Source: an uncultured Synergistota bacterium
GTDB lineage: Bacteria > Synergistota > JAGHAJ01
NCBI GenBank assembly: GCA_964559865.1
Contig: CAZLJD010000021.1
Span: 57,999 to 121,998 of the forward strand
DNA length: 64,000 bases
Direction: 5' to 3'
The position numbers and the translations under genes are program-made. The notes beneath the pieces were generated by a model that saw only the letters and a program-made list of their open reading frames with translations, was not told the origin of the DNA and did no database searches. This document shows, one piece after another, positions 1-64,000 of this stretch (position 1 is the first letter of the stretch; the number at the start of each line of letters is the position of its first letter).

Positions 1-434
1 TTTCTGGGTATATTCAGTGCCTCAAAGTTGTAAAAATCAAGCTCTATCTCTGGCCCCTCACAAAGCGAAAAACCCATGCTGGTAAATATATCCAGTACCT
101 TCGCTTTAACAATACTTAACGGATGCAATCCACCCCACCGAGGTATCCTGCCAGGAACGGTATAATCAATCCCCTCCCCGCTCGTTCCAACCATCTTATC
201 CTTCAGTTCCCGCTCCTTCTGGTAGATAACTTGAAGTATATGCTCTTTCAAGTCATTAGCCAGCTTTCCAACCTTAGGCCTATCCTCAGGGGGGATACTA
301 CCCAAAGACTTCAGCAAAATAGACAGCTTTCCCTTTTTCCCAAGGTACTTAGCCTTCACCCTTCTTAATTCGTCCAAACTGTCCACATTTCTAATATCAA
401 TGGAAAATTCTCTCTCAATCTCTTGAGTGTCCAA
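1..434 (-). CDS. pheS: Phenylalanyl-tRNA synthetase alpha subunit. N-terminal part only; the gene runs off the window start. Not in the ORF track.
   Basis: Manual reverse-strand translation from a TTG at 434 (GGAGGGG SD upstream) gives ...RVKAKYLGKKGKLSILLKSLGSIPPEDRPKVGKLANDLKE...GRIPRWGGLHPLSIVKAKVLDIFTSMGFSLCEGPEIELDFYNFEALNIPR with no stop down to position 1. This is the typical PheS N-terminal region. Position downstream of rplT fits the conserved operon. Confidence 0.8.
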   Translation of the reverse strand, partial: MDTQEIEREFSIDIRNVDSLDELRRVKAKYLGKKGKLSILLKSLGSIPPEDRPKVGKLANDLKEHILQVIYQKERELKDKMVGTSGEGIDYTVPGRIPRWGGLHPLSIVKAKVLDIFTSMGFSLCEGPEIELDFYNFEALNIPR

Positions 435-446
435 TCCTACCCCTCC

Positions 447-1103
447 TTACCTTTCTATCTCCTTCTTAAATGTCTCTATTTGCTTTTTCTTACCTATAAT
501 TACCATGAAATCACCCTTGTTTATTATATCACTCCCACGAGGCGTAGCGTTAATCTCTCTTCCCTTTTTAACAAGTAGTACATTCACTCCATACCTATTA
601 CGAAAGTCCATATCTGCAAGCGTTTTAGAATCCATCTCCTCTGTTGCCCTGATGCCTATTATCATATACTCCGGAGAAAGATCAAGATAATCCAGTATCC
701 CGGGGAACACCAAACTCTTCGCTATTCTTGTCCCCATGTCCTTCTCGGGAAAGACAACTCTATCAGCACCAACCTTTGAGAGCACCTTTGCCTGAAGGTT
801 ATTAGATGCCTTAGCAACAATCATGGGCAAACCTATCTCTTTCATAAGGAGGGTAACAAATATACTCCCAGCTATATTCTCTCCCATCGCAACTACTGCC
901 CCATCAAAACCACCAAGGTCAAGTTGCTTCACCGCAACCTCATCAGTAGCATCAAGTCTAACTGCTTGTGTAACCTTGTCCATTATTAGTTCGACTTTAT
1001 CCTTATTCCTATCTATTGCAAGCACTTCACACCCAAGCTCAAACAGACTTGCAGAGACAGACGCACCAAACTTCCCCAGTCCTATGACAACAAATTTCTT
1101 CAT
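447..1103 (-). CDS. trkA: K+ uptake system NAD-binding peripheral subunit TrkA/KtrA
   Basis: 218 aa. N-terminal Rossmann motif VIGLGKFG plus TrkA-C-like domain. Translationally coupled to the TrkH-like gene upstream (ATGA overlap at 1100-1103). Confidence 0.8.
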   Translation of the reverse strand: MKKFVVIGLGKFGASVSASLFELGCEVLAIDRNKDKVELIMDKVTQAVRLDATDEVAVKQLDLGGFDGAVVAMGENIAGSIFVTLLMKEIGLPMIVAKASNNLQAKVLSKVGADRVVFPEKDMGTRIAKSLVFPGILDYLDLSPEYMIIGIRATEEMDSKTLADMDFRNRYGVNVLLVKKGREINATPRGSDIINKGDFMVIIGKKKQIETFKKEIER

Positions 1104-2395
1104 CCGACAACCACCCTTCCTTCGGGGTATTGCACCCTATTTATGTGTCTCTCGCTGAACACATTGTACGCTACGGTCAAAGGTCCTACCTTCCCAAGGA
1201 ACATAAGAACAACAAGTACAAGCTTGCCAATAGAGGTGAGGTCTGGCGTAATACCAGTTGATAAACCCACTGTTCCAAGGGCAGAAATTACCTCAAACAC
1301 TACTTTATGCAAAGGATAAGGCTCCACCAACAACAACACAAAAGAGCCAACAATAATCAAGACAAAGAACATAAACAATACAGCTATCGACTTAAATACC
1401 GTATCGTGAGATACGGAATATCCTCTAAAAACCGGCGTGCTTCTCCCCTTTATACTACTCCACATAGAGGTAAACAGAACCCCAATAGTAGTGGTCTTCA
1501 CACCCCCTCCTGTAGAACCGGGAGATGCCCCTATAAACATCAATAGTGCAAGTAGAAACAGAGATGCTGATGGTAAACTACCTATGTCAACCGTGCTGAA
1601 GCCAGCTGTCCTTGCAGTAATACTCTGAAACAAGGAAGAAAGTATAGTACCTTTCAGTCCAATATGCATAGCCCGGTAGTAAGGCAAACTATACAACCAA
1701 AACAGCAGAAAACCCAATACTATGAGGATCGGCGTGACAGTCAAAACTACCTTACTGTGTAAGGAGAGCTTGCTTCTACGCTTCAACACACCAAATAGAT
1801 CCATAACAACAGGATATCCTATACCTCCGAGAACTATCAACAACATAACACTAACATTCAGGAGCACATCTCCACGCCACCTCACAAAGCTACTATCAAA
1901 TACGGAGAAACCCGCATTACAAAAGGCAGATACAGAATGAAACAAAGCATAGTACAAAGCATGAGCAGTATCGTAATACCTAATAAAGGACAGATATAGT
2001 AGAATTATGCCCAGCGATTCCACAATAATCGTAAACAGAACCGTCCTGAGAAACAGGTCCTTCAGACCAGAATACCCATGAACCACACTTCCCACATCGT
2101 TTGAAAGGTTAAGGCTATCAAGGACAAGGGAACGGTTATTTAACGATATCCTTTTCCCCACGATCAAATAAACAAATGTAGAAAATGTGAGAATACCTAA
2201 TGCACCAAGTTGTATAAGTGCTAATATTACCACCTGCCCCCAAATGGTAAAAAAGTGGCCCGTACTTTTAACTACAAGACCAGTAACGCATACCGCAGAT
2301 GTAGCAGTAAAAAGTGCATCTATAAAATGAAGCTCCCCTCTGTGGGAAAAGGGGAGCATCAAAAGCACTGTGCCTGTGAAGATCAATGCAATCAA
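1100..2395 (-). CDS. trkH: K+ transporter membrane subunit TrkH/KtrB family
   Basis: 431 aa polytopic membrane protein with repeated pore-loop-like segments typical of the TrkH/KtrB family. Adjacent to trkA. Confidence 0.8.
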   Translation of the reverse strand: MIALIFTGTVLLMLPFSHRGELHFIDALFTATSAVCVTGLVVKSTGHFFTIWGQVVILALIQLGALGILTFSTFVYLIVGKRISLNNRSLVLDSLNLSNDVGSVVHGYSGLKDLFLRTVLFTIIVESLGIILLYLSFIRYYDTAHALYYALFHSVSAFCNAGFSVFDSSFVRWRGDVLLNVSVMLLIVLGGIGYPVVMDLFGVLKRRSKLSLHSKVVLTVTPILIVLGFLLFWLYSLPYYRAMHIGLKGTILSSLFQSITARTAGFSTVDIGSLPSASLFLLALLMFIGASPGSTGGGVKTTTIGVLFTSMWSSIKGRSTPVFRGYSVSHDTVFKSIAVLFMFFVLIIVGSFVLLLVEPYPLHKVVFEVISALGTVGLSTGITPDLTSIGKLVLVVLMFLGKVGPLTVAYNVFSERHINRVQYPEGRVVVG

Positions 2396-2443
2396 CCATA
2401 GAGAAAGCGGATCAAAGATAGATCCAATCTTTTTTATAAGAGA

Positions 2444-2803
2444 TCAACCTCCTACCTTCTCTTTAGCAATTTCAACGAGCTTGCTAAACGCATCCCTATC
2501 ATTCACCGCAAGGTCTGCTAACATCTTTCTGTTTATAGAGACACCTGCGAGCTTAAGCCCCCTGATAAACCTGCTGTAAGTAATGCCATTTTCCCTCGCA
2601 GCTGCATTGATTCTAACTATCCACAAAGCCCTGAAGTCTCTTTTCTTGTTCTTCCTACCAACATACGCATGAGAAAGTGCCTTTAAATAAGCTTCCTTCG
2701 CCCTTCTATAGACATTTTTTCTTCTACCATAATAGCCCTTGGTTATCTTAAACAGTTTCTTCCTCTTTCTGTCGCTAACACTTCCACCCTTTACCCTCGG
2801 CAA
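2444..2803 (-). CDS. rplT: 50S ribosomal protein L20
   Basis: Product reads (M)PRVKGGSVSDRKRKKLFKITKGYYGRRKNVYRRAKEAYLKALSHAYVGRKNKKRDFRALWIVRINAAAR, the canonical L20. The likely true start is TTG at 2803, which gives MPRVKGG, with SD AAAGAGGGTG upstream. The ORF-track start at 2812 is a GTG two codons earlier. Confidence 0.9.
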   Translation of the reverse strand: MPRVKGGSVSDRKRKKLFKITKGYYGRRKNVYRRAKEAYLKALSHAYVGRKNKKRDFRALWIVRINAAARENGITYSRFIRGLKLAGVSINRKMLADLAVNDRDAFSKLVEIAKEKVGG

Positions 2804-2829
2804 GATAATCACCCTCTTTACCTGAATTT

Positions 2830-3027
2830 CTAACCATACGGCAACAAAACCTTCATCTTATCTCTGTTAGTGCTCGTCACATACCCTGCCTTCCTGAGCT
2901 CTCTCTTCCTCTTTCTATTCTTACTGCTCAAAAGGTGGCTCTTACCACCCTTTGCATACTTAAACTTTCCAGAAGCAGTAACCCTAAACCTCTTCTTCGT
3001 TGAAGAGTGCGTCTTCATCTTAGGCAC
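2830..3027 (-). CDS. rpmI: 50S ribosomal protein L35
   Basis: 65 aa, MPKMKTHSSTKKRFRVTASGKFKYAKGGKSHLL..., the canonical L35. Sits in the infC-rpmI-rplT operon. Confidence 0.9.
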   Translation of the reverse strand: MPKMKTHSSTKKRFRVTASGKFKYAKGGKSHLLSSKNRKRKRELRKAGYVTSTNRDKMKVLLPYG

Positions 3028-3040
3028 CTTAAACCCTCCT

Positions 3041-3541
3041 TTACTTTGGTGATATTATAGCCGTTATAGACCTTCCCTCCTTCTTAGGTTCGCGATCAAA
3101 CTTACCTATGTCACTGACATCATCCATCAACCTATACAGGATAGTATTTCCAACATTCAGGTATGCCATCTCCCTCCCCCGAAAGATAACTACCACCTTA
3201 ACCTTGTATCCATCTTCAAGAAACTCCCTTACTTTCTTTAGTTTAACTTGGTAGTCGTGCTCTTCTATCTTGGGTCTGAACTTGATCTCTTTCAGGGAAG
3301 ACTTTTGCTTCACCTTAGACTTCTTCAGTTTCTTCTGCCGCTCATACCTGAATTTGCCGTAATCAAGAATTTTACACACTGGCGGATTTGCATCAGGGGA
3401 GATTTCAACCAGATCCAACCCCTTATCTTCTGCGATCTTAAGGGCATCCTGCAACGGAATCACACCCAAGTTCTTACCCTCAGAGCTTATAAGCCTTACT
3501 TCCTTAGCCCTGATCTGATGATTGATACGAAACTCGTTAAT
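3041..3541 (-). CDS. infC: Translation initiation factor IF-3, starting at a non-canonical AUU codon
   Basis: The ORF-track fragment (3041-3469) is the IF3 C-terminal region. Extending upstream in frame gives INEFRINHQIRAKEVRLISSEGKNLGVIP... beginning at ATT (complement of 3539-3541). That ATT is directly preceded by a TAG stop and by a strong SD, AGGAGGTGG. The AUU start is the hallmark of autoregulated infC. Confidence 0.85.
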   Translation of the reverse strand: MNEFRINHQIRAKEVRLISSEGKNLGVIPLQDALKIAEDKGLDLVEISPDANPPVCKILDYGKFRYERQKKLKKSKVKQKSSLKEIKFRPKIEEHDYQVKLKKVREFLEDGYKVKVVVIFRGREMAYLNVGNTILYRLMDDVSDIGKFDREPKKEGRSITAIISPK

Positions 3542-3566
3542 AGCCTAACCACCTCCTAATAATGTT

Positions 3567-3594
3567 AAAAGGGCAGACTCCTCCCTGCCCTTTT
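3567..3594 (-). terminator. Leader hairpin plus U-run between thrS and infC. Candidate L20-responsive attenuator or thrS terminator.
   Basis: On the minus strand AAAAGGGCAG-GGAGGAGT-CUGCCCUUUU is a 10-bp stem with an 8-nt loop. It is followed by UUUUAACAUUAUU and then the infC SD. Confidence 0.5.
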
Positions 3595-3725
3595 AGAGAC
3601 TTGACCTTTCATGCTACTGCAGAAAGGTGAGAGGAGTATCCTCTACTTTCACAAACCGCTATTCTTTTGTGGATAGTAGTATATCACACAGAAAAAGCTT
3701 TGTCAAACACGCAATAATCCCACCG

Positions 3726-5597
3726 TTACAAAACTGTACCAAGTTCTCTTTTCAACATGGAAACAAACTCACTCATCGAAAGGGCACCAAGGTCACCCTT
3801 TCTCCTCTCCCTCACAGAGAGTTTCCCTGTCTGTTGCTCCTTATCCCCCACTACAACCATATAAGGGATCTGTTGCACCTGAGCCTGTCTTATCCTATAC
3901 CCAAGCTTTTCATCTCTGGCATCCACTTCCACTCTGAAATCCATACCCCGAAGGGTATCCGCTACTCCCTCTGCATACTCCCTGTGACTTTCACCAACAG
4001 GTACAACAACCACCTGTACAGGAGCAAGCCACAACGGGAACGCACCTGCATAATGTTCTATAAGGATACCCATAAACCTCTCTATACTGCCCATTATAGT
4101 CCTGTGTAACATCACAGGTCTTACCCTGCTACCATCCTTTTCTACATATGTCAAATCAAACTTCTCCGGCATAAGAAAGTCAAGCTGTATAGTACCACAC
4201 TGCCAAGTCCTGCCTATGCAATCCTCAAGATGAAAATCTATCTTTGGACCGTAAAAAGCACCGTCTCCTTCTCTCACCTCAAAGTCCATGCCCAGCTTCT
4301 CCAATGCCCCTCTGAGAGCACCAGTAGCCTTCTCCCATATCTCATCACTTCCCATTGAATTTTCCGGACGGGTGCTTAACTCAACCTTATACTTAAAACC
4401 AAATGTCCGATAAAACTCATCTGCCAACTTTATAACCCCTATAACCTCCTCTTCTATCTGACTCTCCCTAACAAACAAATGTGCATCATCCTGGGTAAAT
4501 GCCCTTACTCTCATCAAACCATGCAATACGCCAGACCTCTCGTGTCTATGAACAAGCCCCAGTTCCGCCATCCTCAAGGGTAAGTCCTTGTAACTCTTTA
4601 TCCCAGTCTTGAATATAAGTATCCCCCCAGGGCAGTTCATCGGCTTTATAGCAAAGTCCTCATCGTCTATCTTGGTAAAATACATGTTCTCCCTATAGTG
4701 ATCCCAGTGTCCAGACTGCTCCCACAATCTCTTATTCAGTATCAGCGGCGTTCTAACCTCCAGGTACCCATGCGCCTTATGAACCTTTCTCCAGTAATCT
4801 ATAAGGGCATTCCAAACAACCATGCCCTTGGGATGGAAAAAGGGGAAACCAGGACCTTCGGGATGAAAGCTAAACAAATCGAGTTCTCTGCCTATTTTCC
4901 TATGGTCTCTCTTTTTTGCCTCCTCCATCCTTCTCATGTAATCATCTAACAACTCCTTCTTCGGAAAGGAGATGCCGTATATCCTCTGCAACATCTTGTT
5001 CCTCTCGTCTCCCCGCCAATATGCACCTGCCACACTAAGCAACTTGAAAGCCCTTATTCTACCTGTTGAAGGTAAATGCGGTCCCCTACACAGGTCAACA
5101 AACTCCCCCTGTCTATACACAGAGACTACATCTTCTTCTATTTCATCCAGCAACTCCAATTTGTACTTCTCTCCTCTCTCTTCAAACAACCTTCTTGCCT
5201 CTTCCACCGAAAGTTCCTCTCTCTGTATAGGGAGGTCCTCTTTAACTATTTTTTTCATCTCCTCTTCTATCTCTACAAGGCTCTCTGGCGTTATAGGAGT
5301 ATCAACATCTATGTCATAGTAAAATCCATTCTCTATGGACGGACCTATCGCCAACATAGCGCTTGGATAAAGTCTTTTAACAGCCTGAGCCATGAGGTGA
5401 GCCGTACTATGCCAGAAAACAGATCTCCCCTCTTTGGTATCAAAGCCGAGAGTCCGTATATCCATGCCGTCTCGCAATGGTGTACTAAGATCCACAAGCT
5501 CCCCATTAATCTGCACTACAATCGTATCTTCGTCAACCACATCCTCAATTTTACCTCCCTCAAGCTCCTTCCTAACTCCATCAACAACTATCTCCAT
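3726..5597 (-). CDS. thrS: Threonyl-tRNA synthetase
   Basis: 623 aa. TGS-like N-terminal domain, class II core and anticodon-binding C-terminus. Conserved position upstream of infC. Confidence 0.9.
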   Translation of the reverse strand: MEIVVDGVRKELEGGKIEDVVDEDTIVVQINGELVDLSTPLRDGMDIRTLGFDTKEGRSVFWHSTAHLMAQAVKRLYPSAMLAIGPSIENGFYYDIDVDTPITPESLVEIEEEMKKIVKEDLPIQREELSVEEARRLFEERGEKYKLELLDEIEEDVVSVYRQGEFVDLCRGPHLPSTGRIRAFKLLSVAGAYWRGDERNKMLQRIYGISFPKKELLDDYMRRMEEAKKRDHRKIGRELDLFSFHPEGPGFPFFHPKGMVVWNALIDYWRKVHKAHGYLEVRTPLILNKRLWEQSGHWDHYRENMYFTKIDDEDFAIKPMNCPGGILIFKTGIKSYKDLPLRMAELGLVHRHERSGVLHGLMRVRAFTQDDAHLFVRESQIEEEVIGVIKLADEFYRTFGFKYKVELSTRPENSMGSDEIWEKATGALRGALEKLGMDFEVREGDGAFYGPKIDFHLEDCIGRTWQCGTIQLDFLMPEKFDLTYVEKDGSRVRPVMLHRTIMGSIERFMGILIEHYAGAFPLWLAPVQVVVVPVGESHREYAEGVADTLRGMDFRVEVDARDEKLGYRIRQAQVQQIPYMVVVGDKEQQTGKLSVRERRKGDLGALSMSEFVSMLKRELGTVL

Positions 5598-5609
5598 AAC
5601 TACTACCCC

Positions 5610-6479
5610 CTATCCCAATATTCTATCTACAAACCTCGACGGAGAGAACTCCTCTAAATCCTCCAACTTCTCACCGGTACCTATAAACTTCACAGGCACA
5701 CCTAATTCCTTCTCTATTCTTAAAATAACTCCCCCCTTGGACGTTCCGTCCATCTTAGTTAACACAATCCCCGTAAGCCCTATTTTATCCCTAAAAAGCC
5801 TTGCCTGATTATAGCTATTCTGTCCTATAGTAGAATCCACAACAAGAAGATTTTCCTGAGGTACATCGGGGAGCTGATTGGTCAAAATCTTGTTAATCTT
5901 GCCCACCTCTTCCATGAGGTTATGTTTGGTGTGCATCCTGCCAGCTGTATCTATAAGCATAACATCATAATTCCTTGCCTTAAACGAAGCAACTCCATCG
6001 TACACAACAGCACCAGCATCCGATCCCGGCATCTGCCTTATCACGGGCACAGAAAGACGATTACTCCACTCAACAAGCTGCTCTATAGCAGCCGCTCTAA
6101 AAGTATCTGCCGCAACTAACAAAACAGACCTCCCCACACCCTTAAAGTAGTTAGCCATCTTTGCCACGGTAGTAGTTTTACCTGTTCCATTTACTCCAAG
6201 GAATAACACCTTCAACCTACCGGCAGCGGTGTTCAGCTTCCTACTATCATCTGGCATAAACTCTGATAACATCACTTCCTTGAGTGCACTCTTCACATCA
6301 GCCTGCACCTTTAAGGCGTCCCTAAGGGCATCCATTATCTCACTTACCAGCTCCACACCAAAGTCCGCCTGAATTAACAAAGCTTCTATCTCATCCCACT
6401 CCTCATCAGACAACCTTCCACCAGAAGCAATGTTTACTATCTGATTAAACCACTTACCTATCTTCCCCCACCATATCAT
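5610..6479 (-). CDS. ftsY: Signal recognition particle receptor FtsY (short form with NG domain)
   Basis: 289 aa. P-loop LFLGVNGTGKTTTVAKMA, DTAGR and TKMDG motifs of the SRP GTPase family. Confidence 0.85.
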   Translation of the reverse strand: MIWWGKIGKWFNQIVNIASGGRLSDEEWDEIEALLIQADFGVELVSEIMDALRDALKVQADVKSALKEVMLSEFMPDDSRKLNTAAGRLKVLFLGVNGTGKTTTVAKMANYFKGVGRSVLLVAADTFRAAAIEQLVEWSNRLSVPVIRQMPGSDAGAVVYDGVASFKARNYDVMLIDTAGRMHTKHNLMEEVGKINKILTNQLPDVPQENLLVVDSTIGQNSYNQARLFRDKIGLTGIVLTKMDGTSKGGVILRIEKELGVPVKFIGTGEKLEDLEEFSPSRFVDRILG

Positions 6480-7267
6480 AAAGACACAACCTCCTCACAA
6501 GAAAAGACCAACTTTCTATCATCTATCGCAACAGCTACTTGCTCCTTCAATGGCTCAACAGAGACAACTACACCTTCACCTTCGGGCGTACGCACCCTTT
6601 GATTCACCTTTGGCAACTTACTCCACGCCTCCTTATAAGTGTCATACTCATAGGCGAGGCAGCACATCAACTTGCCGCACAATCCAGAGATCTTATTTGG
6701 ATTCAATGATAGATTTTGTTCTTTTGCCATCCTAACGGATATTTTTTTGAAAACGTACAAAAAAGAAGAACAACACAAAGGCCTACCACAAGGACCTATG
6801 CCCCCCAATATCTTAGTTTCGTCTCTGTCACCTATCTGCCTCATCTCTATCCTAAGCTTAAATATAGAGGCAAGGTCCTTTACCAGCTCCCTAAAGTCAA
6901 CTCTGCCCTCTGCAAGAAAGTAAAACAAAAGCCTCTTTCTATCCAGCGTGTACTCTGCATCAACCAGCTTCATCTGTAATCCATGTTCCTTTACTTTCTT
7001 CTTTGCTATCTTGAATGCTTCTCTCTCTCTGGGTACCTTAGAACGAAAGCTCTCTATATCAGAACGGTCTGCCTTTCTCTTTACACATCCCTCAATAGAG
7101 ATATCTTCACCTTCGGCACACTCTATAACCTTCAGAACCATAGCGATGTCAAGCCCACGCCAAGTCTCGGCAATCACCACATCACCCTTTTCTATCTTCA
7201 ATCCCTCTGCAACGGAGAAGTACCTAACCTCTTTGGGCTTCCCAAATACTGCCTGCACCACACTCAT
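6476..7267 (-). CDS. yaaT: PSP1 C-terminal domain protein (YaaT/RicT-like)
   Basis: 263 aa with the Cys-rich PSP1 signature CGRPLCCSSFL...GLCGKLMCCLAYE. Lies in the tmk-yaaR-holB-yaaT gene order. Confidence 0.75.
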   Translation of the reverse strand: MSVVQAVFGKPKEVRYFSVAEGLKIEKGDVVIAETWRGLDIAMVLKVIECAEGEDISIEGCVKRKADRSDIESFRSKVPREREAFKIAKKKVKEHGLQMKLVDAEYTLDRKRLLFYFLAEGRVDFRELVKDLASIFKLRIEMRQIGDRDETKILGGIGPCGRPLCCSSFLYVFKKISVRMAKEQNLSLNPNKISGLCGKLMCCLAYEYDTYKEAWSKLPKVNQRVRTPEGEGVVVSVEPLKEQVAVAIDDRKLVFSCEEVVSL

Positions 7268-8043
7268 CGTTTACCAACACCCCCAATAGAACCAAGGATC
7301 ACACTGTCCACAATCAGTGAGGAACTAAGGTTGTAGGTATCAAAGTCCCTAAGCATATCCAAAAGGCGTGCCGCATCTTCTGACCTACCTTCTCCCAAAA
7401 GTTTCCTTGCAATATAGTTTAGCAGTTCACTAACCCTTTTCCTATCCCACTTTGTCGAGATATCTACCACCTCGTCAACGGATAAACGACCGTGTATCAA
7501 TCTATCTCCGTATTCTGCAATGGTACCACCAAACTCTCTCACAGAAGGAAAGTAGAATACCTGACACCGAGAAACAAATGTCTTGGGCAAAAGGTGCCTA
7601 TAAGGTACAACCATCACAAATACCACATCTCTTGAAGGCTCTTCAACGGTCTTAAGCAAAGCATTGATAGCCTCCAACGAATACTTCTTCAATCTATCTA
7701 TAAAAACCACCCTGTGTCTCCCACCAACGGGTGGTAACAAGACGAAATCTTCGATCTCTCTTACATCTGCCATTGAAAGCGCACGCTCCGAAAGGTCAAC
7801 TCTGTGGACCGACGGATGCACTCCAGATTCCACCAATCTACAACTCTTACACTCACCACAGGCATCTCCTAACTTCTTCTCACACAAAAGGGCTTGCACA
7901 AACCTAACTGCAACATCAGAAACTGCATCACCAAACCCCTCAAAGAGATAAGCCCCTGTTACCTTATTATTCAAAATAGACCTCCTCAAAGCAGCTACAT
8001 TAAAGGGATACAATCCCTCAAGCTCCTTCAACCTACCCATCAC
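7264..8043 (-). CDS. holB: DNA polymerase III delta-prime subunit
   Basis: 259 aa AAA+-like clamp-loader subunit. Zn-finger-like CGECKSC present. Conserved neighbourhood. Confidence 0.75.
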   Translation of the reverse strand: MMGRLKELEGLYPFNVAALRRSILNNKVTGAYLFEGFGDAVSDVAVRFVQALLCEKKLGDACGECKSCRLVESGVHPSVHRVDLSERALSMADVREIEDFVLLPPVGGRHRVVFIDRLKKYSLEAINALLKTVEEPSRDVVFVMVVPYRHLLPKTFVSRCQVFYFPSVREFGGTIAEYGDRLIHGRLSVDEVVDISTKWDRKRVSELLNYIARKLLGEGRSEDAARLLDMLRDFDTYNLSSSLIVDSVILGSIGGVGKR

Positions 8044-8046
8044 AGA

Positions 8047-8556
8047 TCACCTAAGGAGGTCAACCAGCATACCTCTTATCTCAGTAACTTTTGACATAAT
8101 AGCTATCTTATCCCTCTCTCTACGAATTACCATGGACAAAAGGCCATCGAGTTCACTATTTATCTTTTCAACCAAGAGATACACCTTACTTCTCGTGTAT
8201 CTGAGTTCGTTTATCTCCCTCACCCGATACACCTTCCTTATAATCTTATCTATAAACGCAGCAACAGCACTTCTATACTCCGACGCCACATCCACATCTG
8301 GCTCCTCAGTAAGCTTTTTCCCAAGCCTATCTATTTCGTCCAACAGCTCCTGCAGATCCTTTTTGGCTTCTCTTTCATCATAAGAAGCAGATAGTTCCTC
8401 AATGAATGTAACACTCTTCCTCTCTTCGTAAGGAACTGATCTTTGCGAAGTCTTCTTCCGTCTCGCAGTTTTACCCTTCCTATCGAGAACATCTCCCTGT
8501 CCCACTCTATCAACCTTCAAGATAACCCACCTTCTCGAGATAGGATAAAACAACAC
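8047..8556 (-). CDS. DUF327/YaaR-like protein. The true start is probably internal, near 8514.
   Basis: The C-terminal 140 aa resemble Bacillus YaaR. The ORF-track start overlaps tmk by 47 nt, so a downstream alternative start is likely. Confidence 0.55.
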   Translation of the reverse strand: MLFYPISRRWVILKVDRVGQGDVLDRKGKTARRKKTSQRSVPYEERKSVTFIEELSASYDEREAKKDLQELLDEIDRLGKKLTEEPDVDVASEYRSAVAAFIDKIIRKVYRVREINELRYTRSKVYLLVEKINSELDGLLSMVIRRERDKIAIMSKVTEIRGMLVDLLR

Positions 8557-9151
8557 TTAACACATCTGCATGAACAACGCTCTTTTCCCTTGTAGCATCT
8601 ATCAAAACCACATTTCTATCCTTCTTCTCTGAAAGAGCATAATATCCGTCCATCAACCTCTGAAAGAACACCATGTCGTTTCGCTCCATTCTGTCTCTAC
8701 TGCGGGACTTTATCCTCTCAAACGCCACATCCACCGGAAGAGTCAACACGATCGTTAGATCTGGAATATATCTACCCACAGCCCATCTGTTCAGGAGGTC
8801 TATAAAATCCTTGTCTATTCCTCTACCGTCACCCTGATACACTAAGGTAGAATCTATGTATCTTTCGCACACTACTACATATCCCTTCTCCACATAAGGT
8901 GAAATAAGATCCTCAACATGTTGCACCCTATCTGCCATGTATAAAAGAAGCTCCGCCTTGCTATTAATAGACACATTGCCTTCTAACAAAATTCTTCTTA
9001 ACTCTTTGCCAAGGGGGGTATCCCCAGGCTCAAAAGTGCATACAACTGGTAAACCTCTTCCCTTCAATGCCTCTGTTAACAACCTCACATGCGTGGTTTT
9101 CCCGCCACCATCTATACCTTCTAATGTTATAAGTTTACCCCTTTTTCTCAT
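8510..9151 (-). CDS. tmk: Thymidylate kinase
   Basis: 213 aa. P-loop ITLEGIDGGGKTT and DRY-like lid motifs. Confidence 0.9.
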   Translation of the reverse strand: MRKRGKLITLEGIDGGGKTTHVRLLTEALKGRGLPVVCTFEPGDTPLGKELRRILLEGNVSINSKAELLLYMADRVQHVEDLISPYVEKGYVVVCERYIDSTLVYQGDGRGIDKDFIDLLNRWAVGRYIPDLTIVLTLPVDVAFERIKSRSRDRMERNDMVFFQRLMDGYYALSEKKDRNVVLIDATREKSVVHADVLSVVLSYLEKVGYLEG

Positions 9152-9397
9152 GATACTATTTTACCACACATACCAAAAAACACGAGCCAAAATCAGTACC
9201 CACAAACACACACTCTAAGAGATGTACAAACTGCACACAACTAAAGAACAAAACCACAGGAACAAGTGGAGAAGAAGCGAAGCTGGTCCAACACAGAACA
9301 AGCACCACTATGCAGGTGTTACAGGCACACTGGGAATACTATCTACAACCGCCAAGAAATGCTGCAAACCACACCTGTACCAAAAAGCATATTCTTA

Positions 9398-9426
9398 TTG
9401 ACAAGAAAGAACAGGTCTAATATCAT
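9398..9426 (+). promoter_or_regulatory. Sigma-70-like promoter for the sensor kinase gene
   Basis: TTGACA (9398-9403), then a 17-nt spacer, then TATCAT (9421-9426). The ATG at 9460 is preceded by an AAGGAAGG SD. Confidence 0.4.
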
Positions 9427-9459
9427 ATTATCAGCAACTCGTATAAAGGAAGGTAGTTT

Positions 9460-10911
9460 ATGGTTTCATATTTCGAGGAAAAGAAACTCTGTGAACTCAC
9501 CGACAACAATCTGGGAACATGTGTATTAGAGGATAAGGAAATTGTCTTTGCAAACGGCGTTTTAGCAGAAAGGCTCGGTTATTCGGTTAGTGAGCTAATA
9601 CACAAGGAAATTGGGATTTTCGTTCACCCTCAAGACAGAGAAAGACTTTACGAAGCATTACAAGTCGTATCCAGTAGCGCAGAGAGTATGTTTATCCCAC
9701 TAAGAATCCTGTCAAAAAATAGCGGCATATTCTGTATGGCACTTACACTGAACAACTTGATGTTCAGGGGAAAACCCGCCACACTGGTAAACTTTCTGGA
9801 CATAGAGACACTAAAAGAGATACAAAAAGAGGCAGAAAACGAACTATTTAAACTTCAGAAAGCCATATTTGAGGCAATACCTCATGCCATCATGGGACTG
9901 GAGAACAGAAAGGTCATATTTGCAAACAACGCCGTTTACGACATCTTTGGCTGGCATCCCGAAGAGCTAATAGGCAAAAGCATGAGACTACTCTTTCACA
10001 GCGATAGAGAGTATGAAGAAGAAGGCAAAAAGTTTTACTCGGTGCTAAAAAAGTTAAAGACCCATCGGATAGAATTCACATACAGGAGGAAAGACGGAAC
10101 AGATGTAACCTGCCTAACGAGTGTATCACGCATAGGAGATGATCCAGATAACATGAGAATAGTGGCCACTCACACAGACATAACAAGAATGAAGAAGATA
10201 CAGCATGAATGTGATGTGCTTCACGACCAACTCTGTATGTACACAGACCACCTGCACGATATGGTTGAAAGGGAACGCTCAATGATAGCACAGGAGATGC
10301 ACGACAAAATAGGGCAAACACTAACCATCTTAAAAATGAACCTATTCAAACTGAAAAAGGATATTGCTCCCCAAGAAGAAGACATCAGAAAAAGATTTGA
10401 ACTTACTCTCTCACTCGTAGACAGTACAATAAGGTCCATGCGCAACCTTGCTGCATATCTAAGGCCTATCTTGTTAGATGATCTTGGTCTCATCGCAGCA
10501 GTAGAGTGGTTACTTGAGGAGTTTCAATACGCAACAGGTTTGGATGTAGAATTAAATTACCATCCAATCTTCAAACATGTAGAATTCAGCAAGAAGTTCT
10601 CAACGAACCTTTACAGGATCCTCCAAGAAAGCCTAACAAACATAGTAAGGCACGCCAACGCCACAAAAGTTTGGGTGAAAATGCACTATAAAAGAGGTAC
10701 TGTCATGCTTACTGTAAGAGACAACGGCTGTGGTATCAACACCAAGAAGATTGACAAGTCGAGAACCTTCGGAATAATAGGCATGAAAGAAAGGGCTAAC
10801 CTACTTGGAGGAAAGCTATGGGTAAGAAATTGGCATGCATCTGCACCGGGGATAGGTGGAGCTATTGTCGTGGCCCACATTCCTATATCGAAGGAAAAGG
10901 AAAGGCAATGA
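9460..10911 (+). CDS. PAS-domain sensor histidine kinase (HisKA_3/NarX-like class)
   Basis: 483 aa, soluble with no TM segments. It has two PAS-like repeats. The phospho-acceptor region (HDKIGQTLTILKMNL) and the HATPase_c C-terminus (VRDNGCGI...GIIGMKERA) are recognisable. It is translationally coupled to the downstream regulator. Confidence 0.8.
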   Translation: MVSYFEEKKLCELTDNNLGTCVLEDKEIVFANGVLAERLGYSVSELIHKEIGIFVHPQDRERLYEALQVVSSSAESMFIPLRILSKNSGIFCMALTLNNLMFRGKPATLVNFLDIETLKEIQKEAENELFKLQKAIFEAIPHAIMGLENRKVIFANNAVYDIFGWHPEELIGKSMRLLFHSDREYEEEGKKFYSVLKKLKTHRIEFTYRRKDGTDVTCLTSVSRIGDDPDNMRIVATHTDITRMKKIQHECDVLHDQLCMYTDHLHDMVERERSMIAQEMHDKIGQTLTILKMNLFKLKKDIAPQEEDIRKRFELTLSLVDSTIRSMRNLAAYLRPILLDDLGLIAAVEWLLEEFQYATGLDVELNYHPIFKHVEFSKKFSTNLYRILQESLTNIVRHANATKVWVKMHYKRGTVMLTVRDNGCGINTKKIDKSRTFGIIGMKERANLLGGKLWVRNWHASAPGIGGAIVVAHIPISKEKERQ

Positions 10912-11540
10912 CAAAAGTCCTAATTGCAGATGATCATCCAGTTGTTAGGGTAGGTTTAAGGCAAATACTTGCAGAAGACCCTCAAATAGAAGTAACAGGT
11001 GAAGCCTCCAATTTTCAAGATGTAATCAGCTTCGTGTGGAAAAACGAGTGCGACATAGTGCTATTAGACCTCTCAATGCCTGGAATGGACGGCCTTGACG
11101 CCGTAAAAGAACTAAAACAGATGAAACCAGAACTAAAGATCTTAATCGTCAGTATATACCCAGAAGAACAGTACGCTGTCAGGGCCTTAAAAGCAGGAGC
11201 ATCCGGTTACTTGACAAAAGAGAGTGCACCGGAAGAGCTAACCAAAGCAGTCAGAAAAGTTGCAACAGGTGGTAAATACATAAGCCCAACACTTGCGGAC
11301 ATCCTTGCAACCAAGATAAGCAAAGAAAGAGAAGGACCTCTACACGAATCCTTATCTGACAGGGAATACGAGGTAATGATCATGCTCGCAAAGGGGAAAA
11401 CGCTCAAAGAGATAGCAAGAGAACTCTCCCTGAGTATCAAAACTGTAAGCACCTACAGATCACGCATCCTTAGGAAGATGGGCTTCAAAAACAATGCACA
11501 AATAACTTTGTACGCAGTAAAAAACGGCTTAATACTGTGA
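10908..11540 (+). CDS. NarL/FixJ-family response regulator (REC plus LuxR HTH)
   Basis: Start at ATG 10908, giving MTKVLIADDHPVVRVGL. The ATGA overlaps the kinase stop. The C-terminal HTH reads LSDREYEVMIMLAKGKTLKEIARELSLSIKTVSTYRSRILRKM. Confidence 0.85.
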   Translation: MTKVLIADDHPVVRVGLRQILAEDPQIEVTGEASNFQDVISFVWKNECDIVLLDLSMPGMDGLDAVKELKQMKPELKILIVSIYPEEQYAVRALKAGASGYLTKESAPEELTKAVRKVATGGKYISPTLADILATKISKEREGPLHESLSDREYEVMIMLAKGKTLKEIARELSLSIKTVSTYRSRILRKMGFKNNAQITLYAVKNGLIL

Positions 11541-11556
11541 ATATTTTCACCTCTAC

Positions 11557-11584
11557 GAATGTGTAAGATAATTCCTACACATTC
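11557..11584. promoter_or_regulatory. Perfect 9-bp inverted repeat (GAATGTGTA-N10-TACACATTC) between the response regulator and the GRE operon. Candidate operator and/or weak terminator.
   Basis: Seen directly in the sequence. TACACAT resembles NarL-type heptamer half-sites. Confidence 0.35.
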
Positions 11585-11690
11585 TGTTTAAGTCTGCCTA
11601 CAAAGTTATCAGATATGAGAGGATACCATCTTAACTTTCCCTATGCTATGCTTAAACTCGGTTGAATTTTCTAAAAAAGGAGGATTTGGC

Positions 11691-14159
11691 ATGGCAGAAT
11701 CTACGAAAATAAGAGAAAGAGAGATAAAAGGGAAACCTTCTACCGACAGGGTTGCAAAGAGGTACAAAGAGCTTCTAACAAAGGAACCACGGATAGACTC
11801 TCAAAGGGCTGTGCTGTTCACAGAGTACATGAAAGAGCACTGGAGAGAGCACAAGTACATAAGGGCAGGAGGGGCACTAAAATATGTACTATCAAACCTC
11901 ACCCCAAAAATCTGGGATGGAGAATTGCTTGTCGGGAATGTATCCAGATACTTCAAAGGGACACAGGTATATCCAGAGTACGAAACATGGATGCTGGAGG
12001 GATTCAAAAAGATAAAGAGAGAAGAAGAAAGATACATAAAGGGCACTTTACAAGAAAGAGAAGGAGACAGACTTGGCGTCTACTTAATATCCCAAGAGGA
12101 TAAGGAAAAGATACTCGAAACTGCAAGATTTTGGGAAGGAAAGGACTGGAGAACATTAGCAGAAAAATATCTGAAAGATACAAGAGATGACTTTGAAACC
12201 GTAGAAAAGTGGATGGAGCAGCTTGTCTTTCTGAGGTTTATGTTTGATGTCCCTGAAGGAAGGGTAATCGTTGACTATCAAAAAATAATAGACGAAGGCA
12301 TTGAAGGTCTTTTTAACAGAATAGATTATAAGTTATCCACACTTACAGACCTTGGAAACAGAGAAAACTTCGAAAAATACGCATTTTACAAGGGAACAAG
12401 GATGGCACTTGAGGGAATAGTAAATTATGCCAACAACTATGCAAAAGAAGCAGAGAGGCTTGCAGAAACGTGCACAGATCCAAAGAGAAAAGAAGAGCTT
12501 CTGGAAATAGCAAAAATATGCAACAAAGTCCCGCTAAAACCATCAGAAACATTCAAAGAAGCTATACAGGCATTCTGGTTTACGCAAGTGTGCCTATTCA
12601 TAGAGCTCAACGGTAGAGGCATATCTCCCGGCAGGTTCGACCAATACATGTATAGAACCTTCAAGTCTGATATAGAAACCGGAAGGATAACCGAAAAAGA
12701 GGTTTTGGAATTACTCGAGCTTATGCGCATAAAATGTTCAGAGATAACGAGAGCACATGCCACATTTACGGAATCATATCTGGGCGGTAGCGTATACCAG
12801 AACTTAACAATAGGAGGAGTGGCCAAGTACGGGATACCATGCGAAAATGAGCTTTCTCTCCTCGTACTGCAAGCAGGTATAAACGTGAGAACATGGCAAC
12901 CAACTATCTCTATACGCTGGCGCGAGGATATGAGCCATGCATTCAAGATCAAAGCAGCAGAATGCATAAAAGCTGGAAGCGGATATCCTGCTTTATTCAA
13001 CGACATACTTGGAACAGAACGATTCAGGATAGTTACGGGTGCAACTCTTGAAGACGCAAGGGACTGGGCTCCATGCGGATGTGTAGATATGCAGATATGT
13101 GGAAAACGGATGCCAATGTATGCAATCCCTCACACCAACAACCTCAAAATTCTCGAACTCGTTCTGAATAAGGGAGTAAACCCAGTTACAGATGACAAAC
13201 TGATAGATGTAAAAATAGATCCAAAGAATGCAACGTTTGATGAAATTGTCGAAGAGTACAAACGCATAATGGACATAGTAGTCAAAACCGAAGAGGAGTA
13301 CTGGAACAGCATAATGGTAATCCACAACGATATAGGGCTTGTTCATCTATTCATGTCTGCTCTCCTCGATGACTGCATAGAAAAAGCCAAAGCAGCCTGC
13401 GAAGGAGGTTGCAGGTACAATGACCCAGCCTATGTAATTACATGTGGTATGGTAAATGTAGCAAACAGTCTTGCAGCTATAAAGAAGTGTATATTCGAAG
13501 AAAAATCCATGACAATGGAAGAACTACTTCAAGCACTCAAAGACAACTTCAAAGGACACGAGCTATTGAGGAAAAAGTTACTTGAAGCACCTAAGTATGG
13601 AAACGACGACGATTATGTGGACAAAATTCTTGCAGAGCTGTATGAAGCATGGTCCAAATCGGCACAGAAAACAAAGAACTGGGTGGGCGAACCGTGGAGG
13701 CCAAGCACACTATCGGTAACAACGCAGGTGTTACACGGAAAGGCATGTGGAGCTACACCTGATGGTAGGTTAGCAGGAGACTATCTCGCAGATGGTGCAA
13801 TATCTGCATTCCCGGGAACGGATTTGAATGGCCCAACGAGTCTCATAAAGTCAGCTACTAAGGTAGACGCAAGCGATCTACAGGCCACCCTCTTCAACAT
13901 GAAATTCAACCCTGCAGCAATAGAAGGACCTGTAGGGACAGAAAAGTTCATCAAGCTAAACGATGTATATATCAAACTCGGGGGGTACCACATTCAACAC
14001 AACATAGTTGACAGAAACATGCTCATAGACGCACAGAAACACCCAGAAAGGTATCCGGATCTCATGGTAAGAGTTGCTGGATTTACCGCAAGATTTATAG
14101 ACTTAGGCCCAGATGTTCAAAGACAGATAATAGAGAGGACCGAATACGAAGGACTCTAA
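11691..14159 (+). CDS. Glycyl radical enzyme, PFL2/glycerol-dehydratase-like family. Substrate unknown.
   Basis: 822 aa from ATG 11691 (AAGGAGGA SD). N-terminus is typical of PFL2-type GREs. The C-terminal glycyl radical motif is RVAGFTARFIDLGPDVQRQIIERTEY. No adjacent CC pair of PFL proper is present; there is a single catalytic-type Cys loop (WAPCGCVDMQICG). Confidence 0.85.
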   Translation: MAESTKIREREIKGKPSTDRVAKRYKELLTKEPRIDSQRAVLFTEYMKEHWREHKYIRAGGALKYVLSNLTPKIWDGELLVGNVSRYFKGTQVYPEYETWMLEGFKKIKREEERYIKGTLQEREGDRLGVYLISQEDKEKILETARFWEGKDWRTLAEKYLKDTRDDFETVEKWMEQLVFLRFMFDVPEGRVIVDYQKIIDEGIEGLFNRIDYKLSTLTDLGNRENFEKYAFYKGTRMALEGIVNYANNYAKEAERLAETCTDPKRKEELLEIAKICNKVPLKPSETFKEAIQAFWFTQVCLFIELNGRGISPGRFDQYMYRTFKSDIETGRITEKEVLELLELMRIKCSEITRAHATFTESYLGGSVYQNLTIGGVAKYGIPCENELSLLVLQAGINVRTWQPTISIRWREDMSHAFKIKAAECIKAGSGYPALFNDILGTERFRIVTGATLEDARDWAPCGCVDMQICGKRMPMYAIPHTNNLKILELVLNKGVNPVTDDKLIDVKIDPKNATFDEIVEEYKRIMDIVVKTEEEYWNSIMVIHNDIGLVHLFMSALLDDCIEKAKAACEGGCRYNDPAYVITCGMVNVANSLAAIKKCIFEEKSMTMEELLQALKDNFKGHELLRKKLLEAPKYGNDDDYVDKILAELYEAWSKSAQKTKNWVGEPWRPSTLSVTTQVLHGKACGATPDGRLAGDYLADGAISAFPGTDLNGPTSLIKSATKVDASDLQATLFNMKFNPAAIEGPVGTEKFIKLNDVYIKLGGYHIQHNIVDRNMLIDAQKHPERYPDLMVRVAGFTARFIDLGPDVQRQIIERTEYEGL

Positions 14160-14234
14160 AGTGGAAGGGGGTGGAAGCAAAAAAAGAGACAACAATAAAT
14201 CACACTAAAAACATTAAAGAAAGGAGGAAAAAGT

Positions 14235-14774
14235 ATGTCAGAAAATGGAAACGGGAGAAAGGTCATAGTGATCGACCCTGAAAGGTGCACAGGGTGTCAC
14301 GGTTGTGAAATGGCATGTTCCATGAAACACTTCAATCTATGCGGAACTGCTTATTCAAGGATAAGAATCCACGAGTTTAGGGATATTAACACGTTTATAC
14401 CCGTAATGTGTCAAGGATGCGAGGATGCCCCATGCATAAAGGTGTGTCCAATGAATGCCAGAATAAGGATCGAAAATGGTGCAGTAGTTACTGATGAGGA
14501 CAAGTGCATAGGCTGTAGAGCATGTATATACGCCTGTCCATTCGGCGCTCCTCAGATCAATCCCGAAAACGGGAAAACAATGACATGCGATCTCTGTGAA
14601 GACGATCCCCTCGGTCCCTGGTGCGTAAGAGCCTGCACCATGCAGGGAGCACTCAAATTTGTAGATGAAAAGGATGCAGCAAGAGCCAAAGGTAGAGAAT
14701 GGGCCAAGACCATAAAAGAAGATGTTGCACCTCCTGTCAAGGAGGAAGAAGAGTTTGGCTTTAGCTTTGGCTAA
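14235..14774 (+). CDS. Polyferredoxin electron-transfer subunit (AorA-like, multiple [4Fe-4S] clusters)
   Basis: 179 aa with four CxxCxxCxxxCP-type motifs. Lies immediately upstream of the AOR gene. Confidence 0.8.
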
Positions 14775-14821
14775 ACAGATTATACCTAAATCAGTCTATT
14801 CAAGAAAGGAGGAAAGAAAAC

Positions 14822-16825
14822 ATGAAAGTTGACGGATGGACAGGGTTCAGGGTAAGAGTAGACCTGACAAATAGAAAATACGAAGTAGAACCTTTATCAA
14901 TAGACTATTACAGAAAGTGGATGGGAGGCAGGGGGATAAACTCCGATGTCTTGTACCATGAAACTTACAGGGGCATGGATCCATTTTCACCAGATAATCC
15001 TCTATGCTTCGCTGCAGGACCTCTATCCGGCACATTTGCTCCCCTATCCGGAAGGACAACCGTATCAGCACGCTCCCCGATGACATGTTCTCCAACCCTG
15101 GGCACAAATGTGCACGGACACGGTGATTCAAACATGGGTGGAGCATTCGGACCCATGATGAGGTATGCCGGATTCGATCAGATCATAGTCAAAGGAAAAG
15201 CCGATAAACCGGTGTATCTGTTTATACACGACGGTAAGGTAGAATTCAAAGATGCCTCTCACCTGTGGGGGCTCGGAGTCGTAAAAGCCACGAAAAGGAT
15301 CCTTGAAGAGCTGCACGATCCAGATATAAAGGTTACCATTATTGGACCAGCAGGTGAAAATCTTGTGAGGTTTGCCTGTGTAACGAGTTCCTATGGTTCC
15401 ACTGCAGGAAGGACGGGAATGGGCGCAGTGATGGGATCGAAAAACCTTAAAGCGATAGCCGTCAAAGGGACAAGACCCATAACGATAGCAAGACCAAAGG
15501 AGTTTGCCGAAGCGTGTTGGAAACTTAGAGAAAAAATACATAATTCCCCATCTGCCATAAGGCGTATGATAGAAGGTTCAATGGACCTATTTGATGCCGG
15601 CAATGCCATAGGTATAAATGCACACAAAAACTGTTCTACAGGCTACATGGAAGGTATAGAAGAGATATACGGCGGTCTAAAGTGGGCAAAAGAGTACCTT
15701 TTCAGAAGGAAGGCATGTTGGTCGTGCCCAGTGGCATGTGGTAGAACCACATATATAAGGGAAGGAAAGTGGGCAGGGACATTCTGTCTGGGCCCAGAGA
15801 TGGAAACCGTTTGTAACCTTGGTCCAAGAATTGACTCCCGTGATGTCGCAGGTGTAAATGCTCTTGCCTGCTTCGTGTCCGAACTCGGTATGGACAGTAT
15901 TTCAGCCGGAGCAGCACTTTCATGGACTATGGAAGCCTTCGAAAAAGGTTACATAACGGAAAAAGACACTGGAGGCATAAGACTTGAGTGGGGAGACATA
16001 GAAACATCTATGAAAGTTCTAAAAATGATCGCATACAGAGAGGGCTTTGGGGACCTGTTGGCAGAGGGAAATATAAGAGTTGCTGAAAAGCTAAACCGCG
16101 GTATGGACATAGTCCCACATTGTAGAGGTCTTGAGCACATAAGCGTTGACCCGAGAATAGCAATGGGATTCAGCCTTGGCTATGCAATGTCAACAAGAGG
16201 TTCTGACCACCTGAAAAACTACTCCTGTCTGGAGTTCCCCGGCGCTGCAAGGAGCAGAGCAGATCAAGTGGAAGAAGCCCTTGGTCCAGAGCTCGCAAAG
16301 AAGTTCTGGGAGGACTTCCCGAAAGAGATGACAGAATTAGATACAAAACCAGCCCTATGTACATGGTCTGAAAGAAACAAGTGCGTTGCAGATCTCGTAG
16401 GTACATGCTGTCAGGCTATAGGTTCTTGGGGTGGTGCTGGAGATTGGAAAGTATATGCAGAACTGTTCAAACTCGCCACCGGACAAGACATGAGCGACGA
16501 TGAAATATTCAAGGTAGCTGAACGCGTAATTGCGATAGAGAGAGCTGAGTGGCTCAGAGAAGGCAGTGCAAGACAAGACGACACCCATACTGACAGATAC
16601 TTTGACGAACCTGTTCAGGGTGGGCCACACAACGGACTAAAAATAGATAGAAAGAAATGGGCATGGGCACAGAGCGAATACTACAGACTGCATGGATGGG
16701 ACAATGATGGCTTCATAACACCCGAAAAAGCAAAGGAACTCGGCATAGAGGAAATTATACCTGACATGGAAGAAGGCAAAAAAATATACATGGAATACAT
16801 GAAAAAACAAGCAGAGAAATCCTAA
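14822..16825 (+). CDS. Tungsten-containing aldehyde:ferredoxin oxidoreductase family catalytic subunit (AorB-like)
   Basis: 667 aa. The N-terminal MKVDGWTGFRVRVDLTNRKYEVEPLSIDYYRKWMGGRGINSDVLY matches the AOR_N domain. Central and C-terminal AOR domains are present. Confidence 0.85.
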   Translation: MKVDGWTGFRVRVDLTNRKYEVEPLSIDYYRKWMGGRGINSDVLYHETYRGMDPFSPDNPLCFAAGPLSGTFAPLSGRTTVSARSPMTCSPTLGTNVHGHGDSNMGGAFGPMMRYAGFDQIIVKGKADKPVYLFIHDGKVEFKDASHLWGLGVVKATKRILEELHDPDIKVTIIGPAGENLVRFACVTSSYGSTAGRTGMGAVMGSKNLKAIAVKGTRPITIARPKEFAEACWKLREKIHNSPSAIRRMIEGSMDLFDAGNAIGINAHKNCSTGYMEGIEEIYGGLKWAKEYLFRRKACWSCPVACGRTTYIREGKWAGTFCLGPEMETVCNLGPRIDSRDVAGVNALACFVSELGMDSISAGAALSWTMEAFEKGYITEKDTGGIRLEWGDIETSMKVLKMIAYREGFGDLLAEGNIRVAEKLNRGMDIVPHCRGLEHISVDPRIAMGFSLGYAMSTRGSDHLKNYSCLEFPGAARSRADQVEEALGPELAKKFWEDFPKEMTELDTKPALCTWSERNKCVADLVGTCCQAIGSWGGAGDWKVYAELFKLATGQDMSDDEIFKVAERVIAIERAEWLREGSARQDDTHTDRYFDEPVQGGPHNGLKIDRKKWAWAQSEYYRLHGWDNDGFITPEKAKELGIEEIIPDMEEGKKIYMEYMKKQAEKS

Positions 16826-16843
16826 AAGGGTTGAGGAGAAACC

Positions 16844-18154
16844 ATGAAAGTAGTCATTGTGGGAAACGGCATAGCTGGAAACGAGGTTGCTTATAACATC
16901 AGGAGTAAGGGCAAAGATACCGAAATAGTAATAATATCTGCAGAGGGAAGTCCTGAGTATGATCCCTGTTCACTCCCCTACTTCGTCTCTGGTGATGTAA
17001 AGAAAGAGGCCGTGTTTAGAAAGAAGATGGAAGATTATCAAAAAGCCGGTATTCAACTCATCCTGAACGATAAAGCTATTTCCATCAATGCAGAAGCAAA
17101 GACGATAGAAACCGAAAGCGGAAGAACCATAAACTACGACAAACTCGTTCTCGCCCACGGGGGGGATCTATTCATCCCCCCTCTCCCCGGTGTAGAAAAA
17201 CAAGGCACGTTCAGTTGCAAAAAACTATCGGAAGCAGAGAGATTATTCAATCACAAAGGAAAAGCTGCAGTGGTAATTGGTTCAGGTGCAATAGGCATAG
17301 AAGTAGCCGAAGCCCTGAAAAAGAGAAACTTTGAGGTATACATCGTGGAATTACTCGAGTGGATACTCCCTACACTCTGTTGTGAACCTACAGCAAGGAG
17401 ATTGGAAGAAAAGCTCAGAGAAAACGGTATACAAGTGTACACAGGAGAAAAAGTCACCTCTATCGAGGGAAGCAACTCCGTAAACGGGGTAAAGACAGAC
17501 AAAAGGTTTATACCGTGTGACACAGTAGTTATAGCAACCGGAGTTGTCCCCGGAAAGCAGCTTGCACAGAGTGCAGGAATAGAAGTCAATCGGGGTATAA
17601 AAACCAACGAATTTATGGAAACAAACATCGACAGCATCTACGCATGCGGCGATTGTGTGGAAACATTTGACACCTGCACCGGCGAAGGCTGTGTATACCA
17701 GCTCAAGCACAACGCAATAGACCAAGCACAAATTGTAGCTGAGAACATCGCCGGCAGAAAGACAAAGTATGGTGGCGCATATGCATTCGCAAGAATACAC
17801 TTCTTCGATACACACGCCGTATCTTTTGGTAAAACACTAAGAGGAGCAACACGCATTTGCTCACTTGACGATCTCGACATTATTGAACAAAGCTACAACG
17901 GCGAGTACCTAAGACTGATTCTTAAAGATGGCAAGGTCATCGGTGGACAAGCTATAGGGGAAATTGCAAACTTCTCGGGGTTGTTTCTGTCAGCTATGCG
18001 CAGAAAAGATGATTTGAGCGAAATACGAAGAAGGTGGGAATTAATATCCAGGTTTGACTCACCGTACCCATGGAACTACAGAGAAATGGGACGCATTATG
18101 GGTCTGACATCAAACGGTTGGGAAAGTATCAATAAAATAATGACCAGTTTATAA
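16844..18154 (+). CDS. FAD/NAD(P)-binding pyridine nucleotide-disulfide oxidoreductase (AorC-like third subunit)
   Basis: 436 aa with two Rossmann motifs (VVIVGNGIAGNEVA and AVVIGSGAIGIEVAEAL). Position directly after the AOR gene matches the AorABC architecture. Confidence 0.75.
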   Translation: MKVVIVGNGIAGNEVAYNIRSKGKDTEIVIISAEGSPEYDPCSLPYFVSGDVKKEAVFRKKMEDYQKAGIQLILNDKAISINAEAKTIETESGRTINYDKLVLAHGGDLFIPPLPGVEKQGTFSCKKLSEAERLFNHKGKAAVVIGSGAIGIEVAEALKKRNFEVYIVELLEWILPTLCCEPTARRLEEKLRENGIQVYTGEKVTSIEGSNSVNGVKTDKRFIPCDTVVIATGVVPGKQLAQSAGIEVNRGIKTNEFMETNIDSIYACGDCVETFDTCTGEGCVYQLKHNAIDQAQIVAENIAGRKTKYGGAYAFARIHFFDTHAVSFGKTLRGATRICSLDDLDIIEQSYNGEYLRLILKDGKVIGGQAIGEIANFSGLFLSAMRRKDDLSEIRRRWELISRFDSPYPWNYREMGRIMGLTSNGWESINKIMTSL

Positions 18155-18178
18155 AAACGCAGAAAGGAGGTAAACAAA

Positions 18179-18784
18179 ATGTCACAAAATAACCATCCCT
18201 TTGCAAACCCAGGACCTGCAGGCCTAATGGTACTTGCATTCTACTTAGGCGCACTGTGGCCTGTGCTCACGGGAATGGCACATCACGAACTCGCATCGGT
18301 GTTAATAGCACTCGGACTAGCAGGTGGATTAGTCCAAATGACAGCAGGGATCATAGAGCTGAGAAATGGTTCAATAATGGGAGGAAATATCCTTCTCGCA
18401 TTTAGTGCATTTATGTGGCTTGGATGCATAGAATGGCTGGGGAAGATGCTTGGTTTCATCCCCCACAATACAGCAGCAGTGGACGGATGGGTCTTTACGA
18501 TCATGGGCATACTCATGTGTGGATTTACCATTGGACACTTACTCACGCCAAAGGTTATGTTCTGGTTCATGATATTTACAGATATATTCTTCCTCTCAGC
18601 AGGCATATTTTTCCTCACAGGGTCAAAACTGCTCCTTCTCATTGCTGGGTGGGTCTTACCACTCGTCGTGGTGACCATCATATGGTCAGTGCTTGGCACG
18701 GTACTCAACAGTGTATTTGGCAAAACCATTATTCCACTGGGGAAACCTTACCGCACCCCAACAAGTAAAGCAAGAAAGGAGTGA
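18179..18784 (+). CDS. satP: GPR1/FUN34/YaaH (SatP) family acetate/succinate channel
   Basis: 201 aa with six predicted TM helices and the family signature NPGPAGL near the N-terminus. Confidence 0.8.
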   Translation: MSQNNHPFANPGPAGLMVLAFYLGALWPVLTGMAHHELASVLIALGLAGGLVQMTAGIIELRNGSIMGGNILLAFSAFMWLGCIEWLGKMLGFIPHNTAAVDGWVFTIMGILMCGFTIGHLLTPKVMFWFMIFTDIFFLSAGIFFLTGSKLLLLIAGWVLPLVVVTIIWSVLGTVLNSVFGKTIIPLGKPYRTPTSKARKE

Positions 18785-18789
18785 AACTT

Positions 18790-19881
18790 ATGGGAAAAGG
18801 CATAAGTAAGGCATTGGAAGAATGGCAAAAGAAGCCATTTGGAAGAGTTATCACCGAAGAAGAGCTGAGAAAGAGATGTCATCAAGCATGGCCATATAAC
18901 TACTTCGACCCAGGCAAACCAGTTGACCCAGAAGTAGTAGATGAACTCTTAAAAGGGGTAATTGACATCCACGTGCATGGTGCACCCCTGGGAAGCTGGC
19001 TACCAGGCAGACCAACTATGGTAGAAACATCAATCGAAGCAAGTGAAGCCGGAATGAAGGCACTGGTATTCAAGGACCATAACACCATGACAAATAACTG
19101 CGCAGAAATCATACAAGAATTCCTAAACAGAATGGCAAAAGAAAAGGAAAAAGAAGGTGAAACCTTCACACCAGTGGAAGTATATGGAGGTATAGTCCTA
19201 AACTACACGGTCGGGGGGTTAAACCCAAGAGCAGTAGAAGTCGCATTGGGGTACGGAAGATGTAAAGAAGTATGGTTACCATCCTTGGACGCTATGCACC
19301 AAAAACAGGCACAGGGCGTGGAGAACTGGAAAGACTACATATGCGTGACAAAAGGATTAATAGGGGACTCCGAAGAGCCTGTGGACGAACTCAAAAAGAT
19401 ACTTGACATAATGGCAGACTACAACAATAACAATAAAGGCGATAGAGTATCGCTTTCACTATGCCATGTGTCCAACGAAGAAAAATTTGCAATACTAAAA
19501 TACATAAGGAAAAAAGGCATGAAAATAGATGCAATATTCGACCATGTAACCCAAGAAATGACCATACTTACACCTGAGGAGGCAAAAGAAGCCATAGACC
19601 TCGGCGGATACTTGGAGTTCGCTGAGTGTTCCTGTGTTCCATGGCCAGGAATGTTCGATTGGGTCATTGCTGTCAAATACTCATTCAACCTCATAAAAGA
19701 GCTGCTAAAGGAGAAAGGACCAGACCACTTAGTACTGATTACAGATGCTGGGCAGCCAGGTAACAAACCTGTTCCCGGTTGGAAGAACTTCATAAGAACC
19801 CTATTAGCTCAAGGAGTTAGTGAGCGTGAAATAGAGATAATGGCAAAAGAGGTTCCAGCAAAGCTGATATATGGAGAGTAA
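18790..19881 (+). CDS. TIM-barrel metal-dependent amidohydrolase-superfamily protein (HxH motif). Specific function unknown.
   Basis: About 363 aa from ATG 18790 (AAGGAG SD overlapping the satP stop). Motifs DIHVHGAP, later His residues and ITDAG are consistent with the amidohydrolase fold. Confidence 0.6.
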   Translation: MGKGISKALEEWQKKPFGRVITEEELRKRCHQAWPYNYFDPGKPVDPEVVDELLKGVIDIHVHGAPLGSWLPGRPTMVETSIEASEAGMKALVFKDHNTMTNNCAEIIQEFLNRMAKEKEKEGETFTPVEVYGGIVLNYTVGGLNPRAVEVALGYGRCKEVWLPSLDAMHQKQAQGVENWKDYICVTKGLIGDSEEPVDELKKILDIMADYNNNNKGDRVSLSLCHVSNEEKFAILKYIRKKGMKIDAIFDHVTQEMTILTPEEAKEAIDLGGYLEFAECSCVPWPGMFDWVIAVKYSFNLIKELLKEKGPDHLVLITDAGQPGNKPVPGWKNFIRTLLAQGVSEREIEIMAKEVPAKLIYGE

Positions 19882-19890
19882 AAACAAAAG

Positions 19891-20856
19891 GTGCTGTGTC
19901 CAATAAGCATGACACAGCACCTCCAAACAAGCTTTCCACGGGAGGAAACGCCTTTGAGCATAAAAGGAACAATCACTGAAATAAAAAGATTTGCAACTCA
20001 CGACGGGCCCGGCATAAGAACAACCATCTTTCTAAAGGGATGCCCACTGAAGTGCAAGTGGTGCTCCAACCCAGAAACCCAAAAAAAAGACACAGAGCTC
20101 TATTTTATCCGAAGAAGGTGTTCGAATTACGGAAACTGCATTGAAGTCTGCCCCACTAATGCAATAAGTATGGATAAAGAAAACAAAATAAACAGGGAAA
20201 AGTGTATCTTGTGTTTCGAATGCGTAAAGTCATGTCCAAGCAATGCATTTCAAAAGGTAGGCTGGGAAATCACCGTAGAAGAGGCATTTAAAGAGATCAT
20301 GAAGGACTACGACTTTTACGGAGAAGAAGGCGGATTAACGCTGAGCGGAGGGGAACCCTTATATCAACCAGATTTTACTATATCACTGTTGAAAATGTGT
20401 CACGATAGCGGCATATCCACGGTGCTTGACACTTCAGGTTTTGCACCACCAAATATAGTTAAAGAAGCAGTCAAATACACTACCATGGTGCTATTAGATC
20501 TAAAACACATGGACCCTTATATGCATGAAATAGGAACAGGCATAAGCAATACCGTTATACTAAACAATGCTCCTATATTTTCCAAACACACAAATGTAAG
20601 GATATCCTTTCCCCTCATACCCGGATACAATGACAGCGAAGAGAACATAAAAGCCATGGTAAAATTTACAATTTCCTTGGGTATAGAATACATTGATATA
20701 AATCCACTCCACATACTTGGATCGGACAAGTACAGAGCCCTTGATTTAGAGGTTCCTTATGAAGAGTTTAGAAAGCCATCTAAAGGAGAGATAGATAGAG
20801 CGGTATCCATCATAGAAGAAGCAGGGCTAAAGACTACCATTGGTAGAATGCTATAA
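19891..20856 (+). CDS. Glycyl-radical enzyme activating enzyme (radical SAM with two extra ferredoxin-like clusters)
   Basis: Radical SAM motif CPLKCKWC after the ATHDGPGIRTTIFLKGC glycyl-radical-activase signature. Two further clusters follow: CSNYGNCIEVCP and CILCFECVKSCP. The start may be ATG 19909 instead of GTG 19891. Confidence 0.85.
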   Translation: MLCPISMTQHLQTSFPREETPLSIKGTITEIKRFATHDGPGIRTTIFLKGCPLKCKWCSNPETQKKDTELYFIRRRCSNYGNCIEVCPTNAISMDKENKINREKCILCFECVKSCPSNAFQKVGWEITVEEAFKEIMKDYDFYGEEGGLTLSGGEPLYQPDFTISLLKMCHDSGISTVLDTSGFAPPNIVKEAVKYTTMVLLDLKHMDPYMHEIGTGISNTVILNNAPIFSKHTNVRISFPLIPGYNDSEENIKAMVKFTISLGIEYIDINPLHILGSDKYRALDLEVPYEEFRKPSKGEIDRAVSIIEEAGLKTTIGRML

Positions 20857-20878
20857 TTCTATGAAAGGAGGCACAGCT

Positions 20879-22168
20879 ATGGTAGATTTAAGCGTTAACT
20901 TTCTCGGATTTGAACTAAAGAATCCGGTAGGCGTTACATCTTGCGACTTTGGAGGAGAACACAGACTAACAAAGAGGTGTGCTGAACAAGGAATAGGATG
21001 GATAGTCGGAAAGACCGTTCACAAAATCGACGGACCACACCGCTGGCCTCGTCCATACTTCTATTCACTTAGGCGGTTCGGTCCAGACTTAAGAGATGCG
21101 TGGGTATGCAGCCAGATGTTCCACAATATGCCCTATGATGAGTGGTTCGAAAAGGAACTACCAGCTATATTAAAGGTATGCGAAGACTACGATTGTCTAT
21201 TTATAGGCTCGTGCTCTGGCATAGGAGACGATCCAAATACATGGATCCCTATACTCAAAGATATGGAAAACGCAGGTGTAAAAGTTGTAGAGCTCGACAC
21301 AGGGGGACCCCATGCCACATTTGGCGCAGAAGTCTCACAAAAAGATGTTGGTGCCCCATTAGCTCTTGATCCAGAAAAAGCTTATAAGTTAACAAAGGCA
21401 TGCGTTGAAGCTGTCAACATACCCATAATATTCAAGATGACTCCCCAATGCGTTAACATGGCTGCAGTCGCACACGCAGTAGAAAGAGCTGGAGCAGCTG
21501 CAATCTCTGCAAACAACGCTTTTTACGGGTGCTGGATAGACCACGAAACAGGAACATTCTACGGCGTACCAGCATCTATGGGTGCACTCATAGGCAGATC
21601 ATGGCAGTCCGTATCACTTGCAAAAGTAATGGAAATAACAGCTACCGTGAAGATACCAGTTATAGGGATAGGGGGTATCTTTACATACGACGATGTAGCA
21701 AGATATTTAATGGCAGGTTGCAATGTAGCAGGATTGTGCTCATCCGTATATTCCAGAGGTGTAAAAGTCCTCAGTAAGGTAATATCCGAACTCGAAAAGT
21801 GGATGGAAAAGAAGGGATATTCCAACATCAAGGAGTTCCAGGGCAAAGTCGTAAAAGACTTCATGTACTTAAGAGACTGGAATAGAGAAAACCCCATGGC
21901 AGAAAAGACACCCATAATCCCAAAATTTTACAAAGAAAAGTGTACAAAGTGCGGAATTTGTATAGACCTATGCCCTTATGGTGCCTTAACGCTTGATAAG
22001 GAAACGATGAGCGTACCGGAAGTAAATGAAGACTACTGCATGGGTTGTGGATGGTGTCTTGGACACTGCCCAACCAAGGCAATAGAGATGATACACAAGG
22101 CATCCGGTGAAGTCGTATGGAACGGTTACGGGGTAATCAAAGACTGGGTTGGAAAATTAGAAGGTTAG
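20879..22168 (+). CDS. Dihydroorotate/dihydropyrimidine dehydrogenase-like TIM-barrel flavoprotein with C-terminal 2x[4Fe-4S] domain (PreA-like)
   Basis: ATG 20879 with AAAGGAGG SD. N-terminus MVDLSVNFLGFELKNPVG is the DHOD/DPD family 1 signature. C-terminus has CTKCGICIDLCP and CMGCGWCLGHCP. Confidence 0.75.
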   Translation: MVDLSVNFLGFELKNPVGVTSCDFGGEHRLTKRCAEQGIGWIVGKTVHKIDGPHRWPRPYFYSLRRFGPDLRDAWVCSQMFHNMPYDEWFEKELPAILKVCEDYDCLFIGSCSGIGDDPNTWIPILKDMENAGVKVVELDTGGPHATFGAEVSQKDVGAPLALDPEKAYKLTKACVEAVNIPIIFKMTPQCVNMAAVAHAVERAGAAAISANNAFYGCWIDHETGTFYGVPASMGALIGRSWQSVSLAKVMEITATVKIPVIGIGGIFTYDDVARYLMAGCNVAGLCSSVYSRGVKVLSKVISELEKWMEKKGYSNIKEFQGKVVKDFMYLRDWNRENPMAEKTPIIPKFYKEKCTKCGICIDLCPYGALTLDKETMSVPEVNEDYCMGCGWCLGHCPTKAIEMIHKASGEVVWNGYGVIKDWVGKLEG

Positions 22169-22234
22169 TCGTATAATCGTGAGGTGGGGGTGCTTAATTG
22201 TGTACCCCCACAAACCAAGAGGAGATGATCTTAC

Positions 22235-23113
22235 ATGTTTACATCACCGGCAGATGTAAGGGCAAAGTTTGCACAGCGCTACTACATAGTGGACAAAGGT
22301 ACTGCTACAGTAGTCTACATAGCAGTGAAACTACAAAAACCCATCCTCGTCGAGGGGCCAGCCGGTGTGGGGAAAACAGACCTTGCAAGGGTGCTTGCCG
22401 ATGCCACTAACTCAAGGTTAATCAGACTTCAGTGTTATGAAGGTATAGATTCAACCAGTGCTCTGTACGACTGGAACTACCAAAAGCAACTCTTGAGAAT
22501 ATACGCAGACAGAGAGCAAAAAAAAAGCTGGAAAGATGTAAAACAAACCATCTACTCAGAGGAATTCTTACTCCCAAGACCACTCTTAATGGCTATAACA
22601 TCAAAAGAACAAACGGTTTTACTCATAGATGAAATAGACAAAAGCGATGAAGAATTTGAAGCCTTTCTCTTGGAATTCCTATCCGACTATCAGGTAAGCA
22701 TTCCAGAAATAGGGACTGTTAAAGCAAACAATATACCTATAGTGGTACTGACCAGCAACAATGCAAGGGATTTTGGAGATGCACTAAAAAGGAGGTGCAT
22801 ACACCTGTACCTCGACTATCCCCCATTGGAAAGAGAGATGGAGATCGTCAAGCTAAAGGTCCCTGAGATACAAGACCAACTACTCAGAGAGATCACCCAC
22901 TTCGTACAAAAGCTAAGAGAAATGAAACTCAAAAAACCACCAAGTATCGCAGAGACAATAGAATGGGCAAAAACCCTACTGGAGCTGGATGTAGAAAGTT
23001 TGACAGACGACATAGTGAAAGCTACCTCTGGTGTCATACTAAAGTATAGGAGTGATGTGGAAGCGCTGAATTCAATAGATACAAACAGTCTCCTTTCTTC
23101 CATAACCCACTGA
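22235..23113 (+). CDS. MoxR/CoxD-like AAA+ ATPase (AAA_5)
   Basis: 292 aa. Walker A EGPAGVGKTDLARVLA, Walker B LLIDEIDK. Followed by a vWA protein as in coxD-coxE maturation pairs. Confidence 0.8.
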   Translation: MFTSPADVRAKFAQRYYIVDKGTATVVYIAVKLQKPILVEGPAGVGKTDLARVLADATNSRLIRLQCYEGIDSTSALYDWNYQKQLLRIYADREQKKSWKDVKQTIYSEEFLLPRPLLMAITSKEQTVLLIDEIDKSDEEFEAFLLEFLSDYQVSIPEIGTVKANNIPIVVLTSNNARDFGDALKRRCIHLYLDYPPLEREMEIVKLKVPEIQDQLLREITHFVQKLREMKLKKPPSIAETIEWAKTLLELDVESLTDDIVKATSGVILKYRSDVEALNSIDTNSLLSSITH

Positions 23114-23130
23114 GGAGAAGTCAAGAGGTC

Positions 23131-23700
23131 ATGGAAGAAAAGATCATAGAGCGTGTGGTCAAGTTCTGTAGACTTCTTCGGAGATACGGTATAAATATTT
23201 CCTATTCTGAGAGTATGGATGCACTGCGAGCTATATCGGAAGTCGGAATTGACAAAGAAGACTTTTACTATGCTCTTAAGTGCACATTGATAAAGGACGA
23301 AGCCAATGCAAAGGTATTTTACGGACTGTTTCAGCTCTTCTTCAATCCACCAAATAAATCCTCCAAAGCCGAATCAGACAGAGGTGATAGCCTAAACGGA
23401 CTCAAAAATAAAGATCTCCTTCAAGGTGAGACAAAGATGGTAGAAAGTGCCCAAGGCGTTGGAACAAATGCAAATGACAACTTAAACAGCTACTTCAAAG
23501 AGCCCATACACATACTACTGGCAAAAGCGGTAAAGTCTGAAGATTACAAGCTGATGCAATTCATAGCACACAAAGCTGTACAAGACCTCGGTGCAATAGA
23601 CCCCCAAAGGGACGATATAAAAACACTCTTAAAGAAAGCAAAGGAAAACATAGGTTGGGACAAAGCAGTAAGCATCTTGTTCGGGCCAAATACCTTTTAA
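23131..23700 (+). CDS. CoxE-like protein, N-terminal domain. Detached from its vWA domain by an in-frame TAA.
   Basis: 189 aa resembling N-terminal regions of VWA_CoxE family proteins. Ends at TAA 23698-23700. The next ORF is in the same frame 12 nt later. Confidence 0.6.
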   Translation: MEEKIIERVVKFCRLLRRYGINISYSESMDALRAISEVGIDKEDFYYALKCTLIKDEANAKVFYGLFQLFFNPPNKSSKAESDRGDSLNGLKNKDLLQGETKMVESAQGVGTNANDNLNSYFKEPIHILLAKAVKSEDYKLMQFIAHKAVQDLGAIDPQRDDIKTLLKKAKENIGWDKAVSILFGPNTF

Positions 23701-23712
23701 GGAGAAATATCC

Positions 23713-24612
23713 TTGAATCCTGAAGAGAGAAGAAACTCTTTCCAAGATTTTATGAGATGGAATAAAGGATTGCAATATGTAGAAGATCTCATACTCAAAC
23801 TTTTAGTGGAGCTAATGAACGAACGCCAAGCAACCACATCTAAAGAGAACTATCCGTGTAAAACACCTGAAGAAACCGAATGGTACCACTTAGAGAACAT
23901 CAAACTTGAAGACTGGGAAATGGAACAGATGAGAGCAAGGCTATCCGTTCTTGCCAAGAAACTCGCAACCAGATGCTCCCTTAGATTCAAAAGAGCTAAA
24001 AGAGGAAACATAGATATCGGAAAGACACTAAAGCAGGCCTGTCAACAAACTTTCGGAATACCCGTAAAGCTAAAGTACAAGGAAAAGATCATATCAAAGC
24101 CAGAGTTAGTTGTGCTGTGCGATGTCTCTCAATCCGTCGAAATATTTAGCCAGTTTCTACTCGAGTTGCTGTGTGTATTACAGAACAAATTCAGATCCAT
24201 GCGCTCATTTCTATTCATAGACACAGTAGATGAAGTAACCGAATACTTTAAAAAGAAGCGCTGCGAGGATGCCATAAAGGACGCCTTGGAGAACGCAAAA
24301 TATTCCCTAAGACCGTACTCAGATTATGGAAAAGTGTTTAACACATTTGAAAGGGTGTATTTACCCACCATCTCAAAGAAAAGCACCCTAATAATACTCG
24401 GAGATGCAAGAAACAACTACTATCCTGAATCTGGAGAATCACTCAAAAGGATAAGTCAACATGTAAAGCGTGTTTTGTGGGTAAATCCACAGCCAGCAGA
24501 GGAATGGAACAAACAGGACAACATAATGGCTATATTCTCGAGGTGCTGCTCTGCTGTCTTTGAATGCAGAAATCTAAAGCAGCTTACCAGAGTTATAGAA
24601 GAGCTCATATAA
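23713..24612 (+). CDS. CoxE-like von Willebrand factor A domain protein (C-terminal part)
   Basis: 299 aa from TTG 23713 with an AAGGAG SD overlapping the upstream stop. vWA/MIDAS-like LVVLCDVSQSV motif. Confidence 0.65.
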   Translation: MNPEERRNSFQDFMRWNKGLQYVEDLILKLLVELMNERQATTSKENYPCKTPEETEWYHLENIKLEDWEMEQMRARLSVLAKKLATRCSLRFKRAKRGNIDIGKTLKQACQQTFGIPVKLKYKEKIISKPELVVLCDVSQSVEIFSQFLLELLCVLQNKFRSMRSFLFIDTVDEVTEYFKKKRCEDAIKDALENAKYSLRPYSDYGKVFNTFERVYLPTISKKSTLIILGDARNNYYPESGESLKRISQHVKRVLWVNPQPAEEWNKQDNIMAIFSRCCSAVFECRNLKQLTRVIEELI

Positions 24613-24637
24613 CTACAAGAGGATGGGAGGAGTTAAC

Positions 24638-25372
24638 ATGGCAATCAAAAACTGTTTCAGTGTCGTAGGCAATCACAACAGCGGAAAAACCACACTAATA
24701 GAAGAACTAATAAAAGAGCTAAAGACAAGAAACCTCTCCGTATCAACCATAAAACATGCCGTACACTTCAACTTCAATAGTAGCAACAAAGGTGATTCTG
24801 AAAGGTTGTTCCAAGCCGGCAGCAAAACATCTATAGCATTGTTCGAAGACGGAACCCAGCTGTACACATCTCCTACAAAGTTAAGAAGTGCACTCTCTTA
24901 CATCAACAGTGATATCCTAATACTAGAGGGGTTCAAAGGAGAAGCAGTTCCAAACATAGTGAGAGCCAAGAATACACAGGACGCCAAGAAGCTCATAAAT
25001 GAGCTTACAATTGCAATAGTTACAGACGAAGAAGGTAACTTGGAAGATACACCATCATTCAGGCCTCACCAGATAAGAGAGATAACAGAGGTGGCACTAA
25101 AACATTCGTTCCCACCACTCCCACTGTTAGACTGTGGGCACTGTAAGGGTGGAACATGTTTCAAAATGGCATCTATGATACTAAAGGGAGAAGGCTCTAT
25201 AAAGGATTGTGTGGTGCTTCCATCAAAAGTCAGACTAAAGGTAAACAATGTGAGCATCCCCCTAAACCCATTCGTAGAGCAGATCATTACATCTGTCGTC
25301 GGTTCATTGGTAGGCATACTAAAAGATACTACAAAGGAGATGAAAGAGATAGACCTCCACATAAAGCTGTAA
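24638..25372 (+). CDS. MobB-like P-loop protein (molybdopterin-guanine dinucleotide biosynthesis adaptor) with C-terminal Cys-containing extension
   Basis: ATG 24638 with GGGAGGAG SD 5 nt upstream. P-loop VVGNHNSGKTTLIEEL is typical of MobB. The C-terminal 80 aa (DCGHCKGGTCFKMASMILKGEG...) are of unknown family. Confidence 0.6.
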   Translation: MAIKNCFSVVGNHNSGKTTLIEELIKELKTRNLSVSTIKHAVHFNFNSSNKGDSERLFQAGSKTSIALFEDGTQLYTSPTKLRSALSYINSDILILEGFKGEAVPNIVRAKNTQDAKKLINELTIAIVTDEEGNLEDTPSFRPHQIREITEVALKHSFPPLPLLDCGHCKGGTCFKMASMILKGEGSIKDCVVLPSKVRLKVNNVSIPLNPFVEQIITSVVGSLVGILKDTTKEMKEIDLHIKL

Positions 25373-25429
25373 ACTTTGCGACAATAACTGTAAATATATA
25401 CAACTTTACAAAAAAGCAAGAAGTAATAA

Positions 25430-25450
25430 TTTGTTGAAATATTCAACAAA
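25430..25450. promoter_or_regulatory. Perfect palindrome TTTGTTGAA-ATA-TTCAACAAA just upstream of a strong promoter. Candidate operator.
   Basis: Seen directly in the sequence. It shares TTGTTGAAAT with the imperfect palindrome at 32994-33019. Confidence 0.4.
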
Positions 25451-25456
25451 CTTTCC

Positions 25457-25485
25457 TTGACAATGACGGTGAAACCCTATAAAAT
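25457..25485 (+). promoter_or_regulatory. Sigma-70-like promoter
   Basis: TTGACA (25457-25462), then 17 nt, then TAAAAT (25480-25485). A strong SD (AGAAGGAGGT) precedes ATG 25522. Confidence 0.45.
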
Positions 25486-25521
25486 ATTGCTATAATAAAA
25501 CCCCAGAAGGAGGTATGCTAC

Positions 25522-26259
25522 ATGAGGAGAGTTGTTCCCACAAGATTGAGAAAGGACAAGTACACATTCTCCGCAGAAGAATTGGAAGGTATGTTTTCCG
25601 TACCATCGAAGATGCCAAAATGGGAGCCGATGTACACAGAGCTCACACACAGAGATGGCAGTAAACACCAGGTACTAATCAGAGAGATCAAGAAAGAGGA
25701 GATTGACCCAATGCTTGCATTCATCAAAAGGTACACAGAAATCGACTACGACTACTACGACATAGTTTCTGCAAGGGTATATGCAGAGCTACTTGCCATC
25801 AAAAGAAACAGAATGAAAGACGAATACTTCTTCCTTGCACTGGAAAATGGAAGTCCTGTGGGAATAATAAACGGTAGGATCATGAACAAAGATATAAATA
25901 TAAGCCTCCACACAATGGTATTTAAGAGAAGGATTAACGCTGGTCCAATACTTTTCTACGCAAAGTGCTGGTATGCATTCGAAATCTGTGGTCAACAGGA
26001 ATTTTGGGCAACATTCGAAAGTTACAATGGCTGGAGACTTGCAGGTCTCGGCATGGGACTACCCACCTACAAGTGGCCAGATGTCCAACACGAGCTTGGT
26101 GGCGCTAAGGTTTACTATCTCTCACGTGAGATGTGGGAACTAACAATAAGAGACGAGTATCCAGAGCAGGTAGCAAGGGCAAAACTCATGCCTAATCCTC
26201 CAAAAGAGTTAATCGAAGCAAACGAAAAGCTGATAATTCCAGAAGAAATAGAGGTTTAA
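25522..26259 (+). CDS. Uncharacterized conserved 245-aa protein. Paralog of 40979-41716. Family not recognised.
   Basis: Clear coding periodicity, strong promoter and SD, and an intrinsic terminator downstream. High similarity to the second copy across the YYDIV.ARVYAE...NGR.MN.DINISLHTM.FKR...YAKC.Y.FE...QEFWAT.ESYNG...GLGM..P.Y.WPDVQHELGGA.VYY block. Confidence 0.7.
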   Translation: MRRVVPTRLRKDKYTFSAEELEGMFSVPSKMPKWEPMYTELTHRDGSKHQVLIREIKKEEIDPMLAFIKRYTEIDYDYYDIVSARVYAELLAIKRNRMKDEYFFLALENGSPVGIINGRIMNKDINISLHTMVFKRRINAGPILFYAKCWYAFEICGQQEFWATFESYNGWRLAGLGMGLPTYKWPDVQHELGGAKVYYLSREMWELTIRDEYPEQVARAKLMPNPPKELIEANEKLIIPEEIEV

Positions 26260-26274
26260 ATTAAGATAGTTCAA

Positions 26275-26310
26275 GGGGGAGAAGCTTAAGCTTCTCCCCC
26301 TTTTGTTTTT
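26275..26310 (+). terminator. Rho-independent terminator (possibly bidirectional) between convergent genes
   Basis: GGGGGAGAAGC-TTAA-GCTTCTCCCCC is an 11-bp perfect stem. It is followed by TTTTGTTTTT. Confidence 0.7.
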
Positions 26311-28660
26311 ACTCTACTTCTTTCTTTCCCTGTAGAATGGCAAGCGCTACCTTCTCCGCAGTAACAGGCATAGATTTAATTCTGATACCAAGCGCATCCT
26401 CAACAGCATTTGCAACCATAGGAGCAGCAGGTATCATTGTATGCTCAGATATTCCTCTTGCACCAAACGGGCCGTCAGGTTGCGGAACCTCCACTATTAT
26501 AGGTACTATTTCTTTAGGCACATCCATTGCGGTGGGTATCTTGTAGTCAGTAAAGTTAGGGTTCAATACCTTACCCTTATCATCAAATCTCATATCTTCG
26601 TAGAGCACAGTTGCCAAGCCCTGGAGCAGACCACCGTTTATCTGACCCTTCACAAGATCCGGATTTATCGCTTTACCCGCATCTACAGCTTCCACTGCCT
26701 TCAGAACTCTCATCTTGCCAGTTTCCTTGTCTATTTCAAGCACCACGGCACCAGCACCAACCGTGTAGTGCACATTTGGGTGTCCTCCCTGCGAAGTCTC
26801 CGGATCGTCTACCGTAGTCGTAAACTCCGGCATAAATATACCCCTACCAAGGATAGGTCCACCTCTATACGTACCATCATGCGTCTGAATACCGTTTATA
26901 ACGAAGTCCTTAAGCGGCAGTTGAAATTCTGGATCAGTCTTGCACTTTACCTTCTCGTCCTCAAGGTATAATGTCTCCTTCTCGAGGTGATATGCCTGAT
27001 GCACAACCTCAAATATCTGCTCACGGGCGTCTAAGGCTGCCCTCTTAACTGCATTACCGCAGGACCAAGTAACATGAGAAGCAACTGTCTGCCATTCGTA
27101 TGGATTCCTATCCGTATCAGGTAGCTCAACTCTTATCTTCTCAATGGGCACAGAGAGTATCTCGGCAGCGATCTGTGCCATAACTGTCATATACCCCTGC
27201 CCTATCTCCATACCAGACACTACGATGTTTATACTACCATCTTCGCTGAACTTCAGGAATGCAGCAGAAGATGTATTCGGAGGCATAGCAGGTGCCTTCC
27301 AGAATATGGCAAACCCCTTACCAATAACCTTGTTGGGATCCTTCGATTCCTCTTTCTTGCCCCACTCAACCTCCTTGGCTACCTTATCTATGGCTTCTAT
27401 CAAACCATTTGGATTCATAGGTGCACCATAGGCGACAGGGTCTCCCCTTCTAATGGCATTTTTTCTTCTAAACTCAACAGGGTCCATACCTATCATCTTC
27501 GCTACTCTCGTCATATGGGACTCAATAGCAAAATGGGTTTCAGAATATCCAAAACCTCTATATGGACCCGCCGCCGGCTTGTTTGTATATACGCATATAG
27601 AGTCTATCCAGACATTAGGTATCCTGTAAGGACCAGTTGCAGAGAGACCCGCTGCATTCACAACATTTGCCCCATACTCTGCATACGGACCAGCATCCCA
27701 GTAAAGCTCATTCTTCAAGGCAACGATCGTACCATCTTTCTTAACCCCTACTTTTATCTTTGAAACAAGTGCCTGTCTCATATATGTGTTGTAGAACTCC
27801 TGTGCCCTCGTCCACCTAACTTTCACCGGATGCCCCTTCACAACCGTAGCAAGAGCCACAGCAAGTATCTCCATCGAAACCCCAGCCTTACCCCCAAAAC
27901 CGCCACCAACATACGGGACCACAACTCTGATATCTTTGTGGCTTATACCCAATGGTGCTAACGCCTGTGCAAACAGATTTCTCTGAGTATGGGGTGACTG
28001 TGAGCTGGACCACACCGTAATCCTTCCAGAATAATCATAAAGGGCAACAGATATATGCGGTTCTATACAGCAATGAGCATACCTCGGCACCCTGTAAGTG
28101 TCCTCAAATACAAAGTCTGCCTCGGCAAACGCCTTTTCAACATCACCCTTTCTGACTTTTCTCCAATGTGCAATATTTGTGCCCGGCTTCGGGAAGTACC
28201 ACGGCACATGCCAGTAATTGGCAAGGTCAGGATGTATTATTGGAGCATTATCCTTTAATGCCTCCATCTGATCGAGCACATAAGGAAGCTCCTCATATTC
28301 TACCTTCACCAGTTTCGCTGCCTTCTTAGCAGCCTTTGGATTTCTCGCCAGGACAGCCGCCACCTGTTCACCGATAAACCTAACCCTATCCTGTGCAAAG
28401 ACATATCTATCGTGCATATACAAACCAAACCTATAAGGGAAATCCTTACCAGTAACTACCTTAACTACGCCCGGAACCTTCTCTGCTTCAGATGTGTCTA
28501 TGCTCTTTATCAAGGCATGCGGATAAGGACTCTCCACTATCTCTGCGTAAAGGAGATTAGGACCAAAATCCAAATCATCTACATACCTGGCAGCACCTGT
28601 AACCTTATCTCTTTCGTCAAGCCTCGTAAACGACTTACCCACATATTTAAGCTCTTCCAT
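26309..28660 (-). CDS. Molybdenum hydroxylase large (molybdopterin-binding) subunit, xanthine dehydrogenase/CoxL family
   Basis: 783 aa. Ald_Xan_dh_C-type N-terminus and the GGGFGGK signature (YVGGGFGGKAG). Sits in an M-S-L operon. Confidence 0.85.
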   Translation of the reverse strand: MEELKYVGKSFTRLDERDKVTGAARYVDDLDFGPNLLYAEIVESPYPHALIKSIDTSEAEKVPGVVKVVTGKDFPYRFGLYMHDRYVFAQDRVRFIGEQVAAVLARNPKAAKKAAKLVKVEYEELPYVLDQMEALKDNAPIIHPDLANYWHVPWYFPKPGTNIAHWRKVRKGDVEKAFAEADFVFEDTYRVPRYAHCCIEPHISVALYDYSGRITVWSSSQSPHTQRNLFAQALAPLGISHKDIRVVVPYVGGGFGGKAGVSMEILAVALATVVKGHPVKVRWTRAQEFYNTYMRQALVSKIKVGVKKDGTIVALKNELYWDAGPYAEYGANVVNAAGLSATGPYRIPNVWIDSICVYTNKPAAGPYRGFGYSETHFAIESHMTRVAKMIGMDPVEFRRKNAIRRGDPVAYGAPMNPNGLIEAIDKVAKEVEWGKKEESKDPNKVIGKGFAIFWKAPAMPPNTSSAAFLKFSEDGSINIVVSGMEIGQGYMTVMAQIAAEILSVPIEKIRVELPDTDRNPYEWQTVASHVTWSCGNAVKRAALDAREQIFEVVHQAYHLEKETLYLEDEKVKCKTDPEFQLPLKDFVINGIQTHDGTYRGGPILGRGIFMPEFTTTVDDPETSQGGHPNVHYTVGAGAVVLEIDKETGKMRVLKAVEAVDAGKAINPDLVKGQINGGLLQGLATVLYEDMRFDDKGKVLNPNFTDYKIPTAMDVPKEIVPIIVEVPQPDGPFGARGISEHTMIPAAPMVANAVEDALGIRIKSMPVTAEKVALAILQGKKEVE

Positions 28661-28672
28661 CTCGCTCCCCCC

Positions 28673-29134
28673 TTACTGTTTCTTGGATGCGTCGAGTATC
28701 GCTTCAATTATAGATACATATCCGGTACATCTACACAAATTACCTGCTATAGCCTCTTTTACTTCCTCCTCAGTAGGATGCGGATTCTTCTCCAATAGCT
28801 CTGTAGCGGTAAGTGTCATACCAGGGGCACAAAAACCACACTGGAATGAATTGTGTTCTATGAAAGACTCCTGCAACGGCGTAAGCCCATCCTTGGACAG
28901 CCCTTCAAGCGTCACTATCTCTGCTCCATCTACCTCTATAGCAAATATGAGACAACTCCTAACCGACTTTCCGTTGAGTAAAATAGTACACGCACCGCAG
29001 TCACCTCTACCGCAAGCGTACTTAGGTGTCTTCACACCCAATTTCCCCCTTAAGACTTCAAGGAGAATGTCATTGGGTTCTACCTCTACACTCCTCATTT
29101 CGCCATTCAGTTTGAATGTTATCTTCTTCTTCAT
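28673..29134 (-). CDS. Molybdenum hydroxylase small subunit, 2x[2Fe-2S] (CoxS/XdhC-ferredoxin type)
   Basis: 153 aa. Plant-type cluster CGRGDCGACT plus the second cluster CGFCAPGM...CRCTGY. Confidence 0.85.
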   Translation of the reverse strand: MKKKITFKLNGEMRSVEVEPNDILLEVLRGKLGVKTPKYACGRGDCGACTILLNGKSVRSCLIFAIEVDGAEIVTLEGLSKDGLTPLQESFIEHNSFQCGFCAPGMTLTATELLEKNPHPTEEEVKEAIAGNLCRCTGYVSIIEAILDASKKQ

Positions 29135-29146
29135 GGCATATTCCCC

Positions 29147-30037
29147 CTATATAAGCCTCGTTCCATATTCTGGTCCTTCTCCCTTAAGACGACTTACCGC
29201 AGCTCTCAAAGCTCTCTTTAACATTACTTTAGACATGTGCATTCTATACTCTCTTGTAGCTCTTATATCCGTTATAGGAGATATTTCATCAACCACAGCT
29301 GCCATAGCTTCCTCCATCACACTCTCAGTGAGCTCCTTTCCACTAAGTATTGCCTCTATCTTTCTGGCTCTCACAGGCTTAGGGCCAACTGCACAGAAAG
29401 CAACCCTATACTCATTTCCCTCAATAGCAAGTACACCAACTCCTACCTGTGCGAGATCCTCACCATCGTATCTACCAAGCTTTATGTATGCCCCACCATG
29501 CCTTTTTTCCAAGACAGAGAGAGATACACCAACAACCATCTCTCCCTTTTCCAGAGCCGTCTTCCTTGGGCCAAGAAACCAATCCAGAACAGGGATCTTT
29601 CTCTCACCAGATGGTCCCTTAACTACAACATTAGCCTCATACAACAAAACAGCTGGTCCACTATCCAAAGATGGTACTGCAGAACACATGTTACCCACCA
29701 ATGTAGCCCTATTTCTTATACCCATAGACGCCACACTCTTGGAAGCCTCCCAAAGCACAGGGAAATTTTTCCTAACTACTTCAGAGTCTATCAGCTCATT
29801 AAAGGTAACGAGGGCACCCACAAAGAGGTGCCCATCTTTAAATTCAAACCTTTTAAGTTCCTCTATTCCCTTTATATCAACCACTGCTTTGGGGGTTTCA
29901 AATCCGTCCTTAACACGGACCACAAGGTCTGTTCCACCTGCAAGTACTGCCGCATCCTTTCCGTAATCCGAAAGTAGCTTAACGACTTCGTCCACGCTTC
30001 CAGGCTTAAAATACTCAAACTCATGCACTATAGCCAT
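29147..30037 (-). CDS. Molybdenum hydroxylase FAD-binding medium subunit (CoxM/XdhB type)
   Basis: 296 aa. FAD_binding_5 with an AGGTDL motif. CO-dehydrogenase-flavoprotein C-terminal domain. Confidence 0.85.
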   Translation of the reverse strand: MAIVHEFEYFKPGSVDEVVKLLSDYGKDAAVLAGGTDLVVRVKDGFETPKAVVDIKGIEELKRFEFKDGHLFVGALVTFNELIDSEVVRKNFPVLWEASKSVASMGIRNRATLVGNMCSAVPSLDSGPAVLLYEANVVVKGPSGERKIPVLDWFLGPRKTALEKGEMVVGVSLSVLEKRHGGAYIKLGRYDGEDLAQVGVGVLAIEGNEYRVAFCAVGPKPVRARKIEAILSGKELTESVMEEAMAAVVDEISPITDIRATREYRMHMSKVMLKRALRAAVSRLKGEGPEYGTRLI

Positions 30038-30058
30038 TACATTACACCCCCTAACTCT

Positions 30059-31699
30059 TTATTCTGGCATCCTAAACGCAACAAACCTACCCCACATAGA
30101 AGTAGCCTCTATTGCTCTGATGAGGTAAGCAGCTATGTAATACCTCCCACTCCCAAGGTTTCTTATGTCATTTCCAAGGTTCTCAGCATGCACAAGATGC
30201 TGCGGGAAGAGTTTTATGTGCATTACCTGATAGAACTCATCTATAGGATACATCTCGTCCCAATCCTTTCCAAATGCCTCTATTAGCTTCCTGTTTGCCT
30301 CCTCAAAGGTCTTTGGATGCCATATTCTCATTATAGTATTCATAGGGTGATCTGCGCTAACAGCATCTACTCCTATCCACTTTATCTTCATATCGAGTGC
30401 CCACTGTGGAAAGTCTGGAGATGGACCTGGGTGCTTGACCATATATCTAAATTCATCAGATTCTGGGGTATTCCAACCGTATTTCCACCATCCCGTCTTT
30501 ATAATCAGGATGTCTCCTTCACGAATGTCTACTACCTTCTTTATCATTTCTGGAGTATAAACACTCGAATTACTCACCATATCAGATATATCTGCAATAA
30601 CCCCAGGGCCCACCCACTCTTCGAGTGGCACTTGACCTATAGGCCTACCCGCTGGATAGAAGTGTATTTCACCATCCATGTGCGTTGCAAGGTGAATACT
30701 CGCATTACAGATAGAGCCGTTTCTCCCCATCCCAAACTGCTGGCCACCAACCCTCTTGTGGAACCTTACGCTCAATGGTTCGTAGTTCAACCACTGTGGT
30801 GTCCTCACGCTAAACGGCAACGTCATGTCGTACTTCTCCATGTTGTCAAGGGCACTGTAAAACTCCTCCTCATCCATACCATCTGGAGGCTGATAGGCAA
30901 CTACCCTAACCCACGCTGCTTCCGTTTCCATAAACGGTATAGGATAACCTACTATCCACGCACGCTGGTTTTTGAGTTTATCTACATCCCCACCTATGCT
31001 CTCAATAAACACAAGGTGAGCATTAGGCACCTTTATGTGCATGAGTTCATAATACCAGTCAGGTGGGAACATTTCGTCCCAGCTCTTGCCGTATTTTTCT
31101 TTTAATTTTGCCTCAGCCTTCTCAAAGTGTAGCTTGTGCATATACCTTATAGGTGTATTCATGGGATGTTCTATACTTCCACAATCCACCCCTACCCACT
31201 TAAACTTCATCTTTATAGCCCAATCAAAGAAATCTGGAGATGGACCCGGGTGCTGAACAAGATACTTAAATTCACTGGAGTCTGGTTTCTCCCAAGAATA
31301 CTTGCTGTAACCCGTATATATAATAAGTATGTCACCCTCACGGACATCTGCTTTCTTCATTATCATTTCTGGAGTATAGAGACTATAGTCGGAAACCTCA
31401 TCAGATATGTCAACTATAACACCCCTCCCACCCAGCTCATCCAGAGGGATGTCGCTTATTGCCCTACCTGCAGAGTTAAAACTCGTCTCTCCAACGAGAT
31501 GTGTACCTGTAGTGTTGCTCCAATTTAGTATCTGACCGTTTGCACCCTGACCACCACCAAATGCACCAGTAACCCTCTTAAAGAAGTGGATACCAAGGGC
31601 TTTGTCACCCGGCCATGGGGGGGTATATATACTCAGAGGCTGGGTGATATCATACATCTTCGCTGAGCTTAACATCCTTATGAACTCTTCATTTCTCAT
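30059..31699 (-). CDS. Tandem-domain cyclase-family (KynB/isatin-hydrolase-like, PF04199) metal-dependent hydrolase
   Basis: 546 aa made of two homologous ~260-aa cyclase domains. Domain 2 keeps the HxxTHxDxxxH metal motif (IHLATHMDGEIHF). Domain 1 has it degenerate (TTGTHLVGETSF). Both are paralogous to the 254-aa cyclase at 42699-43463. Confidence 0.75.
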   Translation of the reverse strand: MRNEEFIRMLSSAKMYDITQPLSIYTPPWPGDKALGIHFFKRVTGAFGGGQGANGQILNWSNTTGTHLVGETSFNSAGRAISDIPLDELGGRGVIVDISDEVSDYSLYTPEMIMKKADVREGDILIIYTGYSKYSWEKPDSSEFKYLVQHPGPSPDFFDWAIKMKFKWVGVDCGSIEHPMNTPIRYMHKLHFEKAEAKLKEKYGKSWDEMFPPDWYYELMHIKVPNAHLVFIESIGGDVDKLKNQRAWIVGYPIPFMETEAAWVRVVAYQPPDGMDEEEFYSALDNMEKYDMTLPFSVRTPQWLNYEPLSVRFHKRVGGQQFGMGRNGSICNASIHLATHMDGEIHFYPAGRPIGQVPLEEWVGPGVIADISDMVSNSSVYTPEMIKKVVDIREGDILIIKTGWWKYGWNTPESDEFRYMVKHPGPSPDFPQWALDMKIKWIGVDAVSADHPMNTIMRIWHPKTFEEANRKLIEAFGKDWDEMYPIDEFYQVMHIKLFPQHLVHAENLGNDIRNLGSGRYYIAAYLIRAIEATSMWGRFVAFRMPE

Positions 31700-31711
31700 A
31701 CTATCGCCTCC

Positions 31712-32959
31712 TTACTCAATATTGTACTTCTCTGCAAAAGCCTCAAGGGCCTTCTCAAAAACCTCCATAGGAGCATCCACCAAACCCGCACCTACTTGTC
31801 CAACTCCCGGCTTCTTGTGTGCAACACCGGTGTCGATAAACGGAGGTATTCCCTTTTCCACTACCTTTACTATATCTATACCTGTTGGTGTGCCTCTAAA
31901 GTCCAGGAAAGGTATCTGGTAAACATTGTTCTCCCCAATAGTTATCTCATACATAGCAAGGGTCTTTTCGACGGATTCCTTGACGGTACCACCCACAAAC
32001 TGTATTATAGCCGGTGCCGCTGCTATTGCAAAACCTCCAAGACCAGCTGTCTCCATTATTGCACTGTCACCAATGTCAGGGTTAACATCCTCCTTTGTAA
32101 ATCCAGGGAACAACAGGACATCTGGTACAGGTGCCGGCGCCGTAAACCACTGATCACCAAGTCCCGAAACCTGAATACCAAAATCTGTCCCATTCCTAGC
32201 CATAACTGTTACCATAGTACTGCCTTCTATATTCTTTGCAGGATCGAGACTCACCTTCGCACTCGTCATAGCAAAACCAAGAAATGTATGTATATTCTCC
32301 TCCATAAATCTCATAACCTCATTGGTTTCATGGTGGTCCTTCATCGTCTCTGCCATAGCACCAGCAATCTTAGCAAAGAGCACATAAGATGCTGCTCTAC
32401 TCCTATTGTGTAACTCATCTCCCATATGCAACGCCTGTGCTATTATATTCTTGAGGTCAAGTTTTCCTATTTTTCTTATAGCCCTCTGCCACACCGGGAA
32501 CATGACATTTTCAAGCCACTTCAATCTCTCAATGACATCGGGTGAATAGGCACCCATTCTCAAGACCTTACCTATACCTTCGTTAAGCGTCTGGTAAGCT
32601 CTATTGCCGTGAGCCTCATTTTCGGTGATTATTACTGGCATCGAAGCCGATACTATGCCAGCCATTGGCCCTACTGTATTGTGATGATGACAAGGAGAAA
32701 ACTCTATCTCTCCAGATGCAGCCAGCTCCTCTGCCTCTTCGGGGGTCTTTGCAAGTCCTTCATACATCAGAGCACCTATAACCGCTCCTCTCTGTGGCCC
32801 ACACATTCTATCCCATGTAATAGGAGGTCCTGCGTGCAGAATGAGATTTTTCTTCATCCCGGGGATAACATCTATAGCCTTCCCCATATCCACCCACATC
32901 GGCTTAGCCTCTAACAAGATCTTCAATGCCTTCTCATTCGCCTTCTCGATATCAACCAT
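31712..32959 (-). CDS. ylbE: DUF1116 protein, YlbE homolog (putative oxamate-carbamoyltransferase subunit)
   Basis: 415 aa. Blocks LHAGPPITWDRMCGPQRGAVIGA, PCHHHNTVGPMAGIVSASMPV and DGNRAYQTLNEGIGKVLRMGAY match, as far as I recall, the conserved blocks of E. coli YlbE. Confidence 0.75.
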   Translation of the reverse strand: MVDIEKANEKALKILLEAKPMWVDMGKAIDVIPGMKKNLILHAGPPITWDRMCGPQRGAVIGALMYEGLAKTPEEAEELAASGEIEFSPCHHHNTVGPMAGIVSASMPVIITENEAHGNRAYQTLNEGIGKVLRMGAYSPDVIERLKWLENVMFPVWQRAIRKIGKLDLKNIIAQALHMGDELHNRSRAASYVLFAKIAGAMAETMKDHHETNEVMRFMEENIHTFLGFAMTSAKVSLDPAKNIEGSTMVTVMARNGTDFGIQVSGLGDQWFTAPAPVPDVLLFPGFTKEDVNPDIGDSAIMETAGLGGFAIAAAPAIIQFVGGTVKESVEKTLAMYEITIGENNVYQIPFLDFRGTPTGIDIVKVVEKGIPPFIDTGVAHKKPGVGQVGAGLVDAPMEVFEKALEAFAEKYNIE

Positions 32960-32993
32960 TGCTCTGCCTCCTTACTAAAATTGTTTTATTCAA

Positions 32994-33019
32994 TTGTTGA
33001 AATTAATAATTTTTAACAA
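32994..33019. promoter_or_regulatory. Imperfect 26-bp palindrome (TTGTTGAAATTAATAATTTTTAACAA) in the divergent ylbE/permease control region
   Basis: Seen directly in the sequence. Shares the TTGTTGAAAT half-site with the palindrome at 25430. Confidence 0.35.
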
Positions 33020-33404
33020 AATTATTTCACCCCTCAGTTACCACCTCCTTTCAAGCTACAATATACCATAGCAGTTGAATTTTTTCAAGTTTTCCAATAT
33101 ACAAATATTTACAAAGTTGCAGGCTTTCAAAACTTACCGTTTGTGTAATCTTCTAAATTTATAAGACAAAATCAATGACCTAAGCCTGCAGAATGTCAGT
33201 AAAATACTACAAAAACTCAATCTTCTCTTTCTTACTCATAAACTTGACAAAAGCAGCAGTTGTGATATACTTTCGAGCAGTTAATGAAGTGTTACACTTC
33301 TTCAAATTGGGGGGTGGTAGCGAAAGAAAGCTATCAAGTGTTTGAAGCATACTGAAAAGTGATCTACGGTTTAGGTAATCACTTTGAGGAGGGGAGGTTA
33401 CAGT

Positions 33405-34940
33405 ATGGCAGAGCAAACAACTATGCAAAAGGGTTGGGTTATATACCCAATAGGAAGCAGGCCTAAAATGGCATTGTCCTTCTTCCTTGGATTACAGCAC
33501 TATCTTACCATGTTCGGCGCAACCGTTAGTATACCATTGATACTCAGCGGTGCCATGAAGATGCCACCTCAGGAAACAGCACTCTTAATTTCCACCATAT
33601 TTCTGGCAAGCGGTATAGCAACACTCTTACAGCAGTACATAGGTAACAGACTACCTATAGTTCAAGGTGGGAGCTTTTCGTTTCTTGGCCCGGCATTCGC
33701 CATCATTGCATTGGTAGGTCAGCACGGCGGAAACTGGCAAAACATGATACAAACCGTATCCACAGCAATACTGTTTGGCTCATTCTTTGAAATTATACTT
33801 GGTTATAGTGGTTTGATGGGACAGATCAAAAAGGTCATAGGTCCAATAACGATAGCACCAACAATTACAATGATAGGACTCTCTCTGTTTGGGGTAGGTG
33901 CCCCATTCATGGCAGGAAACTGGACAATATCGGTCATCACCTTAATAGCACTAATACTCTACTCGCAGGTCTTCGCAAGAAAGTCGAGGGTATTTCTATT
34001 GTTCCCAGTTCTTCTGGCTATACTTACGGGTTGGATACTCTCTCTGATAGGAACGCTTACAGGCATAATTCCTCCTGGAAACCCTGCAAACCTTGCAAAA
34101 GGACTCCAACTAATACACAACTCTCCTTGGTTCTGGATAAGGCCAATCATACCATTCAAGTGGGGATTTCCACCCATTGACTCTGTAGTAACAGCAGGGG
34201 CAATAGGTACATTGGCAGGATACATAGCATCAATGGTGGAATCCATCGGAGACTATCACTCCTGCGCAAGGATAGCTGAAGGGCCTGTACCCACAGCAAG
34301 GATGATATCAAAAGGACTTGGGGCTGAGGGTGTTGGCTGTCTCGTAGCAGGTATTCTGCAGACCGGCAATGGAACCACATCTTACACCGAGAATATCGGT
34401 GCAATTGGTATCACGAGGGTAGCATCCAGGCGAGTGATAAAAGCAGGTGCAACTATAGCCATTGTAATACCATTCTTTGCAAAGTTTGGTGCGATCCTGG
34501 CCACACTACCGCAACCTGTCGTGGGCGCAATGTATGTGGGACTATTCGGCTTGATTGCAGCAGTCGGGTTATCCAACCTTCAGTTCGTCAACCTGAACAA
34601 CTCGAGGAATCTGTTTATACTTGGTCTGGCACTCTTCAGCGGTCTCACATTCCCAGCATACTTCAACGCCCACCCAATACATTGGGGTGCTCCCGGGACA
34701 CTAACAGGGACTCTCGGAGATATAGCTCAGACTATACTAACAACCGGCATGGCAGTATCAGCCTTTATCGCAATGGCTCTGGACAACTGGCTGCCTGGTG
34801 CAACACGAGAGGAAAGAGGCCTCGCAGTTTGGGAGAGAGAAGCAACAGAAGAGGCATGGATCGAAGCAGAGAAAGAGTGGGCAAAGATGAAAGTTGGGGA
34901 AGAGAGAAAATTAGAAGGATTCGAAGGCTCACAAAGTTAG
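33405..34940 (+). CDS. NCS2-family nucleobase:cation symporter (xanthine/uracil/urate permease type)
   Basis: 511 aa from ATG 33405 (GGAGGGGAGG SD). About 12 TM helices. NCS2-like N-terminus LGLQHYLTMFGATVSIPL. Confidence 0.8.
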   Translation: MAEQTTMQKGWVIYPIGSRPKMALSFFLGLQHYLTMFGATVSIPLILSGAMKMPPQETALLISTIFLASGIATLLQQYIGNRLPIVQGGSFSFLGPAFAIIALVGQHGGNWQNMIQTVSTAILFGSFFEIILGYSGLMGQIKKVIGPITIAPTITMIGLSLFGVGAPFMAGNWTISVITLIALILYSQVFARKSRVFLLFPVLLAILTGWILSLIGTLTGIIPPGNPANLAKGLQLIHNSPWFWIRPIIPFKWGFPPIDSVVTAGAIGTLAGYIASMVESIGDYHSCARIAEGPVPTARMISKGLGAEGVGCLVAGILQTGNGTTSYTENIGAIGITRVASRRVIKAGATIAIVIPFFAKFGAILATLPQPVVGAMYVGLFGLIAAVGLSNLQFVNLNNSRNLFILGLALFSGLTFPAYFNAHPIHWGAPGTLTGTLGDIAQTILTTGMAVSAFIAMALDNWLPGATREERGLAVWEREATEEAWIEAEKEWAKMKVGEERKLEGFEGSQS

Positions 34941-35022
34941 CATATTATGTAATAAAGTTACCTATAGAAGGGGGCTCTCAAAAAAAAGGGGTCCCCTTCT
35001 ACTTTGTGAGGAGTATATCAAA

Positions 35023-35406
35023 ATGTGGCAAAAGGTCAAAAAAGTTGTCTGGTGGAGTTTCATAGCTATATATGTAGCGATTACCATATACCTCCTGTAC
35101 AATGTGGGAAATCCAAATTCTCTTTTAAGGTACTTCATAAAGGATACTTCTTATGACCTATACATAACATTTGCGTTTGCGTTCTCCATGTCGCTGATCA
35201 GCTTCTTTACCTCCCTTACAAAGGAAAACAGAGAATATAAAGAGCTCATAGAGAATAACATAGAATACATAAGGGAGCTAAGAAAGAAGAAGTGGACAGA
35301 CGAACAGATCGCAGAGTCTATCCTACAAGCACTCGGAAGCAGGGAAGGTTTCCACCACAGATACGCAAGAAAAAAACTTATGCTATTCCTATCAAGGGTA
35401 AAATAA
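35023..35406 (+). CDS. Hypothetical membrane protein
   Basis: 127 aa with two predicted TM helices. No recognisable family. Confidence 0.4.
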   Translation: MWQKVKKVVWWSFIAIYVAITIYLLYNVGNPNSLLRYFIKDTSYDLYITFAFAFSMSLISFFTSLTKENREYKELIENNIEYIRELRKKKWTDEQIAESILQALGSREGFHHRYARKKLMLFLSRVK

Positions 35407-35414
35407 GGTGAATC

Positions 35415-35873
35415 ATGGATATAAACCAGCTAATTCTTGGAGGCATTCTAATAGGAGGAATGCTATTCTTTTACTGGTTTAAACAAAATGACAGAAAAAA
35501 AATTCTCTCCATGTTTCCCGCAAGAGAGATTGTGGCATACACACACGGTGTAACCTGTTTTGGTTTAGCATCTGAGCCTGGAGGCATAAAAGAGTCTTCA
35601 GGGAGCATACTCTTGTTGAAGGATAGAATATTCTACAAAGATAGGTTTGGTAAAAGGGAGATATTCATACCAAAAGAAAACCTTTTATCCATCGTGGTCA
35701 CAGACAATCACAAAGGTGAACCAACATACCAGAAATGCTTAGCCTTTTATTTCAAGGACGATTATGATAGAATAGAAAGGGTTGCCTTTATCATTCCACA
35801 TCCAAAACAGTGGGTAGAGATTGTAAAACGCACCTTCCAGAAGGAGATCCCGATAAAAGAGGAACTGTGGTGA
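35415..35873 (+). CDS. Hypothetical protein with N-terminal TM anchor
   Basis: 152 aa. No recognisable family. Confidence 0.4.
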   Translation: MDINQLILGGILIGGMLFFYWFKQNDRKKILSMFPAREIVAYTHGVTCFGLASEPGGIKESSGSILLLKDRIFYKDRFGKREIFIPKENLLSIVVTDNHKGEPTYQKCLAFYFKDDYDRIERVAFIIPHPKQWVEIVKRTFQKEIPIKEELW

Positions 35874-35879
35874 AGGAGA

Positions 35880-36242
35880 GTGAGAAAAGTGCATATCACT
35901 ATTATAGTTTACCATCACCCCTACTCGTACGAAGACATGGACACAGCGATAAATATCATAAAAGCACTAAGAGAAGAAAACCATAAGTGCACACTCATGC
36001 TGTTCATGGACGCCGTTACAGCCACAAATAGGGAGATAAAACCACCAAAATACGACAGAAACATAGCAGAAAAGCTACAAAACCTTATAGATAAAGATGT
36101 AAAAGTCATAGTCTGCGGCTCATGTACGCTCTACAGGGGAGTCAGTAAAGCAGAACTTTTGGAGAATGTATCCCTGGGCGGACTTTCAACGCTGGGAGAG
36201 GTCATCAAACACAGCGATAGAGTGATAAACATAGGATGGTGA
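35880..36242 (+). CDS. DsrE/TusD-like sulfur-relay protein
   Basis: 120 aa DsrE/DsrF-like fold (HITIIVYHHPYSYEDMDTAINIIKA...VIVCGSC). First gene of a DsrEFH-like trio. Confidence 0.65.
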   Translation: MRKVHITIIVYHHPYSYEDMDTAINIIKALREENHKCTLMLFMDAVTATNREIKPPKYDRNIAEKLQNLIDKDVKVIVCGSCTLYRGVSKAELLENVSLGGLSTLGEVIKHSDRVINIGW

Positions 36243-36243
36243 G

Positions 36244-36618
36244 GTGAGGAGATTGGAAGAAAAAACCATAACCATAGTATCCAGACACAGCCCTATGGGA
36301 ACATCTACCGTGCACGAGGCATTTAGAGCCAGTATTGGGTGCAGTAGCGAAAACAAGCACATAAACTTAGTATTAGCAGAAGATAGCGTCTTTGCTCTGT
36401 TAAAACCAATAAAGGGAAAAAACCCCATAGATATACCCTCTCTGGAAAGGTACTTCTTGAGTCTTCAGGAATTCGGGATAAATCTCCTGATCCATAAACC
36501 ATCCTTCAAAGAGAGAATCAACCCAGAAAAAGACGAGCTTCTCCCATACGGAAAGTTTATCTCCGACAAAGAGCTAACCCAACTGATAAGAAAAAGCGAC
36601 ACAATCCTTTTATTCTAA
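36244..36618 (+). CDS. DsrF/TusC-like protein
   Basis: 124 aa. Middle gene of the DsrEFH-like trio. Confidence 0.55.
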   Translation: MRRLEEKTITIVSRHSPMGTSTVHEAFRASIGCSSENKHINLVLAEDSVFALLKPIKGKNPIDIPSLERYFLSLQEFGINLLIHKPSFKERINPEKDELLPYGKFISDKELTQLIRKSDTILLF

Positions 36619-36633
36619 CGGGAGGGAAAGACA

Positions 36634-36933
36634 ATGGAAACCCTTTTCATACTGAAGGCATCACCATACACTAACAGCTACAGTGTAATACTCAACTCTG
36701 TTCTACCAGGTGATAGCATCGTCCTAATCCAAGACGCCGTGGTAGGCGCAAAGGCTGCACCGGTAGACTTCAAAGAAAAGATAAAGAAGTTGAGAGAAAA
36801 AGAGATACCTACATATGTGTTAAAAGAAGACCTACTTCTAAGAAACATCCAAAACATAGAAGGAGGATTCAAGGAAATCACATACAAGGAATTGGCAAAG
36901 CTCATAGTAGAGCACAAAAGGGTAGTATCATAG
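36634..36933 (+). CDS. DsrH/TusB-like protein
   Basis: 99 aa. METLFILKASPYTNSY...GDSIVLIQDAV is typical of DsrH/TusB. Confidence 0.6.
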   Translation: METLFILKASPYTNSYSVILNSVLPGDSIVLIQDAVVGAKAAPVDFKEKIKKLREKEIPTYVLKEDLLLRNIQNIEGGFKEITYKELAKLIVEHKRVVS

Positions 36934-36952
36934 AAGCAGCAGGAGGATAGCC

Positions 36953-37369
36953 ATGCGGATTAGCGTGTACGATCCACAACGGTGTATAGGGTGTGGAAGC
37001 TGTATGTTTGCATGTGCAAGGAGAGCAGGAGATGGAGGGCTAAGCAATACTGCCATAGCGGTAAGGTCATCTGGAGGGATAAGCAAAGGGTTTAGTGTTA
37101 TTGTATGCAGGGCGTGTACAGACCCTCCCTGTTCAAAGGTGTGTCCCACAAATGCACTGATCCCCAGAAAGGGTGGAGGTGTGATCCTCAATCCTACAAA
37201 GTGTATCGGATGTGAAAACTGCCGAGAAGCATGCCCTATCGGAGCAGTCTTCTGGAACGAGGAGATAAACAAACCCGTAATATGCGTGCAGTGTGGATAC
37301 TGTGTGGAGTTTTGCCCTCATGGAGTACTAAAAATGGAAGATAGTGGGGTGGCTGCACATGTTGGATGA
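36953..37369 (+). CDS. Ferredoxin-like [4Fe-4S] electron-transfer subunit paired with the second AOR
   Basis: 138 aa with CIGCGSCMFAC, CRAC...C, CIGCENCREACP and CVQCGYCVEFCP motifs. Overlaps the AOR start. Confidence 0.8.
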   Translation: MRISVYDPQRCIGCGSCMFACARRAGDGGLSNTAIAVRSSGGISKGFSVIVCRACTDPPCSKVCPTNALIPRKGGGVILNPTKCIGCENCREACPIGAVFWNEEINKPVICVQCGYCVEFCPHGVLKMEDSGVAAHVG

Positions 37370-39122
37370 CAACAGATTATCAAAGGTACTGTATATAGAC
37401 CTAACCAAGAAAAGTTATTGGGTCAGAGATAGAATAGACCTATTTTCCAAGTATATAGGAGGAACTGGAGTAGGTATAAAGTTGCTCCAAGAAGAATGTC
37501 CAAAGGAAACAGATCCACTAGGAAAGGACAATCCCATCATATTTGCAGTAGGCCCATTGACAGGGTTATTCCCTCTTGCTTCAAAGACAGTAGCAATGTT
37601 TAAATCACCGCACACAGGCAACTTAGGTGAAAGCCACTCTGGGGGAAGGAGTGCCATAGCAATAAAGATGGCAGGGTATGGCGCTATCGTAATAAAGGGA
37701 AAAAGTGACATCCCGGTATACCTTGCAATTCACGGAGACCATGTCTACTTCAGAGACGCATCTGCATTATGGGGGATGAAAAGCTGTTTCACAGTCGGTA
37801 GGATTATTAGAGAGAACGAACCTGGAGCTGGGTTGAGAACAATCATGAGAATAGGCAAAGCAGGGGAAAACCTCGTAAGCTACGCAAGTGTCACCACAGA
37901 AACGTTCAGACACTTCGGGAGGTTGGGACTTGGAGCTGTATTCGGCAGTAAAAAGCTGAAGGGAATCATAATCTCAGGAAAGAGGAGCATAAAAGTACAG
38001 GACAAAAAAACCTACAAGGAGCTATACTCTGAAATATACAAAGCTGCAGTGGATTCTCCACTCATGAAAAAGTACCACGATCTCGGCACACCCGAAAACA
38101 TTCTAAAATTAAACGAAATGGGAGGACTACCTACAAGGAACCTCCAAAAAGGACATTTCGAGTTTGCAGAAAATATATCAGGTGAAAACTTCGCAGAACA
38201 TTATCTCGGCAGAAGACTTGCCTGTTTCCACTGTCCAGTTGGGTGTATACACTTAGCCGCATTAAGGGAACCATACGAAGACGAGCCGTACTTCTATAAA
38301 ACATCCATGATCTCCTACGACTACGAACCTATCTTTGCGCTTGCGACAATGCTCGGTATATCAGAGCCTGAAGGCTTTTTAAAGCTGATGGATAGCGTGG
38401 AGAAGTACTGCATAGATGCAATGAGCACCGGTGTAGTGCTTGCATGGGCAACCGAAGCCCAAGAGAAGGGAATCATCACGGAAAAGGAGACTAACGGCTT
38501 AAATCTCAAGTGGGGAGACTATAAGACCTACATACAGGCATTGAGCTTCATAGTGGAACAGCCAAACACATTTTACAAAGCGCTGTCAAAAGGGGTAGAA
38601 CATGCTTCATCTATTTACGGCGGTAAAGAATTTGCAATGGCATTTGGCGGCAATGAAATGCCAGGCTATCACACAGGACCAGGAGCGCACCTGGGATTCC
38701 TAACAGGTGCAAGGCATAGTCACCTTGACAGTGCCGGCTACAGCATAGACGAAAAGATACTGCCAAAAACCAGCTTATCAGCTGAAGAACTTGGCAGGAG
38801 ACTCTTAGAGGAAGAAAGGTGGCGTCAGATACTTTCAAGCCTTGTGATATGCTTCTTTGCGCGGGGCATATATTCGCCACAAATAACTACCAACGCCTTG
38901 AAGATTGCAGGGTTCAGCTTCTCAGAAGAAGACCTAAAAGAGACCGGAAAGGTTATACACGCAGAAAAATACAGGTTCAAAGAACAAGAAGGGTTTTCCC
39001 TGAAGAATATCCGCATACCCCAGAGGATATTCCAAACACCGTCCGCAGTAGGTAATATAGAAAAAGCATATATAGAAAGGGCTCTCAATTACATAAACTC
39101 AGAGATATCGTCAGCCATTTAA
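37359..39122 (+). CDS. Second tungsten AOR-family oxidoreductase catalytic subunit
   Basis: About 587 aa from ATG 37359 (GGGGTGG SD, overlapping the ferredoxin stop). AOR_N-like N-terminus (YIDLTKKSYWVRDRIDLFSKYIGGTGVGIKLL) and AOR C-terminal domains. Confidence 0.8.
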   Translation: MLDDNRLSKVLYIDLTKKSYWVRDRIDLFSKYIGGTGVGIKLLQEECPKETDPLGKDNPIIFAVGPLTGLFPLASKTVAMFKSPHTGNLGESHSGGRSAIAIKMAGYGAIVIKGKSDIPVYLAIHGDHVYFRDASALWGMKSCFTVGRIIRENEPGAGLRTIMRIGKAGENLVSYASVTTETFRHFGRLGLGAVFGSKKLKGIIISGKRSIKVQDKKTYKELYSEIYKAAVDSPLMKKYHDLGTPENILKLNEMGGLPTRNLQKGHFEFAENISGENFAEHYLGRRLACFHCPVGCIHLAALREPYEDEPYFYKTSMISYDYEPIFALATMLGISEPEGFLKLMDSVEKYCIDAMSTGVVLAWATEAQEKGIITEKETNGLNLKWGDYKTYIQALSFIVEQPNTFYKALSKGVEHASSIYGGKEFAMAFGGNEMPGYHTGPGAHLGFLTGARHSHLDSAGYSIDEKILPKTSLSAEELGRRLLEEERWRQILSSLVICFFARGIYSPQITTNALKIAGFSFSEEDLKETGKVIHAEKYRFKEQEGFSLKNIRIPQRIFQTPSAVGNIEKAYIERALNYINSEISSAI

Positions 39123-39881
39123 GTCTTTACCGTACTTAACGGCAACTATCTCGGACATTATGCTGAGTGCTATCTCCTCTGGTCTTCTACCACCAATAGG
39201 TAAACCCGCAGGAGAGTGTACTCTTTTTAGTGCCTCTTCACTGAAACCATCTTTCAAAAGATGAGAGTAGATTGTTTGCCTCTTCTGGTCACTTGCAACC
39301 ATAGCGATGTAAGCAAACTCTTTGCCGAGTAACCCTCTGAGAACATCCTCATCAAACTTATGTGCAAAGGTGTTCACAACAACATAGGATGACAAATCTG
39401 GTTTCAGCTCTCTGGCAGCAGTATAAAACTCCTTCACAATTATCTCTTTCGCATCCGGGAATCTATCCTTATTGGCATAATCAGGTCTACTATCCACAAC
39501 AACAACATCAAAACCAACCAAAAAAGCCATTTTAGAGAGGTACCTTCCTATATGCCCCGCCCCAAATATCACCACCCTATCTTTAACCTTCACAGGGTCT
39601 ATAAACACATCTACATCTCCACCACAACCCTCTCCACCAGCTGACAATCGGTACTGTTTTAGTTCTGCTTTACCCTTCTCTATAACTTCCAATGCATCTC
39701 TTTTAACAAGCTCTTCCAACGTTCCCCCACCTATCGTGCCAGAGGTTCTACCGTCTATAGCAACAAGCATCTTTGCACCAGGCTCACGGGGAGAAGAACC
39801 ATAAGAAGCAACTACGGTAGCCACAGCAAACGCAACCCTGTTTTCCCAGAACTCCTGCATACGATGTAGAAGCTCTATCAT
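39111..39881 (-). CDS. XdhC/CoxI-family molybdenum cofactor insertion chaperone
   Basis: 256 aa. XdhC_CoxI N-domain (ASYGSSPREPGAKMLV) plus the Rossmann-like XdhC_C domain (VVIFGAGHIGRYL). Confidence 0.75.
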   Translation of the reverse strand: MIELLHRMQEFWENRVAFAVATVVASYGSSPREPGAKMLVAIDGRTSGTIGGGTLEELVKRDALEVIEKGKAELKQYRLSAGGEGCGGDVDVFIDPVKVKDRVVIFGAGHIGRYLSKMAFLVGFDVVVVDSRPDYANKDRFPDAKEIIVKEFYTAARELKPDLSSYVVVNTFAHKFDEDVLRGLLGKEFAYIAMVASDQKRQTIYSHLLKDGFSEEALKRVHSPAGLPIGGRRPEEIALSIMSEIVAVKYGKDLNG

Positions 39882-39885
39882 TCAG

Positions 39886-40914
39886 CTACCACCCCTTCCC
39901 TAACATACAATAAGGATAATTACAAACATCACAATGTCTACAAAATCCACCATGCCCCAGCCTCGCAATATCCTCATAGGTAATTATATCTCCTGCAAGA
40001 AGTCTTGGCAATATCACATCAAAGACTGTAATCTTGTAGAAAACACCTGCCGCAGGTATCCCAACAATGGGCACTTCACCCTTATATGCCAAAAGCAACA
40101 TAGAACCCGGCAACACAGGGGAACCATAGCGTATAATCTCTGCACCAGCAGAAGCTATACCACGAGGAGTAACATCATCTGCATCTACCGACATCCCCCC
40201 TGTACACACAACGATCTCTGCCCCCACAGATAAAAACTCCTGTATGGAAGATCTCACCATATCCTCATCATCTGGCACAATTCTGCTACCAATAAGCTCT
40301 GCACCATAATCTTCGACTTTGCTTTTCACAATATCCTTGAACCTATCCTTTATCCTACCCGTATATATCTCCGTGCCAGTCGTAACAAGTGCAACCTTTT
40401 TTTTCACATAAGGTTTCACCTTAACTACATATCTATACTTGGAGGCAACACTCTCAAATAAATTGACATATTCCTTTCTTAGGACAAGAGGAATAGCTCT
40501 AAAACCCGCTATCTTGTCACCCTTCTTTACAGGCGTATTGTTGTGAATTGTAGATACAGAAAACTCCCCTATCATGTTTAATTCAAATACTGCTTCCGCA
40601 TTCACCTTAACCAAACCGTCCACACCGGCTACAAGAGTAATCTTACCTTCAACAGGACCCTCAGAAGAGACATTTTCTCCTTTCATCCACTTCTCCATCA
40701 CATATGCAACATCATTCTCGTGCATCTCATCTGGGGATATTTCAAGCACATATATGTAATTTTTGCCTATATCCTTCAAAAGAGGTATATCCTCTTTTCT
40801 TATCACATGCCCCTTGCGAAAACCGGGACCTTTGTACTCTCCCGGAACAATCTTTGTCAAATCATAAGGTATCGTCATTCCCACCGCATCTTCAACCTTC
40901 ACTCGCTTGAGCAC
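39886..40914 (-). CDS. MoeA/MogA-like molybdopterin-binding (MoCF biosynthesis domain) protein with C-terminal Cys cluster
   Basis: 342 aa. TGGMSVDADD-type motif of MoeA domain 3. C-terminal CRHCDVCNYPYC. Confidence 0.6.
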   Translation of the reverse strand: MLKRVKVEDAVGMTIPYDLTKIVPGEYKGPGFRKGHVIRKEDIPLLKDIGKNYIYVLEISPDEMHENDVAYVMEKWMKGENVSSEGPVEGKITLVAGVDGLVKVNAEAVFELNMIGEFSVSTIHNNTPVKKGDKIAGFRAIPLVLRKEYVNLFESVASKYRYVVKVKPYVKKKVALVTTGTEIYTGRIKDRFKDIVKSKVEDYGAELIGSRIVPDDEDMVRSSIQEFLSVGAEIVVCTGGMSVDADDVTPRGIASAGAEIIRYGSPVLPGSMLLLAYKGEVPIVGIPAAGVFYKITVFDVILPRLLAGDIITYEDIARLGHGGFCRHCDVCNYPYCMLGKGW

Positions 40915-40978
40915 ACTTCATACCCCCCTCATACAAAAAGAGGGACGGGGCCTTCCCAAACCCCATCCCTTCAAACCC

Positions 40979-41716
40979 CTAAACGGTTACCTCATCGGGT
41001 ATAATGAGCTTCTCATTCTTCTTGAGGAGTTCCTCCGGTACGGGTCTCTGGAGTTTTGCACCTATATACCCCTCAAGGTAATCTTTCACAGTACTCTTCC
41101 AGTACTTGTAGTCCACATAGTACACACGGGCACCACCAAGCTCGTGCTGGACATCCGGCCAACGATAAGACGGTTGCGCCATTCCAAGCCCCCATCTCTT
41201 AAAACCATTGTAACTCTCGTATGTAGCCCAGAACTCCTTCTGATTGAGCGTCTCAAATGTATAATCACACTTTGCATAGTACATAGTTGCACCCACTCTG
41301 AAGCCTCTCTTAAATGCCATGGTATGCAAACTAATGTTTATATCTTCATTCATCAACCTACCATTCGCAAAACCTATCAGTTTACCATCTTCAAGTCCCA
41401 ACAACACATAAGGGTCTTTAAGCCTATTCCTGTACCAACCCAATATCTCCGCATATACCCTCGCTCCAACTATGTCATAAAAGTCATGGTCCACATCCAA
41501 GAAGTTACGCAAATACTTTAAAAGAAGGGGTGCTTCTTCTTTCTTAGCAGGCCTTATTACCATTGTTATTTTATCTCCGGCCTTGTTTTTCAGCTCCACC
41601 ATTGCAGGTTCAAACGGTGGGATATCCATAGATGGACCACTCAATATGGGTTCAATCTCCCTGATATTCAATCTAACTTCTTCATAACTTGACTTCTCCG
41701 GTGGTTCTTTCCACAT
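40979..41716 (-). CDS. Uncharacterized conserved 245-aa protein. Paralog of 25522-26259.
   Basis: Same length and conserved blocks as the first copy. SD and ATG are tightly spaced after the carbamate kinase gene. Confidence 0.7.
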   Translation of the reverse strand: MWKEPPEKSSYEEVRLNIREIEPILSGPSMDIPPFEPAMVELKNKAGDKITMVIRPAKKEEAPLLLKYLRNFLDVDHDFYDIVGARVYAEILGWYRNRLKDPYVLLGLEDGKLIGFANGRLMNEDINISLHTMAFKRGFRVGATMYYAKCDYTFETLNQKEFWATYESYNGFKRWGLGMAQPSYRWPDVQHELGGARVYYVDYKYWKSTVKDYLEGYIGAKLQRPVPEELLKKNEKLIIPDEVTV

Positions 41717-41739
41717 AAAACAACACCTCCTAATGTACT

Positions 41740-42687
41740 CTATTTAGCACGCACACGCGTGCCCACCTTGCCTTCCAAAGCATCAAGTGCGTTATCAAGA
41801 GAGCTTATTATAGCCACATCTCCCCCACCTTTAACAAATCTTAATGCTGCCTTAACCTTTGGCCCCATGCTACCAGCCTTAAAGTGTCCCTCTGCCTGAT
41901 ACCTCTCCAACTCTTCAACGGTAACTTCACCGATAGCCTTCTCCTGTGGGGTTCTAAAGTTTATCATTGCATGTGGAACATCTGTAAGTATCAAGAATAT
42001 ATCAGCCTTCACATCCTGCGCAAGCCTTTCGCCAGCAAGGTCCTTATCGATGACCGCTTCAACCCCCTTAAGCGTCCCATCCTCAAGTTTAATAACAGGT
42101 ATGCCACCTCCACCAGATGCAATGACAATTGCCCCTTTCTCTACGAGGGCAGAAACAACCTCCTTTTCCACTATCCCTATAGGGTCAGGAGAAGGCACAA
42201 CCTTCCTCCATCCCCTCCCACTATCTTCTATCCATGTCTCATTTTTCTCAGCCGCCCTCTTCTTCGCCTCCTCCTCGGTATAGAAGGGACCTATAGGTTT
42301 TGTGGGGTTCTGAAATGCAGGATCATCTTTGCTAACAAGCACCTGAGTAATCACCGTAGCTACTTCTCTACGGATGCCCCTCTTAATAAACTCGTTTCTC
42401 AAGCTTTGCTGAATCATATAACCTATCAAACCCTGACTTTCTGCACCACATATATCAAGAGGCATCGCAGGAACGCTATCAGAACCCTTCTCGTTCTGAA
42501 TCAATATTACACCCACCTGGGGTCCATTCCCGTGCGTTATAACAACCTCATAGCCTGCCTCAACCATTCTTACTATCTGGCTGCATGTTCTTCTCACATT
42601 CTCAAATTGCTCCTCAGCAGTACCTTTCTGACCCGGCTGAAGAATAGCATTTCCTCCGAGAGCAACAACAACCCTTTTACCCATCAT
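41740..42687 (-). CDS. arcC: Carbamate kinase
   Basis: 315 aa. [11 protein letters not shown]...[11 protein letters not shown] is the amino-acid-kinase family carbamate kinase signature. Confidence 0.85.
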
Positions 42688-42698
42688 ATCCCCCCTAA

Positions 42699-43463
42699 TT
42701 ATTCATCTTCAAATGCAACAACTCTACAAAAAGCAGACTCCCCACCTTGAAACTTCCAAGGAAACACGCCTATAGTAGTTCTCTTGTTCAAAAACTTGTC
42801 TATCTCTCCCCCTATATTCTCAACATGCAATATGCCTTTGGGGAAGAGATAAGTATGCATAAGCTGATACATTTCTGGCGGGAATATCTTATCCAACGGC
42901 TTACCCAGTTTCCTTTCAGCTTCCGCAGCATACTCCGGCTTGAACTTCCTGAGTATGGTATTCATTGGGTGATCTGCAGAACCACAATCTACTCCTATAA
43001 GCTTTATTTTCATATCCAGCACCCACTCTGCAAACTCCTTATGTGGTCCAGGATGCTTATAAAAATACTTGTTCTCGTCTGCCTCTGGCTGATCAAACGC
43101 ATAGTGGTGAAATCCAGTGTGTATTATCAAAATATCACCAGGCTTAATCTCGACTTTTTTCGTAAAGTGTTCTGGTTTGTAGATCTCATACTCTCCAACT
43201 TCGTCGCTTATGTCTACAACAACACCCGGTCCAAACAGCTCATCCATAGTAAGACTTGCTATGTCCCTTCCACCCGTCTTGAAATGTCTCTGCCCATCAA
43301 GGTGCGTTCCCACATGATTACTGGTTGTGATCAGTTGACCATTAGCACCATGAAAACTCCACCTCTTAAAATACTTCACCTGCAATGGCTCATAAGAGGG
43401 CCATGGAGGTGTCTCAACTCCTGTGGGCTGGGACAAATCATAAGCTTTCAATGTCATAACCAA
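42699..43463 (-). CDS. Cyclase-family (KynB-like) metal-dependent hydrolase, single domain
   Basis: 254 aa with an intact [12 protein letters not shown] motif. Paralogous to both halves of the 546-aa tandem protein. Confidence 0.75.
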
Positions 43464-43470
43464 TCCCTCC

Positions 43471-43659
43471 TCACTTTTTCTTAAGCTTTGAAAGTATAGA
43501 AATCAACTTCTTGTTACCACCTGCTGGAGGCCTCCAATTAACATGGACTGCCTTGTATCCCTTTCCCTTGAGTGTATCATAGAAACTCTTCAAACCCACA
43601 TTGACTACCACTAAATCCTGACCAAACAACTCGTTTATCTTTTCGTTCACCTTCGCCAT
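43471..43659 (-). CDS. Detached C-terminal segment of the FdrA-like protein
   Basis: 62 aa. LVVVNVGLKSFYDTLKGKGYKAVHVNWRPPAGGNKKL resembles, from memory, the extreme C-terminus of E. coli FdrA. It is in the same frame as fdrA, 12 nt after its TAA stop. An SD (AAGGGGGG) overlaps that stop. Confidence 0.55.
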   Translation of the reverse strand: MAKVNEKINELFGQDLVVVNVGLKSFYDTLKGKGYKAVHVNWRPPAGGNKKLISILSKLKKK

Positions 43660-43671
43660 CTCTATCCCCCC

Positions 43672-45225
43672 TTACTTCCCCTTCACTATCTCTATAGCTG
43701 TCCTGACTGCCTGAACATTACTCGGCATAACAACGACCCCGACCTCTTCTAACTTCTTTTGCTGTTCATCAAGGTTCTGCGGATCATCTTTTGTCCCACA
43801 TATAGACGCAACAACGGACAAATATCTACCATCCTTTTCCGCTAATTCCTTTGCCTCTTTAATATAAGGTGCCAGCGCTCCTGCCATATCCTCATTGGAA
43901 CCGTAACCAATAACAATATCAAGGAGTATAACTGCTACTTCAGGGTCTTTCGCCTCCTCCAATATCCTTTTCTGTCTTGTCCTTGGATCTATCATTGGGT
44001 GTGGTTGTCCCTGGGTAAACTCATCTTCACCAAGGTCTATAACGGTGTGCTTTTCACTCTTATATATGTCCTTCAGCTCGTACCCTTTGTGCAACGGGGC
44101 ATTAGAGTAGGTAGGTTCACCAAGTTCCTTTTCTATTAAATACATAGCCTCATCACAGAGCGTACCCCCAGTATAAAGCCCTCTAATATACTTCTGACCA
44201 TCAGCAAGCCTTTCTCTCTCCTTAACTGCCACTCGTTTAATCTGCTCCTCTCCTGGGATCTTTATGTCAGGCTCCCTACCGTCAGACAACGCTACTGCCA
44301 CAAGGGCCGTCTCTTCCAATGTCGTTGGAGCATAAAAGCCGTACTCTTTAACCATTTCAGGATCTCCATTTATAAAATCGACCACCACGGGTTTACTACC
44401 CTCTTTCAATACATCCAAAACCTTCTTTGCAACCTCTGGCGCAGGGGGTTTGGATATCACTACGATAACTTTCGTAGCAGGGTCTTCCTGTAATGCTTTT
44501 ATTCCTGCTATAACCATTTTCCCCCCCACTTCTTTCTTCAGGTCTCTACCACCAGTACCTATAGCCTGCGAGATACCTTTCCCGTTTTTAGCTATAATTG
44601 TGGAAACCTCCTGAAGCCCGGTACCAGAAGCTGCTACGATACCTATGTCACCTCGAGGGACCTCGTTGGCAAATGCGAGAGGAGCACCATTTATTATAGC
44701 CGTTCCACAATCCGGACCCATCATCAAAAGCCCCTTTTCATTAGCAAGGGTTTTAAGCTCTATCTCATCTTCTATTGGCACATTATCGCTAAACATAAAC
44801 ACATGCTTTCCTGCCATAAGCGCCTTTCTCGCTTCGTAAGCAGCATACTCACCTGCCACAGATATCATCACAAGGTTTGCATCAGGCATGTACTCAAAAG
44901 CACCTTCAAGGCTCACAGGAGAGTACTCCTCATCGCCTCCGGTTTCTTTCTTTTTCTTAAGAAGTTCATCTACCTTCTGGTAAGCCTCTTGAAGAATACT
45001 ATCGTCTTCTGCCTCCATTGCAATCACAAGATCATTCGCAGTCGCACCATCCAGTTTGCTGTCGTAAAGTCCAACCACGGAGAGAGACTCCTTATTGTGG
45101 TCCGTTGCCATAGCCACAACCACTTCTTTGATACCCTTCATCTCAGATATTTCCCTACTAACCAACATCAACGTAACCGAGTCATAATAAGAATTTTTCA
45201 CAACCTCAACCCTCTTAACTGACAC
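43672..45225 (-). CDS. fdrA: FdrA-like protein (succinyl-CoA-synthetase-alpha/CoA-binding fold), putative oxamate-carbamoyltransferase subunit
   Basis: 517 aa. N-terminus VKNSYYDSVTLMLVSREISE and central GPDCGTAIINGAPLAFAN...GIVAASGTG blocks match the FdrA family. Confidence 0.75.
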   Translation of the reverse strand: MSVKRVEVVKNSYYDSVTLMLVSREISEMKGIKEVVVAMATDHNKESLSVVGLYDSKLDGATANDLVIAMEAEDDSILQEAYQKVDELLKKKKETGGDEEYSPVSLEGAFEYMPDANLVMISVAGEYAAYEARKALMAGKHVFMFSDNVPIEDEIELKTLANEKGLLMMGPDCGTAIINGAPLAFANEVPRGDIGIVAASGTGLQEVSTIIAKNGKGISQAIGTGGRDLKKEVGGKMVIAGIKALQEDPATKVIVVISKPPAPEVAKKVLDVLKEGSKPVVVDFINGDPEMVKEYGFYAPTTLEETALVAVALSDGREPDIKIPGEEQIKRVAVKERERLADGQKYIRGLYTGGTLCDEAMYLIEKELGEPTYSNAPLHKGYELKDIYKSEKHTVIDLGEDEFTQGQPHPMIDPRTRQKRILEEAKDPEVAVILLDIVIGYGSNEDMAGALAPYIKEAKELAEKDGRYLSVVASICGTKDDPQNLDEQQKKLEEVGVVVMPSNVQAVRTAIEIVKGK

Positions 45226-46084
45226 TAACGATCCCTCCTTTTATAAGAATCTCCAAAGCCATAGCCACTCCGGTTAACCAATCACTTCCAGATGTGGCAC
45301 CAACACCAACCACATCAGACATAGCCTTATAAAACACACTTCCACCATCCACAAAGGTACTCCAAAACCTCTGATACACTTCAGGGACTTTGCCATGATA
45401 TAGATTGAATAGCATGTGTGCGCTAACCGCCGTAGTAGCATAAAACAACTCATCTTTTACATCGCCCAACCACGGTGCATCTCCAAGGAAGACACAATAC
45501 GCAGAAGAAAACCCACCAATCCAATCGTCAAGGGACGGAGTAAGTCCCACCCCTCTGCCCAACATTTTTCTAACATAAAAAGAGCCTCTCCTACCCGCCG
45601 CTACTTCACTCACAAAACATCTCAAGAGTTTGGCAACATCTTCGCAGTCCTGAAAAAATTTCCCGTCAAACAACAAGTGAGATAACTCCCCTTTTCCCTC
45701 TCTCCTAAGAAAATCCAAGACATTCATCAATCTATCAGATATAAGCCGCACATCGAATTTGCACACAGGTAACTTTGCATCCCACAGCTCTACATCCGCA
45801 GACAGAGGAATCCTAACCCTACTTCCCGACCAAACCAGAATTCCATCCTTATCTCTTATAGCAACCCTTCCACGCAAAAAAATATCTTCAAATGGCAGTA
45901 TCCTCCTTACCCTCACGCCAAACGGCACCATATACATACTACTCAACAGCAGGGACACGAACACACCATCCTCAAACACCAAATTCACTACCCTCCTAAA
46001 TACAGAGTGAACCTCCCCTTTTACGGCATCCCCATTCAGACCGTGTAAATCAGCATCTATCTTCTCAGCCAGTATGTTTATCAT
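45215..46084 (-). CDS. ylbF: DUF2877 protein, YlbF homolog
   Basis: 289 aa. GRGVGLTPSLDDW and GATSGSDWLTG blocks correspond to the conserved G.G.GLTPSGDD and GHTSG.D blocks of the YlbF family. Confidence 0.7.
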   Translation of the reverse strand: MINILAEKIDADLHGLNGDAVKGEVHSVFRRVVNLVFEDGVFVSLLLSSMYMVPFGVRVRRILPFEDIFLRGRVAIRDKDGILVWSGSRVRIPLSADVELWDAKLPVCKFDVRLISDRLMNVLDFLRREGKGELSHLLFDGKFFQDCEDVAKLLRCFVSEVAAGRRGSFYVRKMLGRGVGLTPSLDDWIGGFSSAYCVFLGDAPWLGDVKDELFYATTAVSAHMLFNLYHGKVPEVYQRFWSTFVDGGSVFYKAMSDVVGVGATSGSDWLTGVAMALEILIKGGIVSVS

Positions 46085-47688
46085 CAGTATCCCAAGACAT
46101 TGTGTATCTTTATTGCTAACTCTAACTTCAACACATCTTCCGCATTGTCGAGGTCTATACCCAATATGCTTTCTGCCTTTCTGAGCCTGTAAACAACCGT
46201 GTTGTAGTGCAGAAACATCTTCTTCGAAACGGTAGTAACATTTCTGTTACACTCAAAGAACATGTTCAGTGTATTTATTATCTCTTTACGCCTCTGCGTT
46301 GTACCGTAACTAAGCAACCTACCTAAAACTCTATCCCTGAAGCTCTTTAGTTCATCAAACGAAGCAACCTTGTAAAGTAAACCATAGACACCTACATCGT
46401 CCCTAAAAATTATCTTACTCCTATCCAGCTTGCTTCCAATACAAGCAGTCACATACGCATCCTGATAGCTCTTCCACGCATACCTTAACCCATCTACCGG
46501 CTCCCCAACGGCAACGATAGCACTCTTGTCCACAAACGAGCGTTCAAGATTGCTGATCAAGAACTCTAACATAGGAGAAAGCATCTTCCTAAGGTCTACG
46601 CCCTTATCCTTTTCATTTCCTACATCGACAAGCATCACAAAGAACTCCCCTATTACCGAGAAAAGCGCCTTCCTCTTAAACCTATTAGCCACATCCTTTC
46701 CTATGGAGATAAGCCTGTTCCTGACCCTTAGGATAAACTCTGCATCGTTACCAAGATGCTTATCTTTGAGCAAGAAAACCATAACGGCATACTTATCGTG
46801 CAACGAAAGGCCAAACACTCCAGCCTTCTCCAGCGCAAGAGATACTTTTTCACTATCCCCAGATAGGAGGTCACTCATAAATTCAGATTCGTACTTCAGT
46901 TCCACCTCGCTAATAGCCTGCTCTTTTACAAGCTCCAACGCTATCATCATAGAAGCTATCTCCGCTACTCTAACATCAAGAGGCGTTAACTCCCCGTTCT
47001 TACTGTAAAGGCATATATTACCATAGACATTATCACCAGACGCTATTGGAAAGACATTATACCCTTTCTTCCAGAAGATATCTTCCGTCGGCTCAGAAGG
47101 TAGCCCACTCGGTATCCAATCCTTGGAGAAGAAATATCTTCCATATACCAGATCCCTAACACATATAGGACAACCAACTATCTCAGCAGTTGCATCCATA
47201 ATATCCACTATACTCCCACCAGACAGTACAATGTTCATCAGCTTTTTGTGTGCTTCATCGCTCTTCACAAGTATTGCCATCTGTTTGTTGACTATCATCT
47301 TCATAACTGGTGACATTATGTCAGAGAAAGACAGGTCAAAAGGAATCTCCAAAAGCGGTATGTTGTACCTATCTGCAAACTCTACCATCTCTGGCGGTAT
47401 CTCTGTTAGATATCTCTTAGGTTTTATTCCAATAGCTGCTGCCTTCTTCTCAGCGAGCATGGGAATCAAAGCACACTGCGCCTCTTTATCATCTTTTATG
47501 GAGTATCCAGTCGTAAGCAAGAAATCTCCCGGCCTTATCCAATTGAGGATGTCAGGAACTTCCATAACATTCACATTAGTAACCACATTGGACAAGCCAC
47601 CAAGCCCAGCTACAACCTTTATGTCCTTAAACACATCAAGCTCCAACATATCCTTCACTGTTATTCCTAACTCATTCCTCATTTTCAC
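46084..47688 (-). CDS. PucR-family transcriptional regulator (purine catabolism regulator-like)
   Basis: 534 aa. PucR N-terminal domain. C-terminal HTH_30 (TVSKKMFLHYNTVVYRLRKAESILGIDL). Confidence 0.75.
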   Translation of the reverse strand: MKMRNELGITVKDMLELDVFKDIKVVAGLGGLSNVVTNVNVMEVPDILNWIRPGDFLLTTGYSIKDDKEAQCALIPMLAEKKAAAIGIKPKRYLTEIPPEMVEFADRYNIPLLEIPFDLSFSDIMSPVMKMIVNKQMAILVKSDEAHKKLMNIVLSGGSIVDIMDATAEIVGCPICVRDLVYGRYFFSKDWIPSGLPSEPTEDIFWKKGYNVFPIASGDNVYGNICLYSKNGELTPLDVRVAEIASMMIALELVKEQAISEVELKYESEFMSDLLSGDSEKVSLALEKAGVFGLSLHDKYAVMVFLLKDKHLGNDAEFILRVRNRLISIGKDVANRFKRKALFSVIGEFFVMLVDVGNEKDKGVDLRKMLSPMLEFLISNLERSFVDKSAIVAVGEPVDGLRYAWKSYQDAYVTACIGSKLDRSKIIFRDDVGVYGLLYKVASFDELKSFRDRVLGRLLSYGTTQRRKEIINTLNMFFECNRNVTTVSKKMFLHYNTVVYRLRKAESILGIDLDNAEDVLKLELAIKIHNVLGY

Positions 47689-47818
47689 ACTACCTCAACT
47701 TCAATTTAAATACTTTCTACAAACACTACCCTCTATATATGGAATTATACACATAATACATCAAAACCTTTGTAAAAAATATACAATAGATGGAGAAAAA
47801 TATGTGGTTTATTGTAGA

Positions 47819-48559
47819 TTATTTGTATTTAACCTTCCAGAGGAACAAACCCTTAGCAGGAAACGGAGCATTACCCTTGGTTCTGTCTTTGCTTTCAAGT
47901 ATCTGAGCAAAGTCGTCAACAGATATCTTACCCGTCCCTACATCCACGAGCTTGCTGACTATATTTCTCACCATGTGGTATAAAAAAGTGTCTGCTTCTA
48001 TAAAAAAGCTAACCTCGTCTGCCTCTCTATTCACACCAGCAGCGTAAACAGTACAAAACGGATACTTTCTGCTACTTCCCCCGCCAGAAAAGGCAGTAAA
48101 ATCGTGCTTACCCAAAAGCAATCCAGCAGCCCTACGCATCTTGTCTATAGAAAGGTGTTTGTTGACCAGCACTTTATACAGCCTATCAAAGGGCATGAGC
48201 AACTTGCCTACATGCAAAAAGTAATAATATGTCCTAGAAATGGCATCCCTTCGTGCATCAAAACTAAGAGAGACCTCCTCAATCTTTCTAATTCTTATAT
48301 CTTCGGGCAGTAAGGCATTGAGTGCTCGATATATGTCGGCAGTAGAAAGGTCTGTCTCGGCTTTGAAGTTTGCAACCTGTGCCCACGCATGAACCCCTCT
48401 ATCTGTTCTACCAGCACCTTTCGTAGCAACTTCTCTACCTATAACTCTACCCAAAACTTTCTCAATCGCACCCTGAACGGTAACTTTGTCTGGTTGCTTC
48501 TGCCAACCATAATAAGCCGTCCCATCGTAGGCAATCGTTAGCTTAAAATTCCTCTCCAC
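47819..48559 (-). CDS. truA: tRNA pseudouridine(38-40) synthase
   Basis: 246 aa. Catalytic-Asp region GAGRTDRGVHA. Confidence 0.85.
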   Translation of the reverse strand: MERNFKLTIAYDGTAYYGWQKQPDKVTVQGAIEKVLGRVIGREVATKGAGRTDRGVHAWAQVANFKAETDLSTADIYRALNALLPEDIRIRKIEEVSLSFDARRDAISRTYYYFLHVGKLLMPFDRLYKVLVNKHLSIDKMRRAAGLLLGKHDFTAFSGGGSSRKYPFCTVYAAGVNREADEVSFFIEADTFLYHMVRNIVSKLVDVGTGKISVDDFAQILESKDRTKGNAPFPAKGLFLWKVKYK

Positions 48560-49106
48560 TCACAACAACCCCAATCTTCCTCAGCATTGTTTCACATCTA
48601 TTATCCAAGCACTCCCTCTCCCAAAGCAATCCATCTACCAACTCACCAATCGGATCTTCATATCCGGCAAGGTAAAAGGCGTAATGACTATGCAGACACT
48701 TCACCTTTCGCATATCCCGCATCACCCCTCCTACCCCGCTGAACGCAATAACCCTAAGAAAATTCATTGGAATAAAGAGCTTAGAAATCCCACTAAAACT
48801 AATAAAGTACCTGAACCTCAATGAAGCATACAACCGGTGAGCTCGCAAAAGCCTATCTTCCCTTATCTTGACCTCATTTTTCAAGCTATCTTCAAGCTCT
48901 CCGACCTTCCTAACCAGATACGGGCATGTAAGCCAATAAAGGGTTGGAAATGGTACCCCTTTCAATAGAGGAAAGTTCTTTATAACAACAGGATAACCCC
49001 ACTTGCACCTCCGAACAACTTCAAGACCATATAAATCCACATCCCTATTAAGCTGAAGAGAAAGAACGAGTTCATCTCCGTCTGTCTCTTCTCTTCTTGC
49101 CAGCAT
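48543..49106 (-). CDS. Conserved hypothetical protein (Cys/His-rich; possibly DUF501-like)
   Basis: 187 aa. CxWGYP...CPYL...CLHSHYAFYLAG motifs. Family assignment uncertain. Confidence 0.4.
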   Translation of the reverse strand: MLARREETDGDELVLSLQLNRDVDLYGLEVVRRCKWGYPVVIKNFPLLKGVPFPTLYWLTCPYLVRKVGELEDSLKNEVKIREDRLLRAHRLYASLRFRYFISFSGISKLFIPMNFLRVIAFSGVGGVMRDMRKVKCLHSHYAFYLAGYEDPIGELVDGLLWERECLDNRCETMLRKIGVVVSGEEF

Positions 49107-49419
49107 CTCTCTTTTTATTTATCGTTGTTATCCTCTCCTCGCTTTCCTTCATGTATTTGGCAAGTTTATCCTCAAAAGAGATTTCGTCCTGCATAGACTT
49201 TAAGGACAAATCTATCCTACCCCTCTCATCAACCTTTACCACCTTAGCCCTTACCCTATCCCCCTCATGCAAATAATCTTCAACCTTCTTGACATACTTA
49301 TTAGATATCTCAGAGATGTGTATGAGTCCCTTCTGCCCTTCCCCCAGATCCACGAACGCACCGTAATTCGTAACCTTAACTACAACACCTTCAACAACAT
49401 CCCCAACCTTAAAAGCCAT
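49072..49419 (-). CDS. S1 RNA-binding domain protein (YabR/Gsp13-like) with basic C-terminal tail
   Basis: 115 aa. S1 fold VGDVVEGVVVKVTNYGAFVDLGEGQKGLIHISEIS. Confidence 0.75.
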   Translation of the reverse strand: MAFKVGDVVEGVVVKVTNYGAFVDLGEGQKGLIHISEISNKYVKKVEDYLHEGDRVRAKVVKVDERGRIDLSLKSMQDEISFEDKLAKYMKESEERITTINKKRDAGKKRRDRRR

Positions 49420-49442
49420 TACACAAACCCCTTTACTATAGT

Positions 49443-50012
49443 TTACTTGATGACCTTTGAGAGGTCCATCCTCGTTCCGTACTTACCATAAAATATGTAG
49501 AAAGGATCCTTTATCAATAGCCTACTCTTTGGTACTGTAAAGTATCCATAGACTTCATCACCAGTCATAAATGTAGCAGGAGCAAAAAACTCCTTCTTGC
49601 CAATGATATCACTTAACTTCAAGTTGTACTCCGCCTGCCCTTGCACAAATTTTATCAACCTTGGATCAAATGGACCACTCCTATTAACGATGAGCATGGC
49701 ACAAAAGAGATACCTTTTCCCTATACCGTTGAAAAGATAGTCCTCCCCCTCTTTCAGATAATTTGGTAAAAGCGCTTTGTTTCTTCCTAATCTCTTGTAA
49801 AAACTCTTACCAGTATAAGTAAATATAACCTTGAAACGATAATCCACTACAACTTTACCCAGATTCACCCCCCCAATGTAAAGCACCGTACTGTAAGCTT
49901 TCACCAGGTCTTCCAAACCCGCTACCGCCACACTACCAAGCCCAAAAGTCAAGACTACCAGCAGCAGTAAACTTGCTATCCACCTAAGCATCTTCTCCTC
50001 CTTCAGTCGCAA
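49443..50012 (-). CDS. Secreted hypothetical protein (signal peptide)
   Basis: 189 aa. The N-terminal hydrophobic h-region LLLLVVLTFGLGSVAVAG follows basic residues. Confidence 0.5.
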   Translation of the reverse strand: MRLKEEKMLRWIASLLLLVVLTFGLGSVAVAGLEDLVKAYSTVLYIGGVNLGKVVVDYRFKVIFTYTGKSFYKRLGRNKALLPNYLKEGEDYLFNGIGKRYLFCAMLIVNRSGPFDPRLIKFVQGQAEYNLKLSDIIGKKEFFAPATFMTGDEVYGYFTVPKSRLLIKDPFYIFYGKYGTRMDLSKVIK

Positions 50013-50691
50013 ACTTCACAGATGCCCTTGCAAGCACTTCAAGGGTATCTATCAAAGGTATTCCAACATCAACTCCCTCCATCGCTATAGGAATTTCCGT
50101 ACACCCTTCTATAATAACTTTACACCCAGCAGAGGCAAGAGATTCAGAAACGCCGATCAAAATCTCCCTCGCGTAAGAAACATTGCCAGCCTTTACACCA
50201 TCATATATGGCACTCATTACCCTCCTTTGTTCAACAGCCGGAGGTTTAACCAACTCAAAGTATTTGCCCACAACTTTGTCATAAACACCTGCTTGGAGAG
50301 TGCCATCGGTAGCAAGGATACCAACTTTGCTACCAAGCACAAAGCTACTTTTGAGTTCAAACAAAGTCTCCTCCATCATACTTAAGAACGGAACGGGCAG
50401 GTTCTTTCTCAATTCGTCTATATAGTAGTGTGCCGTATTACATGGCATAACGAGAAAGTCTGCCCCCATCTGCACAAGTTTCCTACCCATCGAAATTAGC
50501 ATTTCAAGAGGCGATACTCCGCCATGAAGTATTGCATCAGTTCTATCCGGTACAGAGGGGTCGTTATCTATCAATATGTGCAAGTGGTCTTGATCTACTT
50601 CAGCCGGTGTATTCCTCACGATCTTCAAAAACAAATAAGCAGTTGCCTCCGGCCCCATGCCTCCAATTACACCCACAGTCTTCCTCGCCAT
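49984..50691 (-). CDS. Aspartate/glutamate/hydantoin racemase-family protein (Asp-racemase-like)
   Basis: 235 aa. GVIGGMGPEAT and a C-terminal Cys-containing repeat typical of Asp/Glu racemases. Confidence 0.7.
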   Translation of the reverse strand: MARKTVGVIGGMGPEATAYLFLKIVRNTPAEVDQDHLHILIDNDPSVPDRTDAILHGGVSPLEMLISMGRKLVQMGADFLVMPCNTAHYYIDELRKNLPVPFLSMMEETLFELKSSFVLGSKVGILATDGTLQAGVYDKVVGKYFELVKPPAVEQRRVMSAIYDGVKAGNVSYAREILIGVSESLASAGCKVIIEGCTEIPIAMEGVDVGIPLIDTLEVLARASVKFATEGGEDA

Positions 50692-51180
50692 GGTTAAATT
50701 ATATAGCCTCTATGGAAAATGTCAAGACAACACAATCTATTCCGGCAGAGAGGTATAAAACATTCATTATTTGGGACAAAGTAAAAGGGGCAAATACACC
50801 CATAAAAATATGAAATACTACAACTTGGAATAAATACATAATGAAGGAGATATCATTAAATGAACAAACTTACTCAATCATACTACGAATCTAGAAATCT
50901 TCACCAAGAGAAGCAGGAAAAGCCGCGAGTAAAACCCTCACACAAAACAACAGTAGTGTACTTAAGGTATGTACAGAGTGTATGATGGAACAGAGTTTTT
51001 TCGGCACAAAAAATTAAGGAAGTCCTTGACAGGTTGATAAGCAAGAATGTTGTGAACTTCCCTGTAATAATGATGAAAAGCTTGATAAAACCTACACGCT
51101 CAATTCTTGGGAAATTAGGTAAGTATAAACGTCTCAACTATGCTCCAAAAGTGGCAAATACCCATCTATTAAGTGTCATA

Positions 51181-51205
51181 AGCCCCCAGCCTTCTGCTGG
51201 GGGCT
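51181..51205. terminator. GC-rich perfect hairpin immediately downstream of groEL. Likely the groESL terminator.
   Basis: AGCCCCCAGC-CTTCT-GCTGGGGGCT, a 10-bp stem, lies 20 nt past the groEL stop. Flanking U-runs are modest on both strands. Confidence 0.5.
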
Positions 51206-51225
51206 TAATCTTAAAATCCTCTAAG

Positions 51226-52869
<1,644 letters not shown>

Positions 52870-53157
52870 CTATTTAAGAATAGCAAGTATATCCCTTTCG
52901 CTCAGAATGAGGTACTCCTCATCCTCTAACTTTACCTCTGTGCCTGCATACTTAGAGTATATAACCTTATCCCCAACAGAGACCTCCAACGCAACCTTCT
53001 GCCCATTATCAAGCACCCTACCAGAACCAACTGCTATAACCTCTCCCTGCTGAGGTTTCTCTTTGGCAGTATCAGGAAGCACTATACCTCCCTTTGTCTT
53101 CTGTTCCTCCTTGATAGGTTTTACAACAACCCTGTCACCAAGCGGCTTCAACTCCAT
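52870..53157 (-). CDS. groES: Co-chaperonin GroES (Hsp10)
   Basis: 95 aa. [14 protein letters not shown]... Confidence 0.95.
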
Positions 53158-53189
53158 TCCCTATCCCTCCTTTATCTCCTTTTATATTG

Positions 53190-53216
53190 TTAGCACTCAC
53201 TATTATTGAGTGCTAA
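53190..53216. promoter_or_regulatory. CIRCE operator (HrcA binding site) upstream of groES
   Basis: TTAGCACTC-N9-GAGTGCTAA matches the CIRCE consensus exactly. An additional AGCACTC arm follows at 53219-53225. Confidence 0.85.
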
Positions 53217-53332
53217 CAGCACTCAATATATTATCCACCAAGTCCAATATAATCAAATCAAAATAAATGGGATTAAAATAAATCAAAGAGGTTTATACTG
53301 TATTTTGGTGGTAAAAACGCAGTTTATTTTAC

Positions 53333-54322
53333 CTATTCTACCAATTTAAGGCTGGGGTTACCTTCTATACTTAGATCAGAAAATTCGCCCCTCAAGAACC
53401 TATAGTAGCCCGCCTCTGCTATCATAGCACCGTTGTCCGTACAGTAGGAAAATGAAGGAAAGTACCCTTCTATGCCTTCCTCCTTTATTCTGTGTCTCAA
53501 GGCAGTATTTGCAGATACACCTCCCACTATGGCCACCTTCCTTATACCCGTCTCTTCCATAGCTTCTTTTACGCGCATAACAAGAAAGTCCACAACCGTC
53601 TTCTGGAAGCTTGCCACCACATCTTCGACCCGGTAATCCCTATCTCTCGTATAGTAGTAAACAGCACTCTTTATACCACTAAAGCTGAAATCCAATGTCT
53701 TCCCCTTAAACATTGGTATAGAAAGCTTGATGGCAAAAGGGTCCCCATTTCTTGCCATCTTATCTATGATAGGTCCCCCCGGGTAACCTAACCCAAGAAG
53801 TTTCGCCACCTTATCATAGGCCTCCCCAACAGCATCATCTCTGGTACTACCCAGAAGCTCATATACGCCGATATCCTTGACGACTACAAGTTCAGTGTGC
53901 CCACCAGATACTATCAGTGAAATGAACGGAAACCTGAGCTCCGGAAAGCTCAGAAACACGGAGAAAATGTGCCCTTCAAGGTGATTTATACCTATAAGCG
54001 GGATCTCCTTCATGTATGCAATCCCCTTTGCAACTGTAAGCCCCACAAGGAGCGAACCTATCAATCCCGGCCCATAGGTCACAGCAATCGCATCAAGCTC
54101 CTCCAACTCCACCTCTGCCCTATTGAGGGCCTCATCTATCAACTGAATGATAACCTCTACATGCTTCCGTGAGGCTATCTCCGGCACAACTCCACCAAAA
54201 GGCCTGTGAAATTCCACCTGAGAAGAGATAAGGTTTACCAATACATCACTCCTACCACGAAGTATCGCAACACCAGTATCATCACAGGAGGTATCTATCC
54301 CCATTATCAAAGGTTCTCTCAT
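53333..54322 (-). CDS. tsaD: tRNA N6-adenosine threonylcarbamoyltransferase
   Basis: 329 aa. MGIDTSCDDTGVAIL N-terminus and Kae1/TsaD HxxH metal site. Confidence 0.9.
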   Translation of the reverse strand: MREPLIMGIDTSCDDTGVAILRGRSDVLVNLISSQVEFHRPFGGVVPEIASRKHVEVIIQLIDEALNRAEVELEELDAIAVTYGPGLIGSLLVGLTVAKGIAYMKEIPLIGINHLEGHIFSVFLSFPELRFPFISLIVSGGHTELVVVKDIGVYELLGSTRDDAVGEAYDKVAKLLGLGYPGGPIIDKMARNGDPFAIKLSIPMFKGKTLDFSFSGIKSAVYYYTRDRDYRVEDVVASFQKTVVDFLVMRVKEAMEETGIRKVAIVGGVSANTALRHRIKEEGIEGYFPSFSYCTDNGAMIAEAGYYRFLRGEFSDLSIEGNPSLKLVE

Positions 54323-55992
54323 CTCTGCCTACCCATCCTCACAAGCTCCCTTGCGTGTTCAACCACTTTACGGGTTACATCTCTACCACCGAGCATACGG
54401 GATATCTCCTTGACTCTCTCGTCTTCACCCTCCAAAAGCCGAATATCAACAAATGTGCCCTCCTTACCTTCACGCTTAACAACCGTGTAGTGCCTATCTG
54501 CAATGGCAGCAAGCTTGGGATGGTGAGTGATCATAATAACCTGCCGATAATTACCTATATCCCTCACCCTGTCAGCCACGGCCGACACAGCTGTCCCACC
54601 TATTCCAACATCTATCTCGTCAAACACCAACGTAGGTATATCATACACCTCAGCAAGCACGGACTTGATTGCAAGCATAATCCTCGAGAGCTCACCACCA
54701 GAAGCAACCTTAGACACCGGCAAGAGCTCCTGTCCAACGTTGGTAGAAACAACAAAATCCACCCTATCCATACCCATTCTGCCAAGTTGAACGGGAAGAA
54801 CCTCCACTCTGAATGTAGCTTTCTCCATTGCAAGTGAACGAATTGCATCCTCAATCGCAACAGAAAGCCTACCTGCACACTCCCTTCTTACCTCAGAAAT
54901 CTTCAATGCCTCCTCTTCCAACCACCTACCCAGTTCCTTCAACCTTCCTAAAAGCTCACCATAATCAGCTGTGAGGCTTGAAATCTCCTCTAACCGCTTT
55001 TTCACACTATCTCTGTACTCTATCAACCCTTCTACATCAACCTGGTTATACCGCTTCTTAAGTAATTCCACCCTATCAAGGAGGTCTCCTATTTCTTGCA
55101 ACCTCTCGTCATCCAGATACAAACTGTCATGGTAAGAAACTATGTCATCTGCAAGCTCCTTAACCTCTATCAGTAGGCCCTCTACCCTGCTTACCATCTC
55201 CTCTATCTTCTTATCCAGCACACTCACCTCAGACAACATCCTCTTCACAGAATACAATCCCTCCACTACTCCCGCTTCTTTCTCATCACCCAACAGCAGG
55301 GAATTTACCAGAGAGAGCCTCTCCCTTATATCGGCTATGTTTTCAAGTTTCACAAATTCTGATCTCAGGTCCTCCTCATCTATACCGTCCAACGGCAAGG
55401 CTGACAGCTCCCTCAACTGGTACTCGTACATCTCAAGCTCATCTCTGATCCTCCGCTCATTGCTCTGCAACTCCTCAATCTTCTTCTTCATTTGAACATA
55501 CTCACCGTATCTATCTGTAAACTCCTTCACCCTGTTAGATATACCAGCATACCTGTCCAGTAGATAAAGATATTCCACAGGTTTCAACAATACCTGCACA
55601 GAAAACTGACTGTGAACATCCACCAACAGAGGTAACAGTTCTCTAAGTACAGACAAAGGGGCTGCCCTCCCCTGAATGTACGCCTTGCTTCTCCCTCCCG
55701 CATACAATTCCCGTCTAAGTATGAGTTCCTCATCGTAATCCAAGGAAAATCTGTCTCTTAAAGCCTTCACCTCATCTGCGTTAGGCAGAAAAGTTGCCTC
55801 CACTACCAGCCTATCCTCTCCACCCCTTATCAGATCGTAATCCGCTTTCTTCCCAGAAAGCAAGTTAATAGCCTCTACTATAATTGACTTACCTGCACCA
55901 GTTTCGCCCGTAAGCACATTAAGACCCCTTGCAAACTCAAGCTCTACATACTTTATAACTGCAAGGTTCTCAACCCTCAGAGATAGTAACAC
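54319..55992 (-). CDS. recN: DNA repair protein RecN
   Basis: 557 aa. N-terminal Walker A LTGETGAGKSII, long coiled-coil and C-terminal signature region. Confidence 0.9.
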   Translation of the reverse strand: MLLSLRVENLAVIKYVELEFARGLNVLTGETGAGKSIIVEAINLLSGKKADYDLIRGGEDRLVVEATFLPNADEVKALRDRFSLDYDEELILRRELYAGGRSKAYIQGRAAPLSVLRELLPLLVDVHSQFSVQVLLKPVEYLYLLDRYAGISNRVKEFTDRYGEYVQMKKKIEELQSNERRIRDELEMYEYQLRELSALPLDGIDEEDLRSEFVKLENIADIRERLSLVNSLLLGDEKEAGVVEGLYSVKRMLSEVSVLDKKIEEMVSRVEGLLIEVKELADDIVSYHDSLYLDDERLQEIGDLLDRVELLKKRYNQVDVEGLIEYRDSVKKRLEEISSLTADYGELLGRLKELGRWLEEEALKISEVRRECAGRLSVAIEDAIRSLAMEKATFRVEVLPVQLGRMGMDRVDFVVSTNVGQELLPVSKVASGGELSRIMLAIKSVLAEVYDIPTLVFDEIDVGIGGTAVSAVADRVRDIGNYRQVIMITHHPKLAAIADRHYTVVKREGKEGTFVDIRLLEGEDERVKEISRMLGGRDVTRKVVEHARELVRMGRQR

Positions 55993-56011
55993 ACCAACCT
56001 CCTCCCATTAC

Positions 56012-56899
56012 TCACGGAAATCTATGCCTCGGGAACATACCCCAGCCAAGCTTCTTTCTTAAGATGTCAAAGTAGCTCCTTCCCTTAAAACTTACTATTT
56101 TAACATTAAAAGAAGCTCTAAATATCTCAATTACATCACCTGGCACAATGTTTAACCCTTCCTGACCATCCTGGGTAAGCATAAGATCTTCATGATCAGA
56201 CTTAACCTCGACATACAACCTTCTATCAGATGATAGCACCAACGACCTCGAATAAAGAGTGTGAGCACATATAGGAGTTACAACTATGGCGTTCACACTT
56301 GGGCTCACGATCGGACCACCTGCTGAAAGTGAGTATGCGGTAGAACCAGTCGGAGTAGACACTATCACTCCATCAGCTGGATAAGAGACAAGAAACTTAT
56401 CGTCCACATAAAGGTCTATGTGTATAATTCTTGCAAATGCTCCCTTCATCACAACAAGGTCGTTAAGGGCAAAGACTTTTCTGTACAACTTGCCATCTCT
56501 TATAATGCGTGCCTGAAGTATAACCCTCTCGTCCAGTATATATTCATCTCTCCACACTGCAGTCAGAGCAGACTCAAGTGTTGGCAAGCTCTCACTAACC
56601 AGAAAACCAAGTCTCCCTATATTAACACCAAGTATAGGTATGCCGTGCGGTGCGAGATATCTCGCTGCCCTCAGAAATGTGCCGTCACCCCCAAGCACCA
56701 CAGCAACATCTATCGAGGCTGGAAATCTGTCATACCCTATGGTATTCTTCTCAAGAAGGCTGCCTTCCTTTGGAGGAAAACAGACTATTTGATCTCTCTC
56801 CTCAAGCCACTGAGCAACCTTCTTTGCAAACTTCACCGCACCTTTTTTCTCTTCGTTAAAGAGTATCCCCCATCTCTTCGTGTTACCCAAACCGTTCAT
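56012..56899 (-). CDS. nadK: NAD kinase
   Basis: GGDGT-type motif (VVLGGDGTFL), NDLVV and DGVIVSTPTGSTAYSLSAGGPIV. The start is probably the internal Met (MNGLGN...) rather than the ORF-track start at 56965. Confidence 0.8.
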   Translation of the reverse strand: MNGLGNTKRWGILFNEEKKGAVKFAKKVAQWLEERDQIVCFPPKEGSLLEKNTIGYDRFPASIDVAVVLGGDGTFLRAARYLAPHGIPILGVNIGRLGFLVSESLPTLESALTAVWRDEYILDERVILQARIIRDGKLYRKVFALNDLVVMKGAFARIIHIDLYVDDKFLVSYPADGVIVSTPTGSTAYSLSAGGPIVSPSVNAIVVTPICAHTLYSRSLVLSSDRRLYVEVKSDHEDLMLTQDGQEGLNIVPGDVIEIFRASFNVKIVSFKGRSYFDILRKKLGWGMFPRHRFP

Positions 56900-57674
56900 G
56901 TGCCTCCTTAACCACGCCATATACAACCTCATCTGCCACACTCTCACCATACCCAAAGAGGCCAAAAAACTCTATGTTTCCCTTCGCCCCCTTTATAGGT
57001 GAATAACACACACCTGTCATCGAAAACGGCAACTCTCTCTCCGCAAAGTCCCTGATGTCCACCAAAACCCCAAAGTGCAGTGCAGGGTCTCTCACTACGC
57101 CTCTGCCAACATACTCCCTTCCAACCTCAAACTGGGGCTTTATAAGAACGATTATTTTGAAGTCAATAGACACTAAAGAAGATATAACGGGTAAAACCTT
57201 CTTCACAGATATAAACGACAGGTCCATCGTAACGACATCTACCGCCTCTTTAATGTCCTCCTTGGAGAGGTATCTGGCGTTTTTTCTCTCTATCACCACC
57301 ACTCTTGGATCCGTTCTCAACTTCCAAGCTATCTGGCCATACCCCACATCAACAGCGTAAACCTTTGCTGCCCCCTTCTGGAGCATACAATCGGTAAATC
57401 CACCCGTAGAGGCACCCACATCAAGTGCAACCTTTCCTTTCACATCTACACCAAACACATCAACAGCATGCTCTAATTTGATTCCCCCTCTACTAACATA
57501 AGGCATATCCGCCTTAACTATCACATGGGCGTCTTCGCTGACCCTAAAGGAAGGCTTATCAACCAAGTTACCATCTACTCTAACTTTGCCTTCCAAAACT
57601 GCCCTTTGAGCACGCTCCCTGGAGGGAAAGTATCCACCTTCAACCAGTAGCTTGTCTATACGAACTTTCGCCAA
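56883..57674 (-). CDS. tlyA: TlyA-family rRNA 2'-O-methyltransferase (S4 domain plus FtsJ-like MTase)
   Basis: Likely start TTG at 57674 (GGAGGGGG SD 5 nt upstream), giving MAKVRIDKLLVEGGYF. GASTGGFT SAM motif. Confidence 0.75.
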   Translation of the reverse strand: MAKVRIDKLLVEGGYFPSRERAQRAVLEGKVRVDGNLVDKPSFRVSEDAHVIVKADMPYVSRGGIKLEHAVDVFGVDVKGKVALDVGASTGGFTDCMLQKGAAKVYAVDVGYGQIAWKLRTDPRVVVIERKNARYLSKEDIKEAVDVVTMDLSFISVKKVLPVISSLVSIDFKIIVLIKPQFEVGREYVGRGVVRDPALHFGVLVDIRDFAERELPFSMTGVCYSPIKGAKGNIEFFGLFGYGESVADEVVYGVVKEAHERFG

Positions 57675-59520
57675 ACAGAGCCCCCTCCAACGCAGTTTCA
57701 TCCACACCGTATATCCTTCTAAGTTCGGACTGACTGCCGTGAGGGATAAATGTATCCGGCAACGCTACCACCTTCACCTTTCTGGCATCCAAACCCCTCT
57801 CATTGACCAATCTCACGATCTCTTCTCCTACACCACCCATCTTTACCCCCTCTTCAGCAACAACAACACTCTCCGCCTGTCTCACAACGCCTAATATTAG
57901 ATCCTCGTCCAGTGGTTTCACAAAACGCATGTTGACAACCCCCACCAACCCAGACGGGTACTTAGCCGCAATCCTGATAGAAGGAGCAACCATACTCCCA
58001 AACGCAAGTATAACCCTTCTACCTCCTTTCAAAACCTCACCTCTTCCAACCTCTACCCTCTGGAAGTTTTCAAAGTCCAACTCCACACCCACTCCACTGC
58101 CTCTCGGATACCTCACAACTACAGGACCATCCAAGTCAAGCGCCGTAAAGAGCATATTTTGTAACTCACGTTCATCTTTAGGGGTCATTATAACCACATT
58201 CGGGATAGCCCTCAGGTAGGCTATATCAAACACCCCTTGATGGGTAGCACCATCAGCACCCACAATACCAGCCCTATCTACACACAAGACAACCGGTATC
58301 TTTTGCAAACATATGTCGTGCACAAACTGATCGTAAGCCCTCTGCAAGAAGGTAGAGTATATGGCAACAAACGGCTTTAAACCCATCAATGCCATACCAG
58401 CAGCAAATGTGAGTAAGTGTTGCTCCGCTATACCCACATCATAGAATCTATCGGGAAATCGCTTGGAAAAATTAAACAGTCCCGCTCCCTCCCTCATGCC
58501 AGCAGTCATCGCAACTACCCTGCCGTCCCTCTCAGCAAGCCTCTCAACGGTCATACCGAACACCTGACTGTAAGAATATGCACCGGATTTCTTCAGGTTA
58601 CCAGTAGTCTTATCAAATGGACCAACACCGTGGAACTTCTCCGGGTTCTCGGACGCAAACCTATAACCCTTTCCTTTCTCAGTGAGAATATGAACCACTA
58701 CAGGTTTATTCACTTCCTTTGCATTTCTCAGCAGCTCCTCAACTGCCCTAACATCATGCCCATCTACAGGGCCCCAGTGTAATAATCCCATCTGCTCAAA
58801 TATAGAACCCTCCATTATTAGATACTTTAAAGTCTCCTTCACCCTATCCACAACGTTAAATATCCCATCACCCAATATGGGCAACTCCGCTATCTCCCGT
58901 TTTACTTCCTCCTTCAACCTCTGATAAGCTGGCACACTCCTAATCCTGCTCAGATGCCTTGCAATTCCGCCAACACGGGGGCTTATACTCCACTTGTTAT
59001 CGTTCAGGACTATTATTACCTTGGTCCCAAGTGAGCCCAAGTGATTGAGTGCCTCCAGTGACATACCCGTAGTTATAGAGGCATCGCCTACTACAGCCAC
59101 CACCTCAAAAGACTCACCCTTTCTGTTCCTCGCCTCCGCTATACCCATAGCAGCAGAGATAGCCGTACCGGCATGACCCGCAGCAAAGACATCATACTCA
59201 CTCTCGGGTGGCCACGCAAACCCACTCAACCCCCCAAGCTGCCTTATGGTATAAATCCTGTCTTTCCTTCCAGTAAGCATCTTGTGAACATATACCTGAT
59301 GGCTAACATCCCACACGATTTTGTCTCTCGGCGTATCGAACACTCTGTGCAGAGCTATGGTAAGTTCCACAACGCCAAGATTAGACGCAAGGTGCCCCCC
59401 AGTACTGGAAACTACATCTATGAGTTTTTTCCTTATTTCCTTCGAAAGTTCTTCGATTTCTGGATAATCAAGTTTCCTCACATCTTCAGGCGAGTTTATG
59501 TTTTCCAAGAGAGACAAACT
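57640..59520 (-). CDS. dxs: 1-deoxy-D-xylulose-5-phosphate synthase
   Basis: N-terminus SLLENINSPEDVRKL. TPP-binding GDG...N region and transketolase-like C-terminus. The exact start is uncertain (ORF track gives 59535). Confidence 0.85.
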   Translation of the reverse strand, partial: SLSLLENINSPEDVRKLDYPEIEELSKEIRKKLIDVVSSTGGHLASNLGVVELTIALHRVFDTPRDKIVWDVSHQVYVHKMLTGRKDRIYTIRQLGGLSGFAWPPESEYDVFAAGHAGTAISAAMGIAEARNRKGESFEVVAVVGDASITTGMSLEALNHLGSLGTKVIIVLNDNKWSISPRVGGIARHLSRIRSVPAYQRLKEEVKREIAELPILGDGIFNVVDRVKETLKYLIMEGSIFEQMGLLHWGPVDGHDVRAVEELLRNAKEVNKPVVVHILTEKGKGYRFASENPEKFHGVGPFDKTTGNLKKSGAYSYSQVFGMTVERLAERDGRVVAMTAGMREGAGLFNFSKRFPDRFYDVGIAEQHLLTFAAGMALMGLKPFVAIYSTFLQRAYDQFVHDICLQKIPVVLCVDRAGIVGADGATHQGVFDIAYLRAIPNVVIMTPKDERELQNMLFTALDLDGPVVVRYPRGSGVGVELDFENFQRVEVGRGEVLKGGRRVILAFGSMVAPSIRIAAKYPSGLVGVVNMRFVKPLDEDLILGVVRQAESVVVAEEGVKMGGVGEEIVRLVNERGLDARKVKVVALPDTFIPHGSQSELRRIYGVDETALEGALFGESSYRQATG

Positions 59521-60331
59521 GCTCCCCCCTCTCAAATATGTAAGAAACCATGTACTTCAGCACACCTGCCTTATCTCCAAGAAAGGATAGCTCCTCCTCT
59601 GCCATCATCTTAAATCTCCGTGCCTCCTCCAAGGCCTTCTCAAGTCCCACCAATTCTGCATAGTTACTCTTTTCTCCGCTATCCACATCCATTATATCAT
59701 CCACCAACTGAAATAGCATCCCCAAAGACCTGCCATAAGACGCAAGCCTATCCAAGTAATCATCTCTACGCAAAAATATACCTGCAGAAAGGACAGACAC
59801 CCTTATCAGGGCAGATGTCTTGTGTTCGTGGATCCACTTCAACAATAACTCATTATCCGTGCCGTCTTTGGAAACATCCACATCAAGAAATTGTCCTCCT
59901 GTCATACCAGAAGCACCAGAGGCACGGGCAAGTTCCTTAGATGCCTTAATCACTAACTCAGCGTCCACATCCCCATAAAGCTCAAGTGACATAGCTACTT
60001 CAAAAGCCATGATGAGTAGTGCATCACCAACGAGAAGTGCCTTACCGTCACCCATATATTCGTGAAGTGCTGGCTTTCCCCTTCTAAAGTAATCGTTATC
60101 CATGGAAGGCAAATCATCGTGGACGAGAGAAAAAGAGTGCACCATCTCAATACCGCAGGCAAAAGGTAAAAAATCAGCAGCTTCACCACCCAACGCCTCG
60201 ATGGTAGATAGAAACAGAAGAGGCCTAAACCTTTTACCACCCGGAAAGAGTGCATACATAATGCCACTCTTCAGTTCTGCAGGGATACCTTTGTAACCCC
60301 TGACGAACCTCTTCAGACTATCATCTACCAT
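59486..60331 (-). CDS. Short-chain polyprenyl diphosphate synthase (FPP/GGPP synthase type)
   Basis: First DDxxD motif (LVHDDLPSMDNDYFRRG) and second motif (QLVDDIMD). The start is likely the internal Met (MVDDSLKRF) rather than 60403. Confidence 0.8.
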   Translation of the reverse strand: MVDDSLKRFVRGYKGIPAELKSGIMYALFPGGKRFRPLLFLSTIEALGGEAADFLPFACGIEMVHSFSLVHDDLPSMDNDYFRRGKPALHEYMGDGKALLVGDALLIMAFEVAMSLELYGDVDAELVIKASKELARASGASGMTGGQFLDVDVSKDGTDNELLLKWIHEHKTSALIRVSVLSAGIFLRRDDYLDRLASYGRSLGMLFQLVDDIMDVDSGEKSNYAELVGLEKALEEARRFKMMAEEELSFLGDKAGVLKYMVSYIFERGEQFVSLGKHKLA

Positions 60332-60357
60332 AGCCCTGTATCTTTCAAGTATGTGCT

Positions 60358-61476
60358 TCACCTTTTCACTCCCTTCAAAAATGCAGATAGTACCCTGCTC
60401 CACGGAAAGTGAACAGAGTAGTAAAAATCTCCATCTTCTAAGAACCTTCGAAGTGCATTCTTACCCTTTTCCTCAAACATGGGCTGATTAAACACATACC
60501 TAAAGAACTTATAAAATACAAACGAAAGAACTTTACCTCTTCTCTGTTTATTAAATATCTCCTTCTTAAACCTATTTTCTATGGAACCAAAAGGACTCAT
60601 CACATACGAAGAGACTATCTGAGCACTCTTTATAGCGTAGTATATCCCTTCTCCACTGAAAGGGTCTGCTATACCAGCAGCATCCCCAACAAGAAACACA
60701 CCACCACGGCTAATCCTGTTTCTATAGTTAGGACCCACAGGATAGACATAGCCAGCTGGTTTTACATATCCAATGCCAGCAATTGAAAACAACTTAAAAA
60801 GATAGTTGTGCAACTCCCTTTTTGAGGAGGAAATAGTCGCACCTACCCCAAGAGCCATCGTATCCCTCTTAGGGAAAATCCACCCGTACCCCAAAATGCC
60901 GTCAAACAAAAACAAATGTATAGCATCCATCCACTCGCCCTTTGCAGGAACCTCACACTCAAGGGCAACTATCTTCGTCTTATAGCCGTAACCTATACCT
61001 ACAGCCCTACCCACTGCGCTCGGGTAACCATCTGCACCTACGAGGTACCTTCCCACATACCTATCTCTATCCGTTACGACCTCTACCAACCCATCCTTCT
61101 CCACAACACCGGAGAATTTCTCCCTATAACGAACATCTGCACCATTCTCTTCCGCCTTATCCCTCAAAAACTGGTCAAACCTCTGTCTGGAGACCGTGTA
61201 CACGACAGGCTTGTCATACACAAACTCCAGATGACGATCATCAAAGTGCACCACCAGTCTGTTTAACTTTCTCTCTACTACACCACCATAACCATCAGGT
61301 AGATACGGAAGCACCTTTACAGAAAGCCCACCTGCACAAGGTTTGTACCTGTACCTATCCGCCTTCTCCAGAAGCAACACGCTAAAACCACTATTGGCTA
61401 ATATACGAGCTGTAGACGCACCAGCAGGTCCCCCTCCAACCACAATCACATCAAAAGAAGCAGACATTCTTCTCAC
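60358..61476 (-). CDS. Geranylgeranyl reductase-family FAD-dependent oxidoreductase
   Basis: 372 aa. FAD motif DVIVVGGGPAGASTA and the PCAGG motif of GGR-family enzymes. Confidence 0.7.
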   Translation of the reverse strand: MRRMSASFDVIVVGGGPAGASTARILANSGFSVLLLEKADRYRYKPCAGGLSVKVLPYLPDGYGGVVERKLNRLVVHFDDRHLEFVYDKPVVYTVSRQRFDQFLRDKAEENGADVRYREKFSGVVEKDGLVEVVTDRDRYVGRYLVGADGYPSAVGRAVGIGYGYKTKIVALECEVPAKGEWMDAIHLFLFDGILGYGWIFPKRDTMALGVGATISSSKRELHNYLFKLFSIAGIGYVKPAGYVYPVGPNYRNRISRGGVFLVGDAAGIADPFSGEGIYYAIKSAQIVSSYVMSPFGSIENRFKKEIFNKQRRGKVLSFVFYKFFRYVFNQPMFEEKGKNALRRFLEDGDFYYSVHFPWSRVLSAFLKGVKR

Positions 61477-61550
61477 CCATCACCACGACATCGTATAGAA
61501 CCAAGTATAAATTATAGCACATAACTAAAGCAACTCTAACCCACCTGAGA

Positions 61551-62384
61551 CTACTCTTTCAGCGCACCTGCAGTAAGTCCCTGTACGATGTACCTTTGAA
61601 ATATGAGAGTAAGAATAACAAGTGGAATGGAGGCAATGGCAGAAGATGCCATCATCTGTCCCCACGGTATCTGCCCATGCAATCCCTCAAAAAGGGCAAT
61701 ACCAACAGGTATTGTCCTTGCATGGTAGTCTGTAGTAAGCATTAATGCAAACATAAACTCGTTGAAAGCAGAGATAAAGACTAAAAGGGATGTAGAGAAT
61801 ATGCCTGGGGCAGAAAGCGGCAGTATAACCTTTATCAAAGCTTGTATGCGATTTGCTCCATCCACCATCGCTGCCTCATCAAGGTCTGTGGGCAACTGCA
61901 TGAAGTAACTTACAAGTATCCACAAGGATATAGGCATAACCCACGCAATATATGGGAAAATCAGTGCCCTATAAGTATTTATCCACCTGATAGCAGTCAT
62001 GAGCTTAAACAGATACCCAACAATGCTTATCTGAGGGAACATAGAAACGGCCAGCACGCCAAGTATGATTGCCATCTTTCCCTTAAACCGCATCCTCGAC
62101 ACAGCATATCCGGCAAAACTCGCTATCACGACAGCCGCAACAGTAACAACAAACGCCACAACGAGACTGTTTTTGAAGTAATCCATCACATGTAAGTCTC
62201 TCGTACCTATGATCTGCTTATAGTTCTGCAATGTAAACACATACGGTATCTTTTCAGAAGCAAGAAAATCTGGGCGTTCGGCAAAAGAAACGACCAGCAT
62301 CCACACAAACGGCGAAAGGCAAATAAACGCAATTACCACCACACCAATCCACACAAGTATCCGCTTCTTCTTTTGTTCCCTCAT
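61551..62384 (-). CDS. Carbohydrate ABC transporter permease (MalG/UgpE-like)
   Basis: 277 aa, 6 TM. EAA-like loop in binding-protein-dependent transport inner-membrane component. Confidence 0.8.
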   Translation of the reverse strand: MREQKKKRILVWIGVVVIAFICLSPFVWMLVVSFAERPDFLASEKIPYVFTLQNYKQIIGTRDLHVMDYFKNSLVVAFVVTVAAVVIASFAGYAVSRMRFKGKMAIILGVLAVSMFPQISIVGYLFKLMTAIRWINTYRALIFPYIAWVMPISLWILVSYFMQLPTDLDEAAMVDGANRIQALIKVILPLSAPGIFSTSLLVFISAFNEFMFALMLTTDYHARTIPVGIALFEGLHGQIPWGQMMASSAIASIPLVILTLIFQRYIVQGLTAGALKE

Positions 62385-63294
62385 CGTTTCATACCCTCCT
62401 GAAAGCGTCCCACTTTCAGATACACAATGGTAAAGATGAGTATCAGCACAAAGGTAAACACCGATACCGTGGAACCGTACCCAAAATCACCAAGAATGTA
62501 GAGCTTAAATCCGTATATCGAAACAGAAGTAGTTGAGCCTGCAGGTCCTCCCCCGGTAAGCACATATATCAGGTCAAATATTCTCAGGGAATCTATGGTT
62601 CTAAAGACTAACGCTATTACTATAATGGGCCGCAGCATGGGTAGAGTTATATTCCAGAATCTCTGAAACATAGACGCTCCGTCAACCATAGCTGCCTCGT
62701 ACAAAGCAGACGGTATCGACTGCAACCCTGCCAGGAACAATATTGCCATAAACGGTGCCGTCTTCCACACATCGGAGACAACAATAGATGTAAACGCACT
62801 CAGAGGTGTGCCAAGCCAGTTAACAGGGTGAGAAGAGAGGTGTAGATGCACAAGAAGGTAATTCAAAAGACCGTAGTTGAAGTTATACATTAGCTGCCAT
62901 ATCTTAGCAGAAACTATAGTAGGTATAGCCCACGGGATAAGTACAACTGCCCTCATTACCCCTCTCAATCTGAACTTCTCGTTTATCACAAGTGCGTAGA
63001 ATAAGCCCAACACGGTCTCAAAGAATACCGCTACCACTGCAAACATGACGGTCACAAATGTGGAGTTCCAAAAGTCCGGATCTGACAGAAGCCTCCTATA
63101 GTTCGCCAACCCGATAAATTTAACGGGTGGCAAAAAGGTTACATCCCTGAAGAAACTCAATACAAGGGTCCCAAATACAGGGACGAGGATCAATCCCCCA
63201 ACAAGAATAACAACAGGGGCAAGGAGCAGATATGCAAGTCCACTCTCTGAAGAAGAAGACCTTACTGCCCCTCGCCCCAACTTTGCAAACATCA

Positions 63295-63295
<1 letters not shown>
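62381..63295 (-). CDS. Carbohydrate ABC transporter permease (MalF/UgpA-like)
   Basis: 304 aa, 6 TM. Translationally coupled to the downstream permease. Confidence 0.8.

Positions 63296-64000
<705 letters not shown>

Follow-up and report, generated by a model that had tools for sequence, protein, structure and literature searches.

A tandem cyclase-family protein with one intact and one degenerate module in a putative purine-type operon of an uncultured Synergistota bacterium

The tandem cyclase gene and its surroundings

The window analysed here, a 64,000-nucleotide stretch of contig CAZLJD010000021.1 from an uncultured Synergistota bacterium, contains at positions 30059..31699 of the minus strand an ORF with an ATG start whose 546-aa product was assigned by Pfam, AF2 modelling and Foldseek as a tandem cyclase-family (PF04199) protein. 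A Shine-Dalgarno sequence, AGGAGG, lies 8 nt upstream of the gene and overlaps the stop codon of allG. The latter (31712..32959, minus strand; DUF1116/YlbE-type, PF06545 E = 1.4e-93) is the directly upstream gene of the same operon and is separated from the tandem cyclase gene by a 12-nt gap. On the other side, 21 nt downstream, are the genes for an XDH-family molybdenum hydroxylase, all on the minus strand: the FAD subunit (29147..30037; PF00941 and PF03450, below the XdhB equivalog cut-offs), the [2Fe-2S] subunit (28673..29134; PF01799 and PF00111) and the molybdopterin subunit (26309..28660; PF02738, PF20256 and PF01315), which scores 555 bits with the XdhA model against a cut-off of 780. 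A xanthine/uracil (NCS2) permease gene (33384..34940, plus strand; PF00860 E = 1.8e-75) is transcribed divergently.

The first-pass annotation of this DNA had placed a third, intact copy of the cyclase domain next to carbamate kinase, and a gene for a 254-aa single-domain paralog with an intact 12-residue motif (42699..43463, minus strand; PF04199 E = 1.3e-35) is indeed found there, 11.0 kb from the tandem gene and directly upstream of the carbamate kinase gene (41740..42687, minus strand; TIGR00746 460 bits, cut-off 358). The same strand carries genes for an FdrA/AllF-like protein (43672..45225; NF004760 565 bits, cut-off 433; PF00549 and PF02629), an AllH (DUF2877)-like protein (45215..46084; PF11392 E = 1.4e-13) and a PucR-type purine catabolism regulator (46084..47688; PF07905 and PF13556).

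Comparison with related loci revealed a conserved gene order, (allF/fdrA)-allG-tandem cyclase-XDH-type Mo hydroxylase, accompanied by nucleobase transporters. The allG gene directly precedes the tandem cyclase gene in 58 of the 70 informative loci; counted by presence, it occurs in 73 of 80 loci, with a median offset of -1308 nt. FdrA precedes AllG in 41 of 55, and of 50 informative loci 49 encode a Mo subunit downstream of the tandem cyclase. Genes for an NCS2 permease, a PnrA/Bmp ABC transporter, a CN-hydrolase and CoxG recur nearby. The Mo hydroxylases of different lineages are not orthologs: identity to the Mo subunit of the window is 28-31% in some and 50-52% in others. Neither carbamate kinase nor AllH was found within 10 kb of the tandem cyclase gene in Chloroflexota loci, so that it is the gene content of the window and the adjacency to AllF/AllG that tie the system to ATP-yielding transcarbamylation. 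In many Chloroflexota loci an NmrA-like gene, sometimes accompanied by a DinB-like gene, has been inserted between the cyclase and the FAD subunit genes; the gap does not hold AllH.

Two candidates for an unrecognised AllH were considered and rejected. Because the tandem cyclase gene takes the place behind allG that allH has in E. coli, the protein was tested as a divergent AllH, a possibility discarded with an hhalign probability of 0.2%. Showing no similarity to the AllH of the window, the tandem cyclase is a neighbour of the AllFGH system rather than a member of it. A 245-aa protein that travels with FdrA was likewise not accepted as a cryptic AllH (BLASTP E = 0.36; no Pfam or NCBIfam family).

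Two modules of one fold, one with a degenerate active site

The protein consists of an N-terminal module (residues 1-274; 30878..31699, minus strand) and a C-terminal module (residues 275-546; 30059..30877, minus strand). PF04199 matches it in two stretches with 196.3 bits (gathering cut-off 23.1), and in a BLASTP comparison the two halves are 50% identical across 273 columns that include one gap (E = 2e-93), which places the internal duplication, already recognised in the first-pass annotation, far beyond chance. The AF2 model (pLDDT 86.5, pTM 0.89) is compact and two-modular, with pLDDT mostly above 85 in the N module. Either half superposes on the structures of KynB and isatin hydrolase with TM up to 0.86 (0.82-0.86 per half for KynB) and so has the fold that had been proposed for it. 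The Foldseek match to 4COG has E = 2.5e-14 and a target TM of 0.85, and all 34 significant matches are PF04199 structures.

In B. anthracis KynB, metal site I is formed by H50, H54 and D56, site II by D56, H161 and E173, and H60 is the general base (PMC4243253). Residues of the tandem protein were mapped onto this published ligand list through a phmmer alignment to 4CO9. All six KynB active-site residues are present in the C module, as H336, H340, D342, H346, H494 and E506. Its motif HLATHMDGEIH (residues 336-346; 30662..30694, minus strand) has all four His, His, Asp and His residues of the superfamily motif HxG[T/A]HxDxPxH and is of the HxxTHxDxxxH type that had been noted for this copy. The corresponding stretch of the N module, TTGTHLVGETS (residues 63-73; 31481..31513, minus strand), does not. 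The first-pass annotation described it as having lost the first His and the Asp; both are gone (H50 is replaced by T63 and the bridging D56 by V69), but the loss was slightly understated, as the last His of the motif, the general base H60, is replaced by S73. Only H67, H221 and E233, the equivalents of H54, H161 and E173, are retained. Site I of the N module has thereby lost two of its three ligands, and neither the bridging Asp nor the base remains.

A complete metal site using different positions of the N half was looked for and was not found: at 29 positions where both halves are at least 95% conserved and differ from each other, no His, Asp or Cys has been added, and the only ligand-type polar changes are N62, E177 (Asp to Glu) and E196. 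The earlier view of the protein as one catalytic and one pseudo-enzyme domain is supported, with six of six residues in one half and three in the other. Judged by its residues, the N module would qualify as a pseudoenzyme, having lost positions essential for catalysis in the parent family while retaining the fold under purifying selection. It is presumably an inactive copy, the C module alone keeping a working catalytic site; an altered metal site made of the residual His/His/Glu is a conceivable alternative.

Conservation and relatives of the tandem protein

Conservation was assessed with 120 homologs listed of 999 matches. Among these 120, the six active-site residues of the C module are invariant and H504 is present in 119. 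In the N module the motif SNxxGTHLVGE is invariant (S61, N62, G65, T66, H67, L68, V69, G70, E71), as is E233; H221 is found in 119, and the position of S73 is occupied by Ala in 114. Mean pairwise identity is 82% in the N half versus 84% in the C half, and invariant sites make up 32% versus 40%. By this sequence measure conservation in the N half falls only slightly short of that in the C half, which shows the degenerate state of the N module to be old and fixed, with a dead pocket apparently frozen by selection rather than decaying. The survival of H67, H221 and E233, together with strong purifying selection on the N pocket, amounts to more constraint than a pure scaffold needs.

The family is tight, with ca. 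70% identity between Caldisericota and Chloroflexota relatives, and its carriers include two bacteria in culture, Anaerolinea thermophila and Bellilinea caldifistulae. A single-domain homolog from another organism, P0122, has an intact motif and is 52% identical to the C half; its gene sits between allG and the FAD subunit gene, i.e., in the operon slot of the tandem cyclase. A neighbour-joining tree (midpoint root, no bootstrap), read for subtree congruence and the placement of P0122 but not for the sequence of events, has congruent N and C subtrees, pointing to one old duplication, and groups P0122 with the C half. Two other proteins with tandem PF04199 modules, P0167 and P0254, are just 26-29% identical to the tandem cyclase. 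The N module motif of P0167 is likewise damaged (the bridging Asp is changed to Asn), and its genomic context, LysR/cupin/SDR/TRAP-transporter, is unrelated to the operon described here; in P0254, unlike in the tandem cyclase, both motifs are intact. Given the low identity and the differing motifs and context, these proteins must be independent fusions. Our literature search found no published tandem PF04199 protein.

A fused pseudo-dimer as the probable explanation

Enzymes of the KynB/isatin hydrolase fold are obligate dimers in which each subunit lines the substrate pocket of its partner with a β-hairpin. Completion of the pocket by the partner subunit is documented for both enzymes (PMC4243253; PMC6117287). 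Taking all observations together, we consider it probable that the tandem cyclase is a covalently fused pseudo-homodimer with one live site that functions as a putative metal-dependent amidohydrolase of a purine-type operon. A homodimeric enzyme would have been duplicated internally, after which catalysis was kept at one site of the two. Since the partner completes each pocket of the obligate dimer, a dead copy would be kept: the N module may have been retained for completing and shaping the pocket of the C module. The frozen N pocket may, in addition, bind a ligand non-catalytically. We infer the geometry of the pseudo-dimer, the hairpin swap and the empty N pocket by analogy with the solved homodimers.

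As to function, the enzyme would cleave a purine-derived N-heterocycle hydrolytically at an amide, ureide or formamide bond and would probably make or process a ureido intermediate. Phosphorolysis of the latter by an AllF/AllG(/AllH)-type transcarbamylase could then yield carbamoyl phosphate, from which carbamate kinase would produce ATP. The likely role of the protein is that of a hydrolase which opens a ring or an amide within an anaerobic, purine-type catabolic module not described so far, and the widely conserved operon probably serves to degrade purine-like nitrogen rings in anaerobic bacteria. Oxalurate derived from allantoin is an unlikely substrate because no allB, allC or allD genes were seen.

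Several other explanations were weighed. The N module could be a docking or regulatory module whose frozen pocket binds a substrate, product, effector or partner (AllG or the Mo hydroxylase), channelling an unstable intermediate or regulating the C site. The almost constant allG-cyclase adjacency, with its short gap and overlapping signals, is in line with this, as are the N-specific invariant residues N62, W60, Q56 and E177 and the invariant R326 on the hairpin of the C half, which, by analogy with W59/W61 of isatin hydrolase, would point into the N pocket. However, the reading is purely inferential, the single-domain P0122 occupies the same slot without a specialised module, and AllH, the third AllFGH subunit, is unrelated to cyclases; we regard such a role as possible but improbable.

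Less likely still is a bifunctional enzyme in which H67, H221 and E233 form a mononuclear, 2-His-1-carboxylate-like site for a second, different reaction of the same pathway. The near-complete retention of these three residues would be expected of such a site, E177, the equivalent of the KynB Asp that hydrogen-bonds H161, is also invariant, and the N pocket is conserved nearly as well as the live one. The metal site of the fold is known to be plastic, being mono- or binuclear and occupied by Mn or Zn (PMC6117287). Yet in the N module just one of three ligands is left at site I, which is the sole metal site that KynB and isatin hydrolase share, a hydrophobic Val stands in place of the bridging Asp and Ser or Ala in place of the general-base His, and the half has gained no ligand-type His, Asp or Cys in return.

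An ordinary kynurenine formamidase (arylformamidase) of tryptophan catabolism is disfavoured and appears very unlikely. JGI labels homologs "kynurenine formamidase" or "arylformamidase", and KynB provides the closest solved structures, but the protein reaches 62.5 bits with TIGR03035 (arylformamidase/KynB) against a cut-off of 223.05, is 15-19% identical to the solved KynB chains, and has AllG/FdrA and the Mo hydroxylase as conserved partners; no tryptophan dioxygenase or kynureninase was found among the window ORFs scanned. Finally, a sequencing or assembly error that joined two adjacent single-domain genes, for which the existence of single-domain relatives might speak, is refuted by the distribution and can practically be dismissed, as the 546-aa product occurs identically on independent assemblies, all 120 homologs listed of the 999 matches are about 545-564 aa long, a one-genome-per-species scan retrieved 258 matching stretches with a full-length match in 80 of the 80 kept, and the AF2 model assigns high confidence to the linker between the modules.

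The fused pseudo-dimer remains our preferred reading, and a broader, rather speculative proposal may be built on it. The set (allF)-allG-tandem cyclase-Mo hydroxylase might form the core of an undescribed anaerobic route for purines or other N-heterocycles in Chloroflexota (Anaerolineae), Caldisericota and some Spirochaetota, in which the cyclase would open the hydroxylated ring (e.g., the five-membered cyclic urea of an 8-oxopurine) and the dead pocket would hand the ureido product to the AllF/AllG-type transcarbamylase, making carbamoyl phosphate for ATP. We consider this extension doubtful.

If correct, the fused pseudo-dimer would show, in a clear example from nature, how a homodimeric metalloenzyme can become fused and asymmetric, with an inactive site that is frozen rather than decaying. 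The association with AllG/FdrA and a molybdenum hydroxylase suggests that abundant, poorly cultured anaerobes (Anaerolineae, Caldisericota) carry a nucleobase-fermentation module that has yet to be studied, and could mean that AllFGH-type transcarbamylases, which were discovered recently, act on more substrates than oxalurate. Of the labels attached to homologs in metagenomes, "kynurenine formamidase" and "cyclase family protein", the first is almost certainly wrong for the tandem clade.

Relation to known enzymes and pathways

KynB (PDB 4CO9, 4COB and 4COG; EC 3.5.1.9) has the same fold as the tandem cyclase modules, and the C module shares its six residues, i.e., the binuclear Zn site and the base. 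The site-II element of the C module is also of the KynB-like Glu type (I/L-x-E-like "HAEN") and not the Gln/Ala type of isatin hydrolase. The differences are, however, considerable. KynB is a 23-kDa homodimer, whereas the tandem cyclase has two fused modules with one site degenerate, each module carrying about 60 extra residues as a helical insertion; its motif reads HxDGExH instead of HxDxPxH, and its context is purine-type where that of KynB is tryptophan.

Isatin hydrolase of Labrenzia aggregata and Ralstonia (PDB 4J0N, 4M8D, 5NNA and 5NMP) also has the fold of the tandem modules and is 15-17% identical to the tandem cyclase. It is a hairpin-swapped homodimer with two live sites, the partner lining each pocket, and binds a mononuclear Mn, with a GLQC/GLAS signature where both tandem modules have Glu (E233 and E506). 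It cleaves a five-membered lactam fused to a six-membered ring, which offers a chemical analogy for the opening of an oxidised purine ring.

AllFGH has been shown experimentally to be an oxamic transcarbamylase that feeds carbamate kinase, AllK in E. coli (PMC11326118). The window resembles the E. coli AllFGH and AllK system in having FdrA/AllF-, AllG- and AllH-like genes and a carbamate kinase gene around two cyclase genes. The E. coli all operon, in contrast, is devoid of a cyclase-family gene, and allG is followed there by allH and here by the cyclase.

Our literature search found no cyclase-family protein in anaerobic purine pathways, and neither such a protein nor FdrA is mentioned in two published accounts of the anaerobic uric acid/2,8-dioxopurine pathway. 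That pathway is encoded by XdhD-YgfM, YgfK, SsnA, HyuA, YgeW, YqeA, YgeY and YgeX. Its hydrolytic steps are carried out by SsnA and HyuA of the amidohydrolase superfamily and its transcarbamylation by YgeW, a protein of the ATCase/OTCase fold. The logic is nevertheless the same as that proposed here, leading from a Mo hydroxylase through ring-opening amidohydrolases and a carbamoyltransferase to carbamate kinase and ATP.

Internal Duplication and Metal Site of the Tandem Cyclase

The tandem cyclase gene (30059-31699, reverse strand) encodes 546 aa from an ATG start and is preceded, at a distance of 8 nt, by a strong AGGAGG ribosome-binding site that shares nucleotides with the stop codon of the gene before it. 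The product matches PF04199 (Putative cyclase) twice (196 bits in total against the 23-bit Pfam cut-off) and is assigned to that superfamily. Since residues 1-274 (N module) and 275-546 (C module) align end to end with one gap (50% identity, E = 2e-93), an internal duplication is certain. The ORF is as the first-pass annotation described it, and translation returned the motif letters quoted there, TTGTHLVGETS (31481-31513, reverse strand) in the N module and HLATHMDGEIH (30662-30694, reverse strand) in the C module. The intact single-domain paralog that it placed 11 kb away beside carbamate kinase was also found (42699-43463, reverse strand); its motif is intact, and the next gene downstream encodes a genuine carbamate kinase (TIGR00746, 460 bits, above the cut-off).

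In the kynurenine formamidase KynB of B. anthracis, the first Zn is held by H50, H54 and D56 and the second by D56, H161 and E173, with H60 holding the bridging water (PMC4243253). These residues were mapped by a phmmer alignment of the tandem cyclase to 4CO9, whose SEQRES numbering is that of the paper plus 2. Site I ligands H50 and H54 correspond to H336 and H340 in the C module and to T63 and H67 in the N module; the D56 that bridges sites I and II corresponds to D342 and V69, the general base H60 to H346 and S73, and site II ligands H161 and E173 to H494 and E506 in the C module and to H221 and E233 in the N module. Since all six KynB residues are present, the C module has the full residue set of a KynB-type binuclear site. 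Missing from the N module are two of the three site I ligands, the bridging Asp and the general base; the loss of the first His and the Asp had been recognized at first pass, and that of the general base had been missed. Site I is the one that KynB shares with isatin hydrolases, which are mononuclear Mn enzymes (PMC6117287); since most of it is lost, canonical catalysis is not expected in the N module.

An alternative is that the N module keeps a complete metal site built from other positions. We searched for migrated ligands at the 29 positions where each half is at least 95% conserved and the halves differ. At these positions the N half has gained no His, Asp or Cys, its only gains being N62, E177 (Asp to Glu) and E196, and the pseudo-enzyme reading of the N module stands.

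Conservation and Origin of the Tandem Family

In 120 listed homologs of 999 matches, each sharing at least 69% identity, S-N-x-x-G-T-H-L-V-G-E of the N motif and H-x-x-x-H-M-D-G-E-x-H of the C motif never vary, and position 73 is Ala or Ser. The N half falls only slightly short of the C half in conservation (mean pairwise identity 82% versus 84%; invariant sites 32% versus 40%). The degeneracy of the N motif is old and under selection. Neighbour-joining places the N and C halves in separate clades that branch alike (Caldisericota-type sequences, then others), which indicates a single duplication predating the family radiation.

When 1.84 billion representatives of 50%-identity clusters were searched exhaustively, the tandem family yielded only one further full-length representative (P0121, 65% identical); two unrelated tandems were also retrieved. 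One of these, P0167 (8001-9575 of locus L086), is an independent tandem PF04199 protein, 26-29% identical, with a damaged N motif (bridging Asp to Asn), an intact C module and a different, LysR/cupin/SDR/TRAP-transporter context; the other, P0254, keeps both motifs undamaged. When a PF04199 dimer becomes fused, decay of the N copy alone may be something that happens repeatedly. Canonical His/His/Asp/His is kept in all single-domain relatives examined. One of them, P0122 (intact motif, 52% identical to the C half), occupies the identical allG-[cyclase]-FAD-subunit slot on another contig, which fits an ancestral homodimeric enzyme later duplicated in place.

Structural Model

An AlphaFold2 model built from 36 sequences is of high quality (mean pLDDT 86.5, pTM 0.89), with low confidence only in Gly-rich loops 42-53 and 317-323. 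Foldseek matched only PF04199 structures in the PDB (KynB, isatin hydrolases, cyclase-phosphotriesterase and uncharacterised hydrolases); all 34 significant matches are single-module chains of ~190-310 residues (target TM 0.53-0.86, or 0.69-0.86 leaving out 5IBZ), with no solved tandem among them. Proteins of this fold are obligate dimers, each substrate pocket being lined by a hairpin from the partner subunit (PMC4243253, PMC6117287). The high pTM indicates a fixed mutual arrangement of the modules in the model and, given also the linker of only ~5 residues, we read the tandem cyclase as a probable covalent pseudo-dimer.

Operon, Synteny and Neighbouring Genes

The operon (reverse strand) begins with allG (31712-32959; PF06545, E = 1e-93), followed by the tandem cyclase and the FAD, [2Fe-2S] and molybdopterin subunits of an XDH-family hydroxylase, all below equivalog cut-offs; an NCS2 xanthine/uracil permease is transcribed divergently. 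A second reverse-strand run 11 kb away holds PucR, AllH, FdrA/AllF, the single-domain cyclase, carbamate kinase, an unknown 245-aa protein, a MoCF_biosynth-domain protein and XdhC.

Among listed matches, the closest cyclase relatives are in Caldisericota MAGs (73-79% identity), followed by those of Anaerolineae and other Chloroflexota, which are very numerous (68-73%) and come in part from cultured organisms, Anaerolinea thermophila and Bellilinea caldifistulae; a Spirochaetaceae MAG also carries one. We fetched 80 loci of the 258 matching stretches in a one-genome-per-species scan. AllG is present in 73 of the 80 (median offset -1308 nt) and directly upstream of the cyclase in 58 of 70 informative loci; FdrA precedes AllG in 41/55, and a Mo subunit lies downstream of the cyclase in 49/50. 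Other genes that recur in these loci encode a CN-hydrolase, placed between fdrA and allG, NmrA-like reductase, DinB, CoxG, family-III CoA-transferase, NCS2 permeases and PnrA/Bmp-type ABC transporters. The adjacent Mo hydroxylase is not orthologous across lineages and falls into two paralog groups. In most Chloroflexota (L012-L082) the cyclase-adjacent Mo subunit is only 28-31% identical to that of the window, with the cyclase at 70% and AllG at 56%; a second set, 49-52% identical, lies elsewhere in the locus (L026, L061, L065, L078) or directly adjacent (L012, L016, L027). Locus L024 (JAIWHF010000044.1, stated coverage 0.31), binned as 'Methanosarcinales archaeon', carries an allG-tandem cyclase-XDH block with the same 71% identity as Anaerolineales contigs; the contig was probably misbinned, and the block would then not come from an archaeon.

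Genes for the maturation of Mo enzymes lie on both sides of the operon (22235-25372, forward; 39111-40914, reverse) and encode CoxD-like AAA, CoxE-like VWA, MobB, XdhC and MoCF_biosynth-domain proteins, which is consistent with an actively used molybdenum hydroxylase. The 245-aa protein after carbamate kinase (40979-41716, reverse) matches no Pfam or NCBIfam family, only GNAT weakly (E = 0.045), and has no similarity to AllH; its homologs lie directly upstream of fdrA in many Chloroflexota loci (L018, L023, L032, L040 and others), and it is apparently a conserved component of FdrA/AllG clusters that has escaped recognition. A second family-less 245-aa protein (25522-26259, forward) adjoins the Mo-hydroxylase/cyclase operon and is kept at 64-70% identity in Caldisericota and the Spirochaetaceae MAG (L004, L006-L009, L064). 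At 16844-22168 (forward), a PreT/PreA-like pair, made up of Pyr_redox_2 and DHO_dh proteins (the latter with two 4Fe-4S domains), is grouped with DUF6282, a radical-SAM protein and a YaaH-family transporter; this group resembles a reductive module for pyrimidine or purine rings next to the cyclase/XDH operon. Between permease and XdhC (35415-39122, forward; L001 gene calls) lie small DsrE/DsrH-like proteins, a ferredoxin and an aldehyde:ferredoxin oxidoreductase; another oxidoreductase of this kind is at 14822-16825. An 838-aa glycyl-radical enzyme (PFL-like and Gly_radical domains; 11643-14159, forward) follows a PAS histidine kinase and a LuxR-type response regulator.

Likely Role and Comparison with Known Enzymes

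AllF/AllG/AllH is an experimentally defined oxamic transcarbamylase that phosphorolyses a ureido compound to carbamoyl phosphate, which carbamate kinase turns into ATP (PMC11326118). Anaerobic urate pathways, solved recently, work on this principle through other enzyme families, and a cyclase-fold protein is not part of them. Given this principle, and with a purine regulator, nucleobase transporters and the Mo hydroxylase nearby, context is read most economically if the tandem cyclase is the hydrolase that cleaves an amide or opens a ring in a nucleobase-type catabolic module; its ureido product(s) would feed an AllF/AllG-type transcarbamylase. This role is weakened by the failure to see carbamate kinase or AllH within 10 kb of the cyclase in Chloroflexota loci, by the use of adjacent hydroxylases from two paralog groups in different lineages, and by AllH being unrelated to the cyclase.

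The protein is not an isatin hydrolase, since it has Glu and not the GLQC/GLAS signature of those enzymes (PMC6117287). A KynB equivalog is rejected by score (TIGR03035, 62.5 bits against a cut-off of 223) and by the wrong genomic context; identity to solved KynB is 15-19%. JGI labels dozens of tandem-clade members 'kynurenine formamidase' or 'arylformamidase', which, judged by the NCBIfam cut-off and genomic context, is over-annotation. Our literature search found no paper on a tandem PF04199 protein or an allG-tandem cyclase-Mo hydroxylase operon. Fused dimers with one decayed site are well known in evolution, and the architecture taken by itself is therefore no more than a moderate surprise; what adds interest is the frozen, presumably dead pocket of the N module, the extreme conservation of the protein across phyla and how tightly it is linked to AllG, in an unstudied pathway that belongs to abundant anaerobes.

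Follow-up and report, generated by a model that had tools for sequence, protein, structure and literature searches.

Within a 64 kb stretch of DNA (hereafter the window), three small genes of the DsrE, DsrF and DsrH type lie directly upstream of a ferredoxin gene and a gene for a tungstopterin enzyme of the AOR family. We assign a probability of about 0.5 to the reading that they encode a divergent DsrEFH-type persulfide carrier, recruited in one lineage into a purine island rich in molybdenum and tungsten genes. The synteny of the trio with ferredoxin and AOR was found only in one genus-level lineage, comprising the species of the window and a sister species or strains (loci L074-L078); this lineage probably belongs to Synergistota.

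Identity and conservation of the DsrE/F/H-like trio

The trio occupies positions 35889-36933 of the + strand in the canonical subunit order dsrE-dsrF-dsrH (Table 1). The first-pass annotation had assigned the three products to the DsrE, DsrF and DsrH folds, and indeed each protein matched its own subunit model. The DsrE-like protein scored 88.1 bits against Pfam DsrE (E 6e-25), with TusD/DsrE as top NCBIfam model. The DsrF-like protein reached 30.6 bits against Pfam DsrE/F (cut-off 22.7), matched its top NCBIfam model, TIGR03010 TusC/DsrF, over the full length (E 5.5e-8) and scored 126 bits against a profile made from relatives. For the DsrH-like protein, the scores were 56 bits with Pfam DsrH and 63.5 bits with TIGR03011 TusB/DsrH (cut-off 49.2), and it could be aligned with E. 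coli TusB/YheL (2d1p_C). The three profiles cross-matched one another, as paralogous subunits would. Judging from sequence, these are genuine genes of a DsrE-DsrF-DsrH (TusD-C-B-like) sulfur-carrier complex.

The TusD-type catalytic cysteine, which the annotation had proposed to check by alignment, is present. This putative persulfide residue lies in a CGSC motif (Cys79 of the 120-aa ORF, Cys76 of the 117-aa product), aligns with Cys78 of both A. vinosum DsrE and E. coli TusD, showed at least 90% conservation in a set of 24 relatives and is also kept in the sister species. The 99-aa DsrH-like sequence contains no cysteine.

In the sister species, the arrangement of the eight genes that include the trio is identical, at 78% nucleotide identity and saturated dS. 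For all genes with estimable dS, the dN/dS values between the two species fell within 0.02-0.06 (0.019 for dsrH). For dsrE and dsrF, dS was saturated and could not be estimated, while dN amounted to 0.074 and 0.038, respectively; the DsrF proteins are 93% identical. From the low dN/dS, it can be inferred that the trio genes are under selection and do not represent chance ORFs.

Table 1. Features of the candidate operon and of the neighbouring purine island
Feature	Position	Strand	Remarks
Xanthine-dehydrogenase-family enzyme (XDH), Mo + 2Fe-2S + FAD subunits	26309..30037	-	best model XdhA 555 bits, below equivalog cut-off
Sigma-70-like promoter candidate, TTGACA-16-TATACT with TG extension	33244..33271	+	upstream of permease; 11/12 consensus matches
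Nucleobase permease (xanthine/uracil family, NCS2), first of block	33405..34940	+	Pfam Xan_ur_permease 254 bits; NCBIfam pbuX/NCS2
orf127, small protein with hydrophobic stretches	35023..35406	+	no family assignment
orf152, hydrophobic N-terminus	35415..35873	+	stop 6-15 bp before dsrE
DsrE/TusD-like subunit, 117 aa from GTG at 35889	35889..36242 (ORF from 35880, 120 aa)	+	Pfam DsrE
DsrF/TusC-like subunit, 124 aa, exact start uncertain	36244..36618	+	Pfam DsrE/F, TIGR03010
DsrH/TusB-like subunit, 99 aa	36634..36933	+	Pfam DsrH, TIGR03011
WorS/AorA-type small subunit, 138 aa	36953..37369	+	16 Cys in four CxxCxxCxxxC-type motifs
WorL/AorB-type tungstopterin catalytic subunit, 587 aa	37359..39122 (ORF from 37344)	+	AFOR_N 228 bits, AFOR_C 217 bits
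XdhC-family Moco chaperone, last gene of convergent catabolic operon	39111..39881	-	Pfam XdhC_CoxI, XdhC_C
MoeA-like molybdopterin-binding protein	39886..40914	-	MoCF_biosynth domain only; Cys-rich C-terminus

Candidate operon and the WorS-WorL module

The eight co-directional genes follow in the order nucleobase permease, orf127, orf152, dsrE, dsrF, dsrH, worS-type ferredoxin and worL-type AOR. Intergenic spacing is 1 bp (dsrE/dsrF), 15 bp (dsrF/dsrH) and 19 bp (dsrH/ferredoxin), and the ferredoxin and AOR reading frames share 11 bp; coordinates, strand and spacing thus agree with the earlier description of a polyferredoxin and a second AOR-family enzyme right after the trio. Shine-Dalgarno-like motifs precede each trio, ferredoxin and AOR gene, and the + strand has no terminator-like site from dsrE through the end of the AOR gene. 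The promoter candidate, a consensus match only (the count of such sites equals the shuffle expectation), may mark the start of an eight-gene operon. The permease is 97% identical to its sister-species copy. As for the two small genes behind it, orf127 had no significant match and orf152 no match in Pfam or NCBIfam, yet both recur in the sister species (88% identity and dN/dS 0.03 for orf127; 87% and 0.06 for orf152). No orf127 homologue occurred in any of the other AOR-clade and DsrE-relative loci examined, and the gene appears specific to the window lineage; orf152 likewise lies upstream of dsrE in locus L075.

The ferredoxin motifs are predicted to bind four [4Fe-4S] clusters, and among AOR complexes the protein matches the small subunits 9mqx_E and 8c0z_C. 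WorL is the second AOR of the window, the first one (14822-16825) being accompanied by a ferredoxin and a FAD subunit. In WorL, the four [4Fe-4S] cysteines and the second-shell residues Thr244, Tyr322, Glu323 and His455 are conserved, the latter positions at 93-100% across 120 clade members; this second shell is the ordinary aldehyde-oxidising set. Features in common with the Class II WORs (P. furiosus ASOR/WOR5, C. bescii GOR) are the AFOR_N/AFOR_C domains, one [4Fe-4S] site, the Thr/Tyr/Glu/His shell and an adjoining small subunit with four [4Fe-4S] motifs, and the AorA of Aromatoleum AOR is comparable to the window small subunit. The best match of WorL to a solved structure reached about 222 bits (WOR5 182 bits), and WorL differs from the known Class II enzymes in belonging to a separate, uncharacterised clade.

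Restriction of the trio-AOR pairing to one lineage

Members of the WorL clade from Bacteria and Archaea are about 70% identical, and a ferredoxin adjoins the AOR in every complete locus, wherever upstream sequence is present. In 31 other loci of this clade (369 kb, profile E<=1), drawn from a pattern-limited scan and redundant in that several Cryosericum/Caldiserica genomes contribute, no DsrE, DsrF or DsrH gene was detected, and the surroundings of the ferredoxin-AOR pair varied. Conversely, no AOR was found in 40 loci containing the nearest relatives of the trio (25-49% identity for DsrE). Neither the main text nor the supplement text of a published survey of about 4,000 WOR neighbourhoods mentions neighbours of the DsrE family. 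Ferredoxin and AOR form a Class II WOR module of two genes that is complete in itself and normally occurs without DsrE-family genes; the adjacency therefore reflects a lineage-specific recruitment and not a conserved system of sulfur relay and tungsten enzyme. The suggestion that sulfur-relay genes beside a tungstopterin enzyme are unusual holds, whereas the search for this synteny in other genomes, proposed at the same time, did not extend it beyond the genus-level lineage.

Relatives of the trio

When 1.84 billion representatives were searched exhaustively with HMMER, only 122 matches were obtained at E<=1e-3, the best relatives outside the lineage being 42-44% identical. Most relatives belong to a TusA-YeeE-DsrEFH-TusA-flavoprotein module: among the 40 metagenome loci, a Sulf_transp/YeeE gene lies beside the trio in 30 and a TusA gene in 27, often accompanied by an ArsR-TusA fusion and a pyridine-nucleotide-disulfide oxidoreductase. 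The DsrH of one such module matches Thermotoga maritima TM0979 over its full length (92 bits), and TusA/YeeE-linked trios with a TM0979-like DsrH appear to be the closest kin of the window trio. With the T. maritima TM0979-type trio (1RHX, 1X9A; yeeE/tusA/dsrE cluster) and the 'YTD' clusters, it shares the order of the three paralogues, the DsrE cysteine in a CxxC context and a cysteine-less DsrH (loci L037 and L053, TM0979). However, the window trio is strongly diverged, lacks an adjoining TusA, YeeE/Sulf_transp, ArsR-TusA fusion or flavoprotein disulfide reductase, and is flanked instead by orf127/orf152 and WorS-WorL.

In the 64 kb window, neither TusA nor a YeeE homologue nor a DsrC/TusE-type C-terminus was found, and the annotated ORFs contained no MnmA-type domain, in line with the initial remark that TusA, TusE and MnmA partners were not visible. 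No sulfur donor (TusA, rhodanese, cysteine desulfurase) or acceptor was identified there, nor were dsrAB, dsrC or other dsr genes. As in type I DsrEFH of A. vinosum (PDB 2HY5), three genes adjoin and the equivalent of DsrE Cys78 is present, and this adjacency of DsrE/F/H-type genes suggests a heteromer of the same kind. DsrH Cys20, which has a role in the A. vinosum complex, has no equivalent in the window because the DsrH-like subunit is devoid of cysteine. Type II DsrEFH of cable bacteria and sulfate reducers co-occurs with yeeE, tusA and reductive dsrAB (PMC13293266), partners that are all missing from the window.

The purine island and molybdenum cofactor maturation

The AOR and XdhC genes overlap by 12 bp at their stops, on opposite strands. 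XdhC and the MoeA-like gene are part of a convergent purine/oxalurate catabolic operon, and the island also contains XDH subunits, cyclases, AllF/G/H, carbamate kinase, PucR, CoxD, CoxE and MobB. In three purinolytic Clostridia, homologues of the MoeA-like protein (about 50% identity) adjoin XDH subunits, YqeC and MocA-like genes, in two of them XdhC as well (L079, L080), and never an AOR; in L079, an Aminotran_5-family (cysteine-desulfurase-type) gene directly follows XdhC. The window pair is homologous and is likewise part of a purine-catabolic island that encodes an XDH-family enzyme, most plausibly the client of XdhC. It differs from the clostridial sets in the absence of YqeC, MocA-like and adjacent Aminotran_5 genes (no Aminotran_5-family gene was found in the window) and in the presence of the DsrEFH-like trio nearby, a DsrE-family gene occurring in none of the three. 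The proposal that XdhC and the MoeA-like gene signal a cofactor-maturation neighbourhood can thus be retained in part: genes for pterin-cofactor maturation are abundant, but the company kept by the clostridial homologues points to maturation of a molybdenum hydroxylase and not of the tungsten AOR.

Alternative roles of the trio

A dedicated relay, in which the trio gives sulfur to the tungsten cofactor of WorL (for instance as terminal sulfido or thiolate ligand) or acts on a substrate or product of the AOR that contains sulfur, had been suggested from the gene identities and their odd pairing, both of which stand. It draws some evidence from the tight trio-worS-worL block kept in two species with saturated synonymous sites, and sulfur chemistry around WORs has precedents: aliphatic sulfonates are substrates of PfASOR, a Class II enzyme, and the gene for the sulfurtransferase FdhD, suggested to be necessary for CsWOR41 activity, lies downstream of the Class V CsWOR41 operon (PMC13328260). 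Nevertheless, we regard this relay as improbable. With 31 clade loci free of DsrE-family genes, the AOR evidently needs none for maturation and activity; the relatives of the trio never adjoin AORs, the second shell of WorL is ordinary, and the word 'sulfido' is absent from a review on tungsten enzymes published in 2025. Sulfuration of XdhC-bound Moco is no less plausible than that of the tungsten cofactor, although it too is doubtful. The Moco of XDH-family enzymes requires a terminal sulfido ligand, and in Rhodobacter capsulatus, XdhC binds Moco, which is sulfurated by a cysteine desulfurase that XdhC recruits. The trio would hand persulfide sulfur to the XdhC-bound Moco of the XDH-family enzyme, alongside CoxD/CoxE-type factors, and may replace a possible role of the Aminotran_5-family gene beside XdhC in Gottschalkia purinilytica. 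The composition of the island, the convergent overlap of the trio operon with XdhC, the Aminotran_5-family gene that follows XdhC in L079 and is missing here, the nucleobase permease opening the operon and the PucR-family regulator would all fit. Against it, DsrE relatives were near XdhC or XDH in 0/40 loci and in none of the three XDH accessory sets, and the trio lies on the strand opposite to XdhC, with the XDH genes about 6 kb away. Moreover, in the literature searched, DsrE and XdhC occur together in one paper only, on a SirA-like protein that is linked to selenium and has a distant DsrE-like domain, and the window contains no selenium markers.

The trio might also hitch-hike, functionally unconnected to the island, and take part in the general cytoplasmic handling of sulfane sulfur or thiosulfate, a role proposed for the Thermotoga-type cluster. 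Thiosulfate induces T. maritima yeeE, which is in one transcription unit with dsrE/tusA homologues, 42-fold (PMC9431562), and the closest relatives reside in TusA-YeeE modules; still, YeeE and TusA are missing here, identity to that clade is at most 45%, and the 1-19 bp spacing with island genes is kept in two species, which makes this explanation quite improbable. A TusBCD orthologue for tRNA 2-thiouridine (mnm5s2U34) synthesis, located here by chance, is hardly credible. The top NCBIfam matches are indeed the TusD, TusC and TusB models, TIGR03011 is passed, and E. coli TusBCD (YheN/M/L; PDB 2D1P) has the same fold family, gene order and Cys78 position, its TusB being alignable with the DsrH-like protein. 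On the other hand, equivalog scores fall far under the cut-offs (TusD 48.6 vs 89.25, TusC 32.8 vs 94.15, NF010035 TusB 44.8 vs 104), YchN (46 bits) is a better PDB match for the DsrE-like protein than TusD (15 bits), TusA, TusE and MnmA are not nearby, and the nearest kin are TusA-YeeE-linked trios, not the gammaproteobacterial Tus system. The synteny is essentially lineage-restricted, as that of a randomly placed generic set might be, but the conserved TusA-YeeE module around most relatives of the trio and the failed TusD/TusC cut-offs speak against such a set.

Proposed role

According to the preferred reading of a recruited persulfide carrier, the three proteins would assemble like DsrEFH/TusBCD. 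The cysteine of the DsrE CGSC motif would take up sulfane sulfur as a persulfide from a donor encoded elsewhere and would then pass it to an acceptor, for which we would tentatively place XdhC-bound Moco first, the tungsten cofactor or AOR substrate second and general sulfane-sulfur handling third. The eight-gene block lies within a purine/oxalurate catabolic island that combines a PucR-type regulator with CoxD, CoxE, MobB, XdhC and MoeA-like genes. As the pairing is confined to one narrow bacterial lineage, it represents a local curiosity and not a general system of sulfur delivery to tungsten cofactors.

Gene layout around the trio

Eight co-directional genes occupy 33.4-39.1 kb on the plus strand, where the trio of dsrE-, dsrF- and dsrH-like genes shares a tightly packed block with the genes for WorS, WorL and a nucleobase permease. 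The gene models agree in every particular with the first-pass annotation, which had described DsrE, DsrF and DsrH followed by a ferredoxin and a second AOR. From dsrE to the AOR gene, the gaps measure 1, 15 and 19 bp, the ferredoxin and AOR genes overlap by 11 bp, and each gene is preceded by a Shine-Dalgarno-like motif. No terminator-like sites were found between the genes of the block on the plus strand, and the best promoter-like site (11 of 12 consensus matches) is located 5' of the permease. Riboswitch or other RNA control was rejected on empty Rfam results, with no match at the gathering threshold in the window and none at E<=1 in 32900-36000.

Positions of the analyzed genes in the window
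Feature	Position	Strand	Remark
Glycyl-radical enzyme	11643-14159		directly before first-AOR genes
Four-cluster-type ferredoxin of first AOR	14235-14774		
First AOR	14822-16825		
FAD/NAD oxidoreductase of first AOR	16844-18154		
Radical-SAM activase	19891-20856		
Nucleobase permease	33405-34940	+	
orf127, small protein, no family assignment	35023-35406	+	no Pfam/NCBIfam match
orf152, small protein, no family assignment	35415-35873	+	no Pfam/NCBIfam match
DsrE-like gene	35889-36242	+	Pfam DsrE 88 bits; best NCBIfam model TusD/DsrE
DsrF-like gene	36244-36618	+	Pfam DsrE/F 30.6 bits; best NCBIfam model TusC/DsrF
DsrH-like gene	36634-36933	+	Pfam DsrH 56 bits; best NCBIfam model TusB/DsrH
Ferredoxin (worS-type)	36953-37369	+	138 aa, four CxxCxxCxxxC-type motifs
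AOR-family large subunit (worL-type)	37359-39122	+	
XdhC	39111-39881	-	end of minus-strand run
MoeA-like gene	39886-40914	-	end of minus-strand run

The 3' ends of the AOR and XdhC genes converge and overlap by 12 bp (39111-39122; 4 bp in the sister locus L076), and there is therefore no space for a terminator between the two operons. On the 5' side, dsrE is adjoined by orf127 and orf152, which are under purifying selection relative to the sister species and absent from every other fetched locus. Across the whole window, GC skew tracks the coding strand very closely (about -0.3 in minus-strand genes, +0.05 to +0.15 in plus-strand genes), which indicates marked purine loading of mRNAs.

Identity and conservation of the trio

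Three paralogous genes lie side by side as E(D)-F(C)-H(B), and each is matched by the model for its own subunit. Pfam scores of all three members exceed the curated cut-offs, and profile cross-hits occur among the DsrE, DsrF and DsrH subunits. In the IVCGSC motif of the DsrE-like protein, the first Cys falls on the position of Cys78 in both A. vinosum DsrE (2hy5_A) and E. coli TusD (2d1p_A), so that the TusD-type catalytic cysteine, which the first-pass annotation had proposed to check, has its equivalent here. Among 24 relatives, conservation of this residue is 90% or higher, and the sister species has kept it. The DsrF-like protein gave no significant match in a sequence search against solved structures. 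Judged by gene order and cysteine, the trio is a predicted sulfurtransferase complex of the DsrEFH/TusBCD type at the level of the superfamily.

The locus of the sister species (L076-L078, from GCA_053938165.1, GCA_053995295.1 and a Logan run; fragments in L074 and L075) shows the order permease, orf127, orf152, dsrE, dsrF, dsrH, ferredoxin and AOR; XdhC and the MoeA-like gene converge on this block. Between the two species, the dsrE-aor stretch is 78% identical in nucleotides, with synonymous sites saturated, and the proteins are 85-93% identical. The dN/dS ratios were 0.02-0.06 wherever dS was estimable, which it was not for DsrE and DsrF. The trio is thus real, conserved and under selection, and its active cysteine has been kept.

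Nearest relatives of the trio

Only 122 relatives came out of an exhaustive HMMER search (E<=1e-3) against 1.84 billion representative proteins, and a word-indexed search with DsrE returned two proteins. The best relatives outside the lineage are 42-44% identical, a TusA-DsrE fusion being among them. The closest one, P0123 (42% identity), carries an N-terminal TusA-like extension and is a natural TusA-DsrE fusion, but no YedF orthologue. A link to selenium and YedF, an idea prompted by a weak TIGR03527 match and an E. faecalis-like island (PMC2432076), was rejected, the TIGR03527 scores of the window DsrE (22.6 bits) and P0123 (27.6 bits) lying far below the cut-off of 110; SelD, YqeB and YqeC had no matches among the window ORFs.

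Forty metagenome loci with relatives at 25-49% identity were fetched with five query sequences, and their neighbouring genes, obtained with a crude ORF caller and HMM searches, were clustered. A module is conserved near these relatives: 27 loci encode TusA and 30 a YeeE/YedE-type 'Sulf_transp' membrane protein, alongside DsrE, DsrF and DsrH; an ArsR-HTH-TusA fusion and, in 15 loci, a pyridine-nucleotide-disulfide oxidoreductase also belong to it. Along its entire length, the DsrH from one TusA-YeeE-linked locus matches TM0979 of T. maritima (1RHX) with 92 bits. This ties the module of the relatives to the T. maritima cluster, in which dsrE/tusA homologues and yeeE form one transcription unit and thiosulfate induces yeeE 42-fold (PMC9431562), and to the YeeE-TusA-DsrE clusters discussed together with 'DsrEFH type II' (PMC13293266). 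AOR, AOR-type ferredoxin, XdhC and the MoeA-like gene were absent from all 40 loci.

The first-pass annotation had seen no TusA, TusE or MnmA partner, and this was borne out: TusA and YeeE gave no match at E<=10 across the 64-kb window, a C-terminal motif search of the same stretch found no DsrC/TusE-type protein, and no MnmA-type domain occurred among the annotated ORFs. While the nearest sequence relatives of the trio belong to the TusA/YeeE-linked (TM0979-type, 'YTD'-like) clade, in which its ancestry lies, the window trio has no neighbouring TusA or YeeE/YedE and is flanked by orf127/orf152 and worS. Its DsrH-like subunit is devoid of cysteine, like TusB and TM0979 but unlike the DsrH of sulfur oxidisers, whose conserved residue in A. 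vinosum is Cys20. Lack of this cysteine, and of dsr genes among the window ORFs, separates the trio from DsrEFH type I of the oxidative Dsr pathway, which occurs together with dsrAB/dsrC. As for TusBCD, the DsrH-like subunit passed the domain-level model TIGR03011 (63.5 vs 49.2), whereas the equivalog cut-offs were failed for TusD (48.6 vs 89.25), TusC (32.8 vs 94.15) and TusB (NF010035, 44.8 vs 104). By these profile scores and residues, the trio fails the ortholog tests for both TusBCD and DsrEFH type I. Within the DsrEFH/TusBCD superfamily it is a new and divergent member, whose closest kin is the TusA/YeeE-linked clade with a TM0979-like DsrH, but the TusA/YeeE neighbours that define this clade are missing.

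The ferredoxin-AOR pair

The window AOR belongs to a clade of ~585 aa proteins (>6,000 hits, ~70% identity across phyla) spanning Synergistota, Chloroflexota, Caldatribacteriota, Deferribacterota, Methanosarcinales and others. Among 120 clade members, 176 of 587 columns are essentially invariant, among them the [4Fe-4S] ligands Cys289, Cys292, Cys296 and Cys498. The second-shell residues Thr244, Tyr322, Glu323 and His455, aligning to Thr243, Tyr312, Glu313 and His448 of PfAOR, are 93-100% conserved in the same members, and on these grounds the active site resembles those of ordinary aldehyde-oxidising enzymes. Cys47 of the 587-aa AOR is 97% conserved in the 120 members and absent from P. furiosus AOR.

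The WorL-type subunit carries both AFOR_N and AFOR_C, and the best-matching solved structures (9mqx_D, 1aor) reach ~222 bits only. The ferredoxin, with sixteen Cys in four motifs, resembles the four-cluster AOR-complex subunits 9mqx_E and 8c0z_C. Class II WORs have been defined as WorL with an adjacent WorS carrying four [4Fe-4S] motifs, without FAD, bifurcation or Tat-signal components (PMC13328260). Under this 2026 classification, the window pair is a standard predicted Class II WOR from an unstudied clade without a characterised member; no FAD subunit follows the window AOR because XdhC converges on it. The genes of the first AOR form an AorABC / Class III arrangement in the same classification. 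A GPR1/YaaH-type transporter, a DUF6282 protein and a DHODH-like Fe-S protein are also encoded downstream of it, and the whole 11643-22168 region may specify a glycyl-radical pathway yielding an aldehyde.

Outside the lineage, we examined 31 AOR-clade loci (369 kb), made up of 25 from species-representative genomes (a partly redundant sample from a narrow peptide-pattern scan, which did not recover the source lineage), one from Deferribacter autotrophicus and five places holding the three closest homologues (71% identity). With neighbours called by the same crude ORF caller and HMM searches, the ferredoxin adjoins the AOR in every locus with upstream sequence present, and beyond it the gene neighbourhoods of the loci bear no relation to each other. 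Profile HMMs of DsrE, DsrF and DsrH, which score 120-160 bits on the window genes, found nothing at E<=1 in the 31 loci. Thus, the pair is a self-sufficient two-gene unit, normally without a sulfur-relay neighbour, and its highly variable contexts suggest frequent horizontal transfer of this unit. As for a conserved neighbour beyond the ferredoxin, nothing universal emerged; MFS transporters and metallo-beta-lactamase-fold proteins recurred most often, chiefly in Caldiserica.

The trio-WorS-WorL arrangement is restricted to one lineage. Conservation of this synteny in other genomes, named as a check in the first-pass annotation, was not borne out on either side, with DsrE/F/H in 0/31 AOR-clade loci and AOR in 0/40 loci of trio relatives.

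The purine/oxalurate island and its cofactor genes

The region 22235-47688 is, by its gene content, a purine/oxalurate-type catabolic island around a molybdenum hydroxylase. Genes for CoxD-like AAA, CoxE-like VWA and MobB proteins lie at 22.2-25.4 kb on the plus strand, and those for AllG, a double cyclase and the FAD, 2Fe-2S and Mo subunits of an XDH-family enzyme (best matched by the XdhA model with 555 bits, which is under the cut-off) at 26.3-33.0 kb on the minus strand, upstream of the permease. Besides XdhC and the MoeA-like gene, the minus-strand run at 39.1-47.7 kb includes a 245-aa protein without family assignment, carbamate kinase, a cyclase-family hydrolase, AllF (FdrA-like), AllH and a PucR-family regulator. 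By Pfam naming, AllG, AllF and AllH are oxamate carbamoyltransferase subunits. Three cyclase-family hydrolase genes are present in the island, one being the tandem double domain. The genes at 40979-41716, 25522-26259 and 43471-43659 had no family match in the libraries searched, and 23131-23700 had a weak NCBIfam match only. The unassigned 245-aa protein is 94% identical in the sister species.

The MoeA-like protein has a MoCF_biosynth domain only, with a Cys-rich C-terminus (CRHCDVCNYPYC), and is a member of a widespread 'molybdopterin-binding protein' family that in Clostridia accompanies YqeC, a MocA-like protein and often XdhC near XDH-family enzymes. Homologues ~50% identical were found in Gottschalkia purinilytica, Thermohalobacter berrensis and Clostridium formicaceticum, each time beside genes for XDH-family subunits and together with YqeC and a MocA-like gene. 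XdhC is present in two of these contexts (G. purinilytica and T. berrensis), followed directly in the former by a gene of the Aminotran_5 family (cysteine-desulfurase type). None of the three contains an AOR or DsrE-family gene. Unlike these clostridial XDH maturation sets, the window lacks the YqeC and MocA-like partners.

The first-pass annotation had taken XdhC and the MoeA-like gene for a cofactor-maturation neighbourhood in support of the tungsten enzyme. A neighbourhood for pterin-cofactor maturation is indeed present, but the evidence ties it to the molybdenum hydroxylase, not to the tungsten AOR. The idea of XdhC as a tungsten-AOR maturation factor was rejected; a suspected likeness of AorE, from the Aromatoleum AOR operon, to XdhC fell away, since the published description likens AorD and AorE to MoaD. 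The best NCBIfam model of the window XdhC, 'XdhC family aldehyde oxidoreductase maturation factor' (247 bits vs a cut-off of 350), leaves the aldehyde oxidoreductase family unspecified in its name.

Possible function of the trio

We read the trio as a locally recruited persulfide carrier that has no conserved tie to the AOR, a reading to which we would give a probability of about 0.5. The DsrE, DsrF and DsrH proteins would assemble like DsrEFH/TusBCD, the DsrE cysteine would carry a persulfide from an unlinked donor, and the acceptor of the sulfur would be found within the island. The most attractive candidate for this acceptor, a tentative one, is XdhC-bound Moco, because XDH-family enzymes need a terminal sulfido ligand, because the island carries the CoxD, CoxE and XdhC factors, and because the window shows no cysteine-desulfurase-type gene at the place such a gene takes in one reference cluster.

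The co-transcribed AOR ranks second as an acceptor and is an improbable one: in all other places, members of its clade do without such a relay, and there is nothing unusual about its active site. The trio-WorSL arrangement may be a functional system or a juxtaposition. A broader proposal, that the trio has been re-purposed as a dedicated persulfide donor maturing pterin-cofactor enzymes, with a terminal sulfido ligand for XdhC-bound Moco of the XDH-family enzyme and/or a sulfur ligand for the tungsten cofactor of the co-transcribed Class II WOR, appears rather doubtful. A role in tRNA thiolation would fit the domain-level resemblance to TusB, but the failed equivalog cut-offs and the phylogenetic affinity of the trio elsewhere make it very unlikely indeed.

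Novelty and implications

DsrEFH and aldehyde ferredoxin oxidoreductase are co-mentioned in a single paper of the searched literature, and DsrE and XdhC likewise in only one, where DsrE is named once, in describing the C-terminal domain of a SirA-like protein linked to selenium. A survey of ~4,000 WOR neighbourhoods (PMC13328260) makes no mention of DsrE in its main text, nor do DsrE/DsrH identifiers occur in the supplement text searched. The trio-WorSL arrangement is unreported in the searched literature, yet narrow.

At present, the main value of this locus lies in two cautions, namely that a striking operon adjacency turned out to be lineage-specific, and that the nearby 'cofactor' genes belong with another enzyme family than the one credited. 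The analysis also flags a very widespread, highly conserved ferredoxin-AOR clade (~70% identity, in Bacteria and Archaea) with no characterised member. If the proposed role in cofactor maturation were true, the trio would represent the first DsrEFH-family relay tied to molybdenum/tungsten cofactor sulfuration, as opposed to tRNA thiolation or dissimilatory sulfur metabolism. It would name a missing sulfur donor for XdhC/CoxD-type sulfuration in anaerobes, and would add a third cellular job to those of the DsrEFH-family relays.

Follow-up and report, generated by a model that had tools for sequence, protein, structure and literature searches.

A 62-residue ORF behind the allF stop codon of a Synergistota bacterium is very probably a gene of its own and encodes a module that is free-standing, AllF-fused or AllG-fused

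Two ORFs on the minus strand of a contig from an uncultured Synergistota bacterium share one reading frame, are separated by a TAA and four further codons, and correspond together to a single polypeptide of Escherichia coli, FdrA, which raises the question whether an fdrA-like gene is broken here, is read through, or consists of two genes. The stretch of 64,000 nucleotides that was analysed as a whole is referred to as the window. The original prediction had described an fdrA-like gene interrupted by an in-frame TAA and had left four options, i.e. a genuine split, programmed readthrough, a recent nonsense mutation and a sequencing error. We find the junction as it had been described: the 517-aa ORF stops at the TAA, and after a spacer of 12 nt, i.e. 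four codons and a frame offset of 0, the 62-aa ORF begins (Table 1). In the minus-strand segment 43400..45300 the codons ATA GTG AAG GGG AAG precede the TAA, GGG GGG ATA GAG form the spacer, and ATG GCG AAG GTG AAC open the small ORF. FdrA of E. coli (b0518, PDB 3DMY) is AllF, a component of oxamate carbamoyltransferase (oxamic transcarbamylase, OXTCase, AllFGH), which was identified only in 2024 and converts oxalurate and Pi to oxamate and carbamoyl phosphate, this activity having been shown for the E. coli enzyme only (Kim & Kim 2024, PMC11326118). None of the OXTCase papers that we consulted mentions a small ORF.

Table 1. Features of the allF locus and of the distant allG gene in the window (L003, contig identical to the window; L009-L012, sister lineage)
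Feature	Coordinates	Strand	Remarks
PucR-family regulator	46084..47688	-	Pfam PucR, GGDEF_2, HTH_30; directly upstream of allH
allH (oxamate carbamoyltransferase subunit AllH)	45215..46084	-	Pfam PF11392, E=1.4e-13; 3' end overlaps allF start by 11 nt
allF/fdrA-like gene, 517 aa, without C-terminal tail module	43672..45225	-	GTG start 45225, TAA stop
TAA stop of allF	43672..43674	-	same codon TAA in L009-L012 (~80% nucleotide identity)
Shine-Dalgarno TAAGGGGGG and 6-nt spacer ATAGAG before ATG	43660..43674	-	overlaps allF stop
62-aa free-standing gene, AllF-tail / AllG-N-terminal module	43471..43659	-	ATG 43659, stop 43471
Cyclase-family gene	42699..43457	-	Pfam Cyclase PF04199, E=1.3e-35; directly after small gene
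Carbamate kinase (allK/arcC-like)	41740..42687	-	TIGR00746 arcC, E=3.8e-138
245-aa ORF, last gene of operon	40979..41716	-	kept in L003 and L009
Strong terminator-like hairpin (13 pairs and T run), operon end	40941..40970	-	
allG, 415 aa, without module	31712..32959	-	Pfam PF06545, E=1.4e-93; 3CLQ E=6e-121

The 517-aa ORF contains the Pfam domains CoA_binding and Ligase_CoA, matches the NCBIfam FdrA model NF004760 over profile positions 7-494 of 555 with 564.7 bits (E=2e-169), which is above the curated cut-off of 433 bits, and matches 3DMY with E=6e-89. The C-terminal tail, i.e. profile positions ~500-555, is absent from this polypeptide and is encoded by the separate 62-aa ORF, which matches this model at positions 500-555 with E=1.2e-12 and, in the crystal construct of E. 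coli FdrA (3DMY), aligns to residues 428-474 with E=8e-7. The small ORF is homologous to the C-terminal ~55 residues of E. coli FdrA, as its resemblance to the FdrA tail had suggested, with the core motif VNxGLxSF...VHVxWRPPAGGNKK...LLSKLK. E. coli AllF belongs to the same family, with the same two domains, but it is one chain of 555 aa including the tail, whereas the tail is a separate 62-aa product in the window. AllF proteins without a tail, 503-541 aa in length, are recurrent in relatives; AllF is likewise annotated with 517 aa in L009-L011, three assemblies of the sister lineage described below, and in an ENA contig that does not differ from the window, and both the 517-aa and the 62-aa protein are on record from several sources, as exact copies and as variants of the same length with at least 90% identity.

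A recent nonsense mutation or a sequencing or assembly error, i.e. a single-base change to TAA, might have broken an fdrA gene for ~580 aa and left the downstream ORF as a decaying remnant, and both the common frame of ORFs that are only four codons apart and the location of the tail on one polypeptide in E. coli FdrA would fit such an event. The comparison with a sister lineage, consisting of four separate assemblies with ~80-82% nucleotide identity to the window, speaks against it. All four have TAA at the homologous allF codon (GGA AGA TAA GGAGGTGTTAGAAT ATG GCA AAA GTG AAT), and in L009 38 of the 189 nt of the small ORF differ from the window, giving 33 synonymous but only 2 non-synonymous codon differences and two amino-acid changes; for AllF the corresponding counts between window and sister lineage are 210 and 39. 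Moreover, the small ORF has a full-strength Shine-Dalgarno (SD) sequence and an N-terminus that is common to free-standing homologues, and the same split occurs in distant lineages. Over 12 kb the ENA contig L003 shows 100% identity to the window; it is possibly the same assembly and was left out as independent evidence, so that independent support for the stop comes from the sister lineage. The conserved TAA and the excess of synonymous differences rule out both a sequencing error and a recent nonsense mutation, leaving this explanation practically no probability. Neither mark of a pseudogene, i.e. a stop that close relatives lack and relaxed selection on the sequence behind it, is seen at the locus, and the codon pattern shows the 62-aa ORF to be a separate cistron that is, by this measure, translated and under purifying selection. 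The original prediction would have had to be abandoned if the tail were unrelated to FdrA or not conserved; homology and conservation in the sister lineage are both found.

The arrangement is not restricted to this genome and its sister lineage. In six independent lineages, these two included, a free-standing gene for 55-62 aa directly follows allF, with spacers of -1 to 33 nt. The gene order is allH-allF-small-allG-cyclase in L004/L005 (allF stop TAG, spacer 13 nt, frame offset 1) and in L007 (stop TAA, 1-nt overlap in TAAATG, offset 2), allF-small-allG-cyclase in L008 (stop TAA, spacer of 33 nt with an extra in-frame TAG, offset 0) and allF-small-allG in L002 (stop TGA, spacer 10 nt, offset 1). 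In a further contig, L006 (small-allG-cyclase), the small gene immediately precedes allG, and the contig breaks off before reaching allF. A contig search with AllF returned two relatives only, both with ~50% identity, one with an AllG-fused module (L001) and one with a free-standing module (L002). A word-indexed search with the 62-aa protein gave 7 matches only, among them six further free-standing proteins (P0002-P0007) of 55-58 aa and 57-64% identity; the wider picture comes from an exhaustive profile search described below. The free-standing homologues and the small protein of the window have a common N-terminus, M-x-KVNE(L/K)..F, and the free-standing ORFs (P0002-P0007, L002 and L004-L008) resemble that of the window in size, in their position after allF and in an SD abutting the allF stop. 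They differ in what follows: in L002 and L004-L008 allG is located directly 3' of the small gene, whereas in the window a cyclase-family gene is found there and allG lies elsewhere.

These relatives also bear on programmed readthrough of the TAA, by which some ribosomes would produce a 583-aa AllF-tail fusion beside the 517-aa and 62-aa products. The in-frame spacer of 12 nt, which contains no further stop, would allow this in the window, but the frame is not kept even in the closest relative, the sister lineage, where a spacer of 14 nt shifts the small ORF into frame +2 with respect to allF. Across the six lineages the frame offsets are 0, 0, 1, 1, 2 and 2, i.e. four are out of frame, two are in frame, as expected by chance (one in three), and the second in-frame lineage, L008, has a second in-frame stop. 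Moreover, the stop is a TAA followed by G, no recoding element was seen, and Rfam gave no match in the window. We thus consider readthrough very improbable, and as the offsets equal the chance expectation the shared frame of allF and the small ORF is without significance; it is a coincidence.

What the junction does resemble is an ordinary pair of translationally coupled genes. As the original prediction had noticed, the stop lies inside an SD: the TAA forms the first three bases of TAAGGGGGG, and the SD is located ~6 nt 5' of the ATG of the small ORF. The calculated SD/anti-SD duplex has a stability of -11.7 kcal/mol, within the range of -10.9 to -12.7 kcal/mol obtained for AllF, the cyclase, carbamate kinase and the 245-aa ORF. 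In most of the related lineages a GGAGG-type SD abuts the allF stop at the same place (TAAGGAGGTG, TAGGGAGGGG, TGAGGAAGAGGAG). An SD that overlaps the upstream stop is a general feature of translationally coupled pairs in bacterial operons, and the locus shares with them the stop within TAAGG(A/G)GG, the short spacer and the lack of a promoter or terminator in between: a consensus scan of the junction of allF and the small gene gave no site resembling either. A gathering-threshold Rfam scan of the whole window gave no match. The sole peculiarity as compared to ordinary coupled pairs is that the two cistrons match one E. coli polypeptide. We infer that ribosomes finish allF at the TAA, inside the SD of the small gene, where they then may re-initiate or be recruited, i.e. 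that the junction represents ordinary translational coupling. This would yield AllF and the small protein in about equimolar amounts, mimicking the fused state of E. coli.

Taken together, allF and the 62-aa ORF are, with high probability, two separate, intact, co-transcribed and separately translated genes, as judged from the conserved stop, the small ORF's own SD, selection on it and the recurrence of the arrangement. Thus, of the four options originally left, the genuine split is the one that stands, and the notion of an "interrupted" fdrA has to be given up, the TAA being the normal boundary of two conserved genes in a split that recurs in six lineages. With its length, its own start codon and SD, and its position directly after allF, the 62-aa gene falls into the class of free-standing modules (55-70 aa, own start codon and SD, directly after allF).

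The same ~50-residue module, with the general motif VNxGL...W(R/K)PPAGG..., is also found attached to AllF and to AllG. An exhaustive profile search of 1.84 billion cluster representatives yielded 1172 clusters at E<=1e-3, 231 of them at E<=1e-10; as the profile was built from seven free-standing proteins, the ranking is biased. Among the best 150 of the 1172 clusters, 52 are free-standing-like, i.e. proteins of about 70 aa or less with the module alone, at least 13 are AllF-fused, at least 7 are AllG-fused and 1 has the composition AllF-module-AllG (P0142, a fragment of such a fusion), the remainder being fragments at contig ends, so that this census of fusion states is a lower bound. Of the proteins of up to 72 aa among the matches listed, 63 of 65 begin with M. 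The module forms the C-terminus of AllF in E. coli, i.e. in chromosomal FdrA (3DMY) and on many plasmids, and on a megaplasmid of Brevibacillus laterosporus. Fusion to the N-terminus of AllG is present in more than 100 partial proteins from many phyla among the matches listed, with source labels including Clostridia, Spirochaetia, Thermotogae, Bipolaricaulota, Anaerolineales, Verrucomicrobia, Elusimicrobia and Hadarchaeales, and a profile of the module together with the AllG N-terminus matches 1856 proteins at E<=1e-5.

Two examples illustrate the AllG-fused state. The Bacillota MAG L001 contains a tandem of two allF genes (534 and 529 aa, without tail), each of them followed by an allG for 471 or 480 aa, and in both copies the first ~50 residues of the allG product are the module, which matches the small ORF of the window in tblastn; the window's allG is matched only from residues 59 and 65, respectively, of these proteins onward. 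P0275 (474 aa) is likewise a module-AllG fusion, with an AllG part that is 72% identical to the AllG of the window. In such AllG (DUF1116) proteins with an N-terminal extension the first ~55 residues thus are the same module (VINIGL...W(R/K)PP...) in covalent linkage, whereas AllG of the window starts right after the would-be end of the module. Comparing orthologues for a fused or a split state, a check that had been proposed at the outset, thus turned up both, namely free-standing modules in anaerobes, AllF fusion in E. coli and Brevibacillus, and AllG fusion elsewhere. In these sequences the module occurs in three, possibly four, states: free, AllF-fused, AllG-fused and, as the possible fourth, between AllF and AllG in one chain. 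Searches of the small proteins against Pfam, with a limit as lax as E<=10, returned noise only and no family for the module.

The order of genes or domains is always AllF, module, AllG. Moreover, the module is joined to AllG by short linkers of uniform length (about 3-8 aa), whereas the linkers between AllF and the module are variable (about 8-38 aa). The constancy of the order and the fusion to either or both neighbors, a Rosetta-stone pattern, suggest a module positioned between AllF and AllG and thus hint at a location at the AllF-AllG interface. Based on this we propose that the module most likely serves as a small subunit connecting AllF with AllG within the AllFGH complex, although in absolute terms we see about equal chances for and against this role.

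Structure prediction adds to this picture. For the 62-aa protein alone AF2 predicts a helix-strand-helix-strand-helix arrangement with a pLDDT of 54, and this low-confidence model was left out of the fold search. In the natural fusion P0275 the module reaches a pLDDT of 82-90, with a pTM of 0.88 for the whole chain, and the AllG part superposes on the AllG homologue 3CLQ with a TM score of 0.94; a Foldseek search of the PDB with this fused model retrieved only 3CLQ, for the AllG part, and nothing for the module. An alignment of small proteins with full-length AllG (A2) had misplaced the small proteins and was replaced by an alignment of natural fusions (A4). The higher predicted confidence of the module in the AllG-fused context is only suggestive of a link to AllG, since the contrast of 82-90 versus 54 is confounded by alignment depth (62 versus 7 sequences over the module). 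In the PDB, FdrA (3DMY) and an AllG homologue (3CLQ) are each present as single proteins, and there is no AllF-AllG complex.

The split may also be genuine with the small protein serving AllF only, for example as the part that makes the fold or the dimer of AllF complete, as in the 3DMY construct, and the AllG fusions being accidents of adjacency. The crystal construct of E. coli FdrA includes the tail, and in the window as well as in the sister lineage the small gene has remained next to allF, with allG at a distance of 10.5 kb. Adjacency, however, does not readily account for AllG N-terminal fusions that are very common, taxonomically wide and built with short, constant linkers, nor for the fairly high confidence with which the module is predicted in the AllG-fused context, and we regard an exclusive role for AllF as possible but rather doubtful. 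Returning to a module that links AllF and AllG, the most far-reaching form of this proposal is that the module is a distinct, unnamed fourth component of OXTCase, a mobile adaptor that may be free, AllF-attached or AllG-attached and that physically couples the two proteins, and here, too, we consider the prospects evenly balanced. If this holds true, the three-gene enzyme of E. coli would consist of four evolutionary units, and the enzyme of many anaerobes, including that of the genome studied here, would need a protein of 55-65 aa that is often missed by annotation pipelines. Reconstitution of OXTCase from Bacillota or other anaerobes may require co-expression of the small ORF. For annotation, it follows that allF deserves no label as a pseudogene or as a frameshifted or recoded gene, and that the 62-aa ORF has to be entered as a genuine gene. 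Domains that stand alone in one lineage and are fused in another, with coupling at the junction, are commonplace; what is mildly new is the family of small proteins as such, together with its occurrence in three states, of which we found no earlier description, and which represents a modest refinement.

The genomic context agrees with the assignment of allF, as allH is located immediately upstream, a carbamate kinase gene two genes downstream and allG within the window. Carbamate kinase turns the carbamoyl phosphate made by AllFGH into ATP. As in E. coli, allF shares an operon with allH and carbamate kinase in a purine/allantoin catabolic island, but the genes are arranged as allH-allF-small-cyclase-carbamate kinase and allG lies at a distance of 10.5 kb, as compared to allF-allG-allH-allK in E. 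coli. A module gene that adjoins allF, with allG so far off, is no less compatible with a role tied to AllF than with one tied to AllG. The distant allG heads another operon, which also encodes a tandem-double cyclase protein and the FAD, 2Fe-2S and Mo subunits of a xanthine-dehydrogenase-like enzyme, and the island further holds genes for a xanthine/uracil permease, XdhC, MoCF biosynthesis and an aldehyde:ferredoxin oxidoreductase. Taken as a whole, the island serves purine/allantoin catabolism in an anaerobe.

Within the operon of the small gene, intergenic distances range from -11 to +23 nt. The cyclase gene likely starts at ATG 43457 rather than at TTG 43463, the former being favored by the SD spacing, and in L003 and L009 the protein is annotated with 252 aa. 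The 245-aa ORF that closes the operon has no match in Pfam or NCBIfam; a paralogue with 50% identity is located at 25522..26259 of the window.

A gene of the cyclase family (PF04199, arylformamidase-like) accompanies the oxamate carbamoyltransferase (OXTCase) genes both in the window and elsewhere (see table): in the window its place is directly after the small gene, and in related loci it always lies after allG (L004, L006, L007 and L008). The cyclase-family gene seems to be a partner conserved alongside the OXTCase genes. One guess is that it encodes an amidohydrolase whose substrate would be oxamate or a product related to it. The PF04199 domain is present in three copies in the window, which are 44-45% identical. 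As to the start of the cyclase-family gene on the minus strand, the mechanical ORF list gives TTG 43463 (254 aa), but we favour ATG 43457 (252 aa) because of the Shine-Dalgarno spacing and the gene calls in L003, the contig identical to the window over 12 kb, and L009, from the sister lineage.

Features of the window and of related loci
Feature	Coordinates	Strand	Remarks
Cyclase-family gene	42699..43457	-	window, right after small gene
Cyclase-family gene	L004 6543-7337		related locus, after allG
Cyclase-family gene	L006 1542-2333		related locus, after allG
Cyclase-family gene	L007 6500-7297		related locus, after allG
Cyclase-family gene	L008 6538-7338		related locus, after allG
allG	31712..32959	-	10.5 kb apart from allH-allF-small; first gene of another operon
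Genes after allG	26309..31699	-	tandem-double cyclase and xanthine-dehydrogenase-like subunits
245-aa ORF	40979..41716	-	last gene of allH-allF operon; conserved in L003 and L009
245-aa ORF, paralogue	25522..26259	+	50% identity to 40979..41716 copy

The operon headed by allG also encodes a 546-aa tandem-double cyclase (PF04199 twice), together with FAD, 2Fe-2S and Mo subunits resembling those of xanthine dehydrogenase. Between the window and the sister lineage AllG is much more conserved than AllF (98% vs ~92% amino-acid identity), and window AllG shares 70-85% identity with proteins carrying the labels Atribacteria, Caldiserica and Spirochaetaceae, which together hint that AllG may be under strong constraint or may have been horizontally transferred. 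Both 245-aa paralogues are located within the purine-catabolism island and match no family in Pfam or NCBIfam. An Rfam scan of 1..64000 returned no family at gathering score, i.e. no tRNA, rRNA or riboswitch, including no purine riboswitch ahead of the xanthine/uracil permease gene (33384..34940).

Other genomes carry fused and duplicated forms. A Bacillota MAG (L001 6001-12052) has a duplicated OXTCase core, in which allF is paired with module-allG twice in tandem (534+471 aa, then 529+480 aa). P0142, a 355-aa fragment from the profile search with free-standing modules (best 150 of 1172 clusters), contains the AllF C-terminal region, the module and the AllG N-terminal region in one polypeptide; it is possibly a full AllF-module-AllG fusion, or possibly an artefact, i.e. 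a missed stop or a frameshift in a metagenome contig. In the 1.38-Mb 'plasmid' record of Brevibacillus laterosporus (L013, NZ_CP011076.1 269565-277702), for which the PLSDB table holds 16 features in the entire record and lists no annotation for the allF-tail region, the module is read continuously with AllF.
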